Assembly: GCA_041666225.1 (NCBI GenBank)
Contig: JBAYHJ010000006.1
Coordinates: 1-52,013, forward strand
Length of the DNA: 52,013 bases
Source of the DNA: Minisyncoccota bacterium
GTDB lineage: Bacteria; Patescibacteriota; Minisyncoccia; Phycocordibacterales; UBA9973
Direction of reading: 5' to 3'
Part shown: one piece after another, positions 1 through 52,013 of the stretch
Numbering within the stretch: position 1 is the first letter of the stretch
Layout of the letters: each line of letters opens with the position of its first letter
Position numbers and translations under genes: made by a program
Notes under the pieces: model-generated
What the model was told of the DNA's origin: nothing
Databases searched by the model: none
Seen by the model: only the letters and a program-made list of their open reading frames with translations

Positions 1-354
1 ATCAATGAAAATTCCTAATGATGGATATTCTTTGTATTTAAAATCAAAATCTGTATTTTCATTTTTTATTTTTATCATTACATCGTAAACACTCGAACCT
101 TCTTCTATTTTTGTAGAATAAACGCTATTTAAAACTTTCAAACTAACACTCACCTCTAATGTGGAATTTAATTTTATTTTAGACTCAATGGTCTGATTGC
201 CTATTTCTTTTTCTTCTACGGAAATATTTTGGGATAAATTTAAACTTTCAGAATAATCAAGGGTTTGTACATTCGTAAATTTTACAAAACAAAAAATAGC
301 TATGATTAGAATTACTGAGATACTTATTAAAATTTTAATATATTTTTTTGACAT
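1..354 (-). CDS. DUF4430-like membrane-anchored protein, N-terminal part only (open to window edge); putative cobalamin-binding/uptake accessory protein
   Basis: ATG at 354-352, absent from the ORF track because the frame stays open to position 1. My translation is MSKKYIKILISISVILIIAIFCF... (TM anchor) ...KYKEYPSLGIFID. It sits directly behind a cobalamin-riboswitch-like leader. Confidence 0.5.
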   Translation of the reverse strand, partial: MSKKYIKILISISVILIIAIFCFVKFTNVQTLDYSESLNLSQNISVEEKEIGNQTIESKIKLNSTLEVSVSLKVLNSVYSTKIEEGSSVYDVMIKIKNENTDFDFKYKEYPSLGIFID

Positions 355-360
355 AAAATT

Positions 361-515
361 AAAAATTCCTGCCGAAAGCAGGAATTTTTAATTAAAAAGA
401 TATATAAATCTTCCTGCTCGGGAAACACCATTGTATTAAGACCGGACTTACCTCTTTCGAGTATTACCGTTGCGGCACAGTGGAGGAATCTCACCTCACT
501 TCCAAATACATTGGT
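361..515 (-). promoter_or_regulatory. Cobalamin (B12) riboswitch-like leader with intrinsic terminator expression platform
   Basis: The minus strand reads GGAAGTGAGGTGAGATTCCTCCACTGTGCCGCAACGGTAA...GGTAAGTCCGG, resembling the conserved cobalamin aptamer core. It is followed by hairpin AAAAATTCCTGCTTTCGGCAGGAATTTTT (361-389). GCAGGAA occurs twice, which allows an antiterminator alternative. Confidence 0.65.
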
Positions 516-534
516 TTAAATTTTAAAAAGACAA

Positions 535-1056
535 CTAAGCGACCAATACAACTTTCTCTGCAACCACAACTTTCTTTTCTGCTTTAAGTACCCATTTTTC
601 GATTGCTGGTGAGAGCACTATAGCAAAAGATACATTTCCTAGCAAGTGAAGAAGGGTGAATGGAATCTGCCCTATCACTGACACCATAAAAGATTGATGA
701 AAAAATAGTGGTCCAATCGTTAGTCCGGTTACAGCATCATAAATAATTGTGGCAACCAGAGCGTAAGATGCATAACTTTTCCAACCAGAACGATTCTTAA
801 AGTAATATGAGGCTCCTAGTCCAACTGCTCCATAAGCAAGAGCTGTAATAATAGTCCATATACCTAGTCCTGAGGTCACAGAATCAAACAAGACAATACT
901 TAGGAATCCGAAAGCAAAAGTTACCAATTTACCATAAACCTTACCAAATGGCATGATTGTAGCCATTATAGGCTCCACATTCGGTGCACGAAAAGGTATA
1001 AGCCTAAATAAAAAGACAGATAAAAAAACAACAATATATTTGGTCTTACTTTTCAT
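535..1056 (-). CDS. Polytopic membrane protein, ECF S-component/DUF6580-like putative vitamin transporter component
   Basis: 173-aa ORF that is hydrophobic throughout. N-terminal FRLIPFRAPNVEPIMA resembles the DUF6580 signature as I recall it. It lies between nrdJ and the B12 riboswitch. Confidence 0.4.
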   Translation of the reverse strand: MKSKTKYIVVFLSVFLFRLIPFRAPNVEPIMATIMPFGKVYGKLVTFAFGFLSIVLFDSVTSGLGIWTIITALAYGAVGLGASYYFKNRSGWKSYASYALVATIIYDAVTGLTIGPLFFHQSFMVSVIGQIPFTLLHLLGNVSFAIVLSPAIEKWVLKAEKKVVVAEKVVLVA

Positions 1057-1088
1057 TCGTAATTCTTAATTATTAATTCGTAATTATT

Positions 1089-3413
1089 TTACACTATATC
1101 ACAAACACCAGAAACACAAGCAAGCTCTCTTTTGACTTCTGTCTCATCTTTTATTTCATAAGTAATAATTTTTGAGAAATCAAAATCAGGCATCTTACTT
1201 ATAAGTTCTTTATATTTCTTTTCATCAATCGCTTCATATGGAGCAAGTTGATAAACGTGGTTACTTCTTGGTAAGAAAGATAAACCTCCTACAATATCCC
1301 AATTTTGGTAAAGCCAGTGAGCAACTTGTATCCATTCATTTTCCCCTACTGAAATAGTTACCGATGGATTATGCTCAGTATAATTTACTTTAACAATTTT
1401 CCAATGTTCCAATTGATCAATAGCAGAAATATCATCTTTACAAATTGCACCCTCTGGAGCTTTCATTGGAAATTCTAGAACAAAAGTATTTGCATCATCA
1501 TTAGTCTGCCCTACTTCAGGATAATAAGGTACTCCTTGATCTTTCATCATTTTAAAAAGTGAATCAGTCGCGGAAATACGAATACGGCGAATATAGTATG
1601 GTGCATGGCGTGGATGCATACCTGAAGCACAGTCTACTGTTTGAGAAACAGTTCCAGATGGCTTCACTGCTGTGATACAAGTAGATTCACTTATACCAAA
1701 TCTTTTTGCATATATTTTATTTACTCGAATTGATTCGAGACGAAGTTTTGTCAACATAGCTCCATCTCGAGAAAGTTTTGAATCCCATTGTCCTGTTACA
1801 GAAACTCCTAGTAATCTTTCCTCCTCACAATTCTTTTTCCACTCCTTTCCTAAGTATCCAAATTTTGTAAGAGTTGATTGATATGTACCCAAGATAGTAG
1901 CAACGCGGACTTTTCTTAAAAGATCTTCTTCTGTATCTTCAGACCGAGCAACAACTTCGGATAAATTACAAAATTGTCTTGATCTTAAAATAATTTCTCC
2001 ACAAGGGTTTGTACCCATTTCTCCAATATAATCTTTTGATACTTCAATGCGACGTTTAGGAAGAGATGTATATAAAGAGCCACGATTAAATATACCTCTT
2101 TCGCCACTTCCTGATTCCATAAGCGATATCCATTCTTTTAAGAATTGAGTTTCGGTTGGTTTTGTGTTGTAGACAGCAGAATTATTGGCAAGCATACGTT
2201 GACCTTCATTGACCCAAAACTGGCCATTCTTTGAATCACGCATATCTTGATCGTCTAAATCAGATAGTGAAATAAGGGCACTTCGGCGAACTCCACCTGA
2301 AACCACACACTCACCTATTTTACAAATAATGTCATGAGCATCGATATTGCGAAGATGTCTTCCTTGTCGACGCAAAATTCTCTCACGTGTAAATCCAAGT
2401 AAATTTATAAGTGGTTGAGGTCCTGATGATTTTCCTCCCATTATTTTAAGTCGAGCTCCTGCTGGACGAAGAAGTGAAAAATCAAAATCAACATCTTCCC
2501 CGTTAAACCATGTTTTCATTCCATGAACAAACGCATCGGCCCAACCTTCTTTTGTATCAGGGATAACATAAGTTGGTAATTTTTTATTTGATTGAATTTT
2601 AATTTGTGGAAGTGATTGAATATTATTACTCTCAACAGAAAAACCAACTCCAGTTCCACACATTGAAATATAAATTATATCTCCAAAATCTTGAAAAGTT
2701 GAAGGTGCAACAAAAGAACAATTATAAGCACAGACATTTGTTTTTTCTGCCGCATTACCAGCAAATTGCAAAAGTCGCATCGAAGGCATAGCTTCTTGTT
2801 TTAAAATTGCTTCACGAATTTCAGTATACTCATTATCTTTTAGCATGTCACCCATCTTGCCTTTCATGAAATTCATATAACGATCAATCGTCTCAATCCA
2901 AGTTTCTCTTCTTCCCTCTTCTTCAATCCATTTTGCATATGATCGATAATAAACAAATTCAGAAAGTGGGTTTCTAAAATATTTTTTACTCTCATCAGTT
3001 AATTTTTTTACGTGTTCAGGCACAGAATAACCATGAGCACGTAGTCGAGCTCTTTCTTGTCGGTAGAGAATATAATTTTTTGATGTTACCACATAGTCAG
3101 AAAGCATCAACTGCTTCTCTACGGTGTCTTGAATTATCTCAACTGTAGGTAAAAAATCGCGATTACCCATTGCCATTGCCTCTACTTCTACTGCAACTTT
3201 TTTGGCAACAACTAAAGCTTCATCCTGACCGCCTTCACCACCTGCAAGCATTGCTTTATTAATAGCATTCGCAATTTTTTCAACATCAAAAGGAACAACT
3301 TCTCCATCCCTTTTTTGAACGCCTTTAATAAAATAATTCTTACTAACTTTTTTTACAACTTTTCGGACAGAACTTTTATTTTTAGCACTGGATACTTTCT
3401 TTTTTGTGGACAT
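1089..3413 (-). CDS. nrdJ: Adenosylcobalamin-dependent ribonucleoside-triphosphate/diphosphate reductase (class II RNR) with N-terminal ATP-cone
   Basis: 774 aa. ATP-cone-like VQKRDGEVVPFDVEKIANAINKA, active-site NPCGEI, a C-terminal cysteine pair CVSGVCDIV, and a lysine-rich N-terminal tail. Confidence 0.9.
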   Translation of the reverse strand: MSTKKKVSSAKNKSSVRKVVKKVSKNYFIKGVQKRDGEVVPFDVEKIANAINKAMLAGGEGGQDEALVVAKKVAVEVEAMAMGNRDFLPTVEIIQDTVEKQLMLSDYVVTSKNYILYRQERARLRAHGYSVPEHVKKLTDESKKYFRNPLSEFVYYRSYAKWIEEEGRRETWIETIDRYMNFMKGKMGDMLKDNEYTEIREAILKQEAMPSMRLLQFAGNAAEKTNVCAYNCSFVAPSTFQDFGDIIYISMCGTGVGFSVESNNIQSLPQIKIQSNKKLPTYVIPDTKEGWADAFVHGMKTWFNGEDVDFDFSLLRPAGARLKIMGGKSSGPQPLINLLGFTRERILRRQGRHLRNIDAHDIICKIGECVVSGGVRRSALISLSDLDDQDMRDSKNGQFWVNEGQRMLANNSAVYNTKPTETQFLKEWISLMESGSGERGIFNRGSLYTSLPKRRIEVSKDYIGEMGTNPCGEIILRSRQFCNLSEVVARSEDTEEDLLRKVRVATILGTYQSTLTKFGYLGKEWKKNCEEERLLGVSVTGQWDSKLSRDGAMLTKLRLESIRVNKIYAKRFGISESTCITAVKPSGTVSQTVDCASGMHPRHAPYYIRRIRISATDSLFKMMKDQGVPYYPEVGQTNDDANTFVLEFPMKAPEGAICKDDISAIDQLEHWKIVKVNYTEHNPSVTISVGENEWIQVAHWLYQNWDIVGGLSFLPRSNHVYQLAPYEAIDEKKYKELISKMPDFDFSKIITYEIKDETEVKRELACVSGVCDIV

Positions 3414-3634
3414 ACTTTTTAAATTTTAGTTGATAATGGTCCCCAGATGTTTTCGGGTTTATATTATACCCCTACCTGAACTCTAAAGCCAAGCAAAATT
3501 TCCAAAAATAAACACTATGAAAAAATTTTAAGAATACGTCAAATATTTTTTAAAAAGAAGTAAAAATACACCACAAAAAGACTACTATTAAAGGGTATTT
3601 CTCTCTTAAAAATTTCTTGCTAAAACAAAATTAA

Positions 3635-3668
3635 TTTGCCCCCGAAAATTACAATTTTCGGGGGCAAA
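3635..3668 (-). terminator. Intrinsic terminator after Cys-rich paralog 1
   Basis: GCCCCCGAAAATT/AATTTTCGGGGGC 13-bp stem followed by a T-rich tract on the minus strand, 20 nt beyond the restored stop codon at 3688. Confidence 0.7.
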
Positions 3669-3687
3669 TTATCAAAATTTTTATCTT

Positions 3688-5399
3688 TTAATATACTTCC
3701 TGTTGATAACATCTCTCGCAATACACAATCTCCGGTCTCTCGGGTGCATAGGATGTTTCAAATTCATTGGAGCAACCGGACTTCATGCAAGATCTGTGCC
3801 ATAATTTCATGGGATTACGTTGTATAATTCTTTCTTCGTGCCTACAATTAGAACAAAACCTAGGGATAGGAAGATCATTCTCTTATAAAACTGGAATTCC
3901 TCTGGAATCATCTTAAAAGCCCGAGTACACTGGTGATTACATGTTCTTTGATGTCCACATTCTATAATCTTACCTAAGATATCATCATTTATATCCTTGA
4001 TATTGTCTGGAATATCTTCATTTTTAATGTCTATTTGGTAGTTTCTTTCTTCTTTGTCTTTCCATTTGTAGCCTTGAGATATGGCTTCTTCTTTAGTTAA
4101 GGGGAAGTACTCTTGAGCAATGGTTTCGTTGTAACAGAATGGACTTAATTCACTTGGGAAGAACTCTCCGTACTTATATACCCTTCCCTTACTGTCTATG
4201 TAGGGCATATCGTTCATGTGCTGGATGATTTTAGGTACTAATTCTTCGTATTGTTCTTTTGTGTATTGTTTATTAAGGATACAATACTTCTTGCCATGTA
4301 AACTTATACAAGCAAAGCAGTCAGAACAATTAACACACAAATGAATTAGTTCAGAATTTTTGTTTCCTTTACAGTGAGAAAAAAATTTTGTCATATATCC
4401 CCCATCAGCGGCTAGAGAAGATTCATAAATAAGTTCATTGTTTAAACCACCAGATATATCATAACAATCCTTCGCACCATTAAACATTCTCCAACAATAT
4501 TTAATATTTTCTCCTTCAACCATAAAACAATTTTTTGCATTTTTAGAATTGACTATATTGTCCCCAGTTGATTCTATGCTATTTATAATATTGGCGAATC
4601 GATGAATTTTTTGTTTAATTAATTCTTGAAACTCATTTTTAGAATTATTAATAAAAGAATAAGACCCCATATTAAAAGTATCAATTATTTTAAAATATTC
4701 TTCTTTTGAATATTTAATATTTCTAATGTAATAATTTTTATTCCTTAAATTCGAACACATAAAACAATTACTACAATTTCGACAATCAAAAAGAAAATAT
4801 GAATCTAAACAATCACTACAATTATTTAAAAAATGGGAATTATAAATCTTTCTAGTTATAAAATTTTCATAACAAAATTCAGAATTATAAACATAATAAC
4901 AATCAACAAGATTTTTACTCTTATCAACAAGTCTTGAGTAAGACACATCTTCACAGTGTGTTGCATTAGAAAGATAAATATTTTTTGAATAACCAGTATA
5001 GTTAGTATATTCAGAATTTGTATTCCCAAGCCCCCACAAATTTATGTTCGGTGTTACGTCCAATAATTCTTTCCATTGAATAAAAAAGTTTTTTGAAAAA
5101 TCATAATCTCTTCCATAATTTAACCCGTCCCATTTATCACCATACCAGCAATCATGACAATATATAGGAAATTTATTAAAAGTAGAATTATTCGTTATTA
5201 TATTTTTATTACATAAATCACATTTTCTTCTATTCAAGATTCCTTCATTTCGCCAAATAAATCGTCGCTGCAACCTACAATCAGGACAAAAGGTTGGTGG
5301 AGGAACTTTAATCTTCTCATAAAACAAAAAATCATCTGGCTCGATAGTGAAGTCGTTTTTGCAATTCTGACAGTTTTTGTTTTCTACTTTATCTTGCAT
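3688..5399 (-). pseudogene. Cys-rich zinc-ribbon/repeat protein family, paralog 1, frameshifted near the C-terminus
   Basis: The track ORF 3807..5399 ends in nonsense (...KRMIFLSLGFVLIVG). Shifting one nucleotide after ATG 3878-3876 restores NLPIPRFCSNCRHE...IVYCERCYQQEVY* ending at 3688, matching the other paralogs. Confidence 0.8.
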
Positions 5400-5439
5400 A
5401 TAATTATAATTTTACATCTACGCTATAGCTGAGATGTAA

Positions 5440-7137
5440 TTAATACACTTCTTTCTGATAACACTCTTTACAGTATATAATTTCTGGTCTTTTGGGAGCG
5501 TAGGTTGTCTCAAATTCATTTGTACAGCCATCTTTCATACATTTACGATGATATAGTACCATAGGATTTCTTAATTTCAATCGATTCTTATATCTTTCAT
5601 CAGGATGGCATCTTGGAATTGGTATATTCATCTTTTTATAAAATTGAAGTTCTGATGGGGTTATTTTAAAAGCTCTCCCAGAAATCTCACACTCAATAAC
5701 TTCACCTAAAATAGAATCATCTATATCTTTAATATCATCTGGTATATCTTTAGCTTTTAGAGTAATCGTATATTTATTATTAATTTTTTCTTTATAATTA
5801 TATCCTCTCTCTAATATTTCTTCTCTAGTTAGTGGAAAATGATCATTCGCGACTGTTTCATTATATCCAAATGGGGATAATTCATACGGGAAAAATTCTC
5901 CATATTTATATACTCTACCTTTGTTATCTATATATGGCATATCGTTCATGTGCTGTTTAATTTTAGGAATTAATTCTTCATACTCTTCTTTGGTATATTG
6001 TTTATTTAAAATACAGTATTGTTTATTTTTTAAACCAATACACAAAAATAGGTTTGAGGAGGATTGACATAAATCACTATATTCAACTGTATCTAAGGCA
6101 GGCTTACCTTCAATAATAAATTTTATATTTTGACTATTTTCAGAACCACCATGCGCATGCTCATAGGCAAGTTCAGCTTTCATATAACTAACATCCATTC
6201 CATCTTTTGATTTGACTACTCTATAACCATAATTAACATTTTCTGAACCGTAACTATTAAACAATGATTTACAATTACTGCTATCTCTAATAACATCACC
6301 AGTGGTTTTAGGGCAATTTACAATTCTTCCATATTTTCTAGGATAACTTAGTGAGATTTCCCAAAATTCTTTAATAGTTTTTTCAATAAAAATACTACTC
6401 CCAAAATTTAATTCGTTAATTTTTTTATCATATTCCTCTTTTGAATATTGTTTATTCCAAATACAATGAGTTTTATTTTGAAGATTTACACAACCAAAAC
6501 AATCTTGGCAATTATTACAATCTAAAATGAAGTTACAATTTATACAATTTAAGGACCAGTATGCGTATTTACATTTATAATTTTTAAGTACATTAATACT
6601 TTGATAAATCATTTCACTTTCAGTAGCATTAAAAGAATCAACAATTTGTTTAGATTTATCTACATTATTAGAATAATATACGTCTTCACTATCCCACAAT
6701 ATTGAGTAAGACAAATAAACATTTTTAGAGCTATCAACAAAGTTTGCATATTCTGAATTTATACATTCACCTAAGTGCCGAATACTTTGTCTTGGAACTT
6801 CGTCAAATAATTTTTTAAATTGATTAAAACATGTTTTTAAAAAATCACATTCATATCCGTACGAGGTTGCTTCCCAATTATCACTCTTCCAACATTCAGG
6901 GCAGTAGACCGGAAAAGAAACTTTATCATCATACATAGAGATTATATTTTTCTTACACATATCACATTTTCTTTTGTATAAAGACCTTTCATTTCTCCAT
7001 ATCATCCGACGGGCAAAACGACAGTGCGGGCAAAAAGTTGGCGGAGGAACTTTAATCTTCTCATAAAACAAAAAATCATCTGGCTCGATAGTGAAGTCAT
7101 TTTTACAATTTTGGCATTGTTTTGTCTCATTTTTCAT
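5440..7137 (-). CDS. Cys-rich zinc-ribbon/repeat protein family, paralog 2
   Basis: 565 aa. N-terminus QCQNCKNDFTIEPDDFLFYEKIKVPPPTFCPHCR, two CxxCxxCFGC...NKQY(T/S)KEEY blocks, C-terminus YCKECYQKEVY. No signal peptide or TM segment. Confidence 0.85.
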   Translation of the reverse strand: MKNETKQCQNCKNDFTIEPDDFLFYEKIKVPPPTFCPHCRFARRMIWRNERSLYKRKCDMCKKNIISMYDDKVSFPVYCPECWKSDNWEATSYGYECDFLKTCFNQFKKLFDEVPRQSIRHLGECINSEYANFVDSSKNVYLSYSILWDSEDVYYSNNVDKSKQIVDSFNATESEMIYQSINVLKNYKCKYAYWSLNCINCNFILDCNNCQDCFGCVNLQNKTHCIWNKQYSKEEYDKKINELNFGSSIFIEKTIKEFWEISLSYPRKYGRIVNCPKTTGDVIRDSSNCKSLFNSYGSENVNYGYRVVKSKDGMDVSYMKAELAYEHAHGGSENSQNIKFIIEGKPALDTVEYSDLCQSSSNLFLCIGLKNKQYCILNKQYTKEEYEELIPKIKQHMNDMPYIDNKGRVYKYGEFFPYELSPFGYNETVANDHFPLTREEILERGYNYKEKINNKYTITLKAKDIPDDIKDIDDSILGEVIECEISGRAFKITPSELQFYKKMNIPIPRCHPDERYKNRLKLRNPMVLYHRKCMKDGCTNEFETTYAPKRPEIIYCKECYQKEVY

Positions 7138-7167
7138 ACATTATAGTCTTGTCCTTTTACACTATAA

Positions 7168-7196
7168 ATTATACGTCAATCTTTATATTTATTCAA
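7168..7196 (-). promoter_or_regulatory. Sigma70-like promoter of paralog 2 (TTGAAT-17-TATAAT)
   Basis: Minus strand has TTGAAT (7196-7191), a 17-nt spacer, then TATAAT (7173-7168). The same block precedes paralogs 3 and 4. Here a 30-nt leader follows. Confidence 0.45.
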
Positions 7197-7197
7197 A

Positions 7198-7233
7198 TTC
7201 TATTTTTTTACGCATATGCGAGAATTTACAGAA
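7198..7233. promoter_or_regulatory. Degenerate copy of the 36-bp palindromic motif (TTCTAT..ACGCATATGCG..ACAGAA)
   Basis: ttctatttttttacgcatatgcgagaatttacagaa. It aligns with the perfect palindrome at 19916-19951 and the copy at 21806-21841. Confidence 0.5.
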
Positions 7234-7306
7234 TACTGTTAAAAATAAGAATATTAAATAAATAATTTTAAATAACTTCTAAAAGTTACAAAAAATATGT
7301 ATAATA

Positions 7307-8242
7307 ATGAATATGCAAATCAGCACAATAATAATTACAGTTTTAGGGCTTTGTTTATTTGAAATAATAAGCAGTATTGATAACGCAGTCATTAACGCTG
7401 AAGTCTTAGGAACTATGGGTAAGCGTTCTAGGAGATGGTTTCTTCTTTACGGTTTCTTTTTCGCAGTATTTGTAGTTCGAGGATTACTACCATGGGCTAT
7501 TATTTGGGCAACAATGCCATCATTAGGACCAATCGGGTCTTTTACAGCAGCATTCTCAAATAATCCTAGTGTCCATAGTGCAGTAGAATCCGCATCCCCT
7601 ATCCTTCTTTTGGGTGGAGGGATTTTCTTAATCTTTCTCTTTTTCCATTGGCTATTCCTTGAAACAAAAAACTTTGGTCTTCGTCATGAAAGATTCTTTT
7701 TCCAAAATGGTGTCTGGTTCTTCGCCGTAGTTTCAGTAATCCTCGCTACTGTTGTTTGGTATTCATTAAAAATAAACCCAATGCTTGCATTCTCTGCCGT
7801 TATTGGATCAACAGCTTTTTTTATTACTCATGGGTTTAAAGAAAATGCTGAAAAGGGCGAAAAGGCATTATTGTCGTCAGACAACAAGATGTCTGATATC
7901 AGTAAAATTTTATATTTAGAAATTATAGATATGACATTTTCTATTGACGGAGTTTTGGGAGCCTTCGCTTTCACTTTATCTGTGCCACTTATTATATTGG
8001 GTAACGGGCTTGGTGCATTTGTCCTTAGAAAATTAACTATTAGTAATATAGATAGAATTAAAAAATATGCTTATCTAAAAAATGGAGCAATGTATTCTAT
8101 TTTTATTCTAGGGCTTATTATGATTTCAGATTCTTTTGGGATAGAGATACCATATTACATCTCTCCTCTTCTTACATTTGCAATAATAGGTTTCTTTGTT
8201 GTTAAGTCTGTTAATAAAAACAAGAAAAATTTAATTACATGA
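7307..8242 (+). CDS. Integral membrane protein, DUF475/TerC-like
   Basis: 311 aa, multi-TM, with an N-terminal EIISSIDNAVINAEVL motif typical of TerC/DUF475-type proteins. Confidence 0.5.
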   Translation: MNMQISTIIITVLGLCLFEIISSIDNAVINAEVLGTMGKRSRRWFLLYGFFFAVFVVRGLLPWAIIWATMPSLGPIGSFTAAFSNNPSVHSAVESASPILLLGGGIFLIFLFFHWLFLETKNFGLRHERFFFQNGVWFFAVVSVILATVVWYSLKINPMLAFSAVIGSTAFFITHGFKENAEKGEKALLSSDNKMSDISKILYLEIIDMTFSIDGVLGAFAFTLSVPLIILGNGLGAFVLRKLTISNIDRIKKYAYLKNGAMYSIFILGLIMISDSFGIEIPYYISPLLTFAIIGFFVVKSVNKNKKNLIT

Positions 8243-9348
8243 ATACAAGATTCTTAATTGTTTCTATTGTCTTATTTATAATAATTCTAGTTAGTGAATA
8301 TGTTGCATATGCATCTTTACATTATGCTGGAATTATAAAATCTTCAAAATTAGAAGTGCTTCTTATGTTATTGGGAGTTATTTTGCCTATCATATTCATA
8401 TATTCAATGTTGTATAGTTATAAGCACTATTCCCTATTTAATTCATGGATTAATTCCATAAGCTCAGTCTGGCTCGGTATAATACTTTATGTTTTTATTG
8501 CCTCATTGATTGTTTTCTTATTAATCATGCTTAATCTTTATTTTGATTTACAAATACCAATAAAAATAATTTCAAACATACTACTTGTTTTTATAATTTC
8601 ATTAATTACTTACGGCGTTATTAATGCTAGTAACCCCAGAATTGTAAGGTGGACTGTCGTTTCCGAAAAATTGTCTCAAAACTGGAGCGATAAAAAAATT
8701 GTAATAATTTCAGATGTTCATTTAGGGTCAATAAGAAAAGAAGGATTTTTAAAGAAAATAATAAGTAAAATCGAAAATGAAAATCCGGACGTTGTCTTTA
8801 TACTGGGTGATTTAATAGATGGACCATCATTCCCCTATGAAAAATGGTTTAAAGAATTTTCTGTTTTAAAACCACAATTTGGGATTTTATATGTTGAAGG
8901 TAATCATGAAAAATATAGTCAGGAATATGATAAATTTAAATCTCAACTTCCATCTTCAATAAATAATTTAACTGACAAAAAAGTTATCATTAATAATACT
9001 CAAATAATAGGACTTGATTATAAAGAAAGTAAATCCCCAGATGAAATAAATAAAGAGTTAGAATATTTGAGATATGATAAAAATCAACCAAGCATTATAT
9101 TAATGCATGATCCAAAAAACACAGAAGATCTTTCAAAAATGGAAGTTTCTTTAGTATTATCTGGTCATACACATAGTGGGCAATTCTTCCCATTTACAAC
9201 TCTTGTAAATAGTATTTATAAAAAATACAGCCACGGAGTATCTTATACAGATAAGACCGCTTCTTTAACAAGTGCTGGAGTTGGCACATCTATAATACCA
9301 ATTAGAATTGAAACAACACCAGAAATTATAGTTCTAAAAATTAAATAG
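8239..9348 (+). CDS. Membrane-anchored metallophosphoesterase (calcineurin-like)
   Basis: Four N-terminal TM helices, then the motifs ISDVHLG, GDLIDG, GNHE and GHTHSGQ. The start shows a 4-nt ATGA overlap with the upstream gene. Confidence 0.85.
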   Translation: MNTRFLIVSIVLFIIILVSEYVAYASLHYAGIIKSSKLEVLLMLLGVILPIIFIYSMLYSYKHYSLFNSWINSISSVWLGIILYVFIASLIVFLLIMLNLYFDLQIPIKIISNILLVFIISLITYGVINASNPRIVRWTVVSEKLSQNWSDKKIVIISDVHLGSIRKEGFLKKIISKIENENPDVVFILGDLIDGPSFPYEKWFKEFSVLKPQFGILYVEGNHEKYSQEYDKFKSQLPSSINNLTDKKVIINNTQIIGLDYKESKSPDEINKELEYLRYDKNQPSIILMHDPKNTEDLSKMEVSLVLSGHTHSGQFFPFTTLVNSIYKKYSHGVSYTDKTASLTSAGVGTSIIPIRIETTPEIIVLKIK

Positions 9349-11134
9349 ACTTTAAGTTCTCATCAAATCCTCCTGACTGTATATCCCAAAGCCTTTTATA
9401 TATACCATTTTTATTATTTAGAAGTTCTTCGTGATTGTCGTCTTCTACTATCTTTCCATCTTCTATCACGATGATTCTATCCATCGCACGAACAGTCGAA
9501 AGTCTGTGAGCTATGACTATCGTTGTCTTGTTCTTTATCAAGTTTTGCAAAGCTTCTTGAATGAGCATTTCCGATTCAGAATCTAGAGCCGAAGTCGCTT
9601 CATCAAGCACTAATATCGGTGCATTTTTTAAAATCGCACGAGCAATAGCTACACGCTGACGCTCTCCACCTGAGAGCTTTATTCCACGTTCTCCTACATA
9701 AGTACCATAGCCAAGTGGTAGTTTGTCTATAAATTTATCACAATTAGCAAGTTGACTTGCTTCCTTTACTTCTTCATCTGTCGCATCACGTCTACCATAA
9801 CGAATATTTTCTAGAAGTGTTCTATGAAAGAGCGCTGGATCTTGAGGTACAAAGCCTATCTCTTCTCGTAGATTCTTTTGAGAGATATTACTTATATCTA
9901 CCCCATCAATCAGTATTTTTCCTGAAGTTAAGTTGAACAATCTCATAAGGAGATTCACAAAGGTCGACTTTCCTGCCCCAGAAGTTCCAACTATCGCAAG
10001 CTTTTGTCCTGCGGGAATAGTTAGAGAAAAGTCATCAAATACTTTTGTATTATTCTTATCATAAATATAAGTTACGCTATCAAATATTACTTCTCCTTTA
10101 GTATTCTTTAAAATTTGTATATCTTTTATATCATCCACACTATAAGGAATATTCATTATTAAGGCCATTTCTTGTGCATCAGCAAAAACATCATAGAAAG
10201 CACGAATAAGTCCAGCAAAACTCCAAAGAAGTTGAGTTAAACGACCCAAATATCCTTGAATCAAAACTATAATTGGCAAAGTCATAAGACCCAATTTCCA
10301 GTCACCGATTGCAGTCCAAAAAACAATAAATTCCATAACTAAAAAATAAAAACTCTGAATTGATCCAAGTCCTTCCCATAAATACCAATTAAAAACAGTG
10401 GCTCTTTTTTGTTCTTGTATTACTCCTCCAATTTTTATCTTTTCATGTTCATTACCAGCAAAAAGTTGAACAGAGGAATGATTACCTATTGAATCAGCTA
10501 ATGCACCTGTAGTTTTGGTATCAGAAAATGCAGCTATCACATCATATTTTAATTTAAGCTTTGTGTAAATTAAAGCTGTTAATAAAAACACAAAACAAAA
10601 AATGGCTAGTATGTATGCATATTTAGGTACAAGAGTATATATAGCTATCACAGTTCCTATAGATCTAACAACAAGAGGCAGTCCATCATTTACTAATTTT
10701 TCCATTAATCTCTCAAAAGCTCTAGCATATTTATTTATTTTCTGTGTAAGTGAACCTCCAAAATTATCAGCAAAGAATGAATGTGAATGCCCTATCATAT
10801 AAGAGAAAGCTTGCTCTCGAAGCCCTGCCATAACGTTAGCTTCAAAATATGAATTAAAAAATCCAACAATTCTTCTACTTACCCATTGAATAAAACCTAA
10901 AACAAAAACCATTACAATTATCTGCTGAGCCTTAACAACAAAATCAAAATTATTTGAACTTAACACATTCCAAAGCTTAAGAAACTGGAGTGGAATATAG
11001 ACATCAAGACCAGAAGTAATTATTGAAAAAAATATAACAACAAAAAACGATATTTTAAATCGCTTCATCACTTGCCAATAATATTTAATTACAAGCCCTC
11101 TATGTAAATTTGAATAGTCTTTTTCTTTATCCAT
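9341..11134 (-). CDS. ABC exporter, fused permease/ATPase (MsbA/ABCB-like)
   Basis: 597 aa. Six-TM N-terminal half, Walker A GTSGAGKST, signature LSGGERQR, Walker B ILVLDEATSALD. Confidence 0.9.
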   Translation of the reverse strand: MDKEKDYSNLHRGLVIKYYWQVMKRFKISFFVVIFFSIITSGLDVYIPLQFLKLWNVLSSNNFDFVVKAQQIIVMVFVLGFIQWVSRRIVGFFNSYFEANVMAGLREQAFSYMIGHSHSFFADNFGGSLTQKINKYARAFERLMEKLVNDGLPLVVRSIGTVIAIYTLVPKYAYILAIFCFVFLLTALIYTKLKLKYDVIAAFSDTKTTGALADSIGNHSSVQLFAGNEHEKIKIGGVIQEQKRATVFNWYLWEGLGSIQSFYFLVMEFIVFWTAIGDWKLGLMTLPIIVLIQGYLGRLTQLLWSFAGLIRAFYDVFADAQEMALIMNIPYSVDDIKDIQILKNTKGEVIFDSVTYIYDKNNTKVFDDFSLTIPAGQKLAIVGTSGAGKSTFVNLLMRLFNLTSGKILIDGVDISNISQKNLREEIGFVPQDPALFHRTLLENIRYGRRDATDEEVKEASQLANCDKFIDKLPLGYGTYVGERGIKLSGGERQRVAIARAILKNAPILVLDEATSALDSESEMLIQEALQNLIKNKTTIVIAHRLSTVRAMDRIIVIEDGKIVEDDNHEELLNNKNGIYKRLWDIQSGGFDENLKSI

Positions 11135-11196
11135 AAAACAAAGGGCTTTTCAGCCCTTTTGTAATTATACCATACTAGTGTGAATTTTCAAATTTG

Positions 11197-13134
11197 TTAC
11201 ATTTCGCTAAGTTTAAATCCCCTAACTAAAGATCCGAGTAAAATAGATAGTTTCATTGTCGCAACTCCAACAACCTTATCTCCCCCTCCATAATAAATAT
11301 ATAATAAATCCCCTTTCAATATCATTCCACAAGGAAAAACAACATTGTTTACTATTCCAACTTTTTCATATTCTTCTTCGGGTTCAAAGATAGCATCAGA
11401 CGAACGAGCAAGTACAATTGCGGGGTCTTTTAGGTCAAGCAACAAAACTCCCACCCTATAAGTATTATGACTCTTTGAAACTCCATGATAAAGTAACAGC
11501 CAGCCATATTTTGTTTTAATAGGTGGAGCTGATATCCCCACTTTTGAACTATCCCATGAATTTACCCGTGGACCAATAATCCGAATACATTTTTTAATAA
11601 CATCGCTATTAAAATCAAGAGAAGAAAGATAATCACCACAAATTTCATTTCCAACTCTATGAGCAACAAAGTATCCATCTTTTAGTTTTTCTGGGAAAAT
11701 ACAAGTATCTTTATCGTCGAATCCAGGAGGTGTGATAAGTGACGGTTTACTCCAGTTCCACTTATGAGAGAGAAAATCATTAGACGATATAGAAGAGACA
11801 GCAACTCGAGGAGGCCCTATACCATCATATGCGGTGTAACAAATATAAATATTTTTGCCTATCAAAACCATTCGTGGATCTTCACATCCAGAATTACCTG
11901 GAACTTTTTTCATTTCAAAATCTTCTCTAGGAATATAAATCGGGTCAGGCAACCTTTCAGAAATACTAAATCCATCATTGCTCGTTGCATACCCAATATA
12001 TGAAGTATCATCATCAGAAAGAGTGCGATATAAAATATGTATTTTATTTTTAAGATAAATAGCTGCTGGATTGAAAGTTGCTTTTGATTCCCACACATTA
12101 TCCTCCTTGGGAGTTATTATAGGATTTGTTAAACCACGCTTGAATCTCCAATCATCAGAAGTTTCAACATACATGCTTGAAATTAAATCTTTTAAACTAA
12201 TATAAGCAACACAAGTAGTGGTATCTGCTGCCCCATAATAAATACTTAGGGTATCTTTTTCGACTAGTGCTCCTGTTGGAAAAATGACGTTAGAAATATA
12301 TCCGGATAATTCATAAGATTCTTCTGGAGCTAATATTGGGCCCCTTGTCCTTCCAATTATTTTTGTTGGATCACTTGCATCAAGTAATAGTGCTTCTATT
12401 CCAAAAATGCGATCTAGATTTTCTGGGGACTGAAAATAATTTTGTATATGTGAATATATAAGGAGCCAACCATATTTAGTTTTAACTGGAGGTGTCCCAA
12501 CTTCTAGGTGATCGTAAGAATTGCGTCGAAAATCTACAGAGTGAGTTTCTATATTCTTTGTCCACTCTTTCCAAAAAGATTCGTCCCATAATTGTTCTAT
12601 CCTATCAAACTGCGCAATTGCCATTTTAGATGGTGGCATATCTGTATGAACCGAGAAAATAACTGTTATCTTTCCATTTATTCGTTCTGGAAAAAGAGTC
12701 ATCGCTTTTGCATTAAAAGGAGTTACCAAGTGACGTTCATCCGCATTTTTTAAATCTTTTGAAATAGCAACAGCAACTTTGATATTATCAGCATTAAAAG
12801 GATACCCTGATAGGGCAGTATAAAAAATATAATATTTCCCTTCAAAATAAGTCACTCTTGGATCTTCACACCCATGAATATCCCAAGATTCAGTAGGAAC
12901 AATAAATGGAGCTCTTTCTTCAAAATGAATTCCATCTTTACTTTTTCCAACCCCAATTATTGAGGTCTGTTGTTGGACTACTATTTTATCGACAGCAGAT
13001 ATGGCTCTATAAAATCCATAAATTGTTTTACCTTTTTTGATAGGACACATATTAAAAGTCGCAAACTCTTCCCAATAATGATCTTTATTGGGAATAAGAA
13101 TCGGATTGTGTTCTGACCTTTTTAATACATACAT
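11197..13134 (-). CDS. Tandem double-domain GH130-family glycoside phosphorylase/hydrolase
   Basis: 645 aa with two homologous halves. Each carries ...GCEDPR... and KYGWLL(I/L)YH...Y..G..LLD, as seen in GH130 beta-mannoside phosphorylases. Confidence 0.75.
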   Translation of the reverse strand: MYVLKRSEHNPILIPNKDHYWEEFATFNMCPIKKGKTIYGFYRAISAVDKIVVQQQTSIIGVGKSKDGIHFEERAPFIVPTESWDIHGCEDPRVTYFEGKYYIFYTALSGYPFNADNIKVAVAISKDLKNADERHLVTPFNAKAMTLFPERINGKITVIFSVHTDMPPSKMAIAQFDRIEQLWDESFWKEWTKNIETHSVDFRRNSYDHLEVGTPPVKTKYGWLLIYSHIQNYFQSPENLDRIFGIEALLLDASDPTKIIGRTRGPILAPEESYELSGYISNVIFPTGALVEKDTLSIYYGAADTTTCVAYISLKDLISSMYVETSDDWRFKRGLTNPIITPKEDNVWESKATFNPAAIYLKNKIHILYRTLSDDDTSYIGYATSNDGFSISERLPDPIYIPREDFEMKKVPGNSGCEDPRMVLIGKNIYICYTAYDGIGPPRVAVSSISSNDFLSHKWNWSKPSLITPPGFDDKDTCIFPEKLKDGYFVAHRVGNEICGDYLSSLDFNSDVIKKCIRIIGPRVNSWDSSKVGISAPPIKTKYGWLLLYHGVSKSHNTYRVGVLLLDLKDPAIVLARSSDAIFEPEEEYEKVGIVNNVVFPCGMILKGDLLYIYYGGGDKVVGVATMKLSILLGSLVRGFKLSEM

Positions 13135-13137
13135 ATA

Positions 13138-14322
13138 TTATTCAATTTCTCTTTTATTATTTTTGATTAATTTAAATTCTTTATCCTTCTTTAGATCATC
13201 AATTAATTCTTTTAATTTCATTGAGGCAACACAGACAAATTTATCAGCTCCACCATAATAAACAATCAGTTCTCCTTTTTTAACAACAGCACCACAAGAG
13301 TAAATTACTCCCCATTTATGTCCATTGTTTTCATAATCTTCTTCAGGTTCAAGTATTGGACTTTTTGATCTATATAAAATTTTTGTAGGGTCTTTCAAGT
13401 CAAGCAAAATTGCACCCATTCTATATCTATCAGGATTTTTATGATCCATTGCATGATAAAGAAGAAGCCAACCTTCTTTTGTTTTTATAGGGGAAGGGCC
13501 AATACCACGGAACCAACTATCCCAACTTCTACTTGGATCAATTGGTCTTGTATTATTACTTTTTATAAATTTTTTCCCATCAAACTCATCTAAATTATCA
13601 AAATAATCCACTAATATGTGGGGGTAAAAACTATGAATAATAGCAAATTTACCATTTATACGTTCTGGAAAAAGAACCCAGTTTTTATTAATTTCTCCTG
13701 GAGGAGAAATCATGACAGCTTTTTTCCAATTCCACTTTTTCTTTTTAAAATCTTCAAGTTTTATTGAGGTTAAAGCAAGTCGGACAGATCCCCATCCATC
13801 AAATGCTGTGAAAATCATATAAACAGTATCGTCTATCAATACAACTCTTGGGTCTTCACACCCACCACTCCAACCACCACCTGAGAGATAATCAATTTTA
13901 GGTAAATTCTCATTATAATTAAAAAATCTTTTATAGACATGATAAGTTGGTCTACCGTCGATATTTAAACCATCATGTGTATAGGCATAACCCAAAACAG
14001 ATGAATCATCCTCGCCTACTGCTCTATAAATAATATGAACAATACCATCATGCTCAAAAGCAGTTGGATTAAAAGTGGCCTTTGATTCCCATGGATAATT
14101 ACTCGGACTAATAATTGGGTTATGAGCGAGTTTTTTTAGTCTAATTGTTTCTCCTTCTTTCTTTACTATTTTTTTCTTTTTAATTAAAACTTTTGATTTC
14201 TTTACTATTTTTTTAGAAGAAGTTTTTTTTGTTTCTTTTTTAGCAACCTTAACAACCTTAGGTTTTTTATTTAAGTTTACTTTTTTTACTGCTTTTTTAA
14301 TTTTTTTCTTTTTCTCAATCAT
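13138..14322 (-). CDS. GH130-family glycoside phosphorylase with a roughly 60-aa lysine-rich N-terminal tail
   Basis: 394 aa. MIEKKKKIKKAVKKVNLNKKPKVVKVAKK... tail, then a GH130 core (GGCEDPRV, EGWLLLYHAMD, YRMGAILLD). Confidence 0.75.
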   Translation of the reverse strand: MIEKKKKIKKAVKKVNLNKKPKVVKVAKKETKKTSSKKIVKKSKVLIKKKKIVKKEGETIRLKKLAHNPIISPSNYPWESKATFNPTAFEHDGIVHIIYRAVGEDDSSVLGYAYTHDGLNIDGRPTYHVYKRFFNYNENLPKIDYLSGGGWSGGCEDPRVVLIDDTVYMIFTAFDGWGSVRLALTSIKLEDFKKKKWNWKKAVMISPPGEINKNWVLFPERINGKFAIIHSFYPHILVDYFDNLDEFDGKKFIKSNNTRPIDPSRSWDSWFRGIGPSPIKTKEGWLLLYHAMDHKNPDRYRMGAILLDLKDPTKILYRSKSPILEPEEDYENNGHKWGVIYSCGAVVKKGELIVYYGGADKFVCVASMKLKELIDDLKKDKEFKLIKNNKREIE

Positions 14323-14327
14323 AACAA

Positions 14328-14705
14328 TTAAACTCTCCCATATTTATCTTCATATCTAACTATATCTCCTTCATCAAACTCTCCAAAAGAAATCTCAAGA
14401 ATCTCAATACCATCCATCCCCGCTTTTATTTTATGCTTTGTCTTCAAAGGTACATATTGTTCACTCCCTACTTCAACTATAATCTTTTTATCTCCGACCT
14501 CAAAAATCCCATCTCCACTAATCACTCTCCAAAACTCTTCTCTCTTACTGTGACTTTGCAAACTGAGTTCTTCGTTTGAATTGATAGATACAATCTTTAC
14601 TGTTGAAGCTTTATTGTCTGTAAATTTTCGAAAAAAACCCCACGGTCTTTCTTCTTCGTAAATATTAAGGTTGTCTTTAATTGTCATTTTTTTATTATAA
14701 CACAA
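14328..14705 (-). CDS. Cupin-type mannose-6-phosphate isomerase domain protein
   Basis: 125 aa. The cupin motif (ELSLQSHSKREEFWRVISG) resembles the type II PMI C-terminal domain. The start may be the M at 14687. Confidence 0.6.
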   Translation of the reverse strand: MCYNKKMTIKDNLNIYEEERPWGFFRKFTDNKASTVKIVSINSNEELSLQSHSKREEFWRVISGDGIFEVGDKKIIVEVGSEQYVPLKTKHKIKAGMDGIEILEISFGEFDEGDIVRYEDKYGRV

Positions 14706-14709
14706 TATG

Positions 14710-15486
14710 TTAGGCTATCCACTTTTTTATAATTTCTCTTGTTTCTGTTGGTCCAGAAACTTTTATACACTCTATACCTGCTTCATATGGAGAATAATCA
14801 TTACCCCCAGGAAATATTGCATCTCCCACAAAGACCATATCCCCTATGACCATTTCAAATTTATTAAGTAATCTAATTAATCCCTTTGCTTTATTAAAAC
14901 CTTTTGGCAAAAAATCGAGAGTAGTCATCCCTCCTATATTTATCTCAACTTCTGGCAACTTAGGTTTCAATATTTCTATTATTTCTTTTCTCTTTTTTTG
15001 ATCTGGGTCCCATGTACTTTTTTTATCAATTGAAGCATTCTGCCCCAAAGCTGACATTGAAATTTGAGTTATTCTATCTTCGACAACTTCATCACCCTCC
15101 ACTACATGGCCAATTCCATACTGACCAGAAGCAACAAATTCTCTAAGAATTGATAATGTTTTTTCTTTTGTCATAGGTGACATACCCTCTTCATCTGTCA
15201 TTACCCATTCATTTTGAGTTAAATCATATTGATAACGTCTACTTCCACTTGTTGGAAGTAATATTAAATTTCCATAAATTAAATTTTCATCCTCTTTACG
15301 AGGAGAAAAATATGGCAAAAATTGTTTTTTAAATTGATCAAAAGAACCTCCTGAAATAATTGCAACTTTTTTTTCTTTGACTAATTCACACAAAACACTT
15401 GTCATACTAGGACTAAGTGCTTGTTTACTTTCTGTCAAAGTACCATCTAAATCAAATGCTATAATTTTTTTTGATAAATTTATCAT
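14710..15486 (-). CDS. HAD-IIB hydrolase / phosphomannomutase-like
   Basis: FDLDGTLT motif I and GDAIFPGGNDY motif IV. The preferred start at 15486 gives an ATGA overlap with the upstream stop (the track ORF extends to 15507). Confidence 0.6.
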   Translation of the reverse strand: MINLSKKIIAFDLDGTLTESKQALSPSMTSVLCELVKEKKVAIISGGSFDQFKKQFLPYFSPRKEDENLIYGNLILLPTSGSRRYQYDLTQNEWVMTDEEGMSPMTKEKTLSILREFVASGQYGIGHVVEGDEVVEDRITQISMSALGQNASIDKKSTWDPDQKKRKEIIEILKPKLPEVEINIGGMTTLDFLPKGFNKAKGLIRLLNKFEMVIGDMVFVGDAIFPGGNDYSPYEAGIECIKVSGPTETREIIKKWIA

Positions 15487-16130
15487 TTTGTTTGTGTTGA
15501 TTTCCATGAAAGATAAGAAATTAAAATAAAAAAGAAAAAGAGTATTGTATATAATAATGCTTCAGTTAAATTATGATTACTCGTAAAAATTTCCCTTATT
15601 CCATTTAAAAAAGAAATCGGTTTTGCAAAAACATCCCAACTATTAAAGCGTAAAAATCGCCCTAAATACATACCAAAACTAGTAAAAAGAATCACAAACA
15701 CAAGAACAATTGAGGTCATTTTTTTTGAGTATTTTGTTATTAAAATTTGTTCCATATGATTAATTGAGTACATTCCCAAAAGAAGACCAACCCAAGCAGA
15801 ACTAAAAAGCAAAAAAGAATCGTATAGGGCAGGCACTGCTCGCACTTCTCCAATATGTATAAGGTCTGTAATTATGTATGGCGAGTTAGGAATAAGAATT
15901 AACCAAAAAATTCCACCTATCAAAAAAATTGTTTGGTTTAATTTTTTAATATTATTAGCCCTTAGAAGCAATGAACTTATAATAAAAGGAAGCAATGCTA
16001 AAAATATATTCCATAAAATATAAACAAACGAGACTTTATTCCAAATAAGAATACGTAAAATATTTAACACTACAGAAAGTGCAATAAGAAGAATTATGGA
16101 TTTAGAAATATTAATTTTAAAAAAATTCAT
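15483..16130 (-). CDS. DUF1361-like integral membrane protein
   Basis: 215 aa, multi-TM, with an LGRFLRFNSWD motif characteristic of DUF1361 as I recall it. Confidence 0.5.
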   Translation of the reverse strand: MNFFKINISKSIILLIALSVVLNILRILIWNKVSFVYILWNIFLALLPFIISSLLLRANNIKKLNQTIFLIGGIFWLILIPNSPYIITDLIHIGEVRAVPALYDSFLLFSSAWVGLLLGMYSINHMEQILITKYSKKMTSIVLVFVILFTSFGMYLGRFLRFNSWDVFAKPISFLNGIREIFTSNHNLTEALLYTILFFFFILISYLSWKSTQTK

Positions 16131-16131
16131 A

Positions 16132-16644
16132 TTATTTTTTATGTTTTTTATCTTTAATTTTTGCTAAAATACTTTTTTCTACCAACCAAGAAGAACTTTG
16201 AACTTTACCACCATGCCCGACATTAAAAACCATTTCTATTCCTAAATTTTTACATGTTTCTATGTCGTAATACAAAGAAGAATTTGGGTTCTTCGCATCT
16301 TCTTCGTTCCTATCTCCTCCATTGGCAAAAATGTGTGGTTTTATTTTTAACAATTCCCTACTTACACTCATTTCCCTCGGTCCTTCTGGATTTTCTCCAT
16401 GTTCACTTATAAATACTTTATCAACAGCAGAGAGCGCTTCGATTATTTCTTTACGCTCATGATCAGGCATAAACACATGTTTTCTTTTTTGTCTTTTCCA
16501 ATTATCATTATTTATTACCACCACTAATTTATCCCCTAATTTCTTCGCCTCATTAAACAATCGCACATGGCCAATGTGTATAGGGTCAAAACCCCCACTA
16601 ACCATAACTACTACTTTTTTTGATTTTACTTTACCATTTTTCAT
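16132..16644 (-). CDS. Cytidylyltransferase-fold nucleotidyltransferase (RfaE domain II / TagD-like)
   Basis: GGFDPIHIGHVRLF (HxGH motif). The preferred start MKNGKV at 16644 avoids overlap with mscL (the track ORF extends to 16692). Confidence 0.65.
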   Translation of the reverse strand: MKNGKVKSKKVVVMVSGGFDPIHIGHVRLFNEAKKLGDKLVVVINNDNWKRQKRKHVFMPDHERKEIIEALSAVDKVFISEHGENPEGPREMSVSRELLKIKPHIFANGGDRNEEDAKNPNSSLYYDIETCKNLGIEMVFNVGHGGKVQSSSWLVEKSILAKIKDKKHKK

Positions 16645-16661
16645 TAATATTATTATATCAT

Positions 16662-17060
16662 TTAACTCAATATAGATGTACAATAAGCACATTTTTTAGC
16701 ATCAATTGGTATTTCGCTTAAACATTCTCTACATTTCTTGGTCGTAGGATCAAGAGGTTTTTCTTTCCGAGTTTTTGAGATTAGAGTATTTATGGGTGTA
16801 ACTACAAAAAAATAGACAGCGGCGGCTACAATCACAAAAGCAATTAATGCGTTTATAAAATTACCATACATAAAACTGCTACCATTAATAGTAAAAAGTA
16901 ATCCTGAAAAATCTGGAGCTTTAAACATTGCACTAATTAATGGAGTTAGAATATCTTTAACTAGAGAATTAACGACTGTTCCAAAAGAAGCACCAATAAC
17001 AACTCCAACAGCCAGATCCACCACATTTCCACGAAGTATAAACTGCTTAAATCCTTTCAT
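16662..17060 (-). CDS. mscL: Large-conductance mechanosensitive channel with C-terminal zinc-ribbon
   Basis: MKGFKQFILRGNVVDLAVGVVIGASF is the canonical MscL N-terminus. The C-terminus is KKCRECLSEIPIDAKKCAYCTS. Confidence 0.9.
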   Translation of the reverse strand: MKGFKQFILRGNVVDLAVGVVIGASFGTVVNSLVKDILTPLISAMFKAPDFSGLLFTINGSSFMYGNFINALIAFVIVAAAVYFFVVTPINTLISKTRKEKPLDPTTKKCRECLSEIPIDAKKCAYCTSILS

Positions 17061-17107
17061 AAAATTTTATTAATTTAAAATTATTAATATATCAATTATA
17101 ACAAGAA

Positions 17108-17965
17108 TTACTCCAATTTAAAATTGACACTAGTTTTAAATATTTCTTTAGATTTAATCATTTTAGGATTATTAATCAAACCATTTATATCTCTCATTAC
17201 CGGCTCTACACAAAAAAAATCTTTGCCTGGCATAGACCAAACCCAAATTTTTTTATATTCTATCGGTGAATCAATTATCATTGTTCCTAAAGAAGGAATA
17301 ATTATTTTTATAACAGCATTTGGATCTTTTAATTTTGGATTATCAATAGAAACACCTTCTCCATTTGCCCATTTTTCTATTTGATCTTCAGCTTGATTAC
17401 CACCTTCAAAATCAAATTTAATATTTTTTTTCTCATCATTGGAGACTTTAAAATATGGATGCAATCCCATTGATACGGGCATCTCTTTTTCATTTTCTTT
17501 ATTTTCTATTTCTTGCCCTAAAGTAAAAGAGCCATCTTTTTCTAAATTCCCTGTTATTGAAAGACGAAAATTATAAGGGTACATCTTTTTTGTTTCTTCA
17601 TTAGAAGATAATGTTTCCTTAAACCCATCTCCCATTTTTTGACCTTGCCATTCTAGTTTTCGTGCGAAACCATGTTGTTCCAAATCTGGGTATAAAGAAT
17701 TTTCAGTCAAAGGACCAGCGTTTGGAAAAAGAATTGGAATTCCACCTTTAACATTTGTATTTTTATCCTTAAAAGTCTCTTCATCTAAATAAAGAACTTC
17801 TTTTCCGTTTAATTTCATTGAGTTTATGATTCCACCCCGAGAAGGACAAAAAGAAGCCTCGCTCTCAAAAGGACCTTTGATTGTTTCAATTATTTTTGGG
17901 ATATTTTTTTGTTCAAAGGAGTTTTCTTTCATAAGTATATTATACCACAAATAAAAATCATTCAT
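17108..17965 (-). CDS. Aldose 1-epimerase family protein (hexose-6-phosphate mutarotase-like)
   Basis: 285 aa with GGIPILFPNAGP and HGFAR motifs typical of the aldose epimerase superfamily. The start may be internal (MKENS at 17932). Confidence 0.65.
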   Translation of the reverse strand: MNDFYLWYNILMKENSFEQKNIPKIIETIKGPFESEASFCPSRGGIINSMKLNGKEVLYLDEETFKDKNTNVKGGIPILFPNAGPLTENSLYPDLEQHGFARKLEWQGQKMGDGFKETLSSNEETKKMYPYNFRLSITGNLEKDGSFTLGQEIENKENEKEMPVSMGLHPYFKVSNDEKKNIKFDFEGGNQAEDQIEKWANGEGVSIDNPKLKDPNAVIKIIIPSLGTMIIDSPIEYKKIWVWSMPGKDFFCVEPVMRDINGLINNPKMIKSKEIFKTSVNFKLE

Positions 17966-18053
17966 GATGATTTTTATTTGTTTGATTTGATATTAACAGA
18001 ACTTAGACTTTTATATTTAAAAGAAATATCCCAAGCCCTTGTAACACTATTAT

Positions 18054-19835
18054 TTAATATACTTCTTGCTGATAGCACTTCTCACAATATAATAAATCAT
18101 TTTCATTTATGTAATTTGTCTCAAATTCTACATTACAATGTTTACTTTCATGGGAATGAACAGTATTATTTTTATAAGAATTATTATCTGTGCCATCACC
18201 CGTACACTGACATTTTCTTTTTACTGTTTGTAACAAAGTTCTTTGTTTAAGACGCTCACCACTTCTACATTTAAAACAATATCTTGGTAACGGTAAATTC
18301 AACTTCCGATAAAACTGCAATTCTTCGGGAATTATTTTAAAAGCAGTAGTACATTGGTGGGAACAATTGCCATTACACATACATGAAATGGTCTCTGAAG
18401 TTATATCATTATTCACATCCTTTATGTCATCTGGCAAATCTTCAGATTTTAATGTTATTAAATAATTTCTATCTTTTGAATCTCTCCATAAATAATTTTC
18501 TTTTATTGCTTCTTCTTTACTTAAGGTGAAATATTCTATTGCAATAGTTTCATTATAAGCAAAAGGTGAAAATTCGGCTGGAAAAAATTCTCCATATTTA
18601 TAGATAATTCCCTTTTTACTGACATAAGGCATCTCATCCATATGTTTTTTTATTTTATTAACAAGTTCAAAATATTCTTCTTTTTTATATTGTTTATTGA
18701 AAATGCAATATTGTTTTTTCTTTAATCCTACACAACCAAACAGGTCAGATGACCCACTACACATATAAGAATACTCAATATCGTGAACATTTTCTTGAAC
18801 ATTATAACAAAACTTAATATTATTTACTCCTATCCCACAAGCCGAACACTCATAGACAAATCGAGCAGAATCGCCCCATGAAGTATAATCATAGCAATCC
18901 TTGCAACCAGGCAATTCTTGTAAATATTGACAATATTTAATATTTTCTCCTTCTCTGACAAGATCTGAATTTTTAATATTTTTTGAGTGGCTAATATAAT
19001 TACCACTTACATCCACATTTTGATAGCCTTCAATAAATTTTCTAGGAAATTTTTGCCAAAATGTTTTTGTTTCTTTCTTGATTTTTTCAAGACCTAAAAA
19101 TGAAGATAGGTTATATTCTTTTATTTTTTCTTTATATTCTTCTTTTGTATATTGTTTATTGTTTATATAATATTCTTTCTTTCTTAAACCAACACAACCA
19201 AAACAATCATGACAACCCACACAATTCAAGCAAAAAGCTAAATTAAAAGAACTCTCGCAGTGTGAAGAAAAAATGATATTAGAACAAGAAGTAAGCCAAA
19301 AACCTTCATAACATTTCTCACTTTTCCCACAATGAGAAGTATCAATACATTCCTTTAAAAAGGTCACTCCATTGCAATACATGCAATCTTCTCCATTCTT
19401 TCCATTGAAAGATAAATAACAATTTTTAGGGTCAGTAAAATTATTACAATAATCACTATTTACTCCATTTACTAAGTTCAAATTTTTTAGTGGTACAGAA
19501 TAAAGCAAATCACTAAATTGTTCAAAAAAGTTTTTAAAAAAATCATAATCTCGCCCATATTCCATCGAATCCCATTTATCAGAAAGCCAAACATCTTTTT
19601 CATATACTTTTACTGGAGAGTCAGGTGAAAAAGCTGAAAATATATCCTTGCCAGAAAAATCACTTTTTCTTTTAAATAAACTATTTTCATTTCTCCATGC
19701 CATTCTTCTCTGTGCACGACACAAATAACAAAAAGTTGGAGCTGGAACATTCATGTTCTCATAAAAAGAAAAATCATCTGGCTCAATAGTGAAATCTTGG
19801 TGACAGTTTTGGCAATTCTTTGTTTGTGAATTCAT
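18054..19835 (-). CDS. Cys-rich zinc-ribbon/repeat protein family, paralog 3
   Basis: Family N-terminus MNSQTKNCQNCHQDFTIEPDDFSFYENMNVPAPTFC and C-terminus YCEKCYQQEVY. I chose the start at 19835 (M10 of the track ORF) because TATAAT lies 6 nt upstream, as in paralog 4. Confidence 0.8.
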   Translation of the reverse strand: MNSQTKNCQNCHQDFTIEPDDFSFYENMNVPAPTFCYLCRAQRRMAWRNENSLFKRKSDFSGKDIFSAFSPDSPVKVYEKDVWLSDKWDSMEYGRDYDFFKNFFEQFSDLLYSVPLKNLNLVNGVNSDYCNNFTDPKNCYLSFNGKNGEDCMYCNGVTFLKECIDTSHCGKSEKCYEGFWLTSCSNIIFSSHCESSFNLAFCLNCVGCHDCFGCVGLRKKEYYINNKQYTKEEYKEKIKEYNLSSFLGLEKIKKETKTFWQKFPRKFIEGYQNVDVSGNYISHSKNIKNSDLVREGENIKYCQYLQELPGCKDCYDYTSWGDSARFVYECSACGIGVNNIKFCYNVQENVHDIEYSYMCSGSSDLFGCVGLKKKQYCIFNKQYKKEEYFELVNKIKKHMDEMPYVSKKGIIYKYGEFFPAEFSPFAYNETIAIEYFTLSKEEAIKENYLWRDSKDRNYLITLKSEDLPDDIKDVNNDITSETISCMCNGNCSHQCTTAFKIIPEELQFYRKLNLPLPRYCFKCRSGERLKQRTLLQTVKRKCQCTGDGTDNNSYKNNTVHSHESKHCNVEFETNYINENDLLYCEKCYQQEVY

Positions 19836-19841
19836 ATGTAA

Positions 19842-19870
19842 ATTATATTCCAATTTACCCATTTATTCAA
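19842..19870 (-). promoter_or_regulatory. Promoter of paralog 3: TTGAAT-17-TATAAT, 6 nt before ATG (leaderless architecture)
   Basis: Minus strand has TTGAAT (19870-19865), a 17-nt spacer, TATAAT (19847-19842), 6 nt, then ATG at 19835. Confidence 0.5.
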
Positions 19871-19915
19871 TGTGTATCTGAATTTAGACATATGTTTTAA
19901 CCTTATGTTTTAAAA

Positions 19916-19951
19916 TTCTATAAATTTACGCATATGCGTAAATTTATAGAA
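19916..19951. promoter_or_regulatory. Perfect 36-bp palindrome TTCTATAAATTTACGCAT|ATGCGTAAATTTATAGAA
   Basis: I verified base by base that it is its own reverse complement. Degenerate copies occur upstream of paralogs 2 and 4. It lies between the paralog 4 stop and the paralog 3 promoter. Confidence 0.6.
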
Positions 19952-20010
19952 ACGTAAATTATGTTATGTTTTATATTAAGAATACCCCAAGACCCTTGTA
20001 ACACTATTGT

Positions 20011-21759
20011 TTAATATACTTCTTGCTGATAACATTTTTCACAATAAACAATCTCAGGTCTTTCTGGAGAGTATGATGTTTCAAATTCGTTAGTACAATT
20101 TACCCCGCCCTCATGGCGGTGGCCAGGATTCTTACACATACAAGATCTATGCCAGAGCTTCATTGGGTTACGTTTTTTGAGTCTGCTTTCATGGCGACAA
20201 TTTGGACAGTACCTTGGTAAGGATAAATTCATTTGTTTATAAAATTGGAATTCTGTTTTTGTTATTTTAAATGCACTTGTACAAGTATCTGAAAAGTGAC
20301 CACACTCAATAATTTGATCTAAAATAGAATCAGTAGCTTCATTTATGTTTTTAGGGATTTCATTATTTTTCATTGTAATTTTATAATTTCTTTCATCTCT
20401 TTCCCTCCAACGATATCCCAAGTCTAAGGCTTCTTCTTTTGAAAGAGGAAATACTTCTTGAATGATTGATTCATTATAAGCAAAAGGAGAAAATTCTATC
20501 GGAAAAAATTCTCCATATTTATATTCAATACCCCTTTCGTTAATATATGGCATATCATTCATATGTTTTATTATCTTTTCTCGTAATTTAAAATATTCTT
20601 CTTTCGTATATTGTTTATTAAAAATACAATATTCCTTATTGCGAAGACCTATACAACCAAAGATATCATGACAACCTACCGAATAGTGACAATACTCAAG
20701 AGAACGGCCTTCAGGAAAACATCCATTTGAAAAGAGAACATGATTGAGGTTCGTCCCACTTTTTACAGTCTCATATACTTCAATTGAATTTTCACCATAA
20801 AATGAATAATCATAACAATCTTTTGTGGTTGGAAGATAGGTAAGAAAACAATATTTTGAATCTTCAACCCCGTTGGATTGATAAATCATTTTTGAATTTT
20901 TAGAATGATTAACATAGTCACCAGTCACCTCAATATTTTGCTTCCCGTGTATGTATTTTTGAGGATATTTAATAGAAGCCTCATAAATTTCTTTTAAAAT
21001 AATATCAACATCTTTAGAAGAAAAATCTGTGAGTTCAATAATTTTTTTAATGTATTCTTCTTTTGTGTATTGAACATTTTCAATACAGTTTTGTTTATTT
21101 CTTAAGTTAGTACACTTAAAACAATTAGAGCACCCTACAAGATTTTTGGAGAAATAAATATCGAAAGAATCCTCACAGTCAATAGAATAAAAAGCTCGAT
21201 AACATTTTTTTACATTAACACATTCATAACAATGTTCACTTTCGTAAATCATATAGCAATCAAAACAATTCTTGACATCTGCACTGGTATCACAATAAGA
21301 TGAATCTTCAACTCGGTCTGCGTAAAATACTAAATAAGCATTTTTTAGCCTCCCTGCTCCATTACAATATGGACTATTCACCATTGAAGGTTGCTCTACA
21401 CCCAAAGACATCCATGGTACTTGTCCAAGTATTTCTTTCATCTGCTCAAAAAATGGTTTAGAAAAATCATAATCGCGAGCATAAGAAAAAGGGTCCCAGC
21501 CATCACTCCACCAACAAGTATTACAATATATGGTTATTGGTTCACTATCGTGATACATACTGAAAGTTTCCTTTTTACAAAGTCCGCAAACTCTTTTATA
21601 CAAAGCACGTTTATTATAGTGATATAGACGCCTTTTAAGTCGACAATCAGGGCAAAATGTTGGTGGAGGAACTTTGATCTTTTCATAGAAAGAAAAATCA
21701 TCTGGCTCAATAGTGAAGTCATTTTTGCAATTCTGGCAATTTCTTGTTTCTGAATTCAT
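20011..21759 (-). CDS. Cys-rich zinc-ribbon/repeat protein family, paralog 4
   Basis: 582 aa. MNSETRNCQNCKNDFTIEPDDFSFYEKIKVPPPTFCPDCR ... YCEKCYQQEVY, with two CxxC..C..L(R)NK..CI.N.QYTKEEY blocks. Confidence 0.85.
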   Translation of the reverse strand: MNSETRNCQNCKNDFTIEPDDFSFYEKIKVPPPTFCPDCRLKRRLYHYNKRALYKRVCGLCKKETFSMYHDSEPITIYCNTCWWSDGWDPFSYARDYDFSKPFFEQMKEILGQVPWMSLGVEQPSMVNSPYCNGAGRLKNAYLVFYADRVEDSSYCDTSADVKNCFDCYMIYESEHCYECVNVKKCYRAFYSIDCEDSFDIYFSKNLVGCSNCFKCTNLRNKQNCIENVQYTKEEYIKKIIELTDFSSKDVDIILKEIYEASIKYPQKYIHGKQNIEVTGDYVNHSKNSKMIYQSNGVEDSKYCFLTYLPTTKDCYDYSFYGENSIEVYETVKSGTNLNHVLFSNGCFPEGRSLEYCHYSVGCHDIFGCIGLRNKEYCIFNKQYTKEEYFKLREKIIKHMNDMPYINERGIEYKYGEFFPIEFSPFAYNESIIQEVFPLSKEEALDLGYRWRERDERNYKITMKNNEIPKNINEATDSILDQIIECGHFSDTCTSAFKITKTEFQFYKQMNLSLPRYCPNCRHESRLKKRNPMKLWHRSCMCKNPGHRHEGGVNCTNEFETSYSPERPEIVYCEKCYQQEVY

Positions 21760-21765
21760 ATATAA

Positions 21766-21794
21766 ATTATATGCTAATCTACCTATTTATTCAA
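21766..21794 (-). promoter_or_regulatory. Promoter of paralog 4: TTGAAT-17-TATAAT, 6 nt before ATG
   Basis: Minus strand has TTGAAT (21794-21789), a 17-nt spacer, TATAAT (21771-21766), 6 nt, then ATG at 21759. Confidence 0.5.
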
Positions 21795-21805
21795 TATATT
21801 TTAAA

Positions 21806-21841
21806 TTCTATTTTTTTATACATATGCGAGAATTAATAGAA
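21806..21841. promoter_or_regulatory. Degenerate copy of the 36-bp palindromic motif
   Basis: ttctatttttttatacatatgcgagaattaatagaa, 11 nt upstream of the paralog 4 -35 box. Confidence 0.45.
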
Positions 21842-21986
21842 ATATAAATTATATATTAAGAAATCCCCCAGATAGTGCCCCAAGCACTCTCTGTAAAAAA
21901 GGTTTTTAATAGAATAACCTTCCGCGATTCGAACCGTCTCGGTCGCTGAGAAAGGGTCTAATAATATACCTTTTAATAATAACACA

Positions 21987-22856
21987 TTATTCAAGAGGAA
22001 CTGCATCAGAAACATCTTGCTGGTCTGGATATTCATTTTTTAATCTTTCAATATCCTCCTCTTCCATCTGCCAACCAAGAGAGCTTAGATTTTCATTAAG
22101 ATGATCAACACTGCGTGTTTTTGAGAGTGTAATTACATACGGTTGAGAAATAAGCCAATTAATAGCAACCTGTGCAGGTGTCTTGTTATATTTATCACAC
22201 ATTTCTTTTAAAATTGGTGGTATATTTTCTAGAAGTAATCCTTTTTGTACTGGTCTCCAAGCACTAATAAAAACATCATTGTTTTGACAATATTCAATAA
22301 GACCCTTTCTTTCGGGTTCACGAAAGATAAAATTATAATGAACTTGATCACATACAATTTTATTTTTAGTATAACTCTGAGCTTCCGCTAGGTGCTCTTT
22401 TGTAAAATTACATACTCCAATATGTTTAATAAAACCATCTTCCACAAGTTTATCTAAAGCTCTCATCGAATCTTTCAATGGAATATCTTTGTTATATCGA
22501 TGTAATAAATATAAATCAAGGTAATCTGTTTGGAGTCTTTCGAGGCTCTGCTTACAAGATTTTAAAATATCTTCGTACCCTAAGTTTTTCTGTTGTACTT
22601 TTGATACGAGAAAAATTTCAGATCTATCATATCCTTTTATTGCCTTACCAACCAATATTTCTGTGTATCCATCTGCATATATTTCAGCGGTATCAATATG
22701 AGTTACTCCTGAATCTAATGCTGATCTAATACCTAAAATATCAGCTTCATCATCATTAGAAATATCATGTTCATTACGACCTCCCATCTGCCAAGTTCCA
22801 AAACCAAATACTGGCATTTCAAATCCTGTTTTAAGTTTTTTTGTAGGAATTTTCAT
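21987..22856 (-). CDS. Aldo/keto reductase
   Basis: 289 aa with FGTWQMGG, HIDTAEIY and LDLYLLHR, typical AKR motifs. Confidence 0.9.
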   Translation of the reverse strand: MKIPTKKLKTGFEMPVFGFGTWQMGGRNEHDISNDDEADILGIRSALDSGVTHIDTAEIYADGYTEILVGKAIKGYDRSEIFLVSKVQQKNLGYEDILKSCKQSLERLQTDYLDLYLLHRYNKDIPLKDSMRALDKLVEDGFIKHIGVCNFTKEHLAEAQSYTKNKIVCDQVHYNFIFREPERKGLIEYCQNNDVFISAWRPVQKGLLLENIPPILKEMCDKYNKTPAQVAINWLISQPYVITLSKTRSVDHLNENLSSLGWQMEEEDIERLKNEYPDQQDVSDAVPLE

Positions 22857-22859
22857 ATA

Positions 22860-23645
22860 TTATAATTTACCCATTTGTACAATATCTAATAATTCTTTAT
22901 GTAAAATTCCATTTGAAACTATGCAACCAATACCGTCCTGATCATATCTTCTCTCCTCTCCATTTAAATCAGTAACTTTTCCTCCTGCTTCTTCAGTAAT
23001 AATTTTTAAAGCGGCGACATCATGACCATATTCTTTAAAAAATACAGCTCCAATATATTTACCATTTGCTACTTGGATACCGCCATAGATAAAGGATGGA
23101 AATTTCATGACGGCACATTTCTTTTCACTTAAAGTTTTAATAAGTGGTAGGTTTGAAAAACCAACAGACCATCCTGAAGCTGCTGTATTTAAATATGTAT
23201 TTTTTAATATGGAATTATTTGCTACAGATATCTTTTTACCGTTTCTATAAGCTCCACCATCTTTATAAGCCCAATACATGTTTTTCATTATTGGGTCATT
23301 TATCAATCCTAAAATAGGTAAACCATTTGATTGGTCTACTAATGCAATTGAAAAAACAAATGTTGGTATTCCACAGGAAAAAGCCATTGTCCCATCTATT
23401 GGATCACAAACCCAAATATATTTAGAGTTTTCTTTTATCTCACTTTTTTCTTCTCCATAAATACTATGTTCTGGATAAATTTCGTTTATTTTTTTAATTA
23501 CTAAATCATTTATTTCTGTGTCTGCTTTTGTAAGAGGTGTATTGTCCTCTTTCCATGTACTATCAACCTCAAAACTAAAATATCTTAAGGCAATTTCTTC
23601 TGCTTCTTTTGCTAACTTTTTTGCAAATTCTAAATATTGTTCCAT
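22860..23645 (-). CDS. Inositol monophosphatase family protein
   Basis: 261 aa with EE...(metal site), WVCDPIDGT, and a C-terminal region resembling the IMPase/SuhB family. Confidence 0.85.
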   Translation of the reverse strand: MEQYLEFAKKLAKEAEEIALRYFSFEVDSTWKEDNTPLTKADTEINDLVIKKINEIYPEHSIYGEEKSEIKENSKYIWVCDPIDGTMAFSCGIPTFVFSIALVDQSNGLPILGLINDPIMKNMYWAYKDGGAYRNGKKISVANNSILKNTYLNTAASGWSVGFSNLPLIKTLSEKKCAVMKFPSFIYGGIQVANGKYIGAVFFKEYGHDVAALKIITEEAGGKVTDLNGEERRYDQDGIGCIVSNGILHKELLDIVQMGKL

Positions 23646-23939
23646 TTTTTTATTATATATTCTTTATGAAAAAATAACCAACCCTTTCGGGACACCTAGT
23701 AATCCCTACCTCTAGGGATTAGAACTTTGGAGTTTTTAAGTTTTAGATTGATAATAAAGAATATTATTGAATTTTAAACCTTCAAGGTCTAGAACCAAAA
23801 TTCTAGCATTTTCTAAAAAACCTAGACTGTATAGGTCTATTTTTTAGTCGCTGACTACTGGGTCCTATACTCGCAGAGCTTCAACTATTATGTTTAAAAG
23901 AGATAGATTTCTCTACTACTTAAAAGTATTTATTAATAT

Positions 23940-24013
23940 TGGGAGGTATATGGGATTTGCACCCATGATAGCTCTTCCACAGAGAGCTGTGTTACTACTA
24001 CACTAATACCTCC
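23940..24013 (-). tRNA. tRNA-His (GTG) with encoded G-1; non-canonical D and T loops
   Basis: Hand fold: G-1 plus acceptor GAGGTAT/ATACCTC with C73, anticodon stem GCTCT/AGAGC, loop CTGTGGA. The T loop is TGCAAAT (not TTC) and the D loop AGTAGTA lacks GG. Confidence 0.7.
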
Positions 24014-24099
24014 ATAACTTACTCTATTTAAATATTAGAGTGACTACATCTTTATACCAGAAAAACTCCTATAAATCTAGGGTCTTATATTGATTAGAT

Positions 24100-26199
24100 T
24101 TATTTACAAACTGTCCCAGTTGGTGGAGCAGTTAATTCTTTCGCAGCACCTGTACTATCTACACAATATAAATATTTATATTCTTCGGGAATTTGAGCTG
24201 AGGAATCATAATTGTTATAGATAGGAATTGCAAATGACCAATCTTTTGATGTTCCATAACAAAAACCAACCCCATTCGTTGTTTTTAATATTTTGTTTAA
24301 TAACTCTGAAATAGAACTAACTTCAGTGGTTGCTTTTTTTGTATGACCAATAGGTGAAAATAAAGACCCTGAACTTGGATTCATACAACTTCCATCTGCG
24401 TTTGATTTACTTCCATAAACCCTCTCTACATTAAATAAGTTAGTGGCAAGTTGCTTAAATGAAGATGTATCATTTTTAATTTTTGCCACTTCTGTATCAT
24501 TTATAAAATCTGTCATTAAAATAGACTTCTCTGGCATAAATATATTATTAGCAATATCAAAATCGTAATAAGTTGTTTTTAATGAAATATTTACCTTATT
24601 ATCACCTATACTTTTATCTTCAAAACCTATAATCTTCGAAAGAGGAACACTCAAATTTACATTGTATTGATATATATTATTATCTCCCTTTCCAACCCAA
24701 ACTTCAAAAGAATCTACCATCACAGAACCTAATATTTTTGATGAACTATCTTTTTCCTCATCAGAAATGTTTAATAAAAAATTATCTGAAATTTTACTTA
24801 ATAATTTTTTGGTTAACTGTCGGTCTGGAGTTATTTGATAATGATAAGTATCTACCCCTTTTATACTATCTTCTCCCTTTTCTATAACTTCTGCATTATT
24901 TATAAATTCATCGTATACACTGAGTGTTTCATCATCTAAATAAGAAGCAATCCCATTGGACAAAACTTTATATATATCAATCTTTTCAACTTTTGGTTTT
25001 AACCATCCAGAAAACAGTGATGACAACAAACCCGCTTCATTCTCATTCACTTTAATAACAACAGAACCTGGAGCTCCATCTTTCATTATCTGACTTAAAT
25101 CAGGAATAGATATAAATAAACTTGAGCCATTACTTTTTACATCTGTGGTAATGTAGTTTGGCAAAAGAGAACCTTTTAAAGTTATAAAACTATCAGAAAA
25201 AAGATCCTCTCCATTTTGATTTATAATGCCCATAATATTGATAGAGATAGAATCTTTATCTTGCGAAGAAACAGTTTCCCCACTAACCAACCCAGATGAG
25301 ATATTTGAAAAAGACGGAGAAGACACTTCTACACTTGTTTCTGTTTTATATGATTTTAAAGAAGATAAAACTTTTGAATTATTCAATAATAATATTTTGG
25401 GATCTTTTTTAATAAAAGGAATATTAAAATTTTTAAGACTTATATACCCCCCAGCAAAAACCCATACCCCACCAGAAAGAAGGAGTACAATTATTAGAGC
25501 AATGATCCATTTAACTGTATTATTATTTTTTTTATTGACTACTTCATATTTTGTTTTATCTACAGATGACATATCTTTTTCATATGAAGACAACATCGCT
25601 ATCTGAGATAAATTTTTTACAGGATAATTTTTGATGACATTATCAGTTGTTTCCTTTGTAGCTATAGGTATTGAATTATCTTTTGAAACGACAGAACCAA
25701 AAGAGTCAATTGCAACCTTAGGTATCAAGGCTGGAATTAATTCTTCTTTTTTAATAACTTCAATAAAGGTGTCTTTGGTCTCTTCTTTATCCAAAGGGGT
25801 GTTTATTTTTTGATTTACTATTTCTTCATTTTTTATCACAGGAACATTTTTAGGTATCCAAACCTTACTTACTTCTTTTTCTTCTTTGGGTATTTCTATT
25901 TTTATAGTATCAGCTTGTGATAATTCAATTTTCTCATCAACATTAATATCGGCAGAAAAAGAATCATGATAATGATCTTCTTTTTTGACTTCAATTTTTT
26001 CTGGGACAACAGCAACTACGGTTTCATTAATTTTAGGAACAATAACTTCTGCTTTAAATTCTAATTCAATAATAGAAAAAGCTTCATCGATATCTCCCTT
26101 ATGCCAACCAGCATTAATAAGCTTAGATATAATTAAATCTTTTGATACATTATTTCCAATTTGTTTTTTTATATAAGAAATCAATTCACTAGTTGTCAT
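24100..26199 (-). CDS. Large single-pass membrane protein of unknown function
   Basis: 699 aa. A small N-terminal domain (MTTSELISYIKKQIG...GWHKGDIDEAF), a charged linker, a TM segment WIIALIIVLLLSGGVWVFAGGYI, and a large C-terminal domain containing four cysteines. Confidence 0.5.
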   Translation of the reverse strand: MTTSELISYIKKQIGNNVSKDLIISKLINAGWHKGDIDEAFSIIELEFKAEVIVPKINETVVAVVPEKIEVKKEDHYHDSFSADINVDEKIELSQADTIKIEIPKEEKEVSKVWIPKNVPVIKNEEIVNQKINTPLDKEETKDTFIEVIKKEELIPALIPKVAIDSFGSVVSKDNSIPIATKETTDNVIKNYPVKNLSQIAMLSSYEKDMSSVDKTKYEVVNKKNNNTVKWIIALIIVLLLSGGVWVFAGGYISLKNFNIPFIKKDPKILLLNNSKVLSSLKSYKTETSVEVSSPSFSNISSGLVSGETVSSQDKDSISINIMGIINQNGEDLFSDSFITLKGSLLPNYITTDVKSNGSSLFISIPDLSQIMKDGAPGSVVIKVNENEAGLLSSLFSGWLKPKVEKIDIYKVLSNGIASYLDDETLSVYDEFINNAEVIEKGEDSIKGVDTYHYQITPDRQLTKKLLSKISDNFLLNISDEEKDSSSKILGSVMVDSFEVWVGKGDNNIYQYNVNLSVPLSKIIGFEDKSIGDNKVNISLKTTYYDFDIANNIFMPEKSILMTDFINDTEVAKIKNDTSSFKQLATNLFNVERVYGSKSNADGSCMNPSSGSLFSPIGHTKKATTEVSSISELLNKILKTTNGVGFCYGTSKDWSFAIPIYNNYDSSAQIPEEYKYLYCVDSTGAAKELTAPPTGTVCK

Positions 26200-26258
26200 A
26201 CATTTATATTATACCCCATAGAGAAAATTTAAAAAAGCATTACTAGAGTAAATAGGGC

Positions 26259-26831
26259 TTAAAATTGATACACGTACAATTTGCGACCAAGTTTATATTT
26301 ACTTCTGCCGAGATCTACCTCAAAAAGAGGAGGTTTATTCGTGAATTTAAAAGAAAGAGATACGAGTTTAGTCCCAGGTTTTAATTCTTTATCAAATTTT
26401 GCAAGCAAATCATCCATCACATCTGGATATAAATATGTAAAAATATGTGTGGCATTTGATAAATCTTTTTTAAAAAAATCTGCCCTAAGTATATCGACAC
26501 TATTACTCGTTCTCTTTTTATTTAAATATGATTCCGCCTTTGCCAACAAAAATGGGAACATTCCATTTTCTATTCCAATATATTTTGCCCCAGGACAGAT
26601 CTTGGATAAATAAAATAAAACTCGCCCATCTCCACACCCAAGGTCATAAACGACACTTCCATCTTTAACCTCCATCGCTTTTGTGATATCCTTTAAAACT
26701 GCAATTGAAGAAGTTACGAAGGGAGCTTTGTTTTTAAAATTTCCAATTGCCCACATTACAAACAAAACAATTATAATAATTAAAAATATTAACAAAACAA
26801 TTTGAGACACATAAATTAAAAAATTAAGCAT
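26259..26831 (-). CDS. Class I SAM-dependent methyltransferase with N-terminal TM helix
   Basis: 190 aa with a VYDLGCGDGRV glycine-rich SAM motif and a hydrophobic N-terminus. Confidence 0.75.
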   Translation of the reverse strand: MLNFLIYVSQIVLLIFLIIIIVLFVMWAIGNFKNKAPFVTSSIAVLKDITKAMEVKDGSVVYDLGCGDGRVLFYLSKICPGAKYIGIENGMFPFLLAKAESYLNKKRTSNSVDILRADFFKKDLSNATHIFTYLYPDVMDDLLAKFDKELKPGTKLVSLSFKFTNKPPLFEVDLGRSKYKLGRKLYVYQF

Positions 26832-26866
26832 AGTATTATTATACTATAAAATTCATTATAATTTTG

Positions 26867-26950
26867 TGCGCGGGAGAGGATTTGAACCTCCACACCCTTA
26901 CGGGCACATCCACCTCAAGGATGCTTGTCTACCAGTTTCAACACCCGCGC
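26867..26950 (-). tRNA. tRNA-Leu (GAG)
   Basis: Hand fold of the reverse complement: acceptor GCGCGGG/CCCGCGC, anticodon stem CATCC/GGATG, loop TTGAGGT, long variable arm, T loop TTCAAAT. Confidence 0.85.
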
Positions 26951-26999
26951 ATTAAAAATACAATTTGAGTATAGTTTATTTTCTTACTTTTTTCAAATT

Positions 27000-27025
27000 A
27001 AAAATCCACCGCGAGGTGGATTTTT
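27000..27025 (-). terminator. Intrinsic terminator after rplS
   Basis: AAAAATCCACC-GCGA-GGTGGATTTTT hairpin flanked by A/T runs, usable on both strands. Confidence 0.7.
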
Positions 27026-27029
27026 AATT

Positions 27030-27443
27030 TTATTCTTCTGATTTAACTTCTTCAGCGACAACTTCCTTTGGTTCTTTTTTAGCAGAAAGAGTGATACTCT
27101 TTAATCTCTTCTTAACTTCTTTTACTGCTTTTGTTCTTATAAAATATAATTTACTTCGGCGAGTTTTTGATTTTCGGATAACTTCAATTTTATCAACATT
27201 TGGAGAGTAAAGTGGGAAAATACGTTCTACCCCAACACCTGAGGCAACTTTTCTGATTGTAAATGTTGCTCCAGATTCTGTCCCATGTTTTCTACAAAGA
27301 ACAAGACCTTCAAATGCCTGTAAGCGAGTTTTTCCTTTTTCTAAAATCTTACTCCATACACGAACAGTATCGCCAGCTTTAAAATCAAGCTTTTTGCGGT
27401 CTTCTTGTATAACGGGAGTAAATTGTTTTTTCGTTATTTCCAT
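27030..27443 (-). CDS. rplS: 50S ribosomal protein L19
   Basis: FKAGDTVRVWSKILEKGKTRLQAFEGLVLCRKHGTESGATFTIRK...GVERIFPLYSP is the L19 core. The preferred start MEITKK at 27443 avoids the overlap created by the track ORF start at 27497. Confidence 0.9.
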   Translation of the reverse strand: MEITKKQFTPVIQEDRKKLDFKAGDTVRVWSKILEKGKTRLQAFEGLVLCRKHGTESGATFTIRKVASGVGVERIFPLYSPNVDKIEVIRKSKTRRSKLYFIRTKAVKEVKKRLKSITLSAKKEPKEVVAEEVKSEE

Positions 27444-27483
27444 GGGGTTTACTTTATCATATATAGTCATTTTAAGCAAGATT

Positions 27484-28281
27484 TTACTTGTTTTCAATAT
27501 AAGTCTTTATTGTTTTCTTAAAATCAGTTGGTAGGGGTGACTCTATGGTCTTTAATTCTCCACTTGGTTGTGTAAAAGTTATAGAATATGCATGAAGGGC
27601 CAATCTTTTCATCCCAAGTGATAAATCTTTCGCTCCTCGATATATAGGGTCAGAAACAACTGGGTGATTTATATAACGCATATGCACACGAATCTGGTGA
27701 GTACGACCAGTCTTAGGGTAAGCTTCTATATATGTGTATTGATGATCAACTTCTTTTTCCTTTTCAGAATTTTTTGTATCTGTAAATTTATTTAAAATAA
27801 TATACTCGGTTACAGCATCTTTAAGTGGTTCACGTGCACCTCGGCCAGCCGTATAAGCTCTAATATCTTTTTGGGAACGACCAATTGGCACATTTATAAT
27901 CCCCCTTTTACCTGTGGCAAGTGAAGCTTTGGGATCAGATACATAACCATATACAAAAGCTCTATAAACTTTTTTAATTTTATGATTTTGAAATTGTTCT
28001 TTTAAAGAAAGAAATGTTTTTTGATTTTTTGCAATAATTAAGGCCCCAGATGTTTCTTTGTCTAGTCTGTGAACTATTCCGGGGCGAGGTATTTTTTCCT
28101 TTTTCCCGCCAGCACGTTCAATAACAAAAGGCTCCCCAATATTTTTAATACTTGGGTAGTTTAAAATTATCCAATCGGAAATAGTATCGGCTTTAGTTTT
28201 ACCATCTCCGTGAACCATTACTCCAGCTGGTTTATCTATCACCAAGACATTTTTGTCTTCAAATAAAATTTGAATTTTCAT
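27484..28281 (-). CDS. RluA-family pseudouridine synthase
   Basis: 265 aa with HRLDKETSGALIIAKN (catalytic Asp motif) and GRTHQIRVH. Confidence 0.9.
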   Translation of the reverse strand: MKIQILFEDKNVLVIDKPAGVMVHGDGKTKADTISDWIILNYPSIKNIGEPFVIERAGGKKEKIPRPGIVHRLDKETSGALIIAKNQKTFLSLKEQFQNHKIKKVYRAFVYGYVSDPKASLATGKRGIINVPIGRSQKDIRAYTAGRGAREPLKDAVTEYIILNKFTDTKNSEKEKEVDHQYTYIEAYPKTGRTHQIRVHMRYINHPVVSDPIYRGAKDLSLGMKRLALHAYSITFTQPSGELKTIESPLPTDFKKTIKTYIENK

Positions 28282-28349
28282 AACTACATCTTAACATATA
28301 GTTGAAATATATTATAAATATGCTATTATATTAAATATCCAATAATAAT

Positions 28350-28422
28350 GCGCGATTAGCTCAGTTGGTAGAGCAACTCATTTACACTGAGAAGGTCGGG
28401 GGTTCAAGTCCCTCATCGCGCA
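28350..28422 (+). tRNA. tRNA-Val (TAC)
   Basis: GCGCGAT acceptor, D loop AGTTGGTA, anticodon stem ACTCA/TGAGA with loop TTTACAC, T loop TTCAAGT. Confidence 0.9.
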
Positions 28423-28443
28423 CAGTGTCTAAAATAACCCCCT

Positions 28444-28515
28444 GCCCTTGTAGTTAAATGGATATAACTGCGGACTTCTAAGCCGTTATTGCAGGTTCGA
28501 TTCCTGCCGAGGGCA
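28444..28515 (+). tRNA. tRNA-Arg (TCT)
   Basis: Acceptor GCCCTTG/CGAGGGC, D loop AATGGATA, anticodon loop CTTCTAA, T arm GCAGG-TTCGATT-CCTGC. Confidence 0.85.
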
Positions 28516-28696
28516 CCTTAAACGAACTAAATGATTTTGAAGAGGATAAGGAGTGGGCGTTGCGAAGCAACGCCCACGCTGTTTCGCCCGTTTTCGCCAA
28601 TGAATTCTGGGTTCGGAATTCGGCACCGCCTTCGGCGGTGTGGATTGTTTTTTCGGAAAGGTGCGGGAGGAATGCGGGGCGGGGGCTGACACTATT
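28516..28696. repeat. Left GC-rich structured arm; its last 34 nt (28663-28696) are the perfect inverted repeat of 29834-29867
   Basis: Local hairpins are GTGGGCGTTGC-gaa-GCAACGCCCAC (28553-28577) and CACCGCC-ttc-GGCGGTG (28624-28640). The arm is far more GC-rich than its surroundings. Blocks 28541-28552 and 28593-28613 are complementary to the right arm. Confidence 0.6.
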
Positions 28697-28723
28697 TAAT
28701 ATAAAAAGTATATATGTTATAAT
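28695..28723 (+). promoter_or_regulatory. Candidate promoter of the bracketed gene (TTTAAT-17-TATAAT, 6 nt before ATG)
   Basis: TTTAAT 28695-28700, 17-nt spacer, TATAAT 28718-28723, 6 nt, ATG at 28730. No SD motif. Confidence 0.4.
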
Positions 28724-28729
28724 GATTAT

Positions 28730-29161
28730 ATGAGTATGGAAAGTCCAATTGAAAAAAAAGAACAACTAAAAAAATATTATTTTTTTCTGGGTGGAGAAGA
28801 TTTAGAAATGCACGCAATAAAAAATTTGTTAAACAGTCATAAAATACCTTACTTGCAAACTTCAACAGGCTGGGGAGCAAAAGCTAACGAATTTGAAAAT
28901 GAAATAAAAACTAAAACAGCAGAAGGATATACCCCCGTCAAAATTGAACTGACAGGTGGCATAGACGGAGTTGAGGATTTAATTGATGTCGATCATCATA
29001 ATGAACAATCTGCCACTGCACCTGCTTCAATATTACAAGTGTGTGAATTATTAGGAATACAACCAGATCGAAATATTCAATTAGTGGCAATAAATGATGT
29101 TGGATTTTCTCACGGATTATTAAAATTTGGTGCTACTATAGAAGAAATTCAAAAAATTTAG
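28730..29161 (+). CDS. Hypothetical protein, N-terminal segment plus repeat module 1 of the bracketed gene (weak DHH-like motif)
   Basis: 143-aa ORF with YYFFLGGEDLEMHAI and LIDVDHHNE. It ends at TAG immediately after an A6 run (29151-29156). Confidence 0.6.
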   Translation: MSMESPIEKKEQLKKYYFFLGGEDLEMHAIKNLLNSHKIPYLQTSTGWGAKANEFENEIKTKTAEGYTPVKIELTGGIDGVEDLIDVDHHNEQSATAPASILQVCELLGIQPDRNIQLVAINDVGFSHGLLKFGATIEEIQKI

Positions 29162-29490
29162 CGTGGGGAGCTAAAGTCATTGATTATGATAAAGAAATTA
29201 TAAAATGTGTTGCTAATGGATATATCCCAGTACTTGTTGAACTTGAAGGGGCTAAAGATATTTTAAATTCAATAAATATTGATCATCATGGTGATTTTTC
29301 GGGGAATGATCCAGCTATTATACAATCAATTTTCGGTATTATTTACCGTAAAGAAGTTTTACTTGGTATTAATGATGCTGAATATATTGGTGGTCTCATA
29401 GAAAAAGGTGCAACAGAGGAAGAAATTGAAGCACTTCGAGAAATTGATCGTATCTCTCAAGGTATTACTCAGGAGGAAGAAAAAGAAGGT

Positions 29491-29838
29491 ATGGAAGCGA
29501 TAAAACATATGGAGCGTTTTGAAGATTTAGATGACTTAATTATTTTAAGAATGAATCATAGTAAAATTGCAACTGTCACAGATCGTCTATTTAGTGATCA
29601 ATATTCTAAAAAGGGACAAAACATTTTAGTAATTTCAAAAGACAAAGAAGAGATAAACTATAGCGCTATTAATAAAATAAATCTTATTAATGAATTAGAA
29701 AAAAATTTTAGTGGTTGGGTTGGTGGTAAAGAACCAAATAAATATTGGGGTGTAAATAGAGAAAAAAATCCCAATATGCCTAGACAAGAAGAAATTATTG
29801 AATTTGTGAAAAATTATTTTATTAAGAATAAAGAATAG
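29491..29838 (+). CDS. C-terminal segment of the bracketed gene; the frame is actually open from 29098 and contains repeat module 2
   Basis: The -1 frame relative to 28730..29161 reads AWGAKVIDYDKEI...INIDHHGD... from 29161 and runs into this 115-aa track ORF. The stop TAG at 29836-29838 lies inside the right inverted repeat. Confidence 0.5.
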   Translation: MEAIKHMERFEDLDDLIILRMNHSKIATVTDRLFSDQYSKKGQNILVISKDKEEINYSAINKINLINELEKNFSGWVGGKEPNKYWGVNREKNPNMPRQEEIIEFVKNYFIKNKE

Positions 29839-30080
29839 TGTCAGCCCCCGCCCCGCATTCCTCCCGCGGATCTTCCTGCCCGCGGAAACCCAACCCAAAA
29901 TCTTGGCGAATTTCAGAAAAGGATTAGTCGAGGTTTTGCGAATCATTCTCCCAGAATATATTTTCGCAAAACCGAGTCCGCATTGTATTCGCACATTCTG
30001 TCCTTTTCCTTTGGAAAAGCTCTGTGCTACTGCACAGAGGTGCTTTAGCACAGCGGGGAACGCTATGATACTTTATTTTG
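29834..30080. repeat. Right GC-rich structured arm; its first 34 nt are the perfect inverted repeat of 28663-28696
   Basis: Hairpins are CCGCGG...CCGCGG (29864-29885), GGTTTTGCGAA...TTCGCAAAACC (29932-29973), CTCTGTGC-tact-GCACAGAG (30020-30039), GTGC-ttta-GCAC (30040-30051) and AGCG-gggaa-CGCT (30052-30064), followed by a T-run. Confidence 0.6.
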
Positions 30081-30123
30081 AAAATAGGTTCTGATTTGGT
30101 AGAATAAATGCACAATCAAATTA

Positions 30124-30441
30124 TTAAATACTTGGATCTTTATATAAATACAAACCCTCCTTTGCTTCTTTTTCTTTAATTGCTTTAATATCAAAAGATT
30201 TAGTAACCTTATCTAATATTTTTTCATTAATAAAAACCTGTGATTCTACTGATATAGGTGTAATTTGAAATATTTGTTGATTTTTTATTTTATATAAAAG
30301 ATAAAAACTAAAAAGTACCAATAGTGCAAGAATAATAGAAAAAATATATAACAAATTGTTCCAATATATATGTGGATTTATCTTTTTAAAAGGAGCAAAA
30401 TTTTTTATATTATTTTTAATTTTGAATAGAAATTCTTTCAT
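30124..30441 (-). CDS. Small single-TM protein, last gene of the pilus assembly cluster
   Basis: 105 aa with one TM helix (LLYIFSIILALLVLFSFYLLY). No recognisable motif. Confidence 0.4.
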   Translation of the reverse strand: MKEFLFKIKNNIKNFAPFKKINPHIYWNNLLYIFSIILALLVLFSFYLLYKIKNQQIFQITPISVESQVFINEKILDKVTKSFDIKAIKEKEAKEGLYLYKDPSI

Positions 30442-30445
30442 AAAA

Positions 30446-31027
30446 TTAATTTAAACTTAAAATATTAAAAGATACATCTGCTTGCCATTTTGATACTTCT
30501 AAAACTTTTGGTTGTTTGACTTCTTTGTTTCCTGTAACTTCTATAACATCTCCGCCTCTTATTTGTTTTATATCTTTATTTAAATAAACTTGTGTAATAT
30601 TGACTTGATATGGAATATTCTCTACAAAAGAAACTGTCCTCATAACCTCTTGAAATGTTCCCGTTATCGATATTTTAATTGCTATGATATTTTTAGTTTT
30701 TGGGGGCATTTCAATACCCTGAACTATCACCTTGGATCCGAGGTTAGAACCAATTTCTTCTAAATAATCAACAAATGTATCAATTTTATTGGGATCTACA
30801 AAAAGACTGTTCACAGAATCTTGTAGTGATTTTATTTCTGTTACTTTTTCAGCAAATTTTGCTGCATTTTCTTTCTCCCCGATTTTTTTCTGTAAGGTTG
30901 TAAGAACAACAGAAATATGTTGGTCTTTATTTTTTATAATTTTTAAGAAAAAAACAAATAGAAAAACTGTTAGTATTGTAACAAAAATTGAAAATATGAG
31001 TTTAAAAATTGTGTGAGTTTTTTTCAT
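30446..31027 (-). CDS. PilO-like type IV pilus assembly protein
   Basis: 193 aa with an N-terminal TM helix, a coiled segment and an alpha/beta domain, directly downstream of the pilM/N fusion. Assignment rests on context and architecture only. Confidence 0.4.
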   Translation of the reverse strand: MKKTHTIFKLIFSIFVTILTVFLFVFFLKIIKNKDQHISVVLTTLQKKIGEKENAAKFAEKVTEIKSLQDSVNSLFVDPNKIDTFVDYLEEIGSNLGSKVIVQGIEMPPKTKNIIAIKISITGTFQEVMRTVSFVENIPYQVNITQVYLNKDIKQIRGGDVIEVTGNKEVKQPKVLEVSKWQADVSFNILSLN

Positions 31028-31032
31028 TTTAA

Positions 31033-32682
31033 TTATTTCATTTTTATTGATATCGTAAAAATAAGATCTGATTTTTCGAGAAAATTAGAGATCGGAAGAT
31101 TTACTTCAGAAAAATTTGGATTATTATCAAGAGCTGTTTTAAAATTTCTTAATGAATCTCGATTAGAAGCAACCCCATGAATTTCTACAACAGAGATATC
31201 TCCTTTTTTGGTCGGGTCTGTTGTTTTTATCACATCCTTATTAAAAAGTATTTGTGAAAAAGTTATACCTGCGGTCTTGGTAGATAAAATACTATTGAGA
31301 ACTCTGTCACTGACTTGGTAAGGCTCTTTTGCTTTATCTAAAATATCTAATTTTGAATTAATATCTCCTATTATTTTATCTATATTACTACTTGTAAGAT
31401 CTGGATTTTCCCTATTAAAGACTTCCAATTTATTTTCAACCAACTTTTCCTTGGATTGAGAAAAGAAAAACGATGGAAAAAATAAAAGAGCTGCAACCAT
31501 ACAAGACAATGCAATAAGATTAAACAATATTGTGAAAAACCTCATCCAATACTCTCTATGAAGAATCTTCTTTTTTTCGTATGGCAAAACATTTATAACT
31601 GGCTGAGATTTATATACATACCCACCAAGAGATAACCCCAATACAGTAGCGTAGCTGAGTGATTCTTCAAAAGACATTTCTGGAACTGAATCTTCGGTAT
31701 TTAAAATATTAACCCAAACATTGGCATTTTCTACTTTTATATTCATACTCAATTCTAAATAGTCAGACAACCCAGCAAGATTGGCATCTCCTCCACAAAG
31801 TATTATATGATTTATTTGTTCATGTTTTGCATTGTTGTTATTGTGTGTTTCCCAATAAGTATATTGTTTATTTAATTCATCTCGCAAAACAGAAATTCCA
31901 TTTAAAATAGCAGGGAAAATATTTTGAGCTTTTGAAACTTGTGTTAAACCATATTCATGTTTCATTTTTTCTGCTTCTTCAAAAGATAAAGAAAAATTCT
32001 TGGCAATCATATTTGTCAGATCAATCCCTCCAATAGACAGCGTCGTCGTCAAGAAAATACGACCATTTTTAGAAATAGAAACTCCAGTTCTAGAATCACC
32101 AAAATCAACTATCATGATAGGACTCGGGTCATTGCTTGGTATCACTGCCCTAGCAAGAGCTTGTGCTTCTATTTCAAAAGAAATTGGAACAAGGTCAGCC
32201 TTACTAAAGACAGATAAATATCCCTCAATAGTTGTAACTGCAATTGCCACAACTTCAATTAAAATATTTTGACCATCATCTGAGACAACATCATAATCAA
32301 AAATAGAATCGAGAGCCTTAAGAGGTATGTACTCTTCAATTTGCAGAAGAATAACATCTCTGATTTTTTCATTGGTAGTTTTTGGTATAGATAAAGTAAA
32401 TAAATACATCTGTTCCTCAGGCAGTGAAACTCGAATGAACTTAATATTTTCTTTATCTCTAATTTTCTTTAAAATAATCAGCAACTCATCTTCTTTTTCA
32501 ATCTTACCAGAAACAACAACTCCTTCTGGAATTTTTTCTTTACCATATTTGGAAAGTCGAAGACCGGAAGATGTAGCTACTAGCTCACCATATTTTATTG
32601 ATTGATCAGAAATATCAATCGCACAAGAACTCATGGCCAAATATTTTGGTGTAGGAAAATAATGATTATATAATCTTTTCAT
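31033..32682 (-). CDS. pilM: Type IV pilus assembly protein PilM (actin-like ATPase fold) fused to a PilN-like TM/periplasmic segment
   Basis: 549 aa. The N-terminal roughly 350 aa are PilM/FtsA-like (AIDISDQSIKYGEL..., IVDFGDSRTGVS, ILCGGDANLAGL), followed by a TM segment and a PilN-like tail. Confidence 0.65.
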   Translation of the reverse strand: MKRLYNHYFPTPKYLAMSSCAIDISDQSIKYGELVATSSGLRLSKYGKEKIPEGVVVSGKIEKEDELLIILKKIRDKENIKFIRVSLPEEQMYLFTLSIPKTTNEKIRDVILLQIEEYIPLKALDSIFDYDVVSDDGQNILIEVVAIAVTTIEGYLSVFSKADLVPISFEIEAQALARAVIPSNDPSPIMIVDFGDSRTGVSISKNGRIFLTTTLSIGGIDLTNMIAKNFSLSFEEAEKMKHEYGLTQVSKAQNIFPAILNGISVLRDELNKQYTYWETHNNNNAKHEQINHIILCGGDANLAGLSDYLELSMNIKVENANVWVNILNTEDSVPEMSFEESLSYATVLGLSLGGYVYKSQPVINVLPYEKKKILHREYWMRFFTILFNLIALSCMVAALLFFPSFFFSQSKEKLVENKLEVFNRENPDLTSSNIDKIIGDINSKLDILDKAKEPYQVSDRVLNSILSTKTAGITFSQILFNKDVIKTTDPTKKGDISVVEIHGVASNRDSLRNFKTALDNNPNFSEVNLPISNFLEKSDLIFTISIKMK

Positions 32683-32724
32683 TACAATTTTATTATACGA
32701 TACTCTCTGATTATATAAAAGGGG

Positions 32725-33321
32725 TTAATTGTGTCTATTTAATCTAACTCGAATCGTTTTAATAATTATTGGAATAAAAGAAATAAAAATTATAAGTAGG
32801 GCAATAGGTATTATATAAGTATCTGGATTTATAACCATCCCACCAAAAACAAAACCAATTAAGGTAACAGAAAAAACCCATAAAATTCCACCGAAAATAT
32901 TATAAGAAAGAAAAGTTGGGTAATTCATTTTTCCAATACCAGCAACAATCGGAGCAAATGTCCGAACAATAGGAACAAAACGTGCGATTATAATCGTATA
33001 TTTTCCATACTTCTCATAAAATTTTTCAGCATCATATATTCTTTTTTTCTTGAAGAAAAAACCTGCATCACGTTCAAAAAGTTTCCTCCCATATTTTTTG
33101 CCTGACCAATATCCAACACTGTCCCCCAGCACCGCAGCGATCATACAAAAAACCAACAAAATATAAATATTAAAAATTCCTTGCGAGGCTAAAATCCCTG
33201 CCGTAAATAAAAGTGAATCTCCCGGGAAAAAGAAACCAAAAAATAATCCTGTCTCAGCAAAGACAATAAAAATAATTCCCATCAAACCAACGGTCTCAAT
33301 AATTGTAGTTACATCAAGCAT
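32725..33321 (-). CDS. DedA-family (VTT domain) membrane protein
   Basis: 198 aa with FFPGDSLLFTAG and LGDSVGYWSGKKYGRKLF motifs. Confidence 0.85.
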   Translation of the reverse strand: MLDVTTIIETVGLMGIIFIVFAETGLFFGFFFPGDSLLFTAGILASQGIFNIYILLVFCMIAAVLGDSVGYWSGKKYGRKLFERDAGFFFKKKRIYDAEKFYEKYGKYTIIIARFVPIVRTFAPIVAGIGKMNYPTFLSYNIFGGILWVFSVTLIGFVFGGMVINPDTYIIPIALLIIFISFIPIIIKTIRVRLNRHN

Positions 33322-33393
33322 ATTTATAATTAAGAATTAATAATTACGAATTAAGAATTTTAGAAGGTCTTTCCTCAAGTGGACCCGAAGCAA

Positions 33394-33750
33394 TTATCGA
33401 ACCTTACTTCCTGGACTTACTTCGACTTCAGGGATAAGTAAAACCGGCTTACCATCGATTCCATCCATAGCCATTAGCATACCAGTACTTTCAAATCCTT
33501 TAATTTTTCTTGGCTCTAAGTTTACGATATATAAAACTTGTTTATTGATTAATATATTCACATCTGGATAATATTCTTTTATTCCTGAAACGATTTGTCT
33601 CAAGACCTTATTCCCTTCTTCATCAACTTCATTAAAATCAACCATGCACTTTAAAAGCTTATCGGTCTCAGGCACAGCTTCCACTTCCCTAATTGTCCCG
33701 ATCCTCATATCCATTTTTTTAAATTCTTCGTATGATACAAATTCTTGCAT
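33394..33750 (-). CDS. tRNA-binding domain protein (CsaA/Trbp111-like OB fold)
   Basis: 118 aa. FKKMDMRIGTIREVEAVPETDKLLKCMVDF is typical of the EMAP/CsaA tRNA-binding domain. Confidence 0.8.
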   Translation of the reverse strand: MQEFVSYEEFKKMDMRIGTIREVEAVPETDKLLKCMVDFNEVDEEGNKVLRQIVSGIKEYYPDVNILINKQVLYIVNLEPRKIKGFESTGMLMAMDGIDGKPVLLIPEVEVSPGSKVR

Positions 33751-33784
33751 ATTTTTAGTATATCATATCAATACTAGTTTCCAT

Positions 33785-35485
33785 TTAAAATACTTCTTGT
33801 TGGTAACATTTTTCACAATATAATATTGGAGCATATGTTTCCGTGTAAGCTGTATCGACTTCGGTATTACATTTTGTGCAATTTCTCTTAATCAATTTAA
33901 GTGGTGGACGTTTTAAGGATCTACGTCTATGTCTCACATCGAAACATACTCTGGGAATTGGCAAATCCATTCTGCGATAAAAATTCAACTCATCTTCTAT
34001 TATCCTATAAGCGCCAGTAGAATAAAGCTGGTCTTTTTCAGCACAAGAAATTATTTCATTTAAAATAGAATCGTCAACCTCTGAAATAGTTTCAGGGAGT
34101 AAACTACTATCAATAGTAGTATCATAATTTTTCTTCTCTTTTTCTTTCCATTTATATCCTTGTGCTCCTGCTTCGTCCTTAGTTAATGGGTAATATTCTT
34201 GTGCAGCTGTTTCATTATAAGCAAAAGGAGAAAGATCTGTTGGGAAAAACTCACCATATTTATAAATATTGTTCTTTTTATCAATGTATGGAATATCATT
34301 CATATGTTTTTTAATTTTTTCTACCATTTCAAAATATTCCTCTTTAGAATATTGTTTGTTTAAAATACAATATTCTCCCTTTTTCAAACCTATACAACCA
34401 AAACAATTACTTGCTCCCGGGCAAGAATCACAATACTCTAAATCATGTGCTCCCATCCAACACTGAGAGCTAAAATTAATTCTGGAACAATTTATTCCAC
34501 AATTAGCTGTATCATAAATGAGTTCTGAGGAACCACCCCACTGAAAATAATCTAAACAGTCTTGAATATCAAAAGCAAAATAAATATACCGACAATCTTT
34601 TGCGTTTGTAGATGAAAATGAGTTTTTTACATTTTTACAATTCAAAAACCAGTTTCCAGATACTTTTTCTGATTTTAAAGACATGATAGATCTTTGGGGA
34701 AATTCTTTTCTAAAAAGATCAAACCTTTTATCCATTTCCCCTAACCCGAAAACTGAATTTAATTTTAATTCTTTTTTTGTCTTTTCATAATCTTCTTTTG
34801 AAAGCTGTTGATTAAAAATGCAATATTGTTTATTTACTAAATTCACACAACCGATACAACTAGAACAATTACGACAAGAATATAAAAACATCGAGTCTCT
34901 GCATTCATTTGATTCCTGAGAAAATAATGTTTTATAACATTTATTACAATCTATACACTCATAACATAATTCACAAAAATTTATAGAAAAATTATCTACA
35001 CAATTTAAGATATCATTAGCGGTGTATATATACATTGAATCAATGCTTTTGTTACCTCTAAAAACCATAAAAGAATTTTTCATGTCATTAACCCTATGAG
35101 TATATTCACTATTTATAGAATTACCTTGTCTGACGAGAGACATTCGTGGAACTTTGTTAAATAACACTTGGAATTGGTTAAAAAATGATTTAGAAAAATC
35201 ATAGTCCACTCCATATTGATTAGTGTCCCACTTATCACTATACCATTCAGTCACCTCATAGACCGGGAATATAGTTTCATCTGGATACATACTAAAAATT
35301 TGTTTATCAGTAAGATCACATTTTCTTTTATAAAGTACTCTTTCATTCGCACCGATCATTCTTCTAATTGATCTACATTCTGGACAAAAAGTCGGTGGTG
35401 GAACCTTTATTTTTTCATAAAAAGAAAAATCATCCGGCTCAATATTAAAATCTTTCTTACAATTCTGACAGTTTTTTGTTTCCAT
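33785..35485 (-). CDS. Cys-rich zinc-ribbon/repeat protein family, paralog 5
   Basis: 566 aa. METKNCQNCKKDFNIEPDDFSFYEKIKVPPPTFCPECR ... YCEKCYQQEVF. The start lies 6 nt after the stop of the HTH antitoxin gene. Confidence 0.85.
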   Translation of the reverse strand: METKNCQNCKKDFNIEPDDFSFYEKIKVPPPTFCPECRSIRRMIGANERVLYKRKCDLTDKQIFSMYPDETIFPVYEVTEWYSDKWDTNQYGVDYDFSKSFFNQFQVLFNKVPRMSLVRQGNSINSEYTHRVNDMKNSFMVFRGNKSIDSMYIYTANDILNCVDNFSINFCELCYECIDCNKCYKTLFSQESNECRDSMFLYSCRNCSSCIGCVNLVNKQYCIFNQQLSKEDYEKTKKELKLNSVFGLGEMDKRFDLFRKEFPQRSIMSLKSEKVSGNWFLNCKNVKNSFSSTNAKDCRYIYFAFDIQDCLDYFQWGGSSELIYDTANCGINCSRINFSSQCWMGAHDLEYCDSCPGASNCFGCIGLKKGEYCILNKQYSKEEYFEMVEKIKKHMNDIPYIDKKNNIYKYGEFFPTDLSPFAYNETAAQEYYPLTKDEAGAQGYKWKEKEKKNYDTTIDSSLLPETISEVDDSILNEIISCAEKDQLYSTGAYRIIEDELNFYRRMDLPIPRVCFDVRHRRRSLKRPPLKLIKRNCTKCNTEVDTAYTETYAPILYCEKCYQQEVF

Positions 35486-35491
35486 ATATTT

Positions 35492-35761
35492 TTAAATTTT
35501 AATCTCTAATTTACTATCTAATGCCTTAGAAATTTTCTTTAAAAAAGAAATAGTTGGATTGTAATCTCCTGACTCAAATCTGGCGATAGAAGGCTGTTTT
35601 GTTCCTATTTTTAAAGCCAAATCTTTTTGAGACATTCCCTTTTTTATTCTCTTATCAATAATTTGATCTATAATTGAAAACTCTAAATCCAAATCCTTAT
35701 AAGCTTTCATTACCTTCTTATTTTTTAGTGCTTGTTTTTTAATTGTTTTAAAATTAGTCAT
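35492..35761 (-). CDS. higA: XRE-family HTH antitoxin (HigA-like)
   Basis: 89 aa with KGMSQKDLALKIGTKQPSIARFESG helix-turn-helix, downstream of a Gp49/HigB-like toxin gene. Confidence 0.75.
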   Translation of the reverse strand: MTNFKTIKKQALKNKKVMKAYKDLDLEFSIIDQIIDKRIKKGMSQKDLALKIGTKQPSIARFESGDYNPTISFLKKISKALDSKLEIKI

Positions 35762-35789
35762 ATTTATATATTAACATATAACATATACG

Positions 35790-36098
35790 TTATGCAAGCA
35801 TTTTAAATCTTTTAACCACAAGGTCAATTTCCTTCTTTGGTATTTTATTTGTCTTTTTTATAAAAGCATTAAGTAAATATATTTTACCTTTATAAAAACA
35901 ATAGATGATTCTAACCTGTTTATTTCCCTTTATTCTTAATTCAAATAAACCTCCATGTAAACTTTTACTATATGGCATTTCAAGTTTATTCCCATATTTT
36001 TCTAAAAGTCCTATGTACCGTAAAACCCTTGCTTGTGTTTGTGCATCTAATTTAAAAATAAATTTATCAATCTCAATTGTTATTGTCTCAATCATCAT
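35790..36098 (-). CDS. higB: RelE/ParE-superfamily toxin (HigB / phage Gp49-like)
   Basis: 102 aa. GGLFELRIKGNKQVRIIYCFYKGKIYLLNAFIKKTNKIPKKEI matches the Gp49-like/HigB pattern. Toxin-first gene order. Confidence 0.7.
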   Translation of the reverse strand: MMIETITIEIDKFIFKLDAQTQARVLRYIGLLEKYGNKLEMPYSKSLHGGLFELRIKGNKQVRIIYCFYKGKIYLLNAFIKKTNKIPKKEIDLVVKRFKMLA

Positions 36099-36141
36099 TG
36101 TAATTTTTAATTACCCATTACTACTTGCTACATACTACCTT

Positions 36142-36597
36142 CTACTTTTGATTCTTTCTATCTAAATACCTCTGAAGTATTAATGCGGCGGCGGAGTCAT
36201 CTATCTTTTTACTTTCAGTCTTTTTATTCCAGCATTCTCGGCGGGTCGCCGAAGAGGCGACTTTTCTGGCATTATTTTCTTTTTTACCATCATTACCTCT
36301 CGCAAAAATTGATGTCATAAATTCTTTTTCAAAAGATATCGGTAATTCAAGCTCCCCTTCCAAGTTTCTCTTAAACTCTTCTATACTTCCCATTATTTTA
36401 TTAGGCTTGCCTGACAAATCATGAGATTCTCCTAAAACAATCGCCGAAACTTCCTCTTGCCCACAAATATTATGAATAGTGTCAACAAGTTCAAGATTAT
36501 TTCCTATTATTTTATAAGGAAAAGCAAATTCACCCTCTTCGTCAGATAAAGATAAACCAACCCTTTTACTTCCATAATCGATGCCTAAATATCGCAT
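36142..36597 (-). CDS. ruvX: Holliday-junction-resolvase-like pre-16S rRNA nuclease YqgF/RuvX
   Basis: MRYLGIDYGSKRVGLSLSD N-terminus and AAALILQRYLD C-terminal motif. Confidence 0.85.
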   Translation of the reverse strand: MRYLGIDYGSKRVGLSLSDEEGEFAFPYKIIGNNLELVDTIHNICGQEEVSAIVLGESHDLSGKPNKIMGSIEEFKRNLEGELELPISFEKEFMTSIFARGNDGKKENNARKVASSATRRECWNKKTESKKIDDSAAALILQRYLDRKNQK

Positions 36598-36651
36598 ATT
36601 TAAATATTACCATAATTGCTCCAAAAAGATATTATTGTTATACTTTAATAC

Positions 36652-36879
36652 ATGGAAACATTTATTAATGATAATTTGTGGCTTGTTATTATTTCTCTAA
36701 TCTGGGTTTTACCTTGGAAGGGTTATGCTCTTTGGACTGCATCACAAACCAAAAATAAGAGATGGTTTATAGCTCTCTTAGTTTTAAATACCTTTGCAAT
36801 TTTAGAGATTTTTTATCTCTTTTATGTTGTAAAGAAAAATCCAAAAGATTTAATCAAATTGATTAAATCCAAAATTTAA
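36652..36879 (+). CDS. Small two-TM protein (DUF5652-like)
   Basis: 75 aa with the pattern VLPWKGYALWTASQTKNKRWFIALLVLNTFAILEIFYLF. Confidence 0.5.
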   Translation: METFINDNLWLVIISLIWVLPWKGYALWTASQTKNKRWFIALLVLNTFAILEIFYLFYVVKKNPKDLIKLIKSKI

Positions 36880-36888
36880 TTTGATTAT

Positions 36889-36915
36889 AAAAATAGACCA
36901 CTGGGGTCTATTTTT
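36889..36915 (+). terminator. Intrinsic terminator
   Basis: AAAAATAGACC-actg-GGTCTATTTTT. Confidence 0.7.
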
Positions 36916-36967
36916 AATTAAGTAATAAAACTTGAAAAAAAAATGAAAATGGGGTAACGTAGTACTC

Positions 36968-37054
36968 GGAAGCGTGCCTGAGCGGTCTAAAGGAACAGTC
37001 TTGAAAACTGTCAGGGGTGAAAGCTCCTCGTGAGTTCGAATCTCACCGCTTCCG
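36968..37054 (+). tRNA. tRNA-Ser (TGA)
   Basis: Acceptor GGAAGCG/CGCTTCC, anticodon stem ACAGT/ACTGT with loop CTTGAAA, long variable arm, T arm GTGAG-TTCGAAT-CTCAC. Confidence 0.9.
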
Positions 37055-37061
37055 CTTGTTC

Positions 37062-37087
37062 AAAAATGACCCATTAGGGTCTTTTTT
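37062..37087 (+). terminator. Intrinsic terminator after tRNA-Ser
   Basis: AAAAATGACCC-atta-GGGTCTTTTTT. Confidence 0.7.
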
Positions 37088-37250
37088 GTTAAGCGGAAAC
37101 AAGTAAATGAACTGTTTCATTTGCGTGTGCGATCAGTAGATCGTACCGAGAGGAAGATTCGAAAGATTTTTCTGTGTTTTGTTTACAAAACTATAAAAGT
37201 ACCTGACTATGTAATAGCCGAAAGTATATTCACGGTCGCACTGTTTAAAA
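37088..37250 (+). ncRNA. Candidate structured tRNA-trailer element (copy S), homologous to 48252-48410
   Basis: Lies between two terminators and has no ORF. Hairpin AAATGAA-ctgt-TTCATTT (37105-37122), AGGAAG...TTTTCTGT (37151-37175) and CACGGTCG (37231-37238) recur in the same order after tRNA-Arg(GCG). Confidence 0.3.
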
Positions 37251-37252
37251 AT

Positions 37253-37287
37253 AAAAAGCTCAGATAAATTGTATCTAAGCTTTTTTT
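37253..37287. terminator. Bidirectional intrinsic terminator (serves the purM-like gene on the minus strand)
   Basis: AAAAAGCTCAGATA...TATCTAAGCTTTTTTT imperfect hairpin flanked by A and T runs. Confidence 0.6.
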
Positions 37288-37307
37288 ATTTACCTCAATA
37301 TTATATA

Positions 37308-38402
37308 TCATCTAACCGCCAAAGTTTCGGCTTCAAAAACAATATTTTTGGGCTCAATTATTACTCTTTTTACGGGGAATTTCTCAACATACCCGGCAAC
37401 AAAACTTTTAAAACGTGGACTTGTTGGGAGTTTTTCAACATCTTTTTGTGAGATGTACAAAACAAAACCTGCCCCCATATTAAGATTTCCATATGCTTCC
37501 TCATCTGACACTGGGCCAAATTCCTGAATAAAATCGAAAATTGGTAACTGTGTCGGTAGTTGTTGAATTACATAAGAAAAAAGTTGATTAGCCCGCATAA
37601 ATTTTCTCCACCCATGTCCGGTAATGTTAACACTGTAATGAATATCAATTCCACAATGAACACACTCTTCAATAAAATCACAATAAATGTGAGTTGGGTC
37701 GAGGAGCGTCTCACCATAAGTTCTCTCGTCTGGAAGTAAAGACTCGTATCCATGAAAAATTTTACCAGCAATTTTTCTTGCAAGAGATAAACCGTTTGCA
37801 TGAATACCAGAAGATTCAAGAATAACTATTACATCTCCATCTGTTATTTTAGAAGGATTAATGTTGCTCCTACAAATACCCACTGCAGATCCAGACAATA
37901 ATGAAGCCCCTGGAACAATAATGTCTTTTAGTGTTGGTGTTTCTCCTCCAGACCAAATGCACCCTGCTAAATCACAAGCATCTCCCCATCCTTTGATGAG
38001 GCTATGTACTCGCTTTTCATCATCAAACCAACTCGAGTCTTCTACAGCTAAATGCATCGCAATTGTTGCTGGAAAAATTCCCAAAGTAATCGCATCATTA
38101 ACAATCATAGCAACTGTATCTTGAGCAATTTTGTCATAATATGACTTACCTGTGATTTTTGCCATTGCATCAGCAACAAGATTTTTAGTACCCAATCCTT
38201 CTTCTACATGGCCAAGATAATGACCACCCAGATTTGATAAAAAAACACTCTCTCCACGAGTCCATTCCAAAGAAGTAATGCCTAGTCTTTCGGCGTTCTG
38301 AGAAGTTAAACTTGCCCTTTTTTGACAAGCAATTTTAAACGGGTCCATGCTTTCATAATTGACGCCAGCCCCTGCATAAGTCATTTGTTTTTCTTCTGAC
38401 AT
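37308..38402 (-). CDS. PurM/AIR-synthase-superfamily protein
   Basis: 364 aa. GLGTKNLVA corresponds to the PurM DGVGTK motif, with the two-domain ATP-grasp-like PurM N and C layout. No other purine biosynthesis genes are in the window. Confidence 0.6.
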   Translation of the reverse strand: MSEEKQMTYAGAGVNYESMDPFKIACQKRASLTSQNAERLGITSLEWTRGESVFLSNLGGHYLGHVEEGLGTKNLVADAMAKITGKSYYDKIAQDTVAMIVNDAITLGIFPATIAMHLAVEDSSWFDDEKRVHSLIKGWGDACDLAGCIWSGGETPTLKDIIVPGASLLSGSAVGICRSNINPSKITDGDVIVILESSGIHANGLSLARKIAGKIFHGYESLLPDERTYGETLLDPTHIYCDFIEECVHCGIDIHYSVNITGHGWRKFMRANQLFSYVIQQLPTQLPIFDFIQEFGPVSDEEAYGNLNMGAGFVLYISQKDVEKLPTSPRFKSFVAGYVEKFPVKRVIIEPKNIVFEAETLAVR

Positions 38403-38542
38403 AATTTTATCTTTTTAGAGGTTCAAAATATATGTTTTGCCTTAATATTACATAAAAAATACCAAAATACAAGTTTAAGAAAGTTGTTTTTCAGTGCATA
38501 ACTATCTTGTTTTCTTCCTTTTGTTCGCGGTAAAATATATAC

Positions 38543-39160
38543 ATGTTAGATAAAGTTTTATTAAATTGGGAACCATATACACTAAAAGAAGATAATCTTC
38601 CCTGTCTAATAACATATGGTAAACATATGGGCGGTTCTCATTTATCTATTGTTCTTATCGCAAACTTATTTTTACAAGGCTCAAAGATTTTATTCCTTAC
38701 CGCTTATCCTATGGCTCGTGATAATTTTTTAAACCAAATAGAAGAAGATACCTCTAGGGTCGCCTTCGTTGATTCACTAGAAAGTTTAGAAGAATCACTA
38801 GACAAAGATGCCATAATAATAGAAAGTGGAAATGCTACATTATTTCTAAATGCAATTAAATTAATTCCTGATTTAGATGAAAGAGTAATATTTGTAAAAA
38901 ATATTGAAATATTTAATGAAGAAATATTTAACACTTGTCTTGAAAATCAAAAAGTAATTTTATCTGGTGACATAGATGAATGTAATTTTAAAAATAATAT
39001 ATCTATTGAAAAATTTTATACTATTATTGCTTTCAATCAACCAGAAACTCCAATCAGAATAGAGATTCCTAAATTAGAAATGTGGTCAAGCTATCTAAAG
39101 AATGATAAACAAAGTGGTATTCTTACTCTTCATGACGAGCAGAATAGACGTACTCCATAA
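38543..39160 (+). CDS. Hypothetical protein
   Basis: 205-aa ORF with TAAAAT 6 nt before ATG. No motif recognised. Confidence 0.4.
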   Translation: MLDKVLLNWEPYTLKEDNLPCLITYGKHMGGSHLSIVLIANLFLQGSKILFLTAYPMARDNFLNQIEEDTSRVAFVDSLESLEESLDKDAIIIESGNATLFLNAIKLIPDLDERVIFVKNIEIFNEEIFNTCLENQKVILSGDIDECNFKNNISIEKFYTIIAFNQPETPIRIEIPKLEMWSSYLKNDKQSGILTLHDEQNRRTP

Positions 39161-39176
39161 TAAAACAAGTGGGGTT

Positions 39177-40055
39177 TTATTTTTCTTTATCTTTCTTATT
39201 TGGTAAAGCAAGGATTTTATTGACACTATCTATAAGACTTTTTATTTTCTTATTAACATCTTCTAAGTTCGTCCTTTCTTCGTTTTTTACACTTTCCTTA
39301 TTATCTAGTATTGTATCTACAAGCCATGATATTCCTGTCAGAGGCGCCCGCAAGTCATGAGTTGCTATTGAAATTAAATCTTCTTTTAATTTTAAATATT
39401 TTTCTTCTTTTTTGCGTAAAATAAATCCAATAATTATAAGTAATAAAACAAAAAAAGTAGAAATAATTGGTATCAAAGTGTAAGTATAAACATTTTCAAA
39501 ATATTTACTTGAGCTCATATCAACACCCATAACTGCAATAACCTTTTCACCATCTACAATAGGGACTAGAGCCGTAAGCCAACTACCCCACCTATCTTCA
39601 TTAAATTCTATAGCTGAAGGTAACTCTCGAAGTAAGACTTGTTTTTCGACTTGAGTTGCTTCTTCGTATATCTGCCCAGGAGGTGAGTAATCAACAGAGG
39701 AAGATGTTTCTGAGTCAACCATAAAGTAAATTTTATCTTCACGATATCCCCAAAAATAAATAAATCGAACATTTTCATTTAGCCTTCTAATTTTTTCTAA
39801 TTTATTTTTTAAAGATATATAATAAGTATTTTTTAAATCAGATTCTGTCCCAGTTAGACTTTTAAAATCACTTGGGTCAAAAGCCCCTGCAACAGAAGAT
39901 ATATTTACCAATAGATTTTTTTTCGCATTATAAGAGACTGATCTATATGTCCAAACAGTCGCTACAATTCCAGTTATCAAGACTACAACTATAATAGTAG
40001 TGTAATACCAAGAAAATAATTTATTTGAAGGTTTGTTGTTCATTTTTTGTATCAT
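39177..40055 (-). CDS. Sensor histidine kinase fragment: two TM helices, an extracytoplasmic domain and a DHp H-box, but no ATPase domain
   Basis: 292 aa. The H-box ATHDLRAPLTGISW is present, the ORF ends about 50 aa later, and a convergent gene ends 17 nt away, leaving no room for a HATPase_c domain. Confidence 0.65.
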   Translation of the reverse strand: MIQKMNNKPSNKLFSWYYTTIIVVVLITGIVATVWTYRSVSYNAKKNLLVNISSVAGAFDPSDFKSLTGTESDLKNTYYISLKNKLEKIRRLNENVRFIYFWGYREDKIYFMVDSETSSSVDYSPPGQIYEEATQVEKQVLLRELPSAIEFNEDRWGSWLTALVPIVDGEKVIAVMGVDMSSSKYFENVYTYTLIPIISTFFVLLLIIIGFILRKKEEKYLKLKEDLISIATHDLRAPLTGISWLVDTILDNKESVKNEERTNLEDVNKKIKSLIDSVNKILALPNKKDKEK

Positions 40056-40440
40056 TAAAATGAAGTAATTCTTTTACTTTCACTAGAATTTGTTTGGGAT
40101 TTACTTTTGATTTTAGAAGATAAAGTGATGGGTGGTTATCTACAATTCCTTTCAAAACTCTCTCATTTGTATCAAAGTTGGTAAGTAATATTATTGGAAC
40201 TTTTTCACCCCATGGACCTGATTTGCGTATCTCATCAAGTATAACTATCCCATCAACATCTTTCATCTCAATATCAGTAATAATCAAATCTGGTTCTTGA
40301 TTTAATGCTTCTACTAAACCAGTATTCCCATTGTTGGCAGTAATAACATCAAATCCATCAGGAGTAAAAACCGCCCTCAATGATTTTAAAATCATATCAT
40401 CGTCGTCAATCAATAAAATTTTCTTGTTTCGTAAATCCAT
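40021..40440 (-). CDS. Stand-alone response-regulator receiver domain (CheY-like)
   Basis: 139 aa with ILLIDDDD, DLIITDIEM (phospho-acceptor Asp) and PIILLTN...K. Confidence 0.85.
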   Translation of the reverse strand: MDLRNKKILLIDDDDMILKSLRAVFTPDGFDVITANNGNTGLVEALNQEPDLIITDIEMKDVDGIVILDEIRKSGPWGEKVPIILLTNFDTNERVLKGIVDNHPSLYLLKSKVNPKQILVKVKELLHFNDTKNEQQTFK

Positions 40441-40478
40441 ATAGAAATTATAGCACTTTTTAAAATAAAGATGTATTC

Positions 40479-40886
40479 CTAATCAAAATTAATTAGAAAA
40501 CTATACATCCCCATTCCACACACTCCCCTTATTGGCTCTCCTGCTTTGGGAGTTCCAAGATCAATAATTTCTTCTCCTGTCTTTGGAAGAATTTTTTGAT
40601 AACCAACCGAGCCTATCCGAAGGGCAGCCGAACAGTCATACGTGCCATTTGTTTTTACAATCAATTTAGTTGGGATTCCAGCTTTAGCAGAAGATAATTT
40701 TGGTGAATATCCACCCTTGGCATCAATTGTAATATATTGGATGCCATCTTTTATTTCAGAATTTTGAACTGAATTCTCTGAAGTATCATCTATCTTTGTA
40801 TTATTAACTTTTGATCCGCCAAGAAAAATGATACCGACACCAATAATAAGACCTAAGGTTATTATGATTAATGCTGTTTTATTCAT
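40479..40886 (-). CDS. Small secreted/anchored cupredoxin-like domain protein
   Basis: 135 aa with an N-terminal TM or signal segment, then a beta-rich domain with Cys/Met (CSAALRIG, GVCGMGMY). The family is commonly paired with HMA-DsbD_2 membrane proteins. Confidence 0.45.
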   Translation of the reverse strand: MNKTALIIITLGLIIGVGIIFLGGSKVNNTKIDDTSENSVQNSEIKDGIQYITIDAKGGYSPKLSSAKAGIPTKLIVKTNGTYDCSAALRIGSVGYQKILPKTGEEIIDLGTPKAGEPIRGVCGMGMYSFLINFD

Positions 40887-40888
40887 AA

Positions 40889-41902
40889 TTATAAATTAAA
40901 TAAAGGATTAATAAAGCCTACTCCTGCAAGACCTGACAGAAGAGCAAATATACCAAGTCCAATCACAACAACTCCTGCTGATTTGAAAAAAAGAGGTGCA
41001 TATTTTGATTGAGCAAATGACACTGATCCAAATGATAATAATGCTAAGACTGGTAGTGTCCCCAGGGCAAATGAAAACATAATGAGTAAACCTTGCACAA
41101 AAGAACCACTAGAAAGAGCCGAGATCTGCATTGATTGAGTGAAGCCACAAGGAAGAAAAAAAGTTCCGATTCCAATCAATAGTGGAGCAAAGGTTGCATG
41201 TTCTACTTTTCGAAAAAAAGAAAATATATTACTTGGAAGTGTTATTTTATTTTTCTCAAATACTCCAACTAAATTAAGACCAAGTAATATCATAACTGTT
41301 GAAGCTAAAAGCCCAAGTATGGCAGAAAACAAAAAATTTATTCCAATTGCTTCACCAATTAATCCTAAAATTCCACCTAGTATAGCGAACCCTAATAATC
41401 GCCCAAAATGAAAAAGTATAAATGGCTTTTTGGTTGATCCACCATCTTGAGTAACCTTTGCGGAAAGTGACAAGACTAATCCTCCAACAATCGCCAAACA
41501 ACTAGAAAGTGAGGCAATAATTCCAATTATAAAACTTGTGATCGGGGTCGTTTGACTTCCAATCCCAAGATTCAAAATTCCTGATTTTTGTAAAAGAAAA
41601 AATAATATTAGAAATATAAGACCAATAGGTATCGCTTTCCAAATAACACTATTCGCCTCAGTTTCTTTAACTATTTTTTCAACTGATAGAGTATAACCGT
41701 TTGTTTTTATTTTCTCTGTTAAAGACATTGCGATTTCTTCTAAACTTTTATCACTATCTGTTTCTATCTCGACAAGTTCTTTTTTTAAATCAACTTTTAC
41801 CATTTTAATAAATTCTTGTTCACCCAATATATCTTCTATCAATATTTTACACGATGCACAATGTGTTCCATTTACATGAAATGTATGTTTTGTATTTTCC
41901 AT
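40889..41902 (-). CDS. HMA (heavy-metal-associated) domain fused to a DsbD_2/CcdA-like membrane domain
   Basis: 337 aa. HVNGTHCASCKILIEDIL is the HMA CxxC motif, followed by about six TM helices with conserved Cys residues (SSCLAIVGG, FLPCGFT). Confidence 0.65.
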   Translation of the reverse strand: MENTKHTFHVNGTHCASCKILIEDILGEQEFIKMVKVDLKKELVEIETDSDKSLEEIAMSLTEKIKTNGYTLSVEKIVKETEANSVIWKAIPIGLIFLILFFLLQKSGILNLGIGSQTTPITSFIIGIIASLSSCLAIVGGLVLSLSAKVTQDGGSTKKPFILFHFGRLLGFAILGGILGLIGEAIGINFLFSAILGLLASTVMILLGLNLVGVFEKNKITLPSNIFSFFRKVEHATFAPLLIGIGTFFLPCGFTQSMQISALSSGSFVQGLLIMFSFALGTLPVLALLSFGSVSFAQSKYAPLFFKSAGVVVIGLGIFALLSGLAGVGFINPLFNL

Positions 41903-41904
41903 AA

Positions 41905-44220
41905 TTATAGTTTTTTAGTTTTTAATCTAAGTGAATTTCCGACGACAGAAACACTTGATAATGCCATGGCCATACCTGCAAAAATTGGATTAAGGACTAT
42001 CCCCCATATAGGATAGAGAAGTCCAGCAGCAATAGGAATACCAATAATATTATATATGAATGCCCAAAAAAGATTTTGTTTAATAGTTCTCATTGTTGCC
42101 TTAGATAAATCAATTGCTTGTGAAATCTTATGGATGTCTCCATGAAGAAGAGCAATACCAGCAGATTCAATGGCGATATCAGAACCAGTTGCCATAGCAA
42201 TACCAACATTGGCCTGTACTAGTGCAGGAGCGTCATTTATGCCATCTCCAGCCATTGCCACGACTTTGCCTTCCTTTTGAAGAGATTCAATTTTTCCAGC
42301 CTTCTCATGGGGTAATACTTCTGAAATCACGTCATCAATACCCACTTGTTTGGCTATATACAAAGCAGCTAAATGATTATCTCCTGTTAGCATTATTACT
42401 TTTATTCCCCTTCTGTGAAGTTTAGCAATTGCTTCTTTAGCTCCGTTTTTGATCGTATCGCTAAGTGCAATAAGCCCAACTTTTTTACCATCCACTTCCA
42501 CCACTACTACCGTCTTACCTTCACCTTGTAATTTTTTCAAATTTTCACCTAAATCATTTACCTCTGGTTTATGAACGTAAATATTTTTCTTATCAAGAAT
42601 TGCTCTCACTCCTACTCCTTCAAGAGCAACAAAATCTGTTGCGTTTCCAAGAATAATATTTTTTGAAATAGCGCTTTCTGCTATTGATTGGGCAAGAGGA
42701 TGTTCAGATAATTTCTCCACACTTCCAGCTATTTTCAATATATCTAATTCGGAAAATATTTTATCGAGGATAACAACATTAGTAACTTCCGGTTTTCCTT
42801 TTGTGATAGTTCCGGTTTTATCGAGAACTATTGTGTCTACTTTACTTAATAATTCTAAACTCTCAGCATCCTTAATTAATATTCCATGTTCTGCCCCTTT
42901 ACCTACGCCAACAATAATAGCTGTCGGTGTCGCAAGTCCAAGAGCACAAGGACAAGCAATAACCAATATTCCAACAAAAGATAATATTCCATATGAGATA
43001 GCTAAAGATGATCCTATTATTGGAATACCAACAAAAATCCAAACAAGAAAAGAAAGCAGCGCAATGACCAAGACAACAGGAACAAAGACTGAAGAAATTT
43101 TATCCGCCATTGCCTGAATTGGAGCACGTGAACCCTGGGCCTCTTCTACCATTCTGATTATTTGAGCAAGCATTGTCTCTCCCCCAACTTTTGTAGCTTC
43201 AAATTGGAAACTACCTTGTTTGTTAATTGTTGCCCCAATAACTATATCCCCTACTTTTTTATCAACAGGAATTGATTCACCGGTTATCATAGATTCATCA
43301 ATAGAAGTTTGACCTTCGGTTATTTTTCCATCAACAGGAATTTTCATTCCAGGTTTTACAATTACAATGTCACCAATAACTACTTCATTAATAGAAATTT
43401 CTACTTCTTTTCCATCTCGTATTACCAACGCTGTTTTAGCTTGAAGTTCTAATAATTTTTCAATAGCTTCTCCGGTTTTTTGTTTTGATCGTGCTTCAAG
43501 ATATTTACCCAGGGTAATAAAACCGATTACCACAATTACCACATCAAAATAAGTATATTCTGGTAGTTTCATGACTATTTTAATCTGTGGAAAAAGAGTA
43601 ATAACAGTACTGTAAATATAGGCAGTAAGGGTTCCTATCCCTATGAGTGTATCCATATTTGCAACTCTATATTTTATAAACCTAACAACTCCAGAGATAA
43701 ATGGTTTACCTATCCAAAAAATAACAATCGTTGAAAGAATCATTGAAATAATATTCAGTAATTCCATTTGAATTGGTAAATTAGGAATAAATAAAAAAGT
43801 TTTAGAAAGAATATCCCACATCATAATTAAAAATATAAATAGCGCTAGAGGTAAAACAAATTGTGTTTTATTTTTTTGCTCAGATAATTCTTTTTCTTTA
43901 TCATTTTTAGATAAAGACAACCCTAAATGTTCACTATGATCTACCCCAGACATGTGAGCATTCTCTTCTTGTATCATATTGGACATACCACTTTCTTTTG
44001 ATATATCAGTTCCATCTAAAATGGTATATCCTAATTTTTCTATTTCATTATTCATTTTTTCTAAATTAACTTTGTCCATATCGAAATCAATATTTGCTTT
44101 TTCTGTCGCAAAATTAACATCAATATTTTTAATTCCATCTAGTTTTGATAGTTTTTTGCTTATTATCAGAGAACAACTAGCACAATGCATCCCTTTAATT
44201 TTAAATATTTTATTTGCCAT
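41905..44220 (-). CDS. copA: Copper-translocating P1B-type ATPase
   Basis: 771 aa. N-terminal [16 protein letters not shown] motif ([12 protein letters not shown]), DKTGTIT phosphorylation site, GDGINDAP hinge. Confidence 0.95.
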
Positions 44221-44225
44221 ATATT

Positions 44226-44786
44226 TTAAATATTATACCAAGTCGTTCTCCACCCCTTGAGTATTTCACCACTCTCGGTTAGGAACTTATCGACGGCATT
44301 AGCATTATTTAATATTTCACTTCGACTTGATTTTGTCTTTATATCAGTTGTCATGACAAGTCCATTTTGATGGTGAGTTATTAAAGCATTAAGAAACCTC
44401 AAATCAAAAGTATCATCATAACTCCCAAGGTTCGGAATTACTGGATCTGAAACTTTTTTGGAATCACCATATAAACTCTTTTTCCAGGTATAAAGTTCGG
44501 CAATTGCAGTTGGTTCGTTTTTTTGTATTTCTTTTGCAAGATTTTGTACTTCGAGCCTTTGACTTTTTTCAGCTTGTTTAGCAAGAAGAATTGCCCCGTT
44601 GTGGTGTGCAATCATTGCATTAATATATCTTAAATCTACCCACTTATCAGCTTGGCCGAGGTCCATACTATTTTTGTCATACATAGATAAAGAGTACTGA
44701 GAGGTAAATGAATACCCTGCTCCTATACCAACAATAAAACTGATTACTATTAATGATACTGCGAGATATGTTGAGATTTTATTCAT
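44226..44786 (-). CDS. DUF305-domain protein (copper-resistance associated)
   Basis: 186 aa with a signal/TM N-terminus and two repeats of (F/Y)(L/I)NAMI.HH..(A/G), typical of DUF305. Confidence 0.7.
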
Positions 44787-44813
44787 ATAATTATTTAAAT
44801 TAAAATTAATAAA

Positions 44814-45074
44814 TTACTTTCTTTTAAGACCATAAACTTTTAATATTTCGGCTGTGGCTTTTTGGGTTTGCCCTTTCTGAATTTGATGAACCAAACAAGT
44901 ACCTAAATGTCCTTCCATAAGAACATCTTCTACTCCTGAAAGAGCCTGCTTAACAGCAGAAGTTTGAGTGATTATATCTATACAATAAATATCACCCTCT
45001 ACCATCTCTTGTAATCCACGAACTTGACCTTCTATAATTTTTAATCGACGTATTAATTTTTGTTTATTATTCAT
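44814..45074 (-). CDS. csoR: CsoR/RcnR-family metal-sensing transcriptional repressor
   Basis: 86 aa with RLKIIEGQVRGLQEMVE and the C...H...C ligand pattern (YCIDI..., GHLGTCLVH). Confidence 0.85.
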   Translation of the reverse strand: MNNKQKLIRRLKIIEGQVRGLQEMVEGDIYCIDIITQTSAVKQALSGVEDVLMEGHLGTCLVHQIQKGQTQKATAEILKVYGLKRK

Positions 45075-45085
45075 ATTTATTCAAT

Positions 45086-45106
45086 ATATACCCCCGGGGG
45101 GTATAT
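45086..45106. promoter_or_regulatory. CsoR-type operator: 21-bp palindrome ATATACCCCC-G-GGGGGTATAT
   Basis: Perfect inverted repeat with a G/C tract flanked by AT, 12-32 nt upstream of the csoR start. It resembles known CsoR operators (TACCC..GGGTA type). Confidence 0.7.
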
Positions 45107-45160
45107 GTCAATATCCCCTATCACTATGCATTTACATATATTTAATGTTAAAATATAAAA

Positions 45161-45436
45161 ATGGAATCAATTTTAAAGGCAGATATATTCTTTTTTATCA
45201 CTTCAATTTCGGTCGTTGTCTTTACATTATTTCTTTTAGTTGCTCTTTTTTATTTTATAAAGATATTGAGAAACTTTTATAAAATATCTTCAATTTTAAG
45301 AAACTATGCAGAAGATACAGAAAGTGAATTGAGAGAAATGGGTGAGCATATTAGGCAAAGTAGTATTTTTACTTTTCTTTTTGGAAAAGAAAAAATTAAA
45401 AAAGAACCAGAAAGACGTTCGAAAAAAGTTATTTAG
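45161..45436 (+). CDS. Small membrane protein, unknown function
   Basis: 91 aa with one TM helix (FFFITSISVVVFTLFLLVALFYFI). TAAAAT lies 6 nt before ATG. Confidence 0.4.
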   Translation: MESILKADIFFFITSISVVVFTLFLLVALFYFIKILRNFYKISSILRNYAEDTESELREMGEHIRQSSIFTFLFGKEKIKKEPERRSKKVI

Positions 45437-45561
45437 TGGTTTTTATTATTAAAAAAATACTTGTCCCGTTAGAAAAATAGTGGGGCATTATTATAATCAT
45501 AGTTATTTACTTTTATATATAAATTCATAATATATGTAAGAATAGTATAATTTCTAATGGG

Positions 45562-45930
45562 ATGGCAAAAAAAGTAGAGAATAAAAAGGGAGTTAGTGCA
45601 AAGACAATTATTGGTATAGGAGCAGGTATAGCAGCAGCTACTGCCGCAGCCTATGTTTTATTTGGTCCAGAAGGCAAGAGGAATCGTAAAATAATCCGCG
45701 GGTGGTCTGTAAAAATGAAAGGTGAAATTATTGAAAAGTTTGAAAATGCTAAAGAATTAACAGAGCCCGTTTATCATGAAATCATCGACAATGTTCAAGC
45801 TAAATACGCAAAATTAAAAAATGTTGATCAAGAAGATTTAAATAAAGTTGTAGCAGAAATAAAGAAACATTGGAACGTCCTAAAAAAAGAAGCTATGGGT
45901 AAAAAAACAAAAACTTCAAAAAAGAAATAA
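45562..45930 (+). CDS. YtxH-like small protein
   Basis: 122 aa with a glycine/alanine-rich helix IIGIGAGIAAATAAAYVLFGPEGKRNR and a charged C-terminus. Confidence 0.45.
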   Translation: MAKKVENKKGVSAKTIIGIGAGIAAATAAAYVLFGPEGKRNRKIIRGWSVKMKGEIIEKFENAKELTEPVYHEIIDNVQAKYAKLKNVDQEDLNKVVAEIKKHWNVLKKEAMGKKTKTSKKK

Positions 45931-45942
45931 TATATCAGGCAT

Positions 45943-45972
45943 AAAAAATCCTCCCTCATGGAGGATTTTTTA
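45943..45972 (+). terminator. Intrinsic terminator
   Basis: AAAAAATCCTCC-ctcat-GGAGGATTTTTT. Confidence 0.75.
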
Positions 45973-45987
45973 TGCTATTATATTTAA

Positions 45988-47139
45988 ATGAGTAATAATC
46001 TTTACGAAGAATCAATCGAATTGCACAAGAAAAATGGTGGAAAATTAGAGACAAAAAGTAAAGTCCCTCTTTTAAATAAAGAAGACTTATCACTAGCCTA
46101 TACTCCTGGAGTAGCTGGAGTTTGTCTTGCTATCGCCAAAGATAAAGACCTCGCAAGCATCTACACAATGAAGAAAAATACTGTGGCGATTATTTCTGAT
46201 GGTTCGGCGATTTTAGGTTTAGGTGATTTAGGGCCTCTGGCTGCAATCCCTGTCATGGAAGGAAAGGCTGCTATTTTTAAAGAATTTGGTGGAGTAGATG
46301 CCTTCCCTATTTGCTTAGATACAAAAGATACTGAGGAAATAATAAAAGCTGTTAAACAAATTGCTCCTGTTTTTGGAGGAATAAATTTAGAAGATATTTC
46401 TGCTCCACGTTGTTTCGAAATTGAAGAACGATTAAGAAAAGAATTAAGTATCCCTGTCATGCACGATGATCAATGGGGTGCTGCAACCGTTACACTCGCC
46501 GCCTTAATCAATGCTCTTAAAATAATTGGAATTGATAAAAAAGATGCGCGGGTCGTACTCTCAGGTGTTGGATCAGCAGGCGTTGCTACAGGCAGACTCC
46601 TACATGAGTACGGTATTACAAATACAATTTTCTGCGACAGTAAAGGAATTATAAACTCAAAAAGAGAAGATTTAACTAAAGAGAAAATTGAATTATTAAA
46701 AGGAAGTACTGTTATAGAAAAAGAAGGCTCTCTTGAAATCGCTATTAGTGGCGCGGATGTTTTTATTGGATTATCAAAACCAAATGTTCTAACACCAAAT
46801 ATGATTAAAAGTATGAGTTCAAAACCAATTATTTTTGCTCTTGCCAATCCGAGCCCTGAAATAATGCCAGATGTTGCACGTAGTGCAGGGGCATATGTTG
46901 TTGCTACTGGTCGCTCTGATTTTCCAAATCAAATAAATAATTCACTTGTTTTCCCTGGGGCATTTAAAGCTATGCTTGATAAAAAAATTCCTCAATTTGA
47001 AAATAAAATTTTTATAACTGTAGCTATCGCACTAGCCAGTATGATAGAGAACCCAACTCCCGAGCGAGTTATCCCGAGTATGTTCGATAGTGGAGTTATG
47101 AAGACAGTTTATAACGCGGTCTCTTCTTTTTCTTTATAA
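45988..47139 (+). CDS. maeB: NAD(P)-dependent malic enzyme (short form, no PTA domain)
   Basis: 383 aa with LSLAYTPGVA, ISDGSAILGLGDLG, NLEDISAPRCFEIE and GVGSAGVA (Rossmann), typical of the malic enzyme family. Confidence 0.9.
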   Translation: MSNNLYEESIELHKKNGGKLETKSKVPLLNKEDLSLAYTPGVAGVCLAIAKDKDLASIYTMKKNTVAIISDGSAILGLGDLGPLAAIPVMEGKAAIFKEFGGVDAFPICLDTKDTEEIIKAVKQIAPVFGGINLEDISAPRCFEIEERLRKELSIPVMHDDQWGAATVTLAALINALKIIGIDKKDARVVLSGVGSAGVATGRLLHEYGITNTIFCDSKGIINSKREDLTKEKIELLKGSTVIEKEGSLEIAISGADVFIGLSKPNVLTPNMIKSMSSKPIIFALANPSPEIMPDVARSAGAYVVATGRSDFPNQINNSLVFPGAFKAMLDKKIPQFENKIFITVAIALASMIENPTPERVIPSMFDSGVMKTVYNAVSSFSL

Positions 47140-47157
47140 ACAGAGTATAATATACCT

Positions 47158-47634
47158 ATGGATGAAATTATAATAAATACAATCAAATGGTCCGCTCCAG
47201 AGTACAATCACAAAGAGCGTGGAAATGATTGGTTTTGGGCTTTGGGTCTTATTACTATTGTTGCTTGTGGTATTGCTATTTGGTTACACAATTATGTCTT
47301 TGCGATTTTTCTTTTAATCTCTGGTGGTTGTTTAATAATGTTTACTCTTCGCCATCCTCAAGATGCAAATTTCATTATTGAAACAAAAGGCCTAACAATG
47401 GGGAAAGATTTTCACACTTGGAAAAGTATAAAAAGTTTCAATGTTAAAAATAACGAAGCTGATCCATATGGAAAATTATTAATAGAAACAAGCAAACACT
47501 TTCTTCCTATATACACCATCCCATTCCCTAAAGAATTAGAATCTCAAATAAAAGAAACTCTTTTAAAAGTACTTCCTCGAACAGAGATAGATGAATCAAA
47601 ATCAATGGTCTTTGCAGAAAAATTAGGATTCTAA
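47158..47634 (+). CDS. Two-TM membrane protein, unknown function
   Basis: 158 aa with two adjacent TM helices followed by a soluble domain. TATAAT lies 6 nt before ATG. Confidence 0.4.
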   Translation: MDEIIINTIKWSAPEYNHKERGNDWFWALGLITIVACGIAIWLHNYVFAIFLLISGGCLIMFTLRHPQDANFIIETKGLTMGKDFHTWKSIKSFNVKNNEADPYGKLLIETSKHFLPIYTIPFPKELESQIKETLLKVLPRTEIDESKSMVFAEKLGF

Positions 47635-47642
47635 AACAAACT

Positions 47643-47673
47643 AAAAAGCCCCGGCCTTCGGCCGGGGCTTTTT
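47643..47673. terminator. Bidirectional intrinsic terminator
   Basis: AAAAAGCCCCGGCC-ttcg-GGCCGGGGCTTTTT between convergent genes. Confidence 0.85.
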
Positions 47674-47682
47674 AGTTTCATC

Positions 47683-48108
47683 TTATAAAAATCGTACAGT
47701 ATCGGATATTATTGTCCCAGCATTTAAATATTCCTGTATCTGTTTCGGTAATATTTTTTTGTCATCATTTTTCCCCATCCAACAAATATCTACTAATTCA
47801 AATTTGTGTGTGCCGCCAAGATTTTCTGTATTAATAAAATCTTTTCCGTTTGTAATTTCAAAAAAGAATTCTATAGATTGTTGAGTTTCTTCTTTAAAAT
47901 TATTTATATACAAAAGTTTACCGAACTGAGGTTCAACCCCCAATTCTTCAACTATTTCTCTCCTCATAGATTCTTTTATATCTTCTCCCCATTCAACATG
48001 TCCACCAGGTAGCACATAAAAATTATCACTTTCTCTGTGTTTAACAACTAGAATTTTATCTTTATAAAAAATAACTGCACGACATCTAATTAAAAATTCT
48101 TTTGACAT
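47683..48108 (-). CDS. NUDIX hydrolase
   Basis: 141 aa with the Nudix box GGHVEWGEDIKESMRREIVEELG. Confidence 0.9.
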   Translation of the reverse strand: MSKEFLIRCRAVIFYKDKILVVKHRESDNFYVLPGGHVEWGEDIKESMRREIVEELGVEPQFGKLLYINNFKEETQQSIEFFFEITNGKDFINTENLGGTHKFELVDICWMGKNDDKKILPKQIQEYLNAGTIISDTVRFL

Positions 48109-48177
48109 ACTATTATTATAACATTATATTACTTGCGATTATACTTTTTATAGTGTAAATTAGACTCGTAAGAGATT

Positions 48178-48249
48178 GGTCCCGTCGTTCAATGGATAGG
48201 ACGCAACTTTGCGGAAGTTGCGATGCAGGTTCGATTCCTGCCGGGATCA
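48178..48249 (+). tRNA. tRNA-Arg (GCG)
   Basis: Acceptor GGTCCCG/CGGGATC, D loop AATGGATA, anticodon stem CAACT/AGTTG with loop TTGCGGA, T arm GCAGG-TTCGATT-CCTGC. Confidence 0.85.
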
Positions 48250-48251
48250 CA

Positions 48252-48410
48252 ATAAAGCGTTTCGGCGCTTTTTGTGTTCCCGAAGACGTGAACTGCTTCA
48301 CGTCTATGCAGGAAGCGAAAAGCTTTTCTGTAATTCTGAAAGAATTTAGAAAAGGTCTACTGTCCTCGTAGAGGAAGATATCCTGCCGGGATCACACGGT
48401 CGTGCTAGCA
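48252..48410 (+). ncRNA. Candidate structured tRNA-trailer element (copy R), homologous to 37088-37250
   Basis: AAAGCG-tttcgg-CGCTTT plus T-run, hairpin AGACGTGAA-ctgc-TTCACGTCT (48284-48305), AGGAAG...TTTTCTGT (48310-48331) and CACGGTCG (48395-48402). It also shares GAATTT(C)AGAAAAGG with the right arm at about 29907-29922. Confidence 0.3.
48381..48396 (+). repeat. 16-nt direct repeat of the tRNA-Arg(GCG) 3' end (first copy 48236-48251)
   Basis: TCCTGCCGGGATCACA occurs at 48236-48251 (tRNA T-arm/acceptor 3' half) and again at 48381-48396, an att-like arrangement. Confidence 0.7.
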
Positions 48411-48458
48411 TGAGGAGTATACTAATACAGCCTCAATTAGGACTAATTTAATATATTG

Positions 48459-49784
48459 TTATTTAAGTCCTAGAAGTCTTTTCTCTAGCTCCTTTTTAAA
48501 TTCAGATGGATAAAAAGTTAATAACTTTCCATCTTCAATTTTTGTAATCTGTTTATTTTTGTATTCTTCTTTTAATGATTTATATATTTTTATTGCTTTT
48601 AATTCATCTATATTGTAAATTTTGGCAAATTCTAACCAGTGCTGATTTAAAAAATATACATCATCTGCCTCGTAAGGAATTTTCACTTGTTCAAGTTCAG
48701 TAATTTTTCTTTTCAACAACTCAACAAAAGAAGGACTAAAATATAGCTCATTGCCCCTTTTTATTATTGTCTTAGAGTTTTGTTGAATCTTATCAAAATG
48801 ATTAATATCTAAACTCAATATTTTTTTAATTTCGTTGTCTTCTTTCAATAAATATTGAACAACATCTACGGGATTGTGTATTTTAATATTAAACAAATTA
48901 TCATCAGTAATTTCTTGCAGGGTAAGCCAATCTTTCGGTATTATTTTTTCTTTTTCCCCGTTCTTTATTCTTTCTTTAATTTCAAGCACAAGTTCTTTAT
49001 ATATGTAAGTTCTCTTTTCTAATTCATTTTCAACAATATAATCTGGCTCTTTTTTTTCATATTCAATAATATATGCGTTCATCCTTTCTAGTGAAATACC
49101 TAGCTCAGCTATTGCTGAGTATTTTGTATACCAATCTCCCTTATTTTTTATGTGTTTTTTTGCTTCTATTATTTCCTTAGTTTCATTAATTATTTTAGGT
49201 GAATAATATTTTAAATATTCACCGACTTTTGTTCCATAAGGGTTACGAAGATCATTTTCTTGGAAAATTTTAAACATTTTATATTCATCAGGCTGTTTTT
49301 CTGCTAAATTATTAAGAATATCCATAAAATGTTTAGGCTTTGAAGTACCCAAATTTAACCATCCCTTAGGTGCTTTTTGTTCAGAATCTAATAATTCTTT
49401 CTCAATTAATGAAAAAATTTTTAAATCAATTTTTTCGAGCAATATATTTTTTTCATGTAATTCATAAAATGATGTGGGGTATAGTTTTTTGTATTTATTT
49501 ACAATAAATTGAATAAGATTTTTATCTCCATTTTGCAAGTCATTAATATCTTTCGCATCGCTAGGTACTTCTATTTTACTTATTGATGCTTCTTTAAGTA
49601 GATTATCGATATTTATATTCTCAAGAGTTTTGTCTTCTTTGTGCTTAGATAAAGCTTTAATATATTCTTCTGTTTCTTTTTCTTCAGCTAAAGTAACTAT
49701 TGCTTTTTCTGGATCTGTTTTTCTAATTTCTTTTAGGTCTTTTGCTAAATTATCTCTATATTCTTTGTGGTTGAAATTTTCCAT
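48459..49784 (-). CDS. Hypothetical protein (lysine/glutamate-rich, helical), last gene of an orphan four-gene cluster
   Basis: 441-aa ORF. No motif recognised. Confidence 0.5.
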   Translation of the reverse strand: MENFNHKEYRDNLAKDLKEIRKTDPEKAIVTLAEEKETEEYIKALSKHKEDKTLENINIDNLLKEASISKIEVPSDAKDINDLQNGDKNLIQFIVNKYKKLYPTSFYELHEKNILLEKIDLKIFSLIEKELLDSEQKAPKGWLNLGTSKPKHFMDILNNLAEKQPDEYKMFKIFQENDLRNPYGTKVGEYLKYYSPKIINETKEIIEAKKHIKNKGDWYTKYSAIAELGISLERMNAYIIEYEKKEPDYIVENELEKRTYIYKELVLEIKERIKNGEKEKIIPKDWLTLQEITDDNLFNIKIHNPVDVVQYLLKEDNEIKKILSLDINHFDKIQQNSKTIIKRGNELYFSPSFVELLKRKITELEQVKIPYEADDVYFLNQHWLEFAKIYNIDELKAIKIYKSLKEEYKNKQITKIEDGKLLTFYPSEFKKELEKRLLGLK

Positions 49785-49793
49785 AAAATATGT

Positions 49794-50978
49794 CTATTTT
49801 GATTCTGTGTTGTGAATCATTTTAATAAAATTAAGCCCTTTTTCTGTTGGTATAATAGCATATTTACAAAAACCCCAACGAAGTTCAGAAATACTAGGGT
49901 TATTCATAACAATTGGAACCCAGGGATGATCATCCATATCCCCAGTATTTGATATTGATAATCTATTTTTTCTTTCCTCTTTTGTAGCCTTAGGGTGTTC
50001 CAAAATATAATCAATAGATTTTTTTATTTCCCTATGAGACTCATTATTATATAAATCTTTTGTTGCATATTTCTTTTTATTTTTTTGTATATCACCTGAG
50101 GATTCAAACAATTTTTTGGTCTTTTGTAAATACTCACTAAACAAACTATCGTTTGGGCTAAATCCAAAAGTAGGAGCTCTAAATAAATTATGCGGGCCAC
50201 CCCATAATCCAAAATCTTGTACAGACAATCCTTGAAAATTTATTTTTGTTAATTCATTATCTAAATTGTTTTTATCTTCCTCTTCTAAAATTTCCTCACC
50301 TGTTTCATTGGAAAACAATTTATATGAACTATCCCCACTTTTACCTGGTGAAATTTTTTGAAGAAAAACCCTGTCTGAAAATAATTTTTGTTTTTGTTCT
50401 TCTGTTATAAAACCTCTACCCATAGCTCCCACAACATGATTATAGGTCTGATCTGGAAATTCCTTTTGAGATAGAGATTCACAAAGACTAATTACAATTG
50501 ACTCTATTATCTCGTTTGAAAATTCCAAATTATTTAAATATTCCGTTGTAAATCTGCTCGATTCTTCTTCTGTCATATTTTTAGTTTTGTCTTTTAAAAA
50601 ACCTCTTACAGATTGAGAAATCGGCGGAAACAAATGCTCTATATCAGTGTATGACTCAATAATAGTGGGTGTGGATAAAGATTTTTTATTTTTTTCATAA
50701 AATTCTAAGTTAACTATTTTTTGATTACTTGTATAATCATGCCCAATTACTAAATTATTTTTCCCATTAAAACTATCTTGGATTAATTGTTGTAGGTTCT
50801 TAAAATCTATTGATTGCCTTTCATAACCAATAATCCCGGTTTCTTTCTGAATATTTTCTGGGTAGGAAAAATTTGATTTTTCTATATTCAAATTATATTT
50901 TTTATCACCAATAACAACCTCAGTATTATTGAGACTTTCTATGCCACTGATTTTATTTTGTTTGTTTTCAAACGTCAT
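49794..50978 (-). CDS. Hypothetical protein
   Basis: The track ORF runs 49794..51074. The start MTFENK at 50978 minimises overlap with the upstream gene. No motif recognised. Confidence 0.45.
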   Translation of the reverse strand: MTFENKQNKISGIESLNNTEVVIGDKKYNLNIEKSNFSYPENIQKETGIIGYERQSIDFKNLQQLIQDSFNGKNNLVIGHDYTSNQKIVNLEFYEKNKKSLSTPTIIESYTDIEHLFPPISQSVRGFLKDKTKNMTEEESSRFTTEYLNNLEFSNEIIESIVISLCESLSQKEFPDQTYNHVVGAMGRGFITEEQKQKLFSDRVFLQKISPGKSGDSSYKLFSNETGEEILEEEDKNNLDNELTKINFQGLSVQDFGLWGGPHNLFRAPTFGFSPNDSLFSEYLQKTKKLFESSGDIQKNKKKYATKDLYNNESHREIKKSIDYILEHPKATKEERKNRLSISNTGDMDDHPWVPIVMNNPSISELRWGFCKYAIIPTEKGLNFIKMIHNTESK

Positions 50979-50988
50979 ATAACTTTTT

Positions 50989-51669
50989 CTAATCTTGAAC
51001 GTGCCAATCCCAATATTTCCCGACATATAAAGCATTTTTCTTAAATCGTTCTTCACCGCTGGGCAATGGATCATTTAATTCAATTTGCTTGATTATTCCA
51101 TCTGAAATTTTATCTACCATTTTTCGTGCCTGATTTATATGCTCTTGAACACCAGGTAATTTTTGAGAAACCATATCACCAGGATATTTTTTAACTCCAT
51201 GTGAATCATGTTTGTAATTCATCATATTGATTGAAGATGTTTCAAAATTATATGGTGTATAAATTTTCCTTCCTATTAAATTTTCCATTTCATTTTTCCT
51301 TTCTTCCCGCGAATCTCTTCCTGCTCCTTCTAGGTTTAAAGCAACAATATCACAATTTATATTACTTTTAGTAAGTGCTTCAGATAATATCTTTAAAGTA
51401 ACTCCTCTAGATATAGTATTAGTCACAACCAAAGAATCTATCTGTCGTTTATTAAAATTAACACTTTCTAAACATTTATTAATATGTTCACTAATTTTAT
51501 TAGAAATATTATTCATAACCGACATCCAACTTGAAAAACCCATACTTGATTCTGGGTTCCATCCTTTCCCAATCAAAATTTCCTCAGGTTGTTTTTCTTC
51601 CTTAGTAGTCTCTAACTCTATTAAAGAATTATCGTCAGTACTTTGTTTTGGCTTAAAGTTCTCAATCAT
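50989..51669 (-). CDS. Hypothetical protein
   Basis: 226-aa ORF. No motif recognised. Confidence 0.45.
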   Translation of the reverse strand: MIENFKPKQSTDDNSLIELETTKEEKQPEEILIGKGWNPESSMGFSSWMSVMNNISNKISEHINKCLESVNFNKRQIDSLVVTNTISRGVTLKILSEALTKSNINCDIVALNLEGAGRDSREERKNEMENLIGRKIYTPYNFETSSINMMNYKHDSHGVKKYPGDMVSQKLPGVQEHINQARKMVDKISDGIIKQIELNDPLPSGEERFKKNALYVGKYWDWHVQD

Positions 51670-51679
51670 ATAATGTAAA

Positions 51680-52013
51680 TTAAATTAAATATTTTTCTAA
51701 AAATTCTTCTCTGCCCATAGAAACAATCTCAGATTTCTTTTTGTTTTTGTCTATAAATATTCTTTTAAATTCATCTTTAAAACTTTTTTCTGCACTAAAT
51801 CCAAGTTTTTTTACTACACCAGGATGTTCTAGTGCAATCCAAGAATCTCCGACTATTTTTTTAATCTTTTCGTTTGAATCAACTATTTTAGCGATACTTC
51901 TAAAACCTTCTTGGAATAGTTTTAATTTATCTTTTAATGATGTTGTTCGATTAGGAAGAATATGAATATTAAGAGCATCAGAATAATAACTGTTGGGGTC
52001 GTTATACCCAATC
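51680..52013 (-). CDS. Hypothetical protein, C-terminal part only (open to window end)
   Basis: My translation of the minus strand is ...IGYNDPNSYYSDALNIHILPNRTTSLKDKLKLFQEGFRSIAKIV...GDSWIALEHPGVVKKLGF...EFLEKYLI*, with the stop at 51682-51680. It is not in the ORF track because it is truncated. Confidence 0.45.
   Translation of the reverse strand, partial: IGYNDPNSYYSDALNIHILPNRTTSLKDKLKLFQEGFRSIAKIVDSNEKIKKIVGDSWIALEHPGVVKKLGFSAEKSFKDEFKRIFIDKNKKKSEIVSMGREEFLEKYLI

Follow-up and report, generated by a model that had tools for sequence, protein, structure and literature searches.

An undescribed family of Patescibacteria proteins with predicted zinc fingers at both ends and two solenoid cores, and a possible link to a VirD4/TraD-like ATPase

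The nearest described relatives of the ends of the proteins discussed here are two small function-unknown domains, i.e., zf_Tbcl (PF13451), annotated as a 'probable treble clef domain', and zf_Tbcl_2 (PF23477), which corresponds to TIGR04272. The LIM domain, as found in CRP1 and CRP2, shows a more limited likeness. For the repetitive centre of the proteins, the left-handed beta-helix of LpxA, LpxD, GlmU and gamma-carbonic anhydrase and the beta-helix of the insect antifreeze protein TmAFP can be considered. TmAFP is secreted and contains obligatory intra-coil disulfides at positions i and i+6. At the level of gene organization, an analogy, but no more, exists with the PE/PPE and Esx proteins and the FtsK-like EccC of type VII secretion, where arrays of signal-less paralogs are found beside an ATPase of the FtsK/TraD superfamily with membrane partners. 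The genomes of Patescibacteria are small, about one megabase at most. In CPR genomes, 5,713 VirD4-like homologs were found, only 148 of which are located near virB4, and exaptation was suggested (bioRxiv 10.1101/2025.01.22.634366).

The stretch of DNA analyzed here, further called the window, comprises 52,013 nucleotides of a Minisyncoccota bacterium. An earlier note had reported five ORFs of one architecture, all on the minus strand and covering some 16% of the window. Their coordinates were confirmed (Table 1), and together they amount to 8,642 nt, or 16.6%; thus, a single family takes up about one sixth of these 52 kb despite the small genome. In pairwise comparisons, the five copies are 44-51% identical; identity is highest over residues 1-50 (66-86%), intermediate in the linker (49-66%) and lowest in the cores (33-45%). 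The estimate of about 30 cysteines in the 565-aa copy proved exact for c2, and the other four contain 36, 38, 36, and 34. All five lie among unrelated housekeeping genes; c5 adjoins a HigB/HigA-like pair.

Table 1. Positions of the five family copies, of the predicted domains of c2, and of neighboring signals in the window
Feature	Position	Strand	Remarks
c1	3688..5399	-	Single 1-nt frameshift at 3873/3874; called ORF stops at 3807
c2	5440..7137	-	Intact, 565 aa; reference for residue numbering
c3	18054..19835	-	593 aa from family-consistent start; N-module finger 2 without cysteines
c4	20011..21759	-	582 aa; all four terminal predicted zinc sites intact
c5	33785..35485	-	566 aa; N-module finger 2 and C-module finger 1 degenerate
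c2 N-module finger 1	6988..7137	-	Residues 1-50; C8/C11/C36/C39
c2 N-module finger 2	6853..6987	-	Residues 51-95; C58-x2-C61-x17-C79-x2-C82, zf_Tbcl_2/TIGR04272 type
c2 core A	6403..6852	-	Residues 96-245; helix, beta-solenoid, capping helix; strands 141-226 in model
c2 core B	5953..6402	-	Residues 246-395; second solenoid, C-terminal cap motif of core A repeated
c2 linker domain	5698..5952	-	Residues 396-480; MPYID.KG..YKYGEFFP.ELSPF.YNET
c2 C-module	5443..5697	-	Residues 481-565; repeat of N-module; finger 2 C533/C538/C556/C559 intact
Intrinsic-terminator-like hairpin	3632..3671	-	18-bp stem and T-run, immediately 3' of c1
Two overlapping sigma-70-like promoter matches	7140..7196	-	5' of c2; consensus only, count not above shuffle expectation

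Each family protein begins and ends with a predicted zinc module of two fingers, between which lie two beta-solenoid cores and a conserved linker. The C-module had been recognized by eye as a repeat of the N-module, which is borne out by BLASTP (E=9e-15) and by profile-profile comparison with hhalign (99.4% and 97.6% for the two sub-fingers). The two successive repeat cores described before are likewise homologous to each other (E=3e-11). The proteins have a uniform length of about 550-600 aa, and neither fusions nor an effector domain were found. Their proposed cytoplasmic character agrees with the absence of a signal peptide or TM segment: the highest Kyte-Doolittle hydropathy over 19 residues, determined in 146 members, is 0.89 in the median and reaches 1.95 in a single outlier, and the N-termini pass directly into the first CxxC knuckle. 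The end modules have median net charges of +2 and +4.5; the helices that follow their first knuckle are rich in Arg and Lys, and the N-modules of c3 and c5 are net-negative. Core A is acidic and so is the linker, which has a median net charge of -6. The linker is among the best-conserved parts, with G413, E414, P417, Y425, and E427 invariant in 76 sequences, and has no match in Pfam.

The first finger of the N-module, with the motif F..F.FY....VP.PT.CP.CR..RR, resembles zf_Tbcl. It shares CxxC..F.(I/F)...(D/E)..FY.K...P.P..CP.CR..R with this domain, as well as its layout, with a short helix between two CxxC knuckles within ~45 residues. It aligns to positions 4-44 of the 48 positions of the zf_Tbcl model with 18.8-19.9 bits (E=7e-4 to 1.6e-3), which is below the gathering threshold of 24 bits, and it differs from zf_Tbcl in being fused to a second finger and an unmatched 400-residue body. 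In the model of c2, it is composed of a hairpin, a helix (residues 19-28), a knuckle, and a further helix (residues 37-45). Local matches to BFVD proteins with a 'putative zinc-ribbon domain' reached probabilities of 0.99-1.0, although their E-values, 0.018 and 0.79, are not significant; one of them has an rmsd of 0.6 A over 42 columns. In both end modules, the second finger shares the CxxC-x17-CxxC spacing of zf_Tbcl_2, e.g., C538-x17-C556-x2-C559 in the C-module of c2. Nevertheless, the best score, 14.3 bits (E=0.035) for the C-module of c4, does not reach the Pfam threshold of 27 bits, and the family gave no match in NCBIfam, where the threshold for TIGR04272 is 36 bits. The family further departs from zf_Tbcl_2 in the C-terminal copy, whose first knuckle reads Cx4C or CxC, and in the N-terminal site, which half of the members have lost; moreover, the domain would cover only ~40 of 565 residues. 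Over their last 36 residues, the proteins show similarity to the latter half of a LIM finger (WH..C..C......YC..CY), but the match is non-significant (E=0.026 for CRP1/2 in the PDB; E=0.69 for the Pfam LIM model), and ligand spacing and context differ.

AlphaFold2 (AF2) models were obtained with a pLDDT of 87.3 and a pTM of 0.84 for c2, and a pLDDT of 82.6 and a pTM of 0.86 for c4. The pTM values indicate that the arrangement of the domains in these predicted structures is fixed. The linker has a pLDDT of >90 in both models. The solenoids are predicted with moderate confidence (pLDDT 60-75) in core A of both models and in core B of c4, and core B of c2, with strands at residues 299-376, reaches 84-98. 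Foldseek searches with these two confident models yielded nothing significant, and no match to the ~400-residue centre was found in Pfam, NCBIfam, the PDB sequences or with Foldseek. Four copies searched with PADLOC gave no matches at E-values up to 1, and the PHROGs produced only weak matches, to families of unknown function. A DNA- or RNA-binding domain of known type was not detected either. As the earlier note stated, the family is not assignable to any characterized family. Judged from the models, a zinc-capped solenoid with a cysteine grid appears to be without a solved structural counterpart.

The cysteines of the ends and those of the cores behave differently. In the terminal modules, all cysteines of a site are retained or missing together (phi 0.8-1.0), in line with the zinc-finger ends noted before. 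Those of finger 1, i.e., C8/C11/C36/C39, are conserved in at least 95% of the members, whereas C61/C79/C82 of N-module finger 2 are present in 49% in an all-or-none fashion (phi 0.99-1.0), the site being lost in c3 and c5. The cysteines of site 1 of the C-module also co-vary (phi 0.8-0.93), and the predicted zinc ligands of this finger are lost in c2 and its orthologs. The cores are built from 12-residue xxCxxCxxCxxC units, and core A ends in C.NC..CFGC..L.NK.YCI.N.QY(S/T)KEEY, followed by the capping helix. Cysteine, which constitutes 6.3% of the residues of the family, follows a 3-residue grid in the cores, where its autocorrelation is positive at all multiples of 3. However, the Cys columns of the cores are occupied in 15-95% of the members, and the variable ones (15-88% Cys) show phi values of at most 0.38. 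Covariation revealed no pairwise pairing pattern among core cysteines, and V, I, S, or G freely substitute for them. As far as sequence comparison can tell, metal-ligand behavior is probably restricted to the cysteines of the terminal modules and absent from most of those in the cores, which appear to act as interchangeable interior packing residues.

Regular cysteines inside a narrow solenoid with a coil of ~12 residues are also found in TmAFP. In the family, however, the spacing is i and i+3, and the cysteines are substitutable and without pairwise covariation. A disulfide ladder of the TmAFP type was rejected, as there are no obligatory Cys pairs per coil and no Foldseek match. The sole weak structural echo of the core was the left-handed beta-helix, which is also a short-repeat solenoid but is built on the hexapeptide [LIV]-G-x4 rather than on a 3/12-residue cysteine grid. 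The c2 model gave E-values of at least 0.057, with probabilities of at most 0.09 and TM scores of at most 0.17, and the c4 model gave no such matches. Since a Pfam Hexapep match was also absent, this fold was discarded.

The family is very large, undescribed, and chromosomal. There are more than 7,800 matches, all named 'hypothetical', 5,355 clusters at 50% identity and no fewer than 564 genome loci. Wherever a record is informatively labeled, it is from Patescibacteria of the Parcubacteria/Paceibacteria group, the remainder having generic or doubtful MAG labels, and the family is absent from the viral contigs and the phage and plasmid collections searched. The survey of copy number and neighborhoods in relatives that had been proposed earlier revealed arrays of at least two copies at 50 of 80 loci. 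At most, 12 co-oriented copies in 21.8 kb occupy the whole fetched stretch. Copies are gained or lost over time across genomes; the orthologous array contains two copies in one genome and four in a close relative. Within a locus, the best identity between copies has a median of 42% and never exceeds 70%, and the best copy from another genome has a median of 64%; 97% of the genes have their closest relative in another genome. The tandem neighbors are thus ancient paralogs, arranged in co-oriented arrays and each individually conserved, which suggests that the cells need many different versions.

Selection was evaluated in two ortholog pairs, where dN/dS was 0.07 overall and 0.05-0.12 in the cores, with dS about 1 and thus near saturation. 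The lowest core value, 0.05, was that of core B of c2. The first 400 aa of c1 and the c2 protein are each 88% identical to their orthologs in L081, with dN/dS of 0.071 and 0.074, respectively. The description of the family as having conserved ends and divergent cores is correct only in a relative sense, as column entropy across the family is 1.9 bits at the ends and 2.3-2.4 bits in the cores. In the ortholog pairs, the cores are under purifying selection, with a dN lower than that of the ends.

The commonest neighbor of the family genes is a gene for a VirD4/TraD-like ATPase, found at 25 of 80 family-anchored loci with a median gap of 120 bp. Conversely, a family gene lies within 8 kb at 60 of 79 ATPase-anchored loci, directly adjacent in 37; both counts are inflated by synteny among related genomes, the loci not being phylogenetically independent. 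Family genes occur with a frequency of 26-32% at positions +1 to +3 downstream of the ATPase gene and of 0-6% at seven or more genes away, and the adjacency was seen in three different gene contexts. Between two ATPase paralogs, 0-5 family copies are found, and several genomes have the ATPase genes adjacent with none in between. The ATPase is soluble, is 73-92% identical across species and is interleaved with grpE-dnaK-dnaJ; in one recurring layout, two proteins with an N-terminal TM segment but no known domain precede it. The long form carries a genuine zf_Tbcl_2/TIGR04272 finger (43 and 44.9 bits). When a profile of this finger, from 55 of 160 ATPases with identical finger sequences collapsed, was compared with the family by hhalign, the second fingers of the N- and C-modules reached probabilities of 96.2% (E=2.4e-9) and 90.5% (E=1.4e-6), whereas the first fingers, used as controls, scored 17 and 0.7%, respectively. 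This context hints at a function of both the family and the ATPase. The window does not contain such an ATPase gene, and none of the five copies is near one; hence, any partnership must act in trans.

The best explanation, which we hold tentatively on the basis of comparative sequence data, is that all paralogs attach through their near-invariant end modules and linker to one shared partner, most likely the machinery around the soluble ATPase encoded directly upstream of the arrays, whilst the solenoid surfaces, which differ from paralog to paralog, would each bind another ligand. In that case, the family may serve as a set of specificity adaptors delivering clients to the ATPase, or its members may themselves be the cargo that is transported. 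An argument against partnership with the ATPase is that a shared small zinc finger may reflect a common third component, such as a nucleic acid. If the link holds, it would represent a new lineage-specific machinery for client selection or export, likely relevant to the episymbiont lifestyle, with the ATPase, the membrane partners and the end modules as defined experimental targets. The family would also offer a first concrete lead on the role of the thousands of orphan VirD4-like ATPases in CPR bacteria that have no T4SS nearby.

The cargo option deserves separate consideration because it predicts an extracellular location. Export of these signal-less proteins to the surface or into a host by the ATPase and two membrane partners, with the ends as recognition signal, is by analogy conceivable but rather unlikely. 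The canonical role of coupling proteins is substrate recruitment, and the polar enrichment of family genes just 3' of the ATPase gene, the pair of membrane proteins preceding it, the lack of signal peptides, and the many copies in the tiny genome of presumed episymbionts would all fit; the interleaved dnaK, dnaJ, and grpE could keep cargo export-competent. The C-terminus speaks against this reading, however. Type IV substrates typically have a disordered charged tail, which is absent here, the proteins ending in a folded predicted zinc finger and a helix up to the last residue. Moreover, the core cysteines, being without pairwise covariation, do not indicate a disulfide-stabilized extracellular fold, fast-evolving effectors or antigens would not be expected to show such strong purifying selection and ancient orthology, the ATPase is conserved like a housekeeping protein and rarely found near virB4, and a coupling-protein homolog of Southlakia was reported to be non-essential for epibiotic growth. 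Still less probable is a more specific form, in which a hitherto unrecognized, T4SS-independent protein-export system of Paceibacteria would consist of the exapted ATPase, the two membrane proteins and Hsp70, and the paralogs would be distinct host-cell effectors or adhesins. If the cargo reading were true, the family would do for ultra-small episymbionts what the PE/PPE repertoire does in type VII secretion, although it has no sequence or fold similarity to PE/PPE/Esx proteins and is under strong purifying selection. Alternatively, but unlikely, the association with the ATPase is merely inherited synteny, and the family has an unrelated role as a structural or polymerizing solenoid, a metal or thiol buffer, or an enzyme with its active or binding site at E414, E427, and Y425 of the linker. 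The housekeeping surroundings of all five window copies and the high cysteine content could be explained in this way. Yet, adjacency to the ATPase was seen in three separate contexts and declines with gene distance, the finger shared with the ATPase is specific to the second sub-module, and the free substitution of core cysteines argues against metal storage.

Treble-clef and zinc-ribbon fingers often bind nucleic acids, and basic end modules might thus bind DNA or RNA with the acidic solenoid as a rigid spacer or mimic, the ATPase being a DNA translocase of the FtsK/TraD type. It matches TrwB/TraD DNA-binding-domain models and would carry a matching finger by binding the same nucleic acid; the charges of the ends, of core A and of the linker have the required signs. 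We consider this distinctly unlikely, as the charge is modest and reversed in the N-modules of c3 and c5, a known DNA- or RNA-binding domain was not detected, and a dozen or more specialized paralogs in a small genome would be left unexplained. The earlier note favored a diversifying intracellular sensor or immune specificity family, whose variable cores would recognize invaders under diversifying selection. Copy number does vary among close relatives and between the ATPase genes, the cores are more variable than the ends, and c5 lies next to the HigB/HigA-like pair. However, the low core dN/dS does not support diversification; the tandem paralogs are ancient with conserved orthologs, and no signal of gene conversion was found among the copies in the window. 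Direct support for a sensor was not obtained, as an effector domain, fusions or a PADLOC match are lacking, length is uniform, and the family was not found on phages, plasmids or other mobile elements searched, so that this explanation is very improbable. Of the earlier proposal, a specificity family remains plausible in the form of many stable, specialized paralogs.

One copy, c1, had been called decayed. It is indeed disrupted, but by its single frameshift only; beyond it, the frame at 3688-3873 still encodes the intact LPIPRFCSNCRHEE...CYQQEVY tail up to the normal stop of the family. The intergenic gap between c2 and c1 is 40 nt and, together with the promoter matches 5' of c2, suggests that c2 and c1 may form one operon. 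For c3, an alternative upstream ATG at 19862 would extend the protein to 602 aa.

The five copies in the window, c1–c5, belong to a real, very large and undescribed Cys-rich family that is lineage-restricted and whose fold could be matched to nothing solved. More than 7,800 matches were retrieved, all named 'hypothetical protein', which group at 50% identity into 5,355 clusters (2,249 with E below 1e-30). Their length is near-constant (~550–600 aa), and no domain fusions were found among the matches listed. In a one-genome-per-species collection, at least 564 loci are present, and the named lineages are Nomura-, Giovannoni-, Jorgensen-, Lipton- and Moranbacteria, Paceibacterota and Minisyncoccia. 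Many records are labeled only generically or with the placeholder 'uncultured Candidatus Saccharibacteria', and a few assigned to Burkholderiales, Bacteroidales or Bdellovibrionales probably stem from mis-binned contigs. The family was not found in 2.9 million viral contigs, phage records and plasmids, and a phage or plasmid origin was rejected. Co-oriented arrays are common: at least two copies are present in 50 of the 80 family-anchored loci analyzed in other genomes, 12 copies fill one stretch of 21.8 kb, and one MAG contains at least 16 copies over three fetched stretches.

Since database and fold searches gave no assignment, the statement in the earlier note that the family cannot be assigned to any characterized family holds. 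With whole proteins as queries, no match was obtained in Pfam, NCBIfam, PADLOC or PDB sequences, the linker and both cores had none when searched singly, and PHROGs yielded only weak matches to families of unknown function (e.g., phrog_15341 at E ~2e-3). Foldseek searches of PDB and BFVD with the c2 and c4 models gave nothing significant. The best matches were left-handed β-helix enzymes (E ≥0.057, TM ≤0.17), which were rejected as a family assignment. Nothing relevant was found in the literature on the family, on PF13451, PF23477 and TIGR04272, or on Cys-rich paralog families in CPR.

The five copies together comprise 8,642 nt, i.e., 16.6% of the window. All five minus-strand ORFs with one architecture were recovered (Table), and none contains a signal peptide or TM segment. 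They can be aligned over their full length with 44–51% identity and contain 30–38 cysteines each. Hydropathy is low throughout the family, with a median maximal 19-residue score of 0.89 among 146 members and one outlier at 1.95. The repeat relation between the N- and C-terminal modules, earlier seen by eye, is statistically real (E = 9e-15), and the two successive core repeats are homologous as well (half 1 vs. half 2, E = 3e-11). One copy had been considered decayed. This copy, c1, is indeed disrupted, but the damage amounts to a single missing base at 3873/3874 (minus strand; ATG-A-TCTT vs. M-N-L/I in relatives), where no homopolymer run >2 is present, and the rest of the frame is intact. 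Past the frameshift, an intact C-terminal module can be read in the next frame up to the usual family stop (...CYQQEVY), and the first 400 codons show a dN/dS of 0.07 relative to an ortholog that is 88% identical. Therefore, c1 either became a pseudogene very recently or reflects an assembly error.

Table. Family copies, predicted segments of c2 and further features of the window
Feature	Position	Strand	Remark
c1	3688–5399	minus	ORF, as in the earlier note
c2	5440–7137	minus	ORF, as in the earlier note
c3	18054–19835	minus	ORF, as in the earlier note
c4	20011–21759	minus	ORF, as in the earlier note
c5	33785–35485	minus	ORF, as in the earlier note
N-terminal zinc module	c2 residues 1–95		AlphaFold2 c2/c4
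Helix	c2 residues 103–111		AlphaFold2 c2/c4
Solenoid A	c2 residues ~141–226		AlphaFold2 c2/c4
Two helices	c2 residues 233–262		AlphaFold2 c2/c4
Solenoid B	c2 residues ~299–376		AlphaFold2 c2/c4
Helix	c2 residues 383–399		AlphaFold2 c2/c4
Compact linker domain	c2 residues 396–480		AlphaFold2 c2/c4
C-terminal zinc module	c2 residues 481–565		AlphaFold2 c2/c4
Class II ribonucleotide reductase	1089–3413	minus	directly downstream of c2–c1
Terminator hairpin	3632–3671		strong
Two adjoining GH130 genes	11197–14322	minus	
ORF, 699 aa	24100–26199	minus	no Pfam match, E up to 1e-4
Small ORFs	30124–31027		directly downstream of PilM-like gene
PilM-like gene	31033–32682	minus	~1 kb from c5
HigB/HigA-like pair	35492–36098	minus	directly upstream of c5
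ORF, 441 aa	48459–49784	minus	no Pfam match, E up to 1e-4
ORF, 426 aa	49794–51074	minus	no Pfam match, E up to 1e-4

AlphaFold2 models of c2 (pLDDT 87, pTM 0.84) and c4 (pLDDT 83, pTM 0.86) have the same layout, and the high pTM predicts a rigid inter-domain geometry. The end modules are mildly basic, in contrast to the acidic core A and linker. The two fingers within each end module are unlike: in profile–profile comparisons, the N-terminal fingers N1 and N2 scored only 5% against each other, N1 scored 99.4% against the C-terminal finger C1, and N2 97.6% against C2. Finger 1, with C8/C11/C36/C39 and the motif F..F.FY....VP.PT.CP.CR..RR, matches Pfam family zf_Tbcl (PF13451) over its full length but below threshold (19–20 bits, cutoff 24); structurally, it has local matches to viral 'zinc-ribbon domain' proteins. 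Finger 2 has the exact spacing CxxC-x17-CxxC. A LIM domain at the C terminus was rejected (E = 0.026 in PDB and 0.69 in Pfam).

The terminal cysteines are present or absent as whole sets when 146 diverse members are compared; C61/C79/C82, found in 49% of the members, co-occur with phi 0.99–1.0, and those of site 1 in the C-module with phi 0.8–0.93. This all-or-none pattern is what genuine tetrahedral metal sites show. Because the sets go as wholes, N-site 2 is missing in c3 and c5, and C-site 1 in c2. The core cysteines follow a strict three-residue grid in 12-residue xxCxxCxxCxxC units, with column occupancies of 15–95% and V, I, S, G or L as substitutes, and covariation among them is minimal (phi ≤0.38). 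A disulfide or iron-sulfur/metal-cluster motif was rejected because of the partial occupancy and absent covariation, and these cysteines resemble small residues packed into the interior of a narrow solenoid rather than disulfide pairs or cluster ligands.

The earlier note had likened the family to diversifying sensors, which is unsupported by its evolution. Between copies of one locus, the best identity is 42% in the median and at most 70%; for 97% of the genes, the closest relative resides in another genome (median identity 64%). Judged by these identities, the arrays are old. Between ortholog pairs, with dS ~1, dN/dS is 0.07 overall and 0.05–0.12 in the cores, which change less than the ends, indicating strong purifying selection throughout the protein. 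Given these low values and the ancient paralogs, an arms race and recent tandem duplication were both rejected. The orthologous array of a close relative (L081; JGI 3300034058, 189–6594) contains four tandem family genes vs. two (c2–c1) in the window. Its orthologs are 88% identical; for the two additional copies, identity to any copy of the window is only ~50%, which indicates differential loss of ancient paralogs. Gene conversion left no signal among the window copies and was ruled out as the cause of the near-invariant N terminus, as codon identity there is not above that in the rest. The family is a stable toolkit of specialized paralogs that are differentially lost, rather than one diversifying in an arms race.

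Outside the window, the top neighbor over the 80 family-anchored loci is a soluble VirD4/TraD/TrwB-like P-loop ATPase (25 loci, 33 genes), separated by 120 bp in the median and nearly always in the same orientation. Conversely, when loci were anchored on the ATPase, a family gene was located within 8 kb in 60 of the 79 and directly adjacent in 37. The frequency of family genes is 26–32% at positions +1 to +3 downstream of the ATPase, 12–18% upstream, and 0–6% at seven or more genes away. Three layouts recur, here with family genes in brackets. Layout A reads ...S9, GrpE, (family), PaaX-like, DnaK, long ATPase (~700 aa), (family x 0–5), RsmE, short ATPase (~490 aa), DnaJ, (family), and such flanking of dnaK and dnaJ by the two ATPase paralogs is seen in many Paceibacteria genomes (e.g., L038:15996–18098, L072:4885–6366). 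The small PaaX-like regulator (HTH plus Cas2-like PaaX_M; L027:12444–13019 and homologs in 15 loci) is encoded divergently between family genes and dnaK, at the place where hrcA might be expected. Layout B consists of a sigma-70-region-4/HARE-HTH protein, two N-terminal-TM proteins, the ATPase, (family x n), and layout C of ATPase, CutA, another gene, (family), (family). The TM proteins of layout B (~460 aa and 173 aa; L060:4433–5821, L005:1930–2451, homologs in ~20 loci) are always encoded ahead of the ATPase, have no match in Pfam or NCBIfam, and may serve the ATPase as membrane partners.

Between species, the short ATPase shows 73–92% identity, an unusually high conservation for a coupling-protein homolog. 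Its long paralog contains a CxxC-x17-CxxC finger, a genuine match to zf_Tbcl_2 (PF23477)/TIGR04272 (43–45 bits), and a low-complexity tail. In profile–profile comparisons, this finger matched the second fingers of the family with 96% and 90% probability, whereas the first-finger controls failed. A 2025 preprint reported 5,713 VirD4-like homologs in CPR genomes, of which only 148 are located near virB4, and raised exaptation (bioRxiv 10.1101/2025.01.22.634366). The ATPases at the family loci look like such orphan homologs, and their link to the family is a new, testable lead.

The invariant ends and linker, the solenoid surfaces, which differ by paralog yet stay conserved between orthologs, the rigid geometry, and the operon-like linkage to an ATPase having one finger type in common with the family together suggest a dock-and-recognize design. 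The ends and linker of every paralog would plug into one common ATPase-associated partner, and each solenoid would bind its own, different ligand. The family proteins may then be adaptors presenting clients, or cargo handed by the ATPase to a membrane channel. For cargo, type VII secretion substrates offer a good analogy. However, a folded finger at the C terminus speaks against cargo, as do missing disulfide signatures, slow evolution, and an ATPase conserved like a housekeeping protein. Alternatively, the basic fingers may bind nucleic acid, or the function may be unrelated and the synteny with the ATPase merely inherited.

Within the window, no ATPase homolog and no conserved partner gene near c1–c5 were found. 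As the ATPase is not adjacent to these copies, any partnership must act in trans. The copies lie among unrelated housekeeping genes, and the neighbors listed encode a class II ribonucleotide reductase, a membrane protein of the DUF475/TerC type, an aldose epimerase, an aldo-keto reductase, a protein that binds tRNA, and a HigBA-like pair. The reductase is B12-dependent with an N-terminal ATP-cone, and the terminator hairpin separates its gene from the c2–c1 pair. The HigBA-like pair combines a Gp49/DUF891 toxin-like and an HTH_3 antitoxin-like protein. The PilM-like gene is of the type IV pilus assembly kind, and the small ORFs next to it may be more pilus-assembly genes. The GH130 genes are of the β-1,4-mannooligosaccharide phosphorylase type, the first encoding 645 aa that match the GH130 model in two stretches.

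Follow-up and report, generated by a model that had tools for sequence, protein, structure and literature searches.

The window analysed here, a 52,013-nt stretch of a Minisyncoccota contig (JBAYHJ010000006.1), harbours a plus-strand pair of tRNA genes, tRNA-Val(TAC) at 28350-28423 (ARAGORN; 70.4 bits with the Rfam tRNA model) and tRNA-Arg(TCT) at 28444-28517 (ARAGORN and Rfam), the latter ending in ..GAGGGCACC. They are followed by 1.6 kb of DNA (28518-30117) in which two GC-rich arms flank coding sequence. The initial annotation had placed these arms directly behind the tRNA genes, and their GC content of 50-59%, relative to 31% for the window, agrees with that description. The whole segment is missing from the tRNA-Arg to p105/pil junction of related genomes, as five relatives (L019, L020, L021, L024 and L027) display the synteny pilM-p193-p105-tRNA-Arg/Val-rluD without it. 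In L020, the empty site reads ..GAGGGCACC|AAATATTAAATACTTGGATC.., and GGGCACC|AAATATTAAATACTTGGATC fits both junctions of the window, GCACC|TTAAAC and GCACAATC|AAAT. The locus thus contains a discrete insertion with an empty counterpart in related genomes, as do integrative elements of large serine recombinases (LSRs), and the 3' end of tRNA-Arg is its insertion point. Comparison of the junction sequences with those of the relatives revealed no target-site duplication in the window. Of the related loci described below, L040 occupies the same neighbourhood, between the pil operon and rluD-L19. As a separate observation, tRNA-Val and tRNA-Arg are often inverted in relatives, with respect to rluD or to each other.

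The inner ends of the arms form a perfect 34-nt inverted repeat (28663-28696 on the minus strand, 29834-29867 on the plus strand; 100% complementary), as first noticed, and the stop codon of the enclosed coding sequence, TAG at 29836-29838, does lie inside it. Both copies contain a -35-like CTGACA facing inward. A palindrome arising by chance or an assembly chimera had to be considered, as an exact 21-nt part of the core has no match in GTDB representative genomes or in viral contigs, and its ten matches in JGI metagenomes are all chance occurrences inside coding DNA of 59-63% GC. However, a 24-nt part of the core found no chance match in 100 shuffles, and an independent Logan assembly reproduces the inner segment base for base in a unitig that spans exactly 28667-29863 with 100% identity. 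This unitig breaks 30 nt into each repeat copy, which is how a real inverted repeat should behave if k=31 is assumed. Furthermore, homologues of both flanks are present in other genomes, where the modules follow one another in the same order. Chance or chimerism is therefore refuted for practical purposes, and we give it hardly any credence. The notion of a discrete, structured and non-random element without an Rfam match is supported.

As for the enclosed sequence, it had been taken for a single 1.1-kb gene, which it is not. The first open reading frame (28730-29161, plus strand) stops at a TAG, and the remainder lies in another frame (29161-29838, plus strand). The two parts are overlapping fragments of one family, covering profile positions 1-128 and 32-231. 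The first matches the N-terminal half of NrN-like DHH hydrolases (PADLOC DHH_CorA, E=4.6e-32, profile positions 1-128 of 245). The second (PADLOC C3a116, E=4.8e-40, profile positions 32-222) lacks the first ~31 profile positions of the family and has no start codon before 29491; it is 69-71% identical to P0001 and P0002 and contains an internal diverged repeat (D1, D2) with a spacing of 290-293 nt. Both frames are thus recognised as NrN-like DHH hydrolases, and neither is an intact full-length one. Judging from these sequences, the cargo is an NrN-like DHH phosphodiesterase gene broken into two fragments. A predicted promoter-like site (TTAATA-16-TATAAT with a TG; 28696-28723, plus strand) is located 7 nt ahead of the first ATG. 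We also considered that the arms might travel with this gene family and discarded the idea, since the loci of the closest homologues P0001 and P0002 (L001 and L004) are devoid of such arms.

The left arm (28518-28662) belongs to a family of sequences that we call A arms. A covariance model (R2) built on eight A arms, without that of the window, matches 28512-28669 on the plus strand over its entire length (69.1 bits, E=5.8e-17, model positions 1-152 of 152), and this is its only match in the 52 kb. The homology ends at about 28669, at the left core. Local alignments of the left arm yielded z-scores of 12-20 with five of six A arms and 4.5 with the sixth, compared with 0.8-4 with the module found on the right-hand side, denoted X. 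On the minus strand, the arm reads as the fossil 3' end of an LSR gene: an antisense open reading frame (28478-28765) encodes ..NSLAKTGETAWALLRNAHSLSSSKSFSSFKVPSAGIEP, which is 58% identical over 38 residues to the tail of LSR P0023 (E=2e-11). The arm starts one base past tRNA-Arg, at 28518, and the antisense frame reads ..SAGIEP into the T arm of the tRNA, an arrangement common to all intact copies. On the plus strand, the arm constitutes the 3' trailer of tRNA-Arg. We found no second A copy in the window, and the inverted partner that frames the LSR body in other members of the family is therefore missing.

The local hairpins reported in both arms are genuine, namely those at 28553-28577 and 28623-28641 as well as the CCGCGG and GGTTTTGCGAA hairpins. 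The first hairpin of the A arm (GTGGGCGTTGC GAA GCAACGCCCAC, 28553-28577) is present in all nine aligned A arms, which are the A copies available as DNA. Five of its pairs show compensatory double changes among the nine copies, as do 13 of the 47 predicted pairs of X, in keeping with the earlier remark that hairpins are kept while their sequences differ. The second (28623-28641), followed by TTTTTT at 28648-28653, is predicted to resemble an intrinsic terminator on the plus strand. A homologous GC hairpin with TGTTTTTTCG is kept in most of the nine aligned A arms and was called a terminator in L040. This predicted site (28623-28653) probably ends the transcripts of the tRNA operon ahead of the core. 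The left arm has a folding z-score of -2.6. We envisaged that the LSR tail within the arm might be maintained mainly as a conserved protein segment. This was rejected, as differences by codon position amount to 109:114:131 in the arm, unlike the 522:322:1172 of the LSR body; the absence of codon periodicity indicates that the constraint on the arm bears on the nucleic acid.

The right arm is a different module. X (29834-30117, plus strand) comprises ~280 nt with several hairpins and a folding z-score of -6.0, and the right core is its natural inner end. It is homologous to positions 252-504 of L036 (75% identity over 257 nt, E=3e-38) and to sequences in L038 and L040. It displays the features shared by the four DNA copies of X that were compared, which are an invariant GCATTCCTCCC block, the hairpins and a TTGAAA-N16-TAnAAT tip. 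At this tip, a promoter-like site facing outward is predicted (TTGAAA-16-TAGAAT with a TG; 30078-30105, plus strand), and both hexamers are invariant in the four copies. The equivalent site of L040 (9635-9662) points into the upstream A' arm, the end of which is a terminator. The tip pattern has no match in viral contigs. The left core is X-type sequence carrying the invariant block as well, and by this resemblance it would be the sole remnant, from the inner X-start end, of a second, inverted X copy. Full-length inverted X pairs are thus reduced in the window to one complete X and 34 nt of the other. We also examined whether X and A could be diverged copies of each other, because a neat origin by homologous recombination would follow. 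Five collinear blocks can be discerned by eye, but z-scores of local alignments are mostly ≤3 in both orientations, and this kinship was not retained.

These assignments bear on the proposal that the arms pair in a read-through transcript of the tRNA operon, forming an RNase III-type processing stem or an ORF-in-loop structure reminiscent of introns. Should a transcript span both copies of the core, a 34-bp duplex would form at -78.7 kcal/mol, and such an RNA duplex would be a substrate of RNase III; the strong structure of both arms also speaks for this proposal. The proposal nevertheless requires one transcript across both arms, and the terminator-like hairpin within the left arm and the best cargo promoter, in the left core, argue against it. 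The arms were also said to remain collinear in mirror image beyond the core. This does not hold, as the best local match (20 of 24, z=4) equals the best shuffle. Similarly, co-folding yields 54 inter-arm pairs outside of the core, compared with 34.9 ± 15.2 in shuffles, 5 of 60 of which reach 54, and an extra energy of -14.2 kcal/mol, compared with -11.8 ± 4.8 kcal/mol. The arms come from two families whose members are not each other's partners elsewhere, the close gene homologues do without them, and the gene that they enclose is broken. The Rfam search of the whole window at gathering scores and of 28300-30300 at E≤10 returned only tRNAs and noise, and thus no group I or II intron, ribozyme, ROOL, GOLLD, HEARO, OLE or other family in the arms; X and A of L036, L040 and L041 have no Rfam match either. 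We consider this pairing scheme very improbable. The other structural remark, that identity is highest at the inner rather than the outer ends and that the element does not fit an IS or a MITE, was borne out, since TTAAACGAAC.. and ..GCACAATC, at the outer ends, bear no relation to each other and no duplication is present.

The identity of the element emerges from its intact relatives. In these islands, the A arm is the 3' end of an LSR gene and directly adjoins the 3' terminus of a tRNA gene; A', the inverted counterpart of the arm, lies beyond the LSR gene. Such pairs are found in L021, L033, L035, L036, L037, L040 and L041, where they measure 79-171 nt, the shorter values being limited by contig ends. 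They are separated by 1569-1577 nt and are 98-100% complementary, with the exception of L041 (90.6%). The downstream A arm overlaps the LSR 3' end, such that the last ~55 codons of the recombinase gene run through the arm into the antisense strand of the tRNA gene. It abuts a convergent gene for tRNA Ile-tat, Leu-caa, Leu-gag, Val-tac or Val-gac. At least five intact islands are located at different tRNA species, and the relic in the window represents a sixth. Directly outside A', X is present in L036, L037, L040 and L041, and it forms 354-nt inverted pairs in L040 (99.4%) and L041 (100%) around ~3.1 kb of cargo, beside the LSR unit. Outward from the tRNA gene, the order is thus A arm, LSR body, inverted A', X, ~3 kb of variable cargo and inverted X. 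In intact islands, CACCA occurs at the tRNA|A junction as well as at the X-tip|A' junction. In all eight loci inspected, the LSR 3' end is directed toward the tRNA gene; as the arms exceed the assembly k-mer, the assembled orientation is unreliable and was not used as evidence on whether the LSR segment flips freely.

The recombinases of these relatives have Resolvase, Recombinase and Zn-ribbon domains, with CcrB and XisF models and the A118 integrase structure as best matches. Their identity to LSRs annotated in phages or plasmids does not exceed 30%, and they score below every NCBIfam cut-off. Their clade has more than 7,800 database proteins, the best 120 of these more than 7,800 being at 73-88% identity, and many copies are found on contigs of 1.7-2.1 kb or at contig ends. 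The claim that no integrase is involved is correct for the 52-kb window, in which a tblastn search with the LSR of L021 finds nothing, and incorrect for the family, the intact relatives of which carry an LSR between the same arms. Since the window has no LSR, its link to these elements rests on arm homology and on the relatives.

Taken together, these observations make it likely, in our opinion, that 28518-30117 is what is left, in degraded form and without the recombinase, of a mobile island whose insertion sites are the 3' ends of Patescibacteria tRNA genes. What the window retains is the A arm beside tRNA-Arg, 34 nt from the end of one X, a short cargo and an X that is complete. As the order and orientation of these modules are those of an intact island minus one contiguous block, a single deletion is enough to explain them. 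We infer that ~2 kb would have been lost between a point within X and the inner limit of the A arm, across a purine-rich GGAGG block common to both, and that A' and the LSR gene would have gone with it. A derivation of the core from two former X copies would explain why it is perfect over 34 nt between GC-rich flanks, A and X, that are otherwise unrelated. As X and A are not demonstrably homologous, the proposed deletion would have used at most the short GGAGG block. It would end only a few nt from where A naturally stops on the inner side, a coincidence that could instead point to a site-specific event. Today, the A arm probably provides the tRNA operon with a structured trailer and a terminator, the cargo probably has its own promoter inside the core, and the X tip probably carries an outward promoter. 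The arm and X are structurally intact and the cargo is broken, which the label of fossil does not explain and which hints at a retained function or a recent origin.

Alternatively, the locus might be an active invertible cassette in which the 34-bp copies are recombination sites and in which RecA, or a serine recombinase whose gene lies in another part of the genome, flips the 1.1-kb segment. The inverted repeat is perfect and the rest of the arms different, the -35-like motifs of both core copies face inward, and some sources label related recombinases as Pin-like invertases. The intact islands have inverted pairs around cargo beside a serine recombinase, a layout that resembles those of Mu G/gin and P1 C/cin, and the tRNA gene inversions among relatives would be in line with such an activity. 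However, the perfect identity is already accounted for by the deletion scenario, no recombinase gene is present within 52 kb, and flipping two broken gene fragments would have no obvious effect. Moreover, only one orientation has been seen, although the contig that crosses the repeat (L015) does not differ from the window and the orientation cannot be read from the Logan unitig, whose ends lie inside both copies. We regard an active cassette as unlikely and keep to the interpretation of a degraded island.

For the window itself, the outcome is mostly a clarification: the structured palindrome around a gene is probably mobile-element debris at a tRNA gene. The parent architecture is the more useful outcome, as CPR bacteria harbour a large LSR clade with high conservation. 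This architecture appears to be undescribed, and our full-text literature searches found no description of a nested inverted-repeat LSR island layout. In intact islands, the predicted X-tip promoter together with the A' arm and its terminator would yield an RNA of ~125 nt. Being complementary to the LSR mRNA over a perfect match at its 3' end, this RNA would be a plausible brake on the recombinase. We tentatively propose, with somewhat more reservation than conviction, a so far undescribed and very abundant class of Patescibacteria islands, of which the element in the window would be a relic and which combines a distinct LSR clade, insertion at the 3' ends of many different tRNA genes, an LSR gene set between near-perfect inverted arms that include its own 3' end, ~3 kb of cargo in a second, perfect 354-nt inverted pair and self-control by the ~125-nt antisense RNA. 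Such perfect pairs might also allow the segments with the recombinase and the cargo to invert. The nested layout explains why these loci break short-read assemblies, and it may underlie the frequent inversions of tRNA regions among related genomes. If these LSRs do recognise a shared feature of tRNA 3' ends and are controlled by an arm-derived antisense RNA, they would be of interest for CPR genome dynamics and for the development of recombinase tools.

Several known systems have traits in common with the window or with the intact islands. RNase III stems of rRNA operons and ORF-in-loop group I or II introns also have complementary sequences flanking a coding region. In contrast, the window has no intron or ribozyme signature, terminator-like and promoter-like sites intervene between arm and gene, and complementarity is limited to 34 bp. 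IS10, with its RNA-OUT, exemplifies insertion sequences in which the transposase ORF ends inside the terminal inverted repeat and an antisense RNA exerts control. The islands similarly have a recombinase ORF that ends inside a terminal repeat and a predicted small promoter-to-terminator RNA complementary to the recombinase mRNA. However, the source of this RNA would be an inverted copy beyond the gene, and it would act on the mRNA at its 3' end. The recombinase does not belong to the DDE transposases either, and the junctions show no target-site duplication.

The tycheposons of Prochlorococcus are genomic islands associated with tRNA genes (bioRxiv 10.1101/2020.12.28.424599). Like them and the tyrosine-integrase islands, the elements described here bring variable cargo to tRNA 3' ends, sites at which relics and fragments of tRNA 3' ends build up. 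In those islands, the integrases are of the tyrosine (or another) type and the flanks are direct repeats of the 3' end of the tRNA gene, in contrast with the serine recombinase and the long inverted pairs of element sequence found here. Mu G/gin, P1 C/cin with its inverted repeats of ~0.6 kb, and hin of Salmonella are invertible segments with an adjacent serine invertase; in the case of Hin, the recombinase gene itself is located between the repeats. These small invertases act on short crossover sites and switch the expression of tail fibres or flagellin. The islands are similar in that ~3 kb lies between inverted repeats directly beside a serine recombinase gene, but the recombinase is a large one, the cargo is accessory and unrelated, and no inversion has been observed. 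There is also a likeness with integrative elements driven by LSRs, such as those of the phage integrases A118, Bxb1 and phiC31, CcrA/B of SCCmec, XisF and the TnpX/TndX transposons, which have the same set of LSR domains as the intact relatives and likewise occupy a precise site that is empty in related genomes. The differences are the lack of a recombinase in the window copy and, in the islands, an LSR at most 30% identical to those annotated in phages and plasmids, insertion at different tRNA species, an LSR gene flanked by inverted arms that are near-perfect, measure up to 171 nt and include, in one of them, its own 3' end, and a second, 354-nt inverted pair around the cargo.

The perfect 34-nt inverted repeat reported in the initial annotation (28663-28696 against 29834-29867) is not a product of chance, as a 24-nt part of it had 0 chance occurrences in 100 shuffles. 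In ENA, contig L015 of a separate assembly collection shows no difference from the window across 12.4 kb. Furthermore, a Logan unitig spans exactly 28667-29863 and ends 30 nt inside each repeat copy, breakpoints that we take to reflect a genuine inverted repeat as it would appear in an assembly graph of assumed k=31. Together, the unitig and the agreement with L015 indicate that the repeat is real and that the inner segment has been independently reproduced. The GC-rich flanks also stand, with 50-59% GC at about 28500-28700 and 29800-30050 against a window mean of 31%. In contrast, the mirror-image blocks proposed further out in the arms are not above chance, and the 1.1-kb gene consists of two out-of-frame, overlapping fragments of one family. 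Elsewhere in the window, self-comparison revealed a ~144-nt repeat (about 19729-19871 versus about 21653-21795, 83% identity), and an AdoCbl (cobalamin) riboswitch is present at 374-530 (-), scoring 66.7 bits where the gathering cut-off is 50.

With the adjacent rluD gene as entry point, 14 GTDB loci of Paceibacteria/Nomurabacteria and other Patescibacteria were retrieved, five of which retain the gene order pilM-p193-p105-tRNA-Arg/Val-rluD. In the comparison locus L020, the p105 stop codon lies 8 nt from tRNA-Arg, with the junction ..GAGGGCACC|AAATATTAAATACTTGGATC... In the window, tRNA-Val(tac) (28350-28423) and tRNA-Arg(tct) (28444-28517) are followed by the junctions ..GAGGGCACC|TTAAACGAAC.. 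on the left and ..AATAAATGCACAATC|AAATTATTAAATACTTGGATC.. on the right. Compared with the empty junction of L020, these show the 1.6 kb from 28518 to about 30117 to be inserted DNA, located precisely at the 3' end of the tRNA. The same comparison revealed no target duplication at the window junctions.

The tRNA-Val/tRNA-Arg pair by rluD is a rearrangement hot spot in Paceibacteria (L019-L032), where the two genes occur in tandem on either strand, divergently, or 0.4-2 kb apart. At 'empty' tRNA-Arg sites (L021 4692-4758, L019 and L030), an inverted repeat of the tRNA acceptor 3' strand is found just past a terminator, and the two acceptor-strand copies co-vary (CCAGGGGCACC/GGTGCCCCTTGG in L021 versus CGAGGGCAC/GTGCCCTCG in L019). 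Such a head-to-head palindrome might serve a recombinase as its target or represent a footprint. A second type of GC-rich trailer follows tRNA-Arg in the window at 48250-48400 (+), in L019 at 4050-4260 (-), in L030 at 4140-4340 (-) and in L040 at 5414-5607 (+). Its tRNA 3' end and terminator form a long perfect hairpin of locus-specific sequence (26-30 bp in L019 and L030), followed by a hairpin with a covarying stem and the conserved loop AACTGCTT, then by TGCAGGAA(T/G)CGAAAG, an antisense T-arm fragment, and a second, directly repeated copy of the tRNA 3' end. The trailer resembles a scar or pseudo-tRNA produced by recombination at tRNA 3' ends.

The origin of the left arm is indicated by L021, in which the sequence next to tRNA-Leu(gag) is GC-rich and homologous to that arm. 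Beyond it are a convergent gene for a large serine recombinase (LSR) and then an inverted copy of the GC-rich stretch (99 nt, 100%, ended by the contig edge). The LSR family comprises at least 7,858 proteins at E<=0.001 among the 8,000 candidates listed; the best 120 matches are 73-88% identical, harbour Resolvase, Recombinase and Zn-ribbon domains, and are often found on 1.7-2.1 kb contigs or at contig ends. A repeat survey of seven loci (L021, L033, L035, L036, L037, L040 and L041) revealed one common design, with an arm at the tRNA (A) and its inverted copy upstream of the LSR gene (A'). The arm pairs are 79-171 nt long, the shorter values being limited by contig ends, 98-100% complementary (90.6% in L041) and separated by 1569-1577 nt. 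The outer end of the downstream arm touches a convergent tRNA gene (Ile-tat, Leu-caa, Leu-gag, Val-tac or Val-gac), and about 55 codons at the 3' end of the LSR ORF overlap this arm. The ORFs continue into the antisense tRNA, their recurring ..G(L/F/I)EP terminus corresponding to the antisense T loop. Differences between elements at codon positions 1:2:3 amount to 522:322:1172 in the LSR body and 109:114:131 in the arm, a flat pattern indicating that the arm is evolving at the nucleic-acid level, despite an ORF that remains open through it.

A covariance model built from eight A arms, with that of the window excluded, has its sole match in the 52 kb at 28512-28669 (+), over the full model length (69.1 bits, E=5.8e-17). 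Local alignment of the left arm gave z values of 12-20 against five of six A arms and 4.5 against the sixth, versus 0.8-4 against X, the other structured GC-rich module of these islands. The antisense ORF 28478-28765 resembles the LSR tail (58% identity over 38 aa, E=2e-11). On these sequence comparisons, the left arm is the fossil 3' end of an LSR gene. The shape of hairpin 1 (28553-28577) is kept across nine A copies, with compensatory double changes at five stem pairs, and most of these copies retain a GC hairpin followed by TGTTTTTTCG. On the tRNA-sense strand, the second hairpin is a predicted intrinsic terminator in L040 and in the window (hairpin 28623-28641, T run 28648-28653).

Other A arms were also found. 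L043 harbours a further full-length one at 3474-3625 (+) (158.5 bits), accompanied by part of an antisense tRNA and an LSR 3'-end fragment. Its contig also contains an intact LSR unit, 1.4 kb away. This A arm is another relic without recombinase. A weak match in L027 (6897-6963 (+), 18.8 bits, E=0.0024), ~215 nt downstream of tRNA-Leu(gag), may be a strongly decayed one. The LSR genes are preceded by a promoter-like site of their own and by a long 5' leader (L040 9919-9985; L036 about 780-860; L021 8880-8950), with a 20-nt perfect hairpin immediately ahead of the start codon, which suggests additional control of recombinase expression.

The right arm of the window is a different module, X, as judged by alignment. 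Positions 29834-30110 match L036 252-504 (75% over 257 nt, E=3e-38), the arm matches L038/L040 in two blocks at 76% and 82%, and X of L041 joins the family in a four-way alignment. X lies directly outside A' in L036, L037, L040 and L041, namely every locus whose contig extends that far. In the long contigs of L040 and L041, X is paired with an inverted copy over 354 nt (99.4% and 100%, respectively), and the ~3.1 kb enclosed between the two copies contain unrelated accessory genes: Peptidase_M15, a 250-aa protein and Beta-lactamase2 in L040; GreA, radical SAM and small ORFs in L041. The island in L040 has the pil operon on one side and rluD-L19 on the other, as in the window. X contains the invariant block GCATTCCTCCC and an invariant tip, TTGAAA-N16-TA(C/G/A)AAT with TG upstream. 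Its hairpins show compensatory changes in 13 of 47 predicted pairs, from four sequences only, and neither strand was singled out as functional. A possible long-range closing stem, CCCCGC/GCGGGG (CCGCGCGC/GCGCGCGG in L036), was seen in a single-sequence fold and by eye and is absent from the consensus fold. Relatedness of X and A is not demonstrable. The compensatory changes that keep hairpin shapes in both modules support the earlier proposal of selected structure, and the element is still unclassified, with no Rfam match for either. In L036, a LOOT RNA (Rfam RF03000; 52-173 (-), 81.4 bits) is found at the contig end, ~50 nt past the outer, cargo-side end of X.

The cargo between the two 34-nt cores is broken. 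ORF1 (28730-29161, 143 aa) stops at a TAG; family similarity resumes in another frame from 29161 through the TAG at 29836-29838, and this second frame has no start codon upstream of 29491. Both fragments match PADLOC DHH_CorA ('DHH family hydrolase, CorA associated') and C3a116. As ORF1 covers profile positions 1-128 and the second fragment 32-231, they share ~100 positions, with a mutual identity of only ~38% and a register offset of 293 nt. Intact relatives have 244-360 aa. By profile match, which addresses membership alone, the cargo belongs to the NrN-like DHH family; DHH_CorA proteins are NrN-type phosphodiesterases of type III CRISPR CorA systems (PMC10600005). Another family member, P0007 (398 aa), has a C-terminal HEPN domain (PF05168). 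We rejected the idea that the arms are an attribute of the DHH gene, as the genes lack GC-rich arms in the loci covered for the closest homologues (L001 and L004), yet both adjoin tRNA or tRNA-like sequence.

From the tRNA outward, an intact island reads A (outer to inner), LSR body, A' (inner to outer), X (tip to start), cargo, X (start to tip) and flank, and the window reads A (outer to inner), the last 34 nt of an X copy (start), cargo, X (start to tip) and flank. Module order and orientation agree, the sole difference being one contiguous block, ~2 kb in all, that comprises the LSR body, A' and one X copy apart from the retained 34 nt. A single deletion of that size would have removed them, and would account both for the perfect 34-nt identity of the inner ends and for its loss further out. 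The inner edge of the window repeat precedes the invariant block by 22 nt, compared with 27 nt in L041 and 37 nt in L040, and is close to the natural inner end of X. Its outer edge coincides with the onset of A homology, and the terminal GGUUCGAGCC of the A model aligns at 28660-28669, in a purine-rich GGAGG block common to A and X. The endpoint of the proposed deletion lies only a few nt from where A naturally ends, and may reflect a site-specific event. The main rival, an active invertible cassette bounded by the 34-bp repeats, appears rather improbable to us: the perfect repeats speak for it, but no LSR gene was found within the 52-kb window. The best explanation, which we consider probable, is a fossil LSR island at tRNA-Arg; the window copy is a degraded member of the LSR-island system, without recombinase.

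The initial annotation had likened the paired arms to an RNase III-type stem or an ORF-in-loop intron. With both cores on one transcript, the 34-bp duplex would reach -78.7 kcal/mol, and further pairing does not exceed that of shuffled arms. Transcription of the tRNA operon would be expected to read into the A arm and end at its terminator near 28655, and the cargo has its own promoter-like site (28696-28723) within the left core, 7 nt before the ORF1 ATG. A transcript spanning both cores is therefore not expected, which leaves the RNA-stem reading unsupported. In the window, the promoter-like site of the X tip is directed outward, against the convergent p105 gene and antisense to it. The X tip of an intact island is directed at A', whose end is a terminator. 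There, transcription from the X tip through A' would give a ~125-nt RNA perfectly complementary to the 3' end of the LSR mRNA, and this predicted antisense RNA would be a plausible recombinase repressor.

The island recombinase is a large serine recombinase by its domains. CcrB/XisF and the A118 integrase are distant relatives, and identity to annotated phage or plasmid enzymes is at most 30%. A full-text literature search found no description of the nested island layout in Patescibacteria. Among known systems, tRNA-linked genomic islands share insertion at tRNA 3' ends and variable cargo, Mu G/gin and P1 C/cin an adjacent recombinase and ~3 kb between inverted repeats, and IS10 an ORF ending in a terminal repeat, with an antisense RNA, which in our island is predicted. 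The combination of long, perfect, nested inverted pairs with a recombinase 3' end in one arm is not known from any of them. The window locus represents ordinary decay; the parent architecture merits a proper survey.
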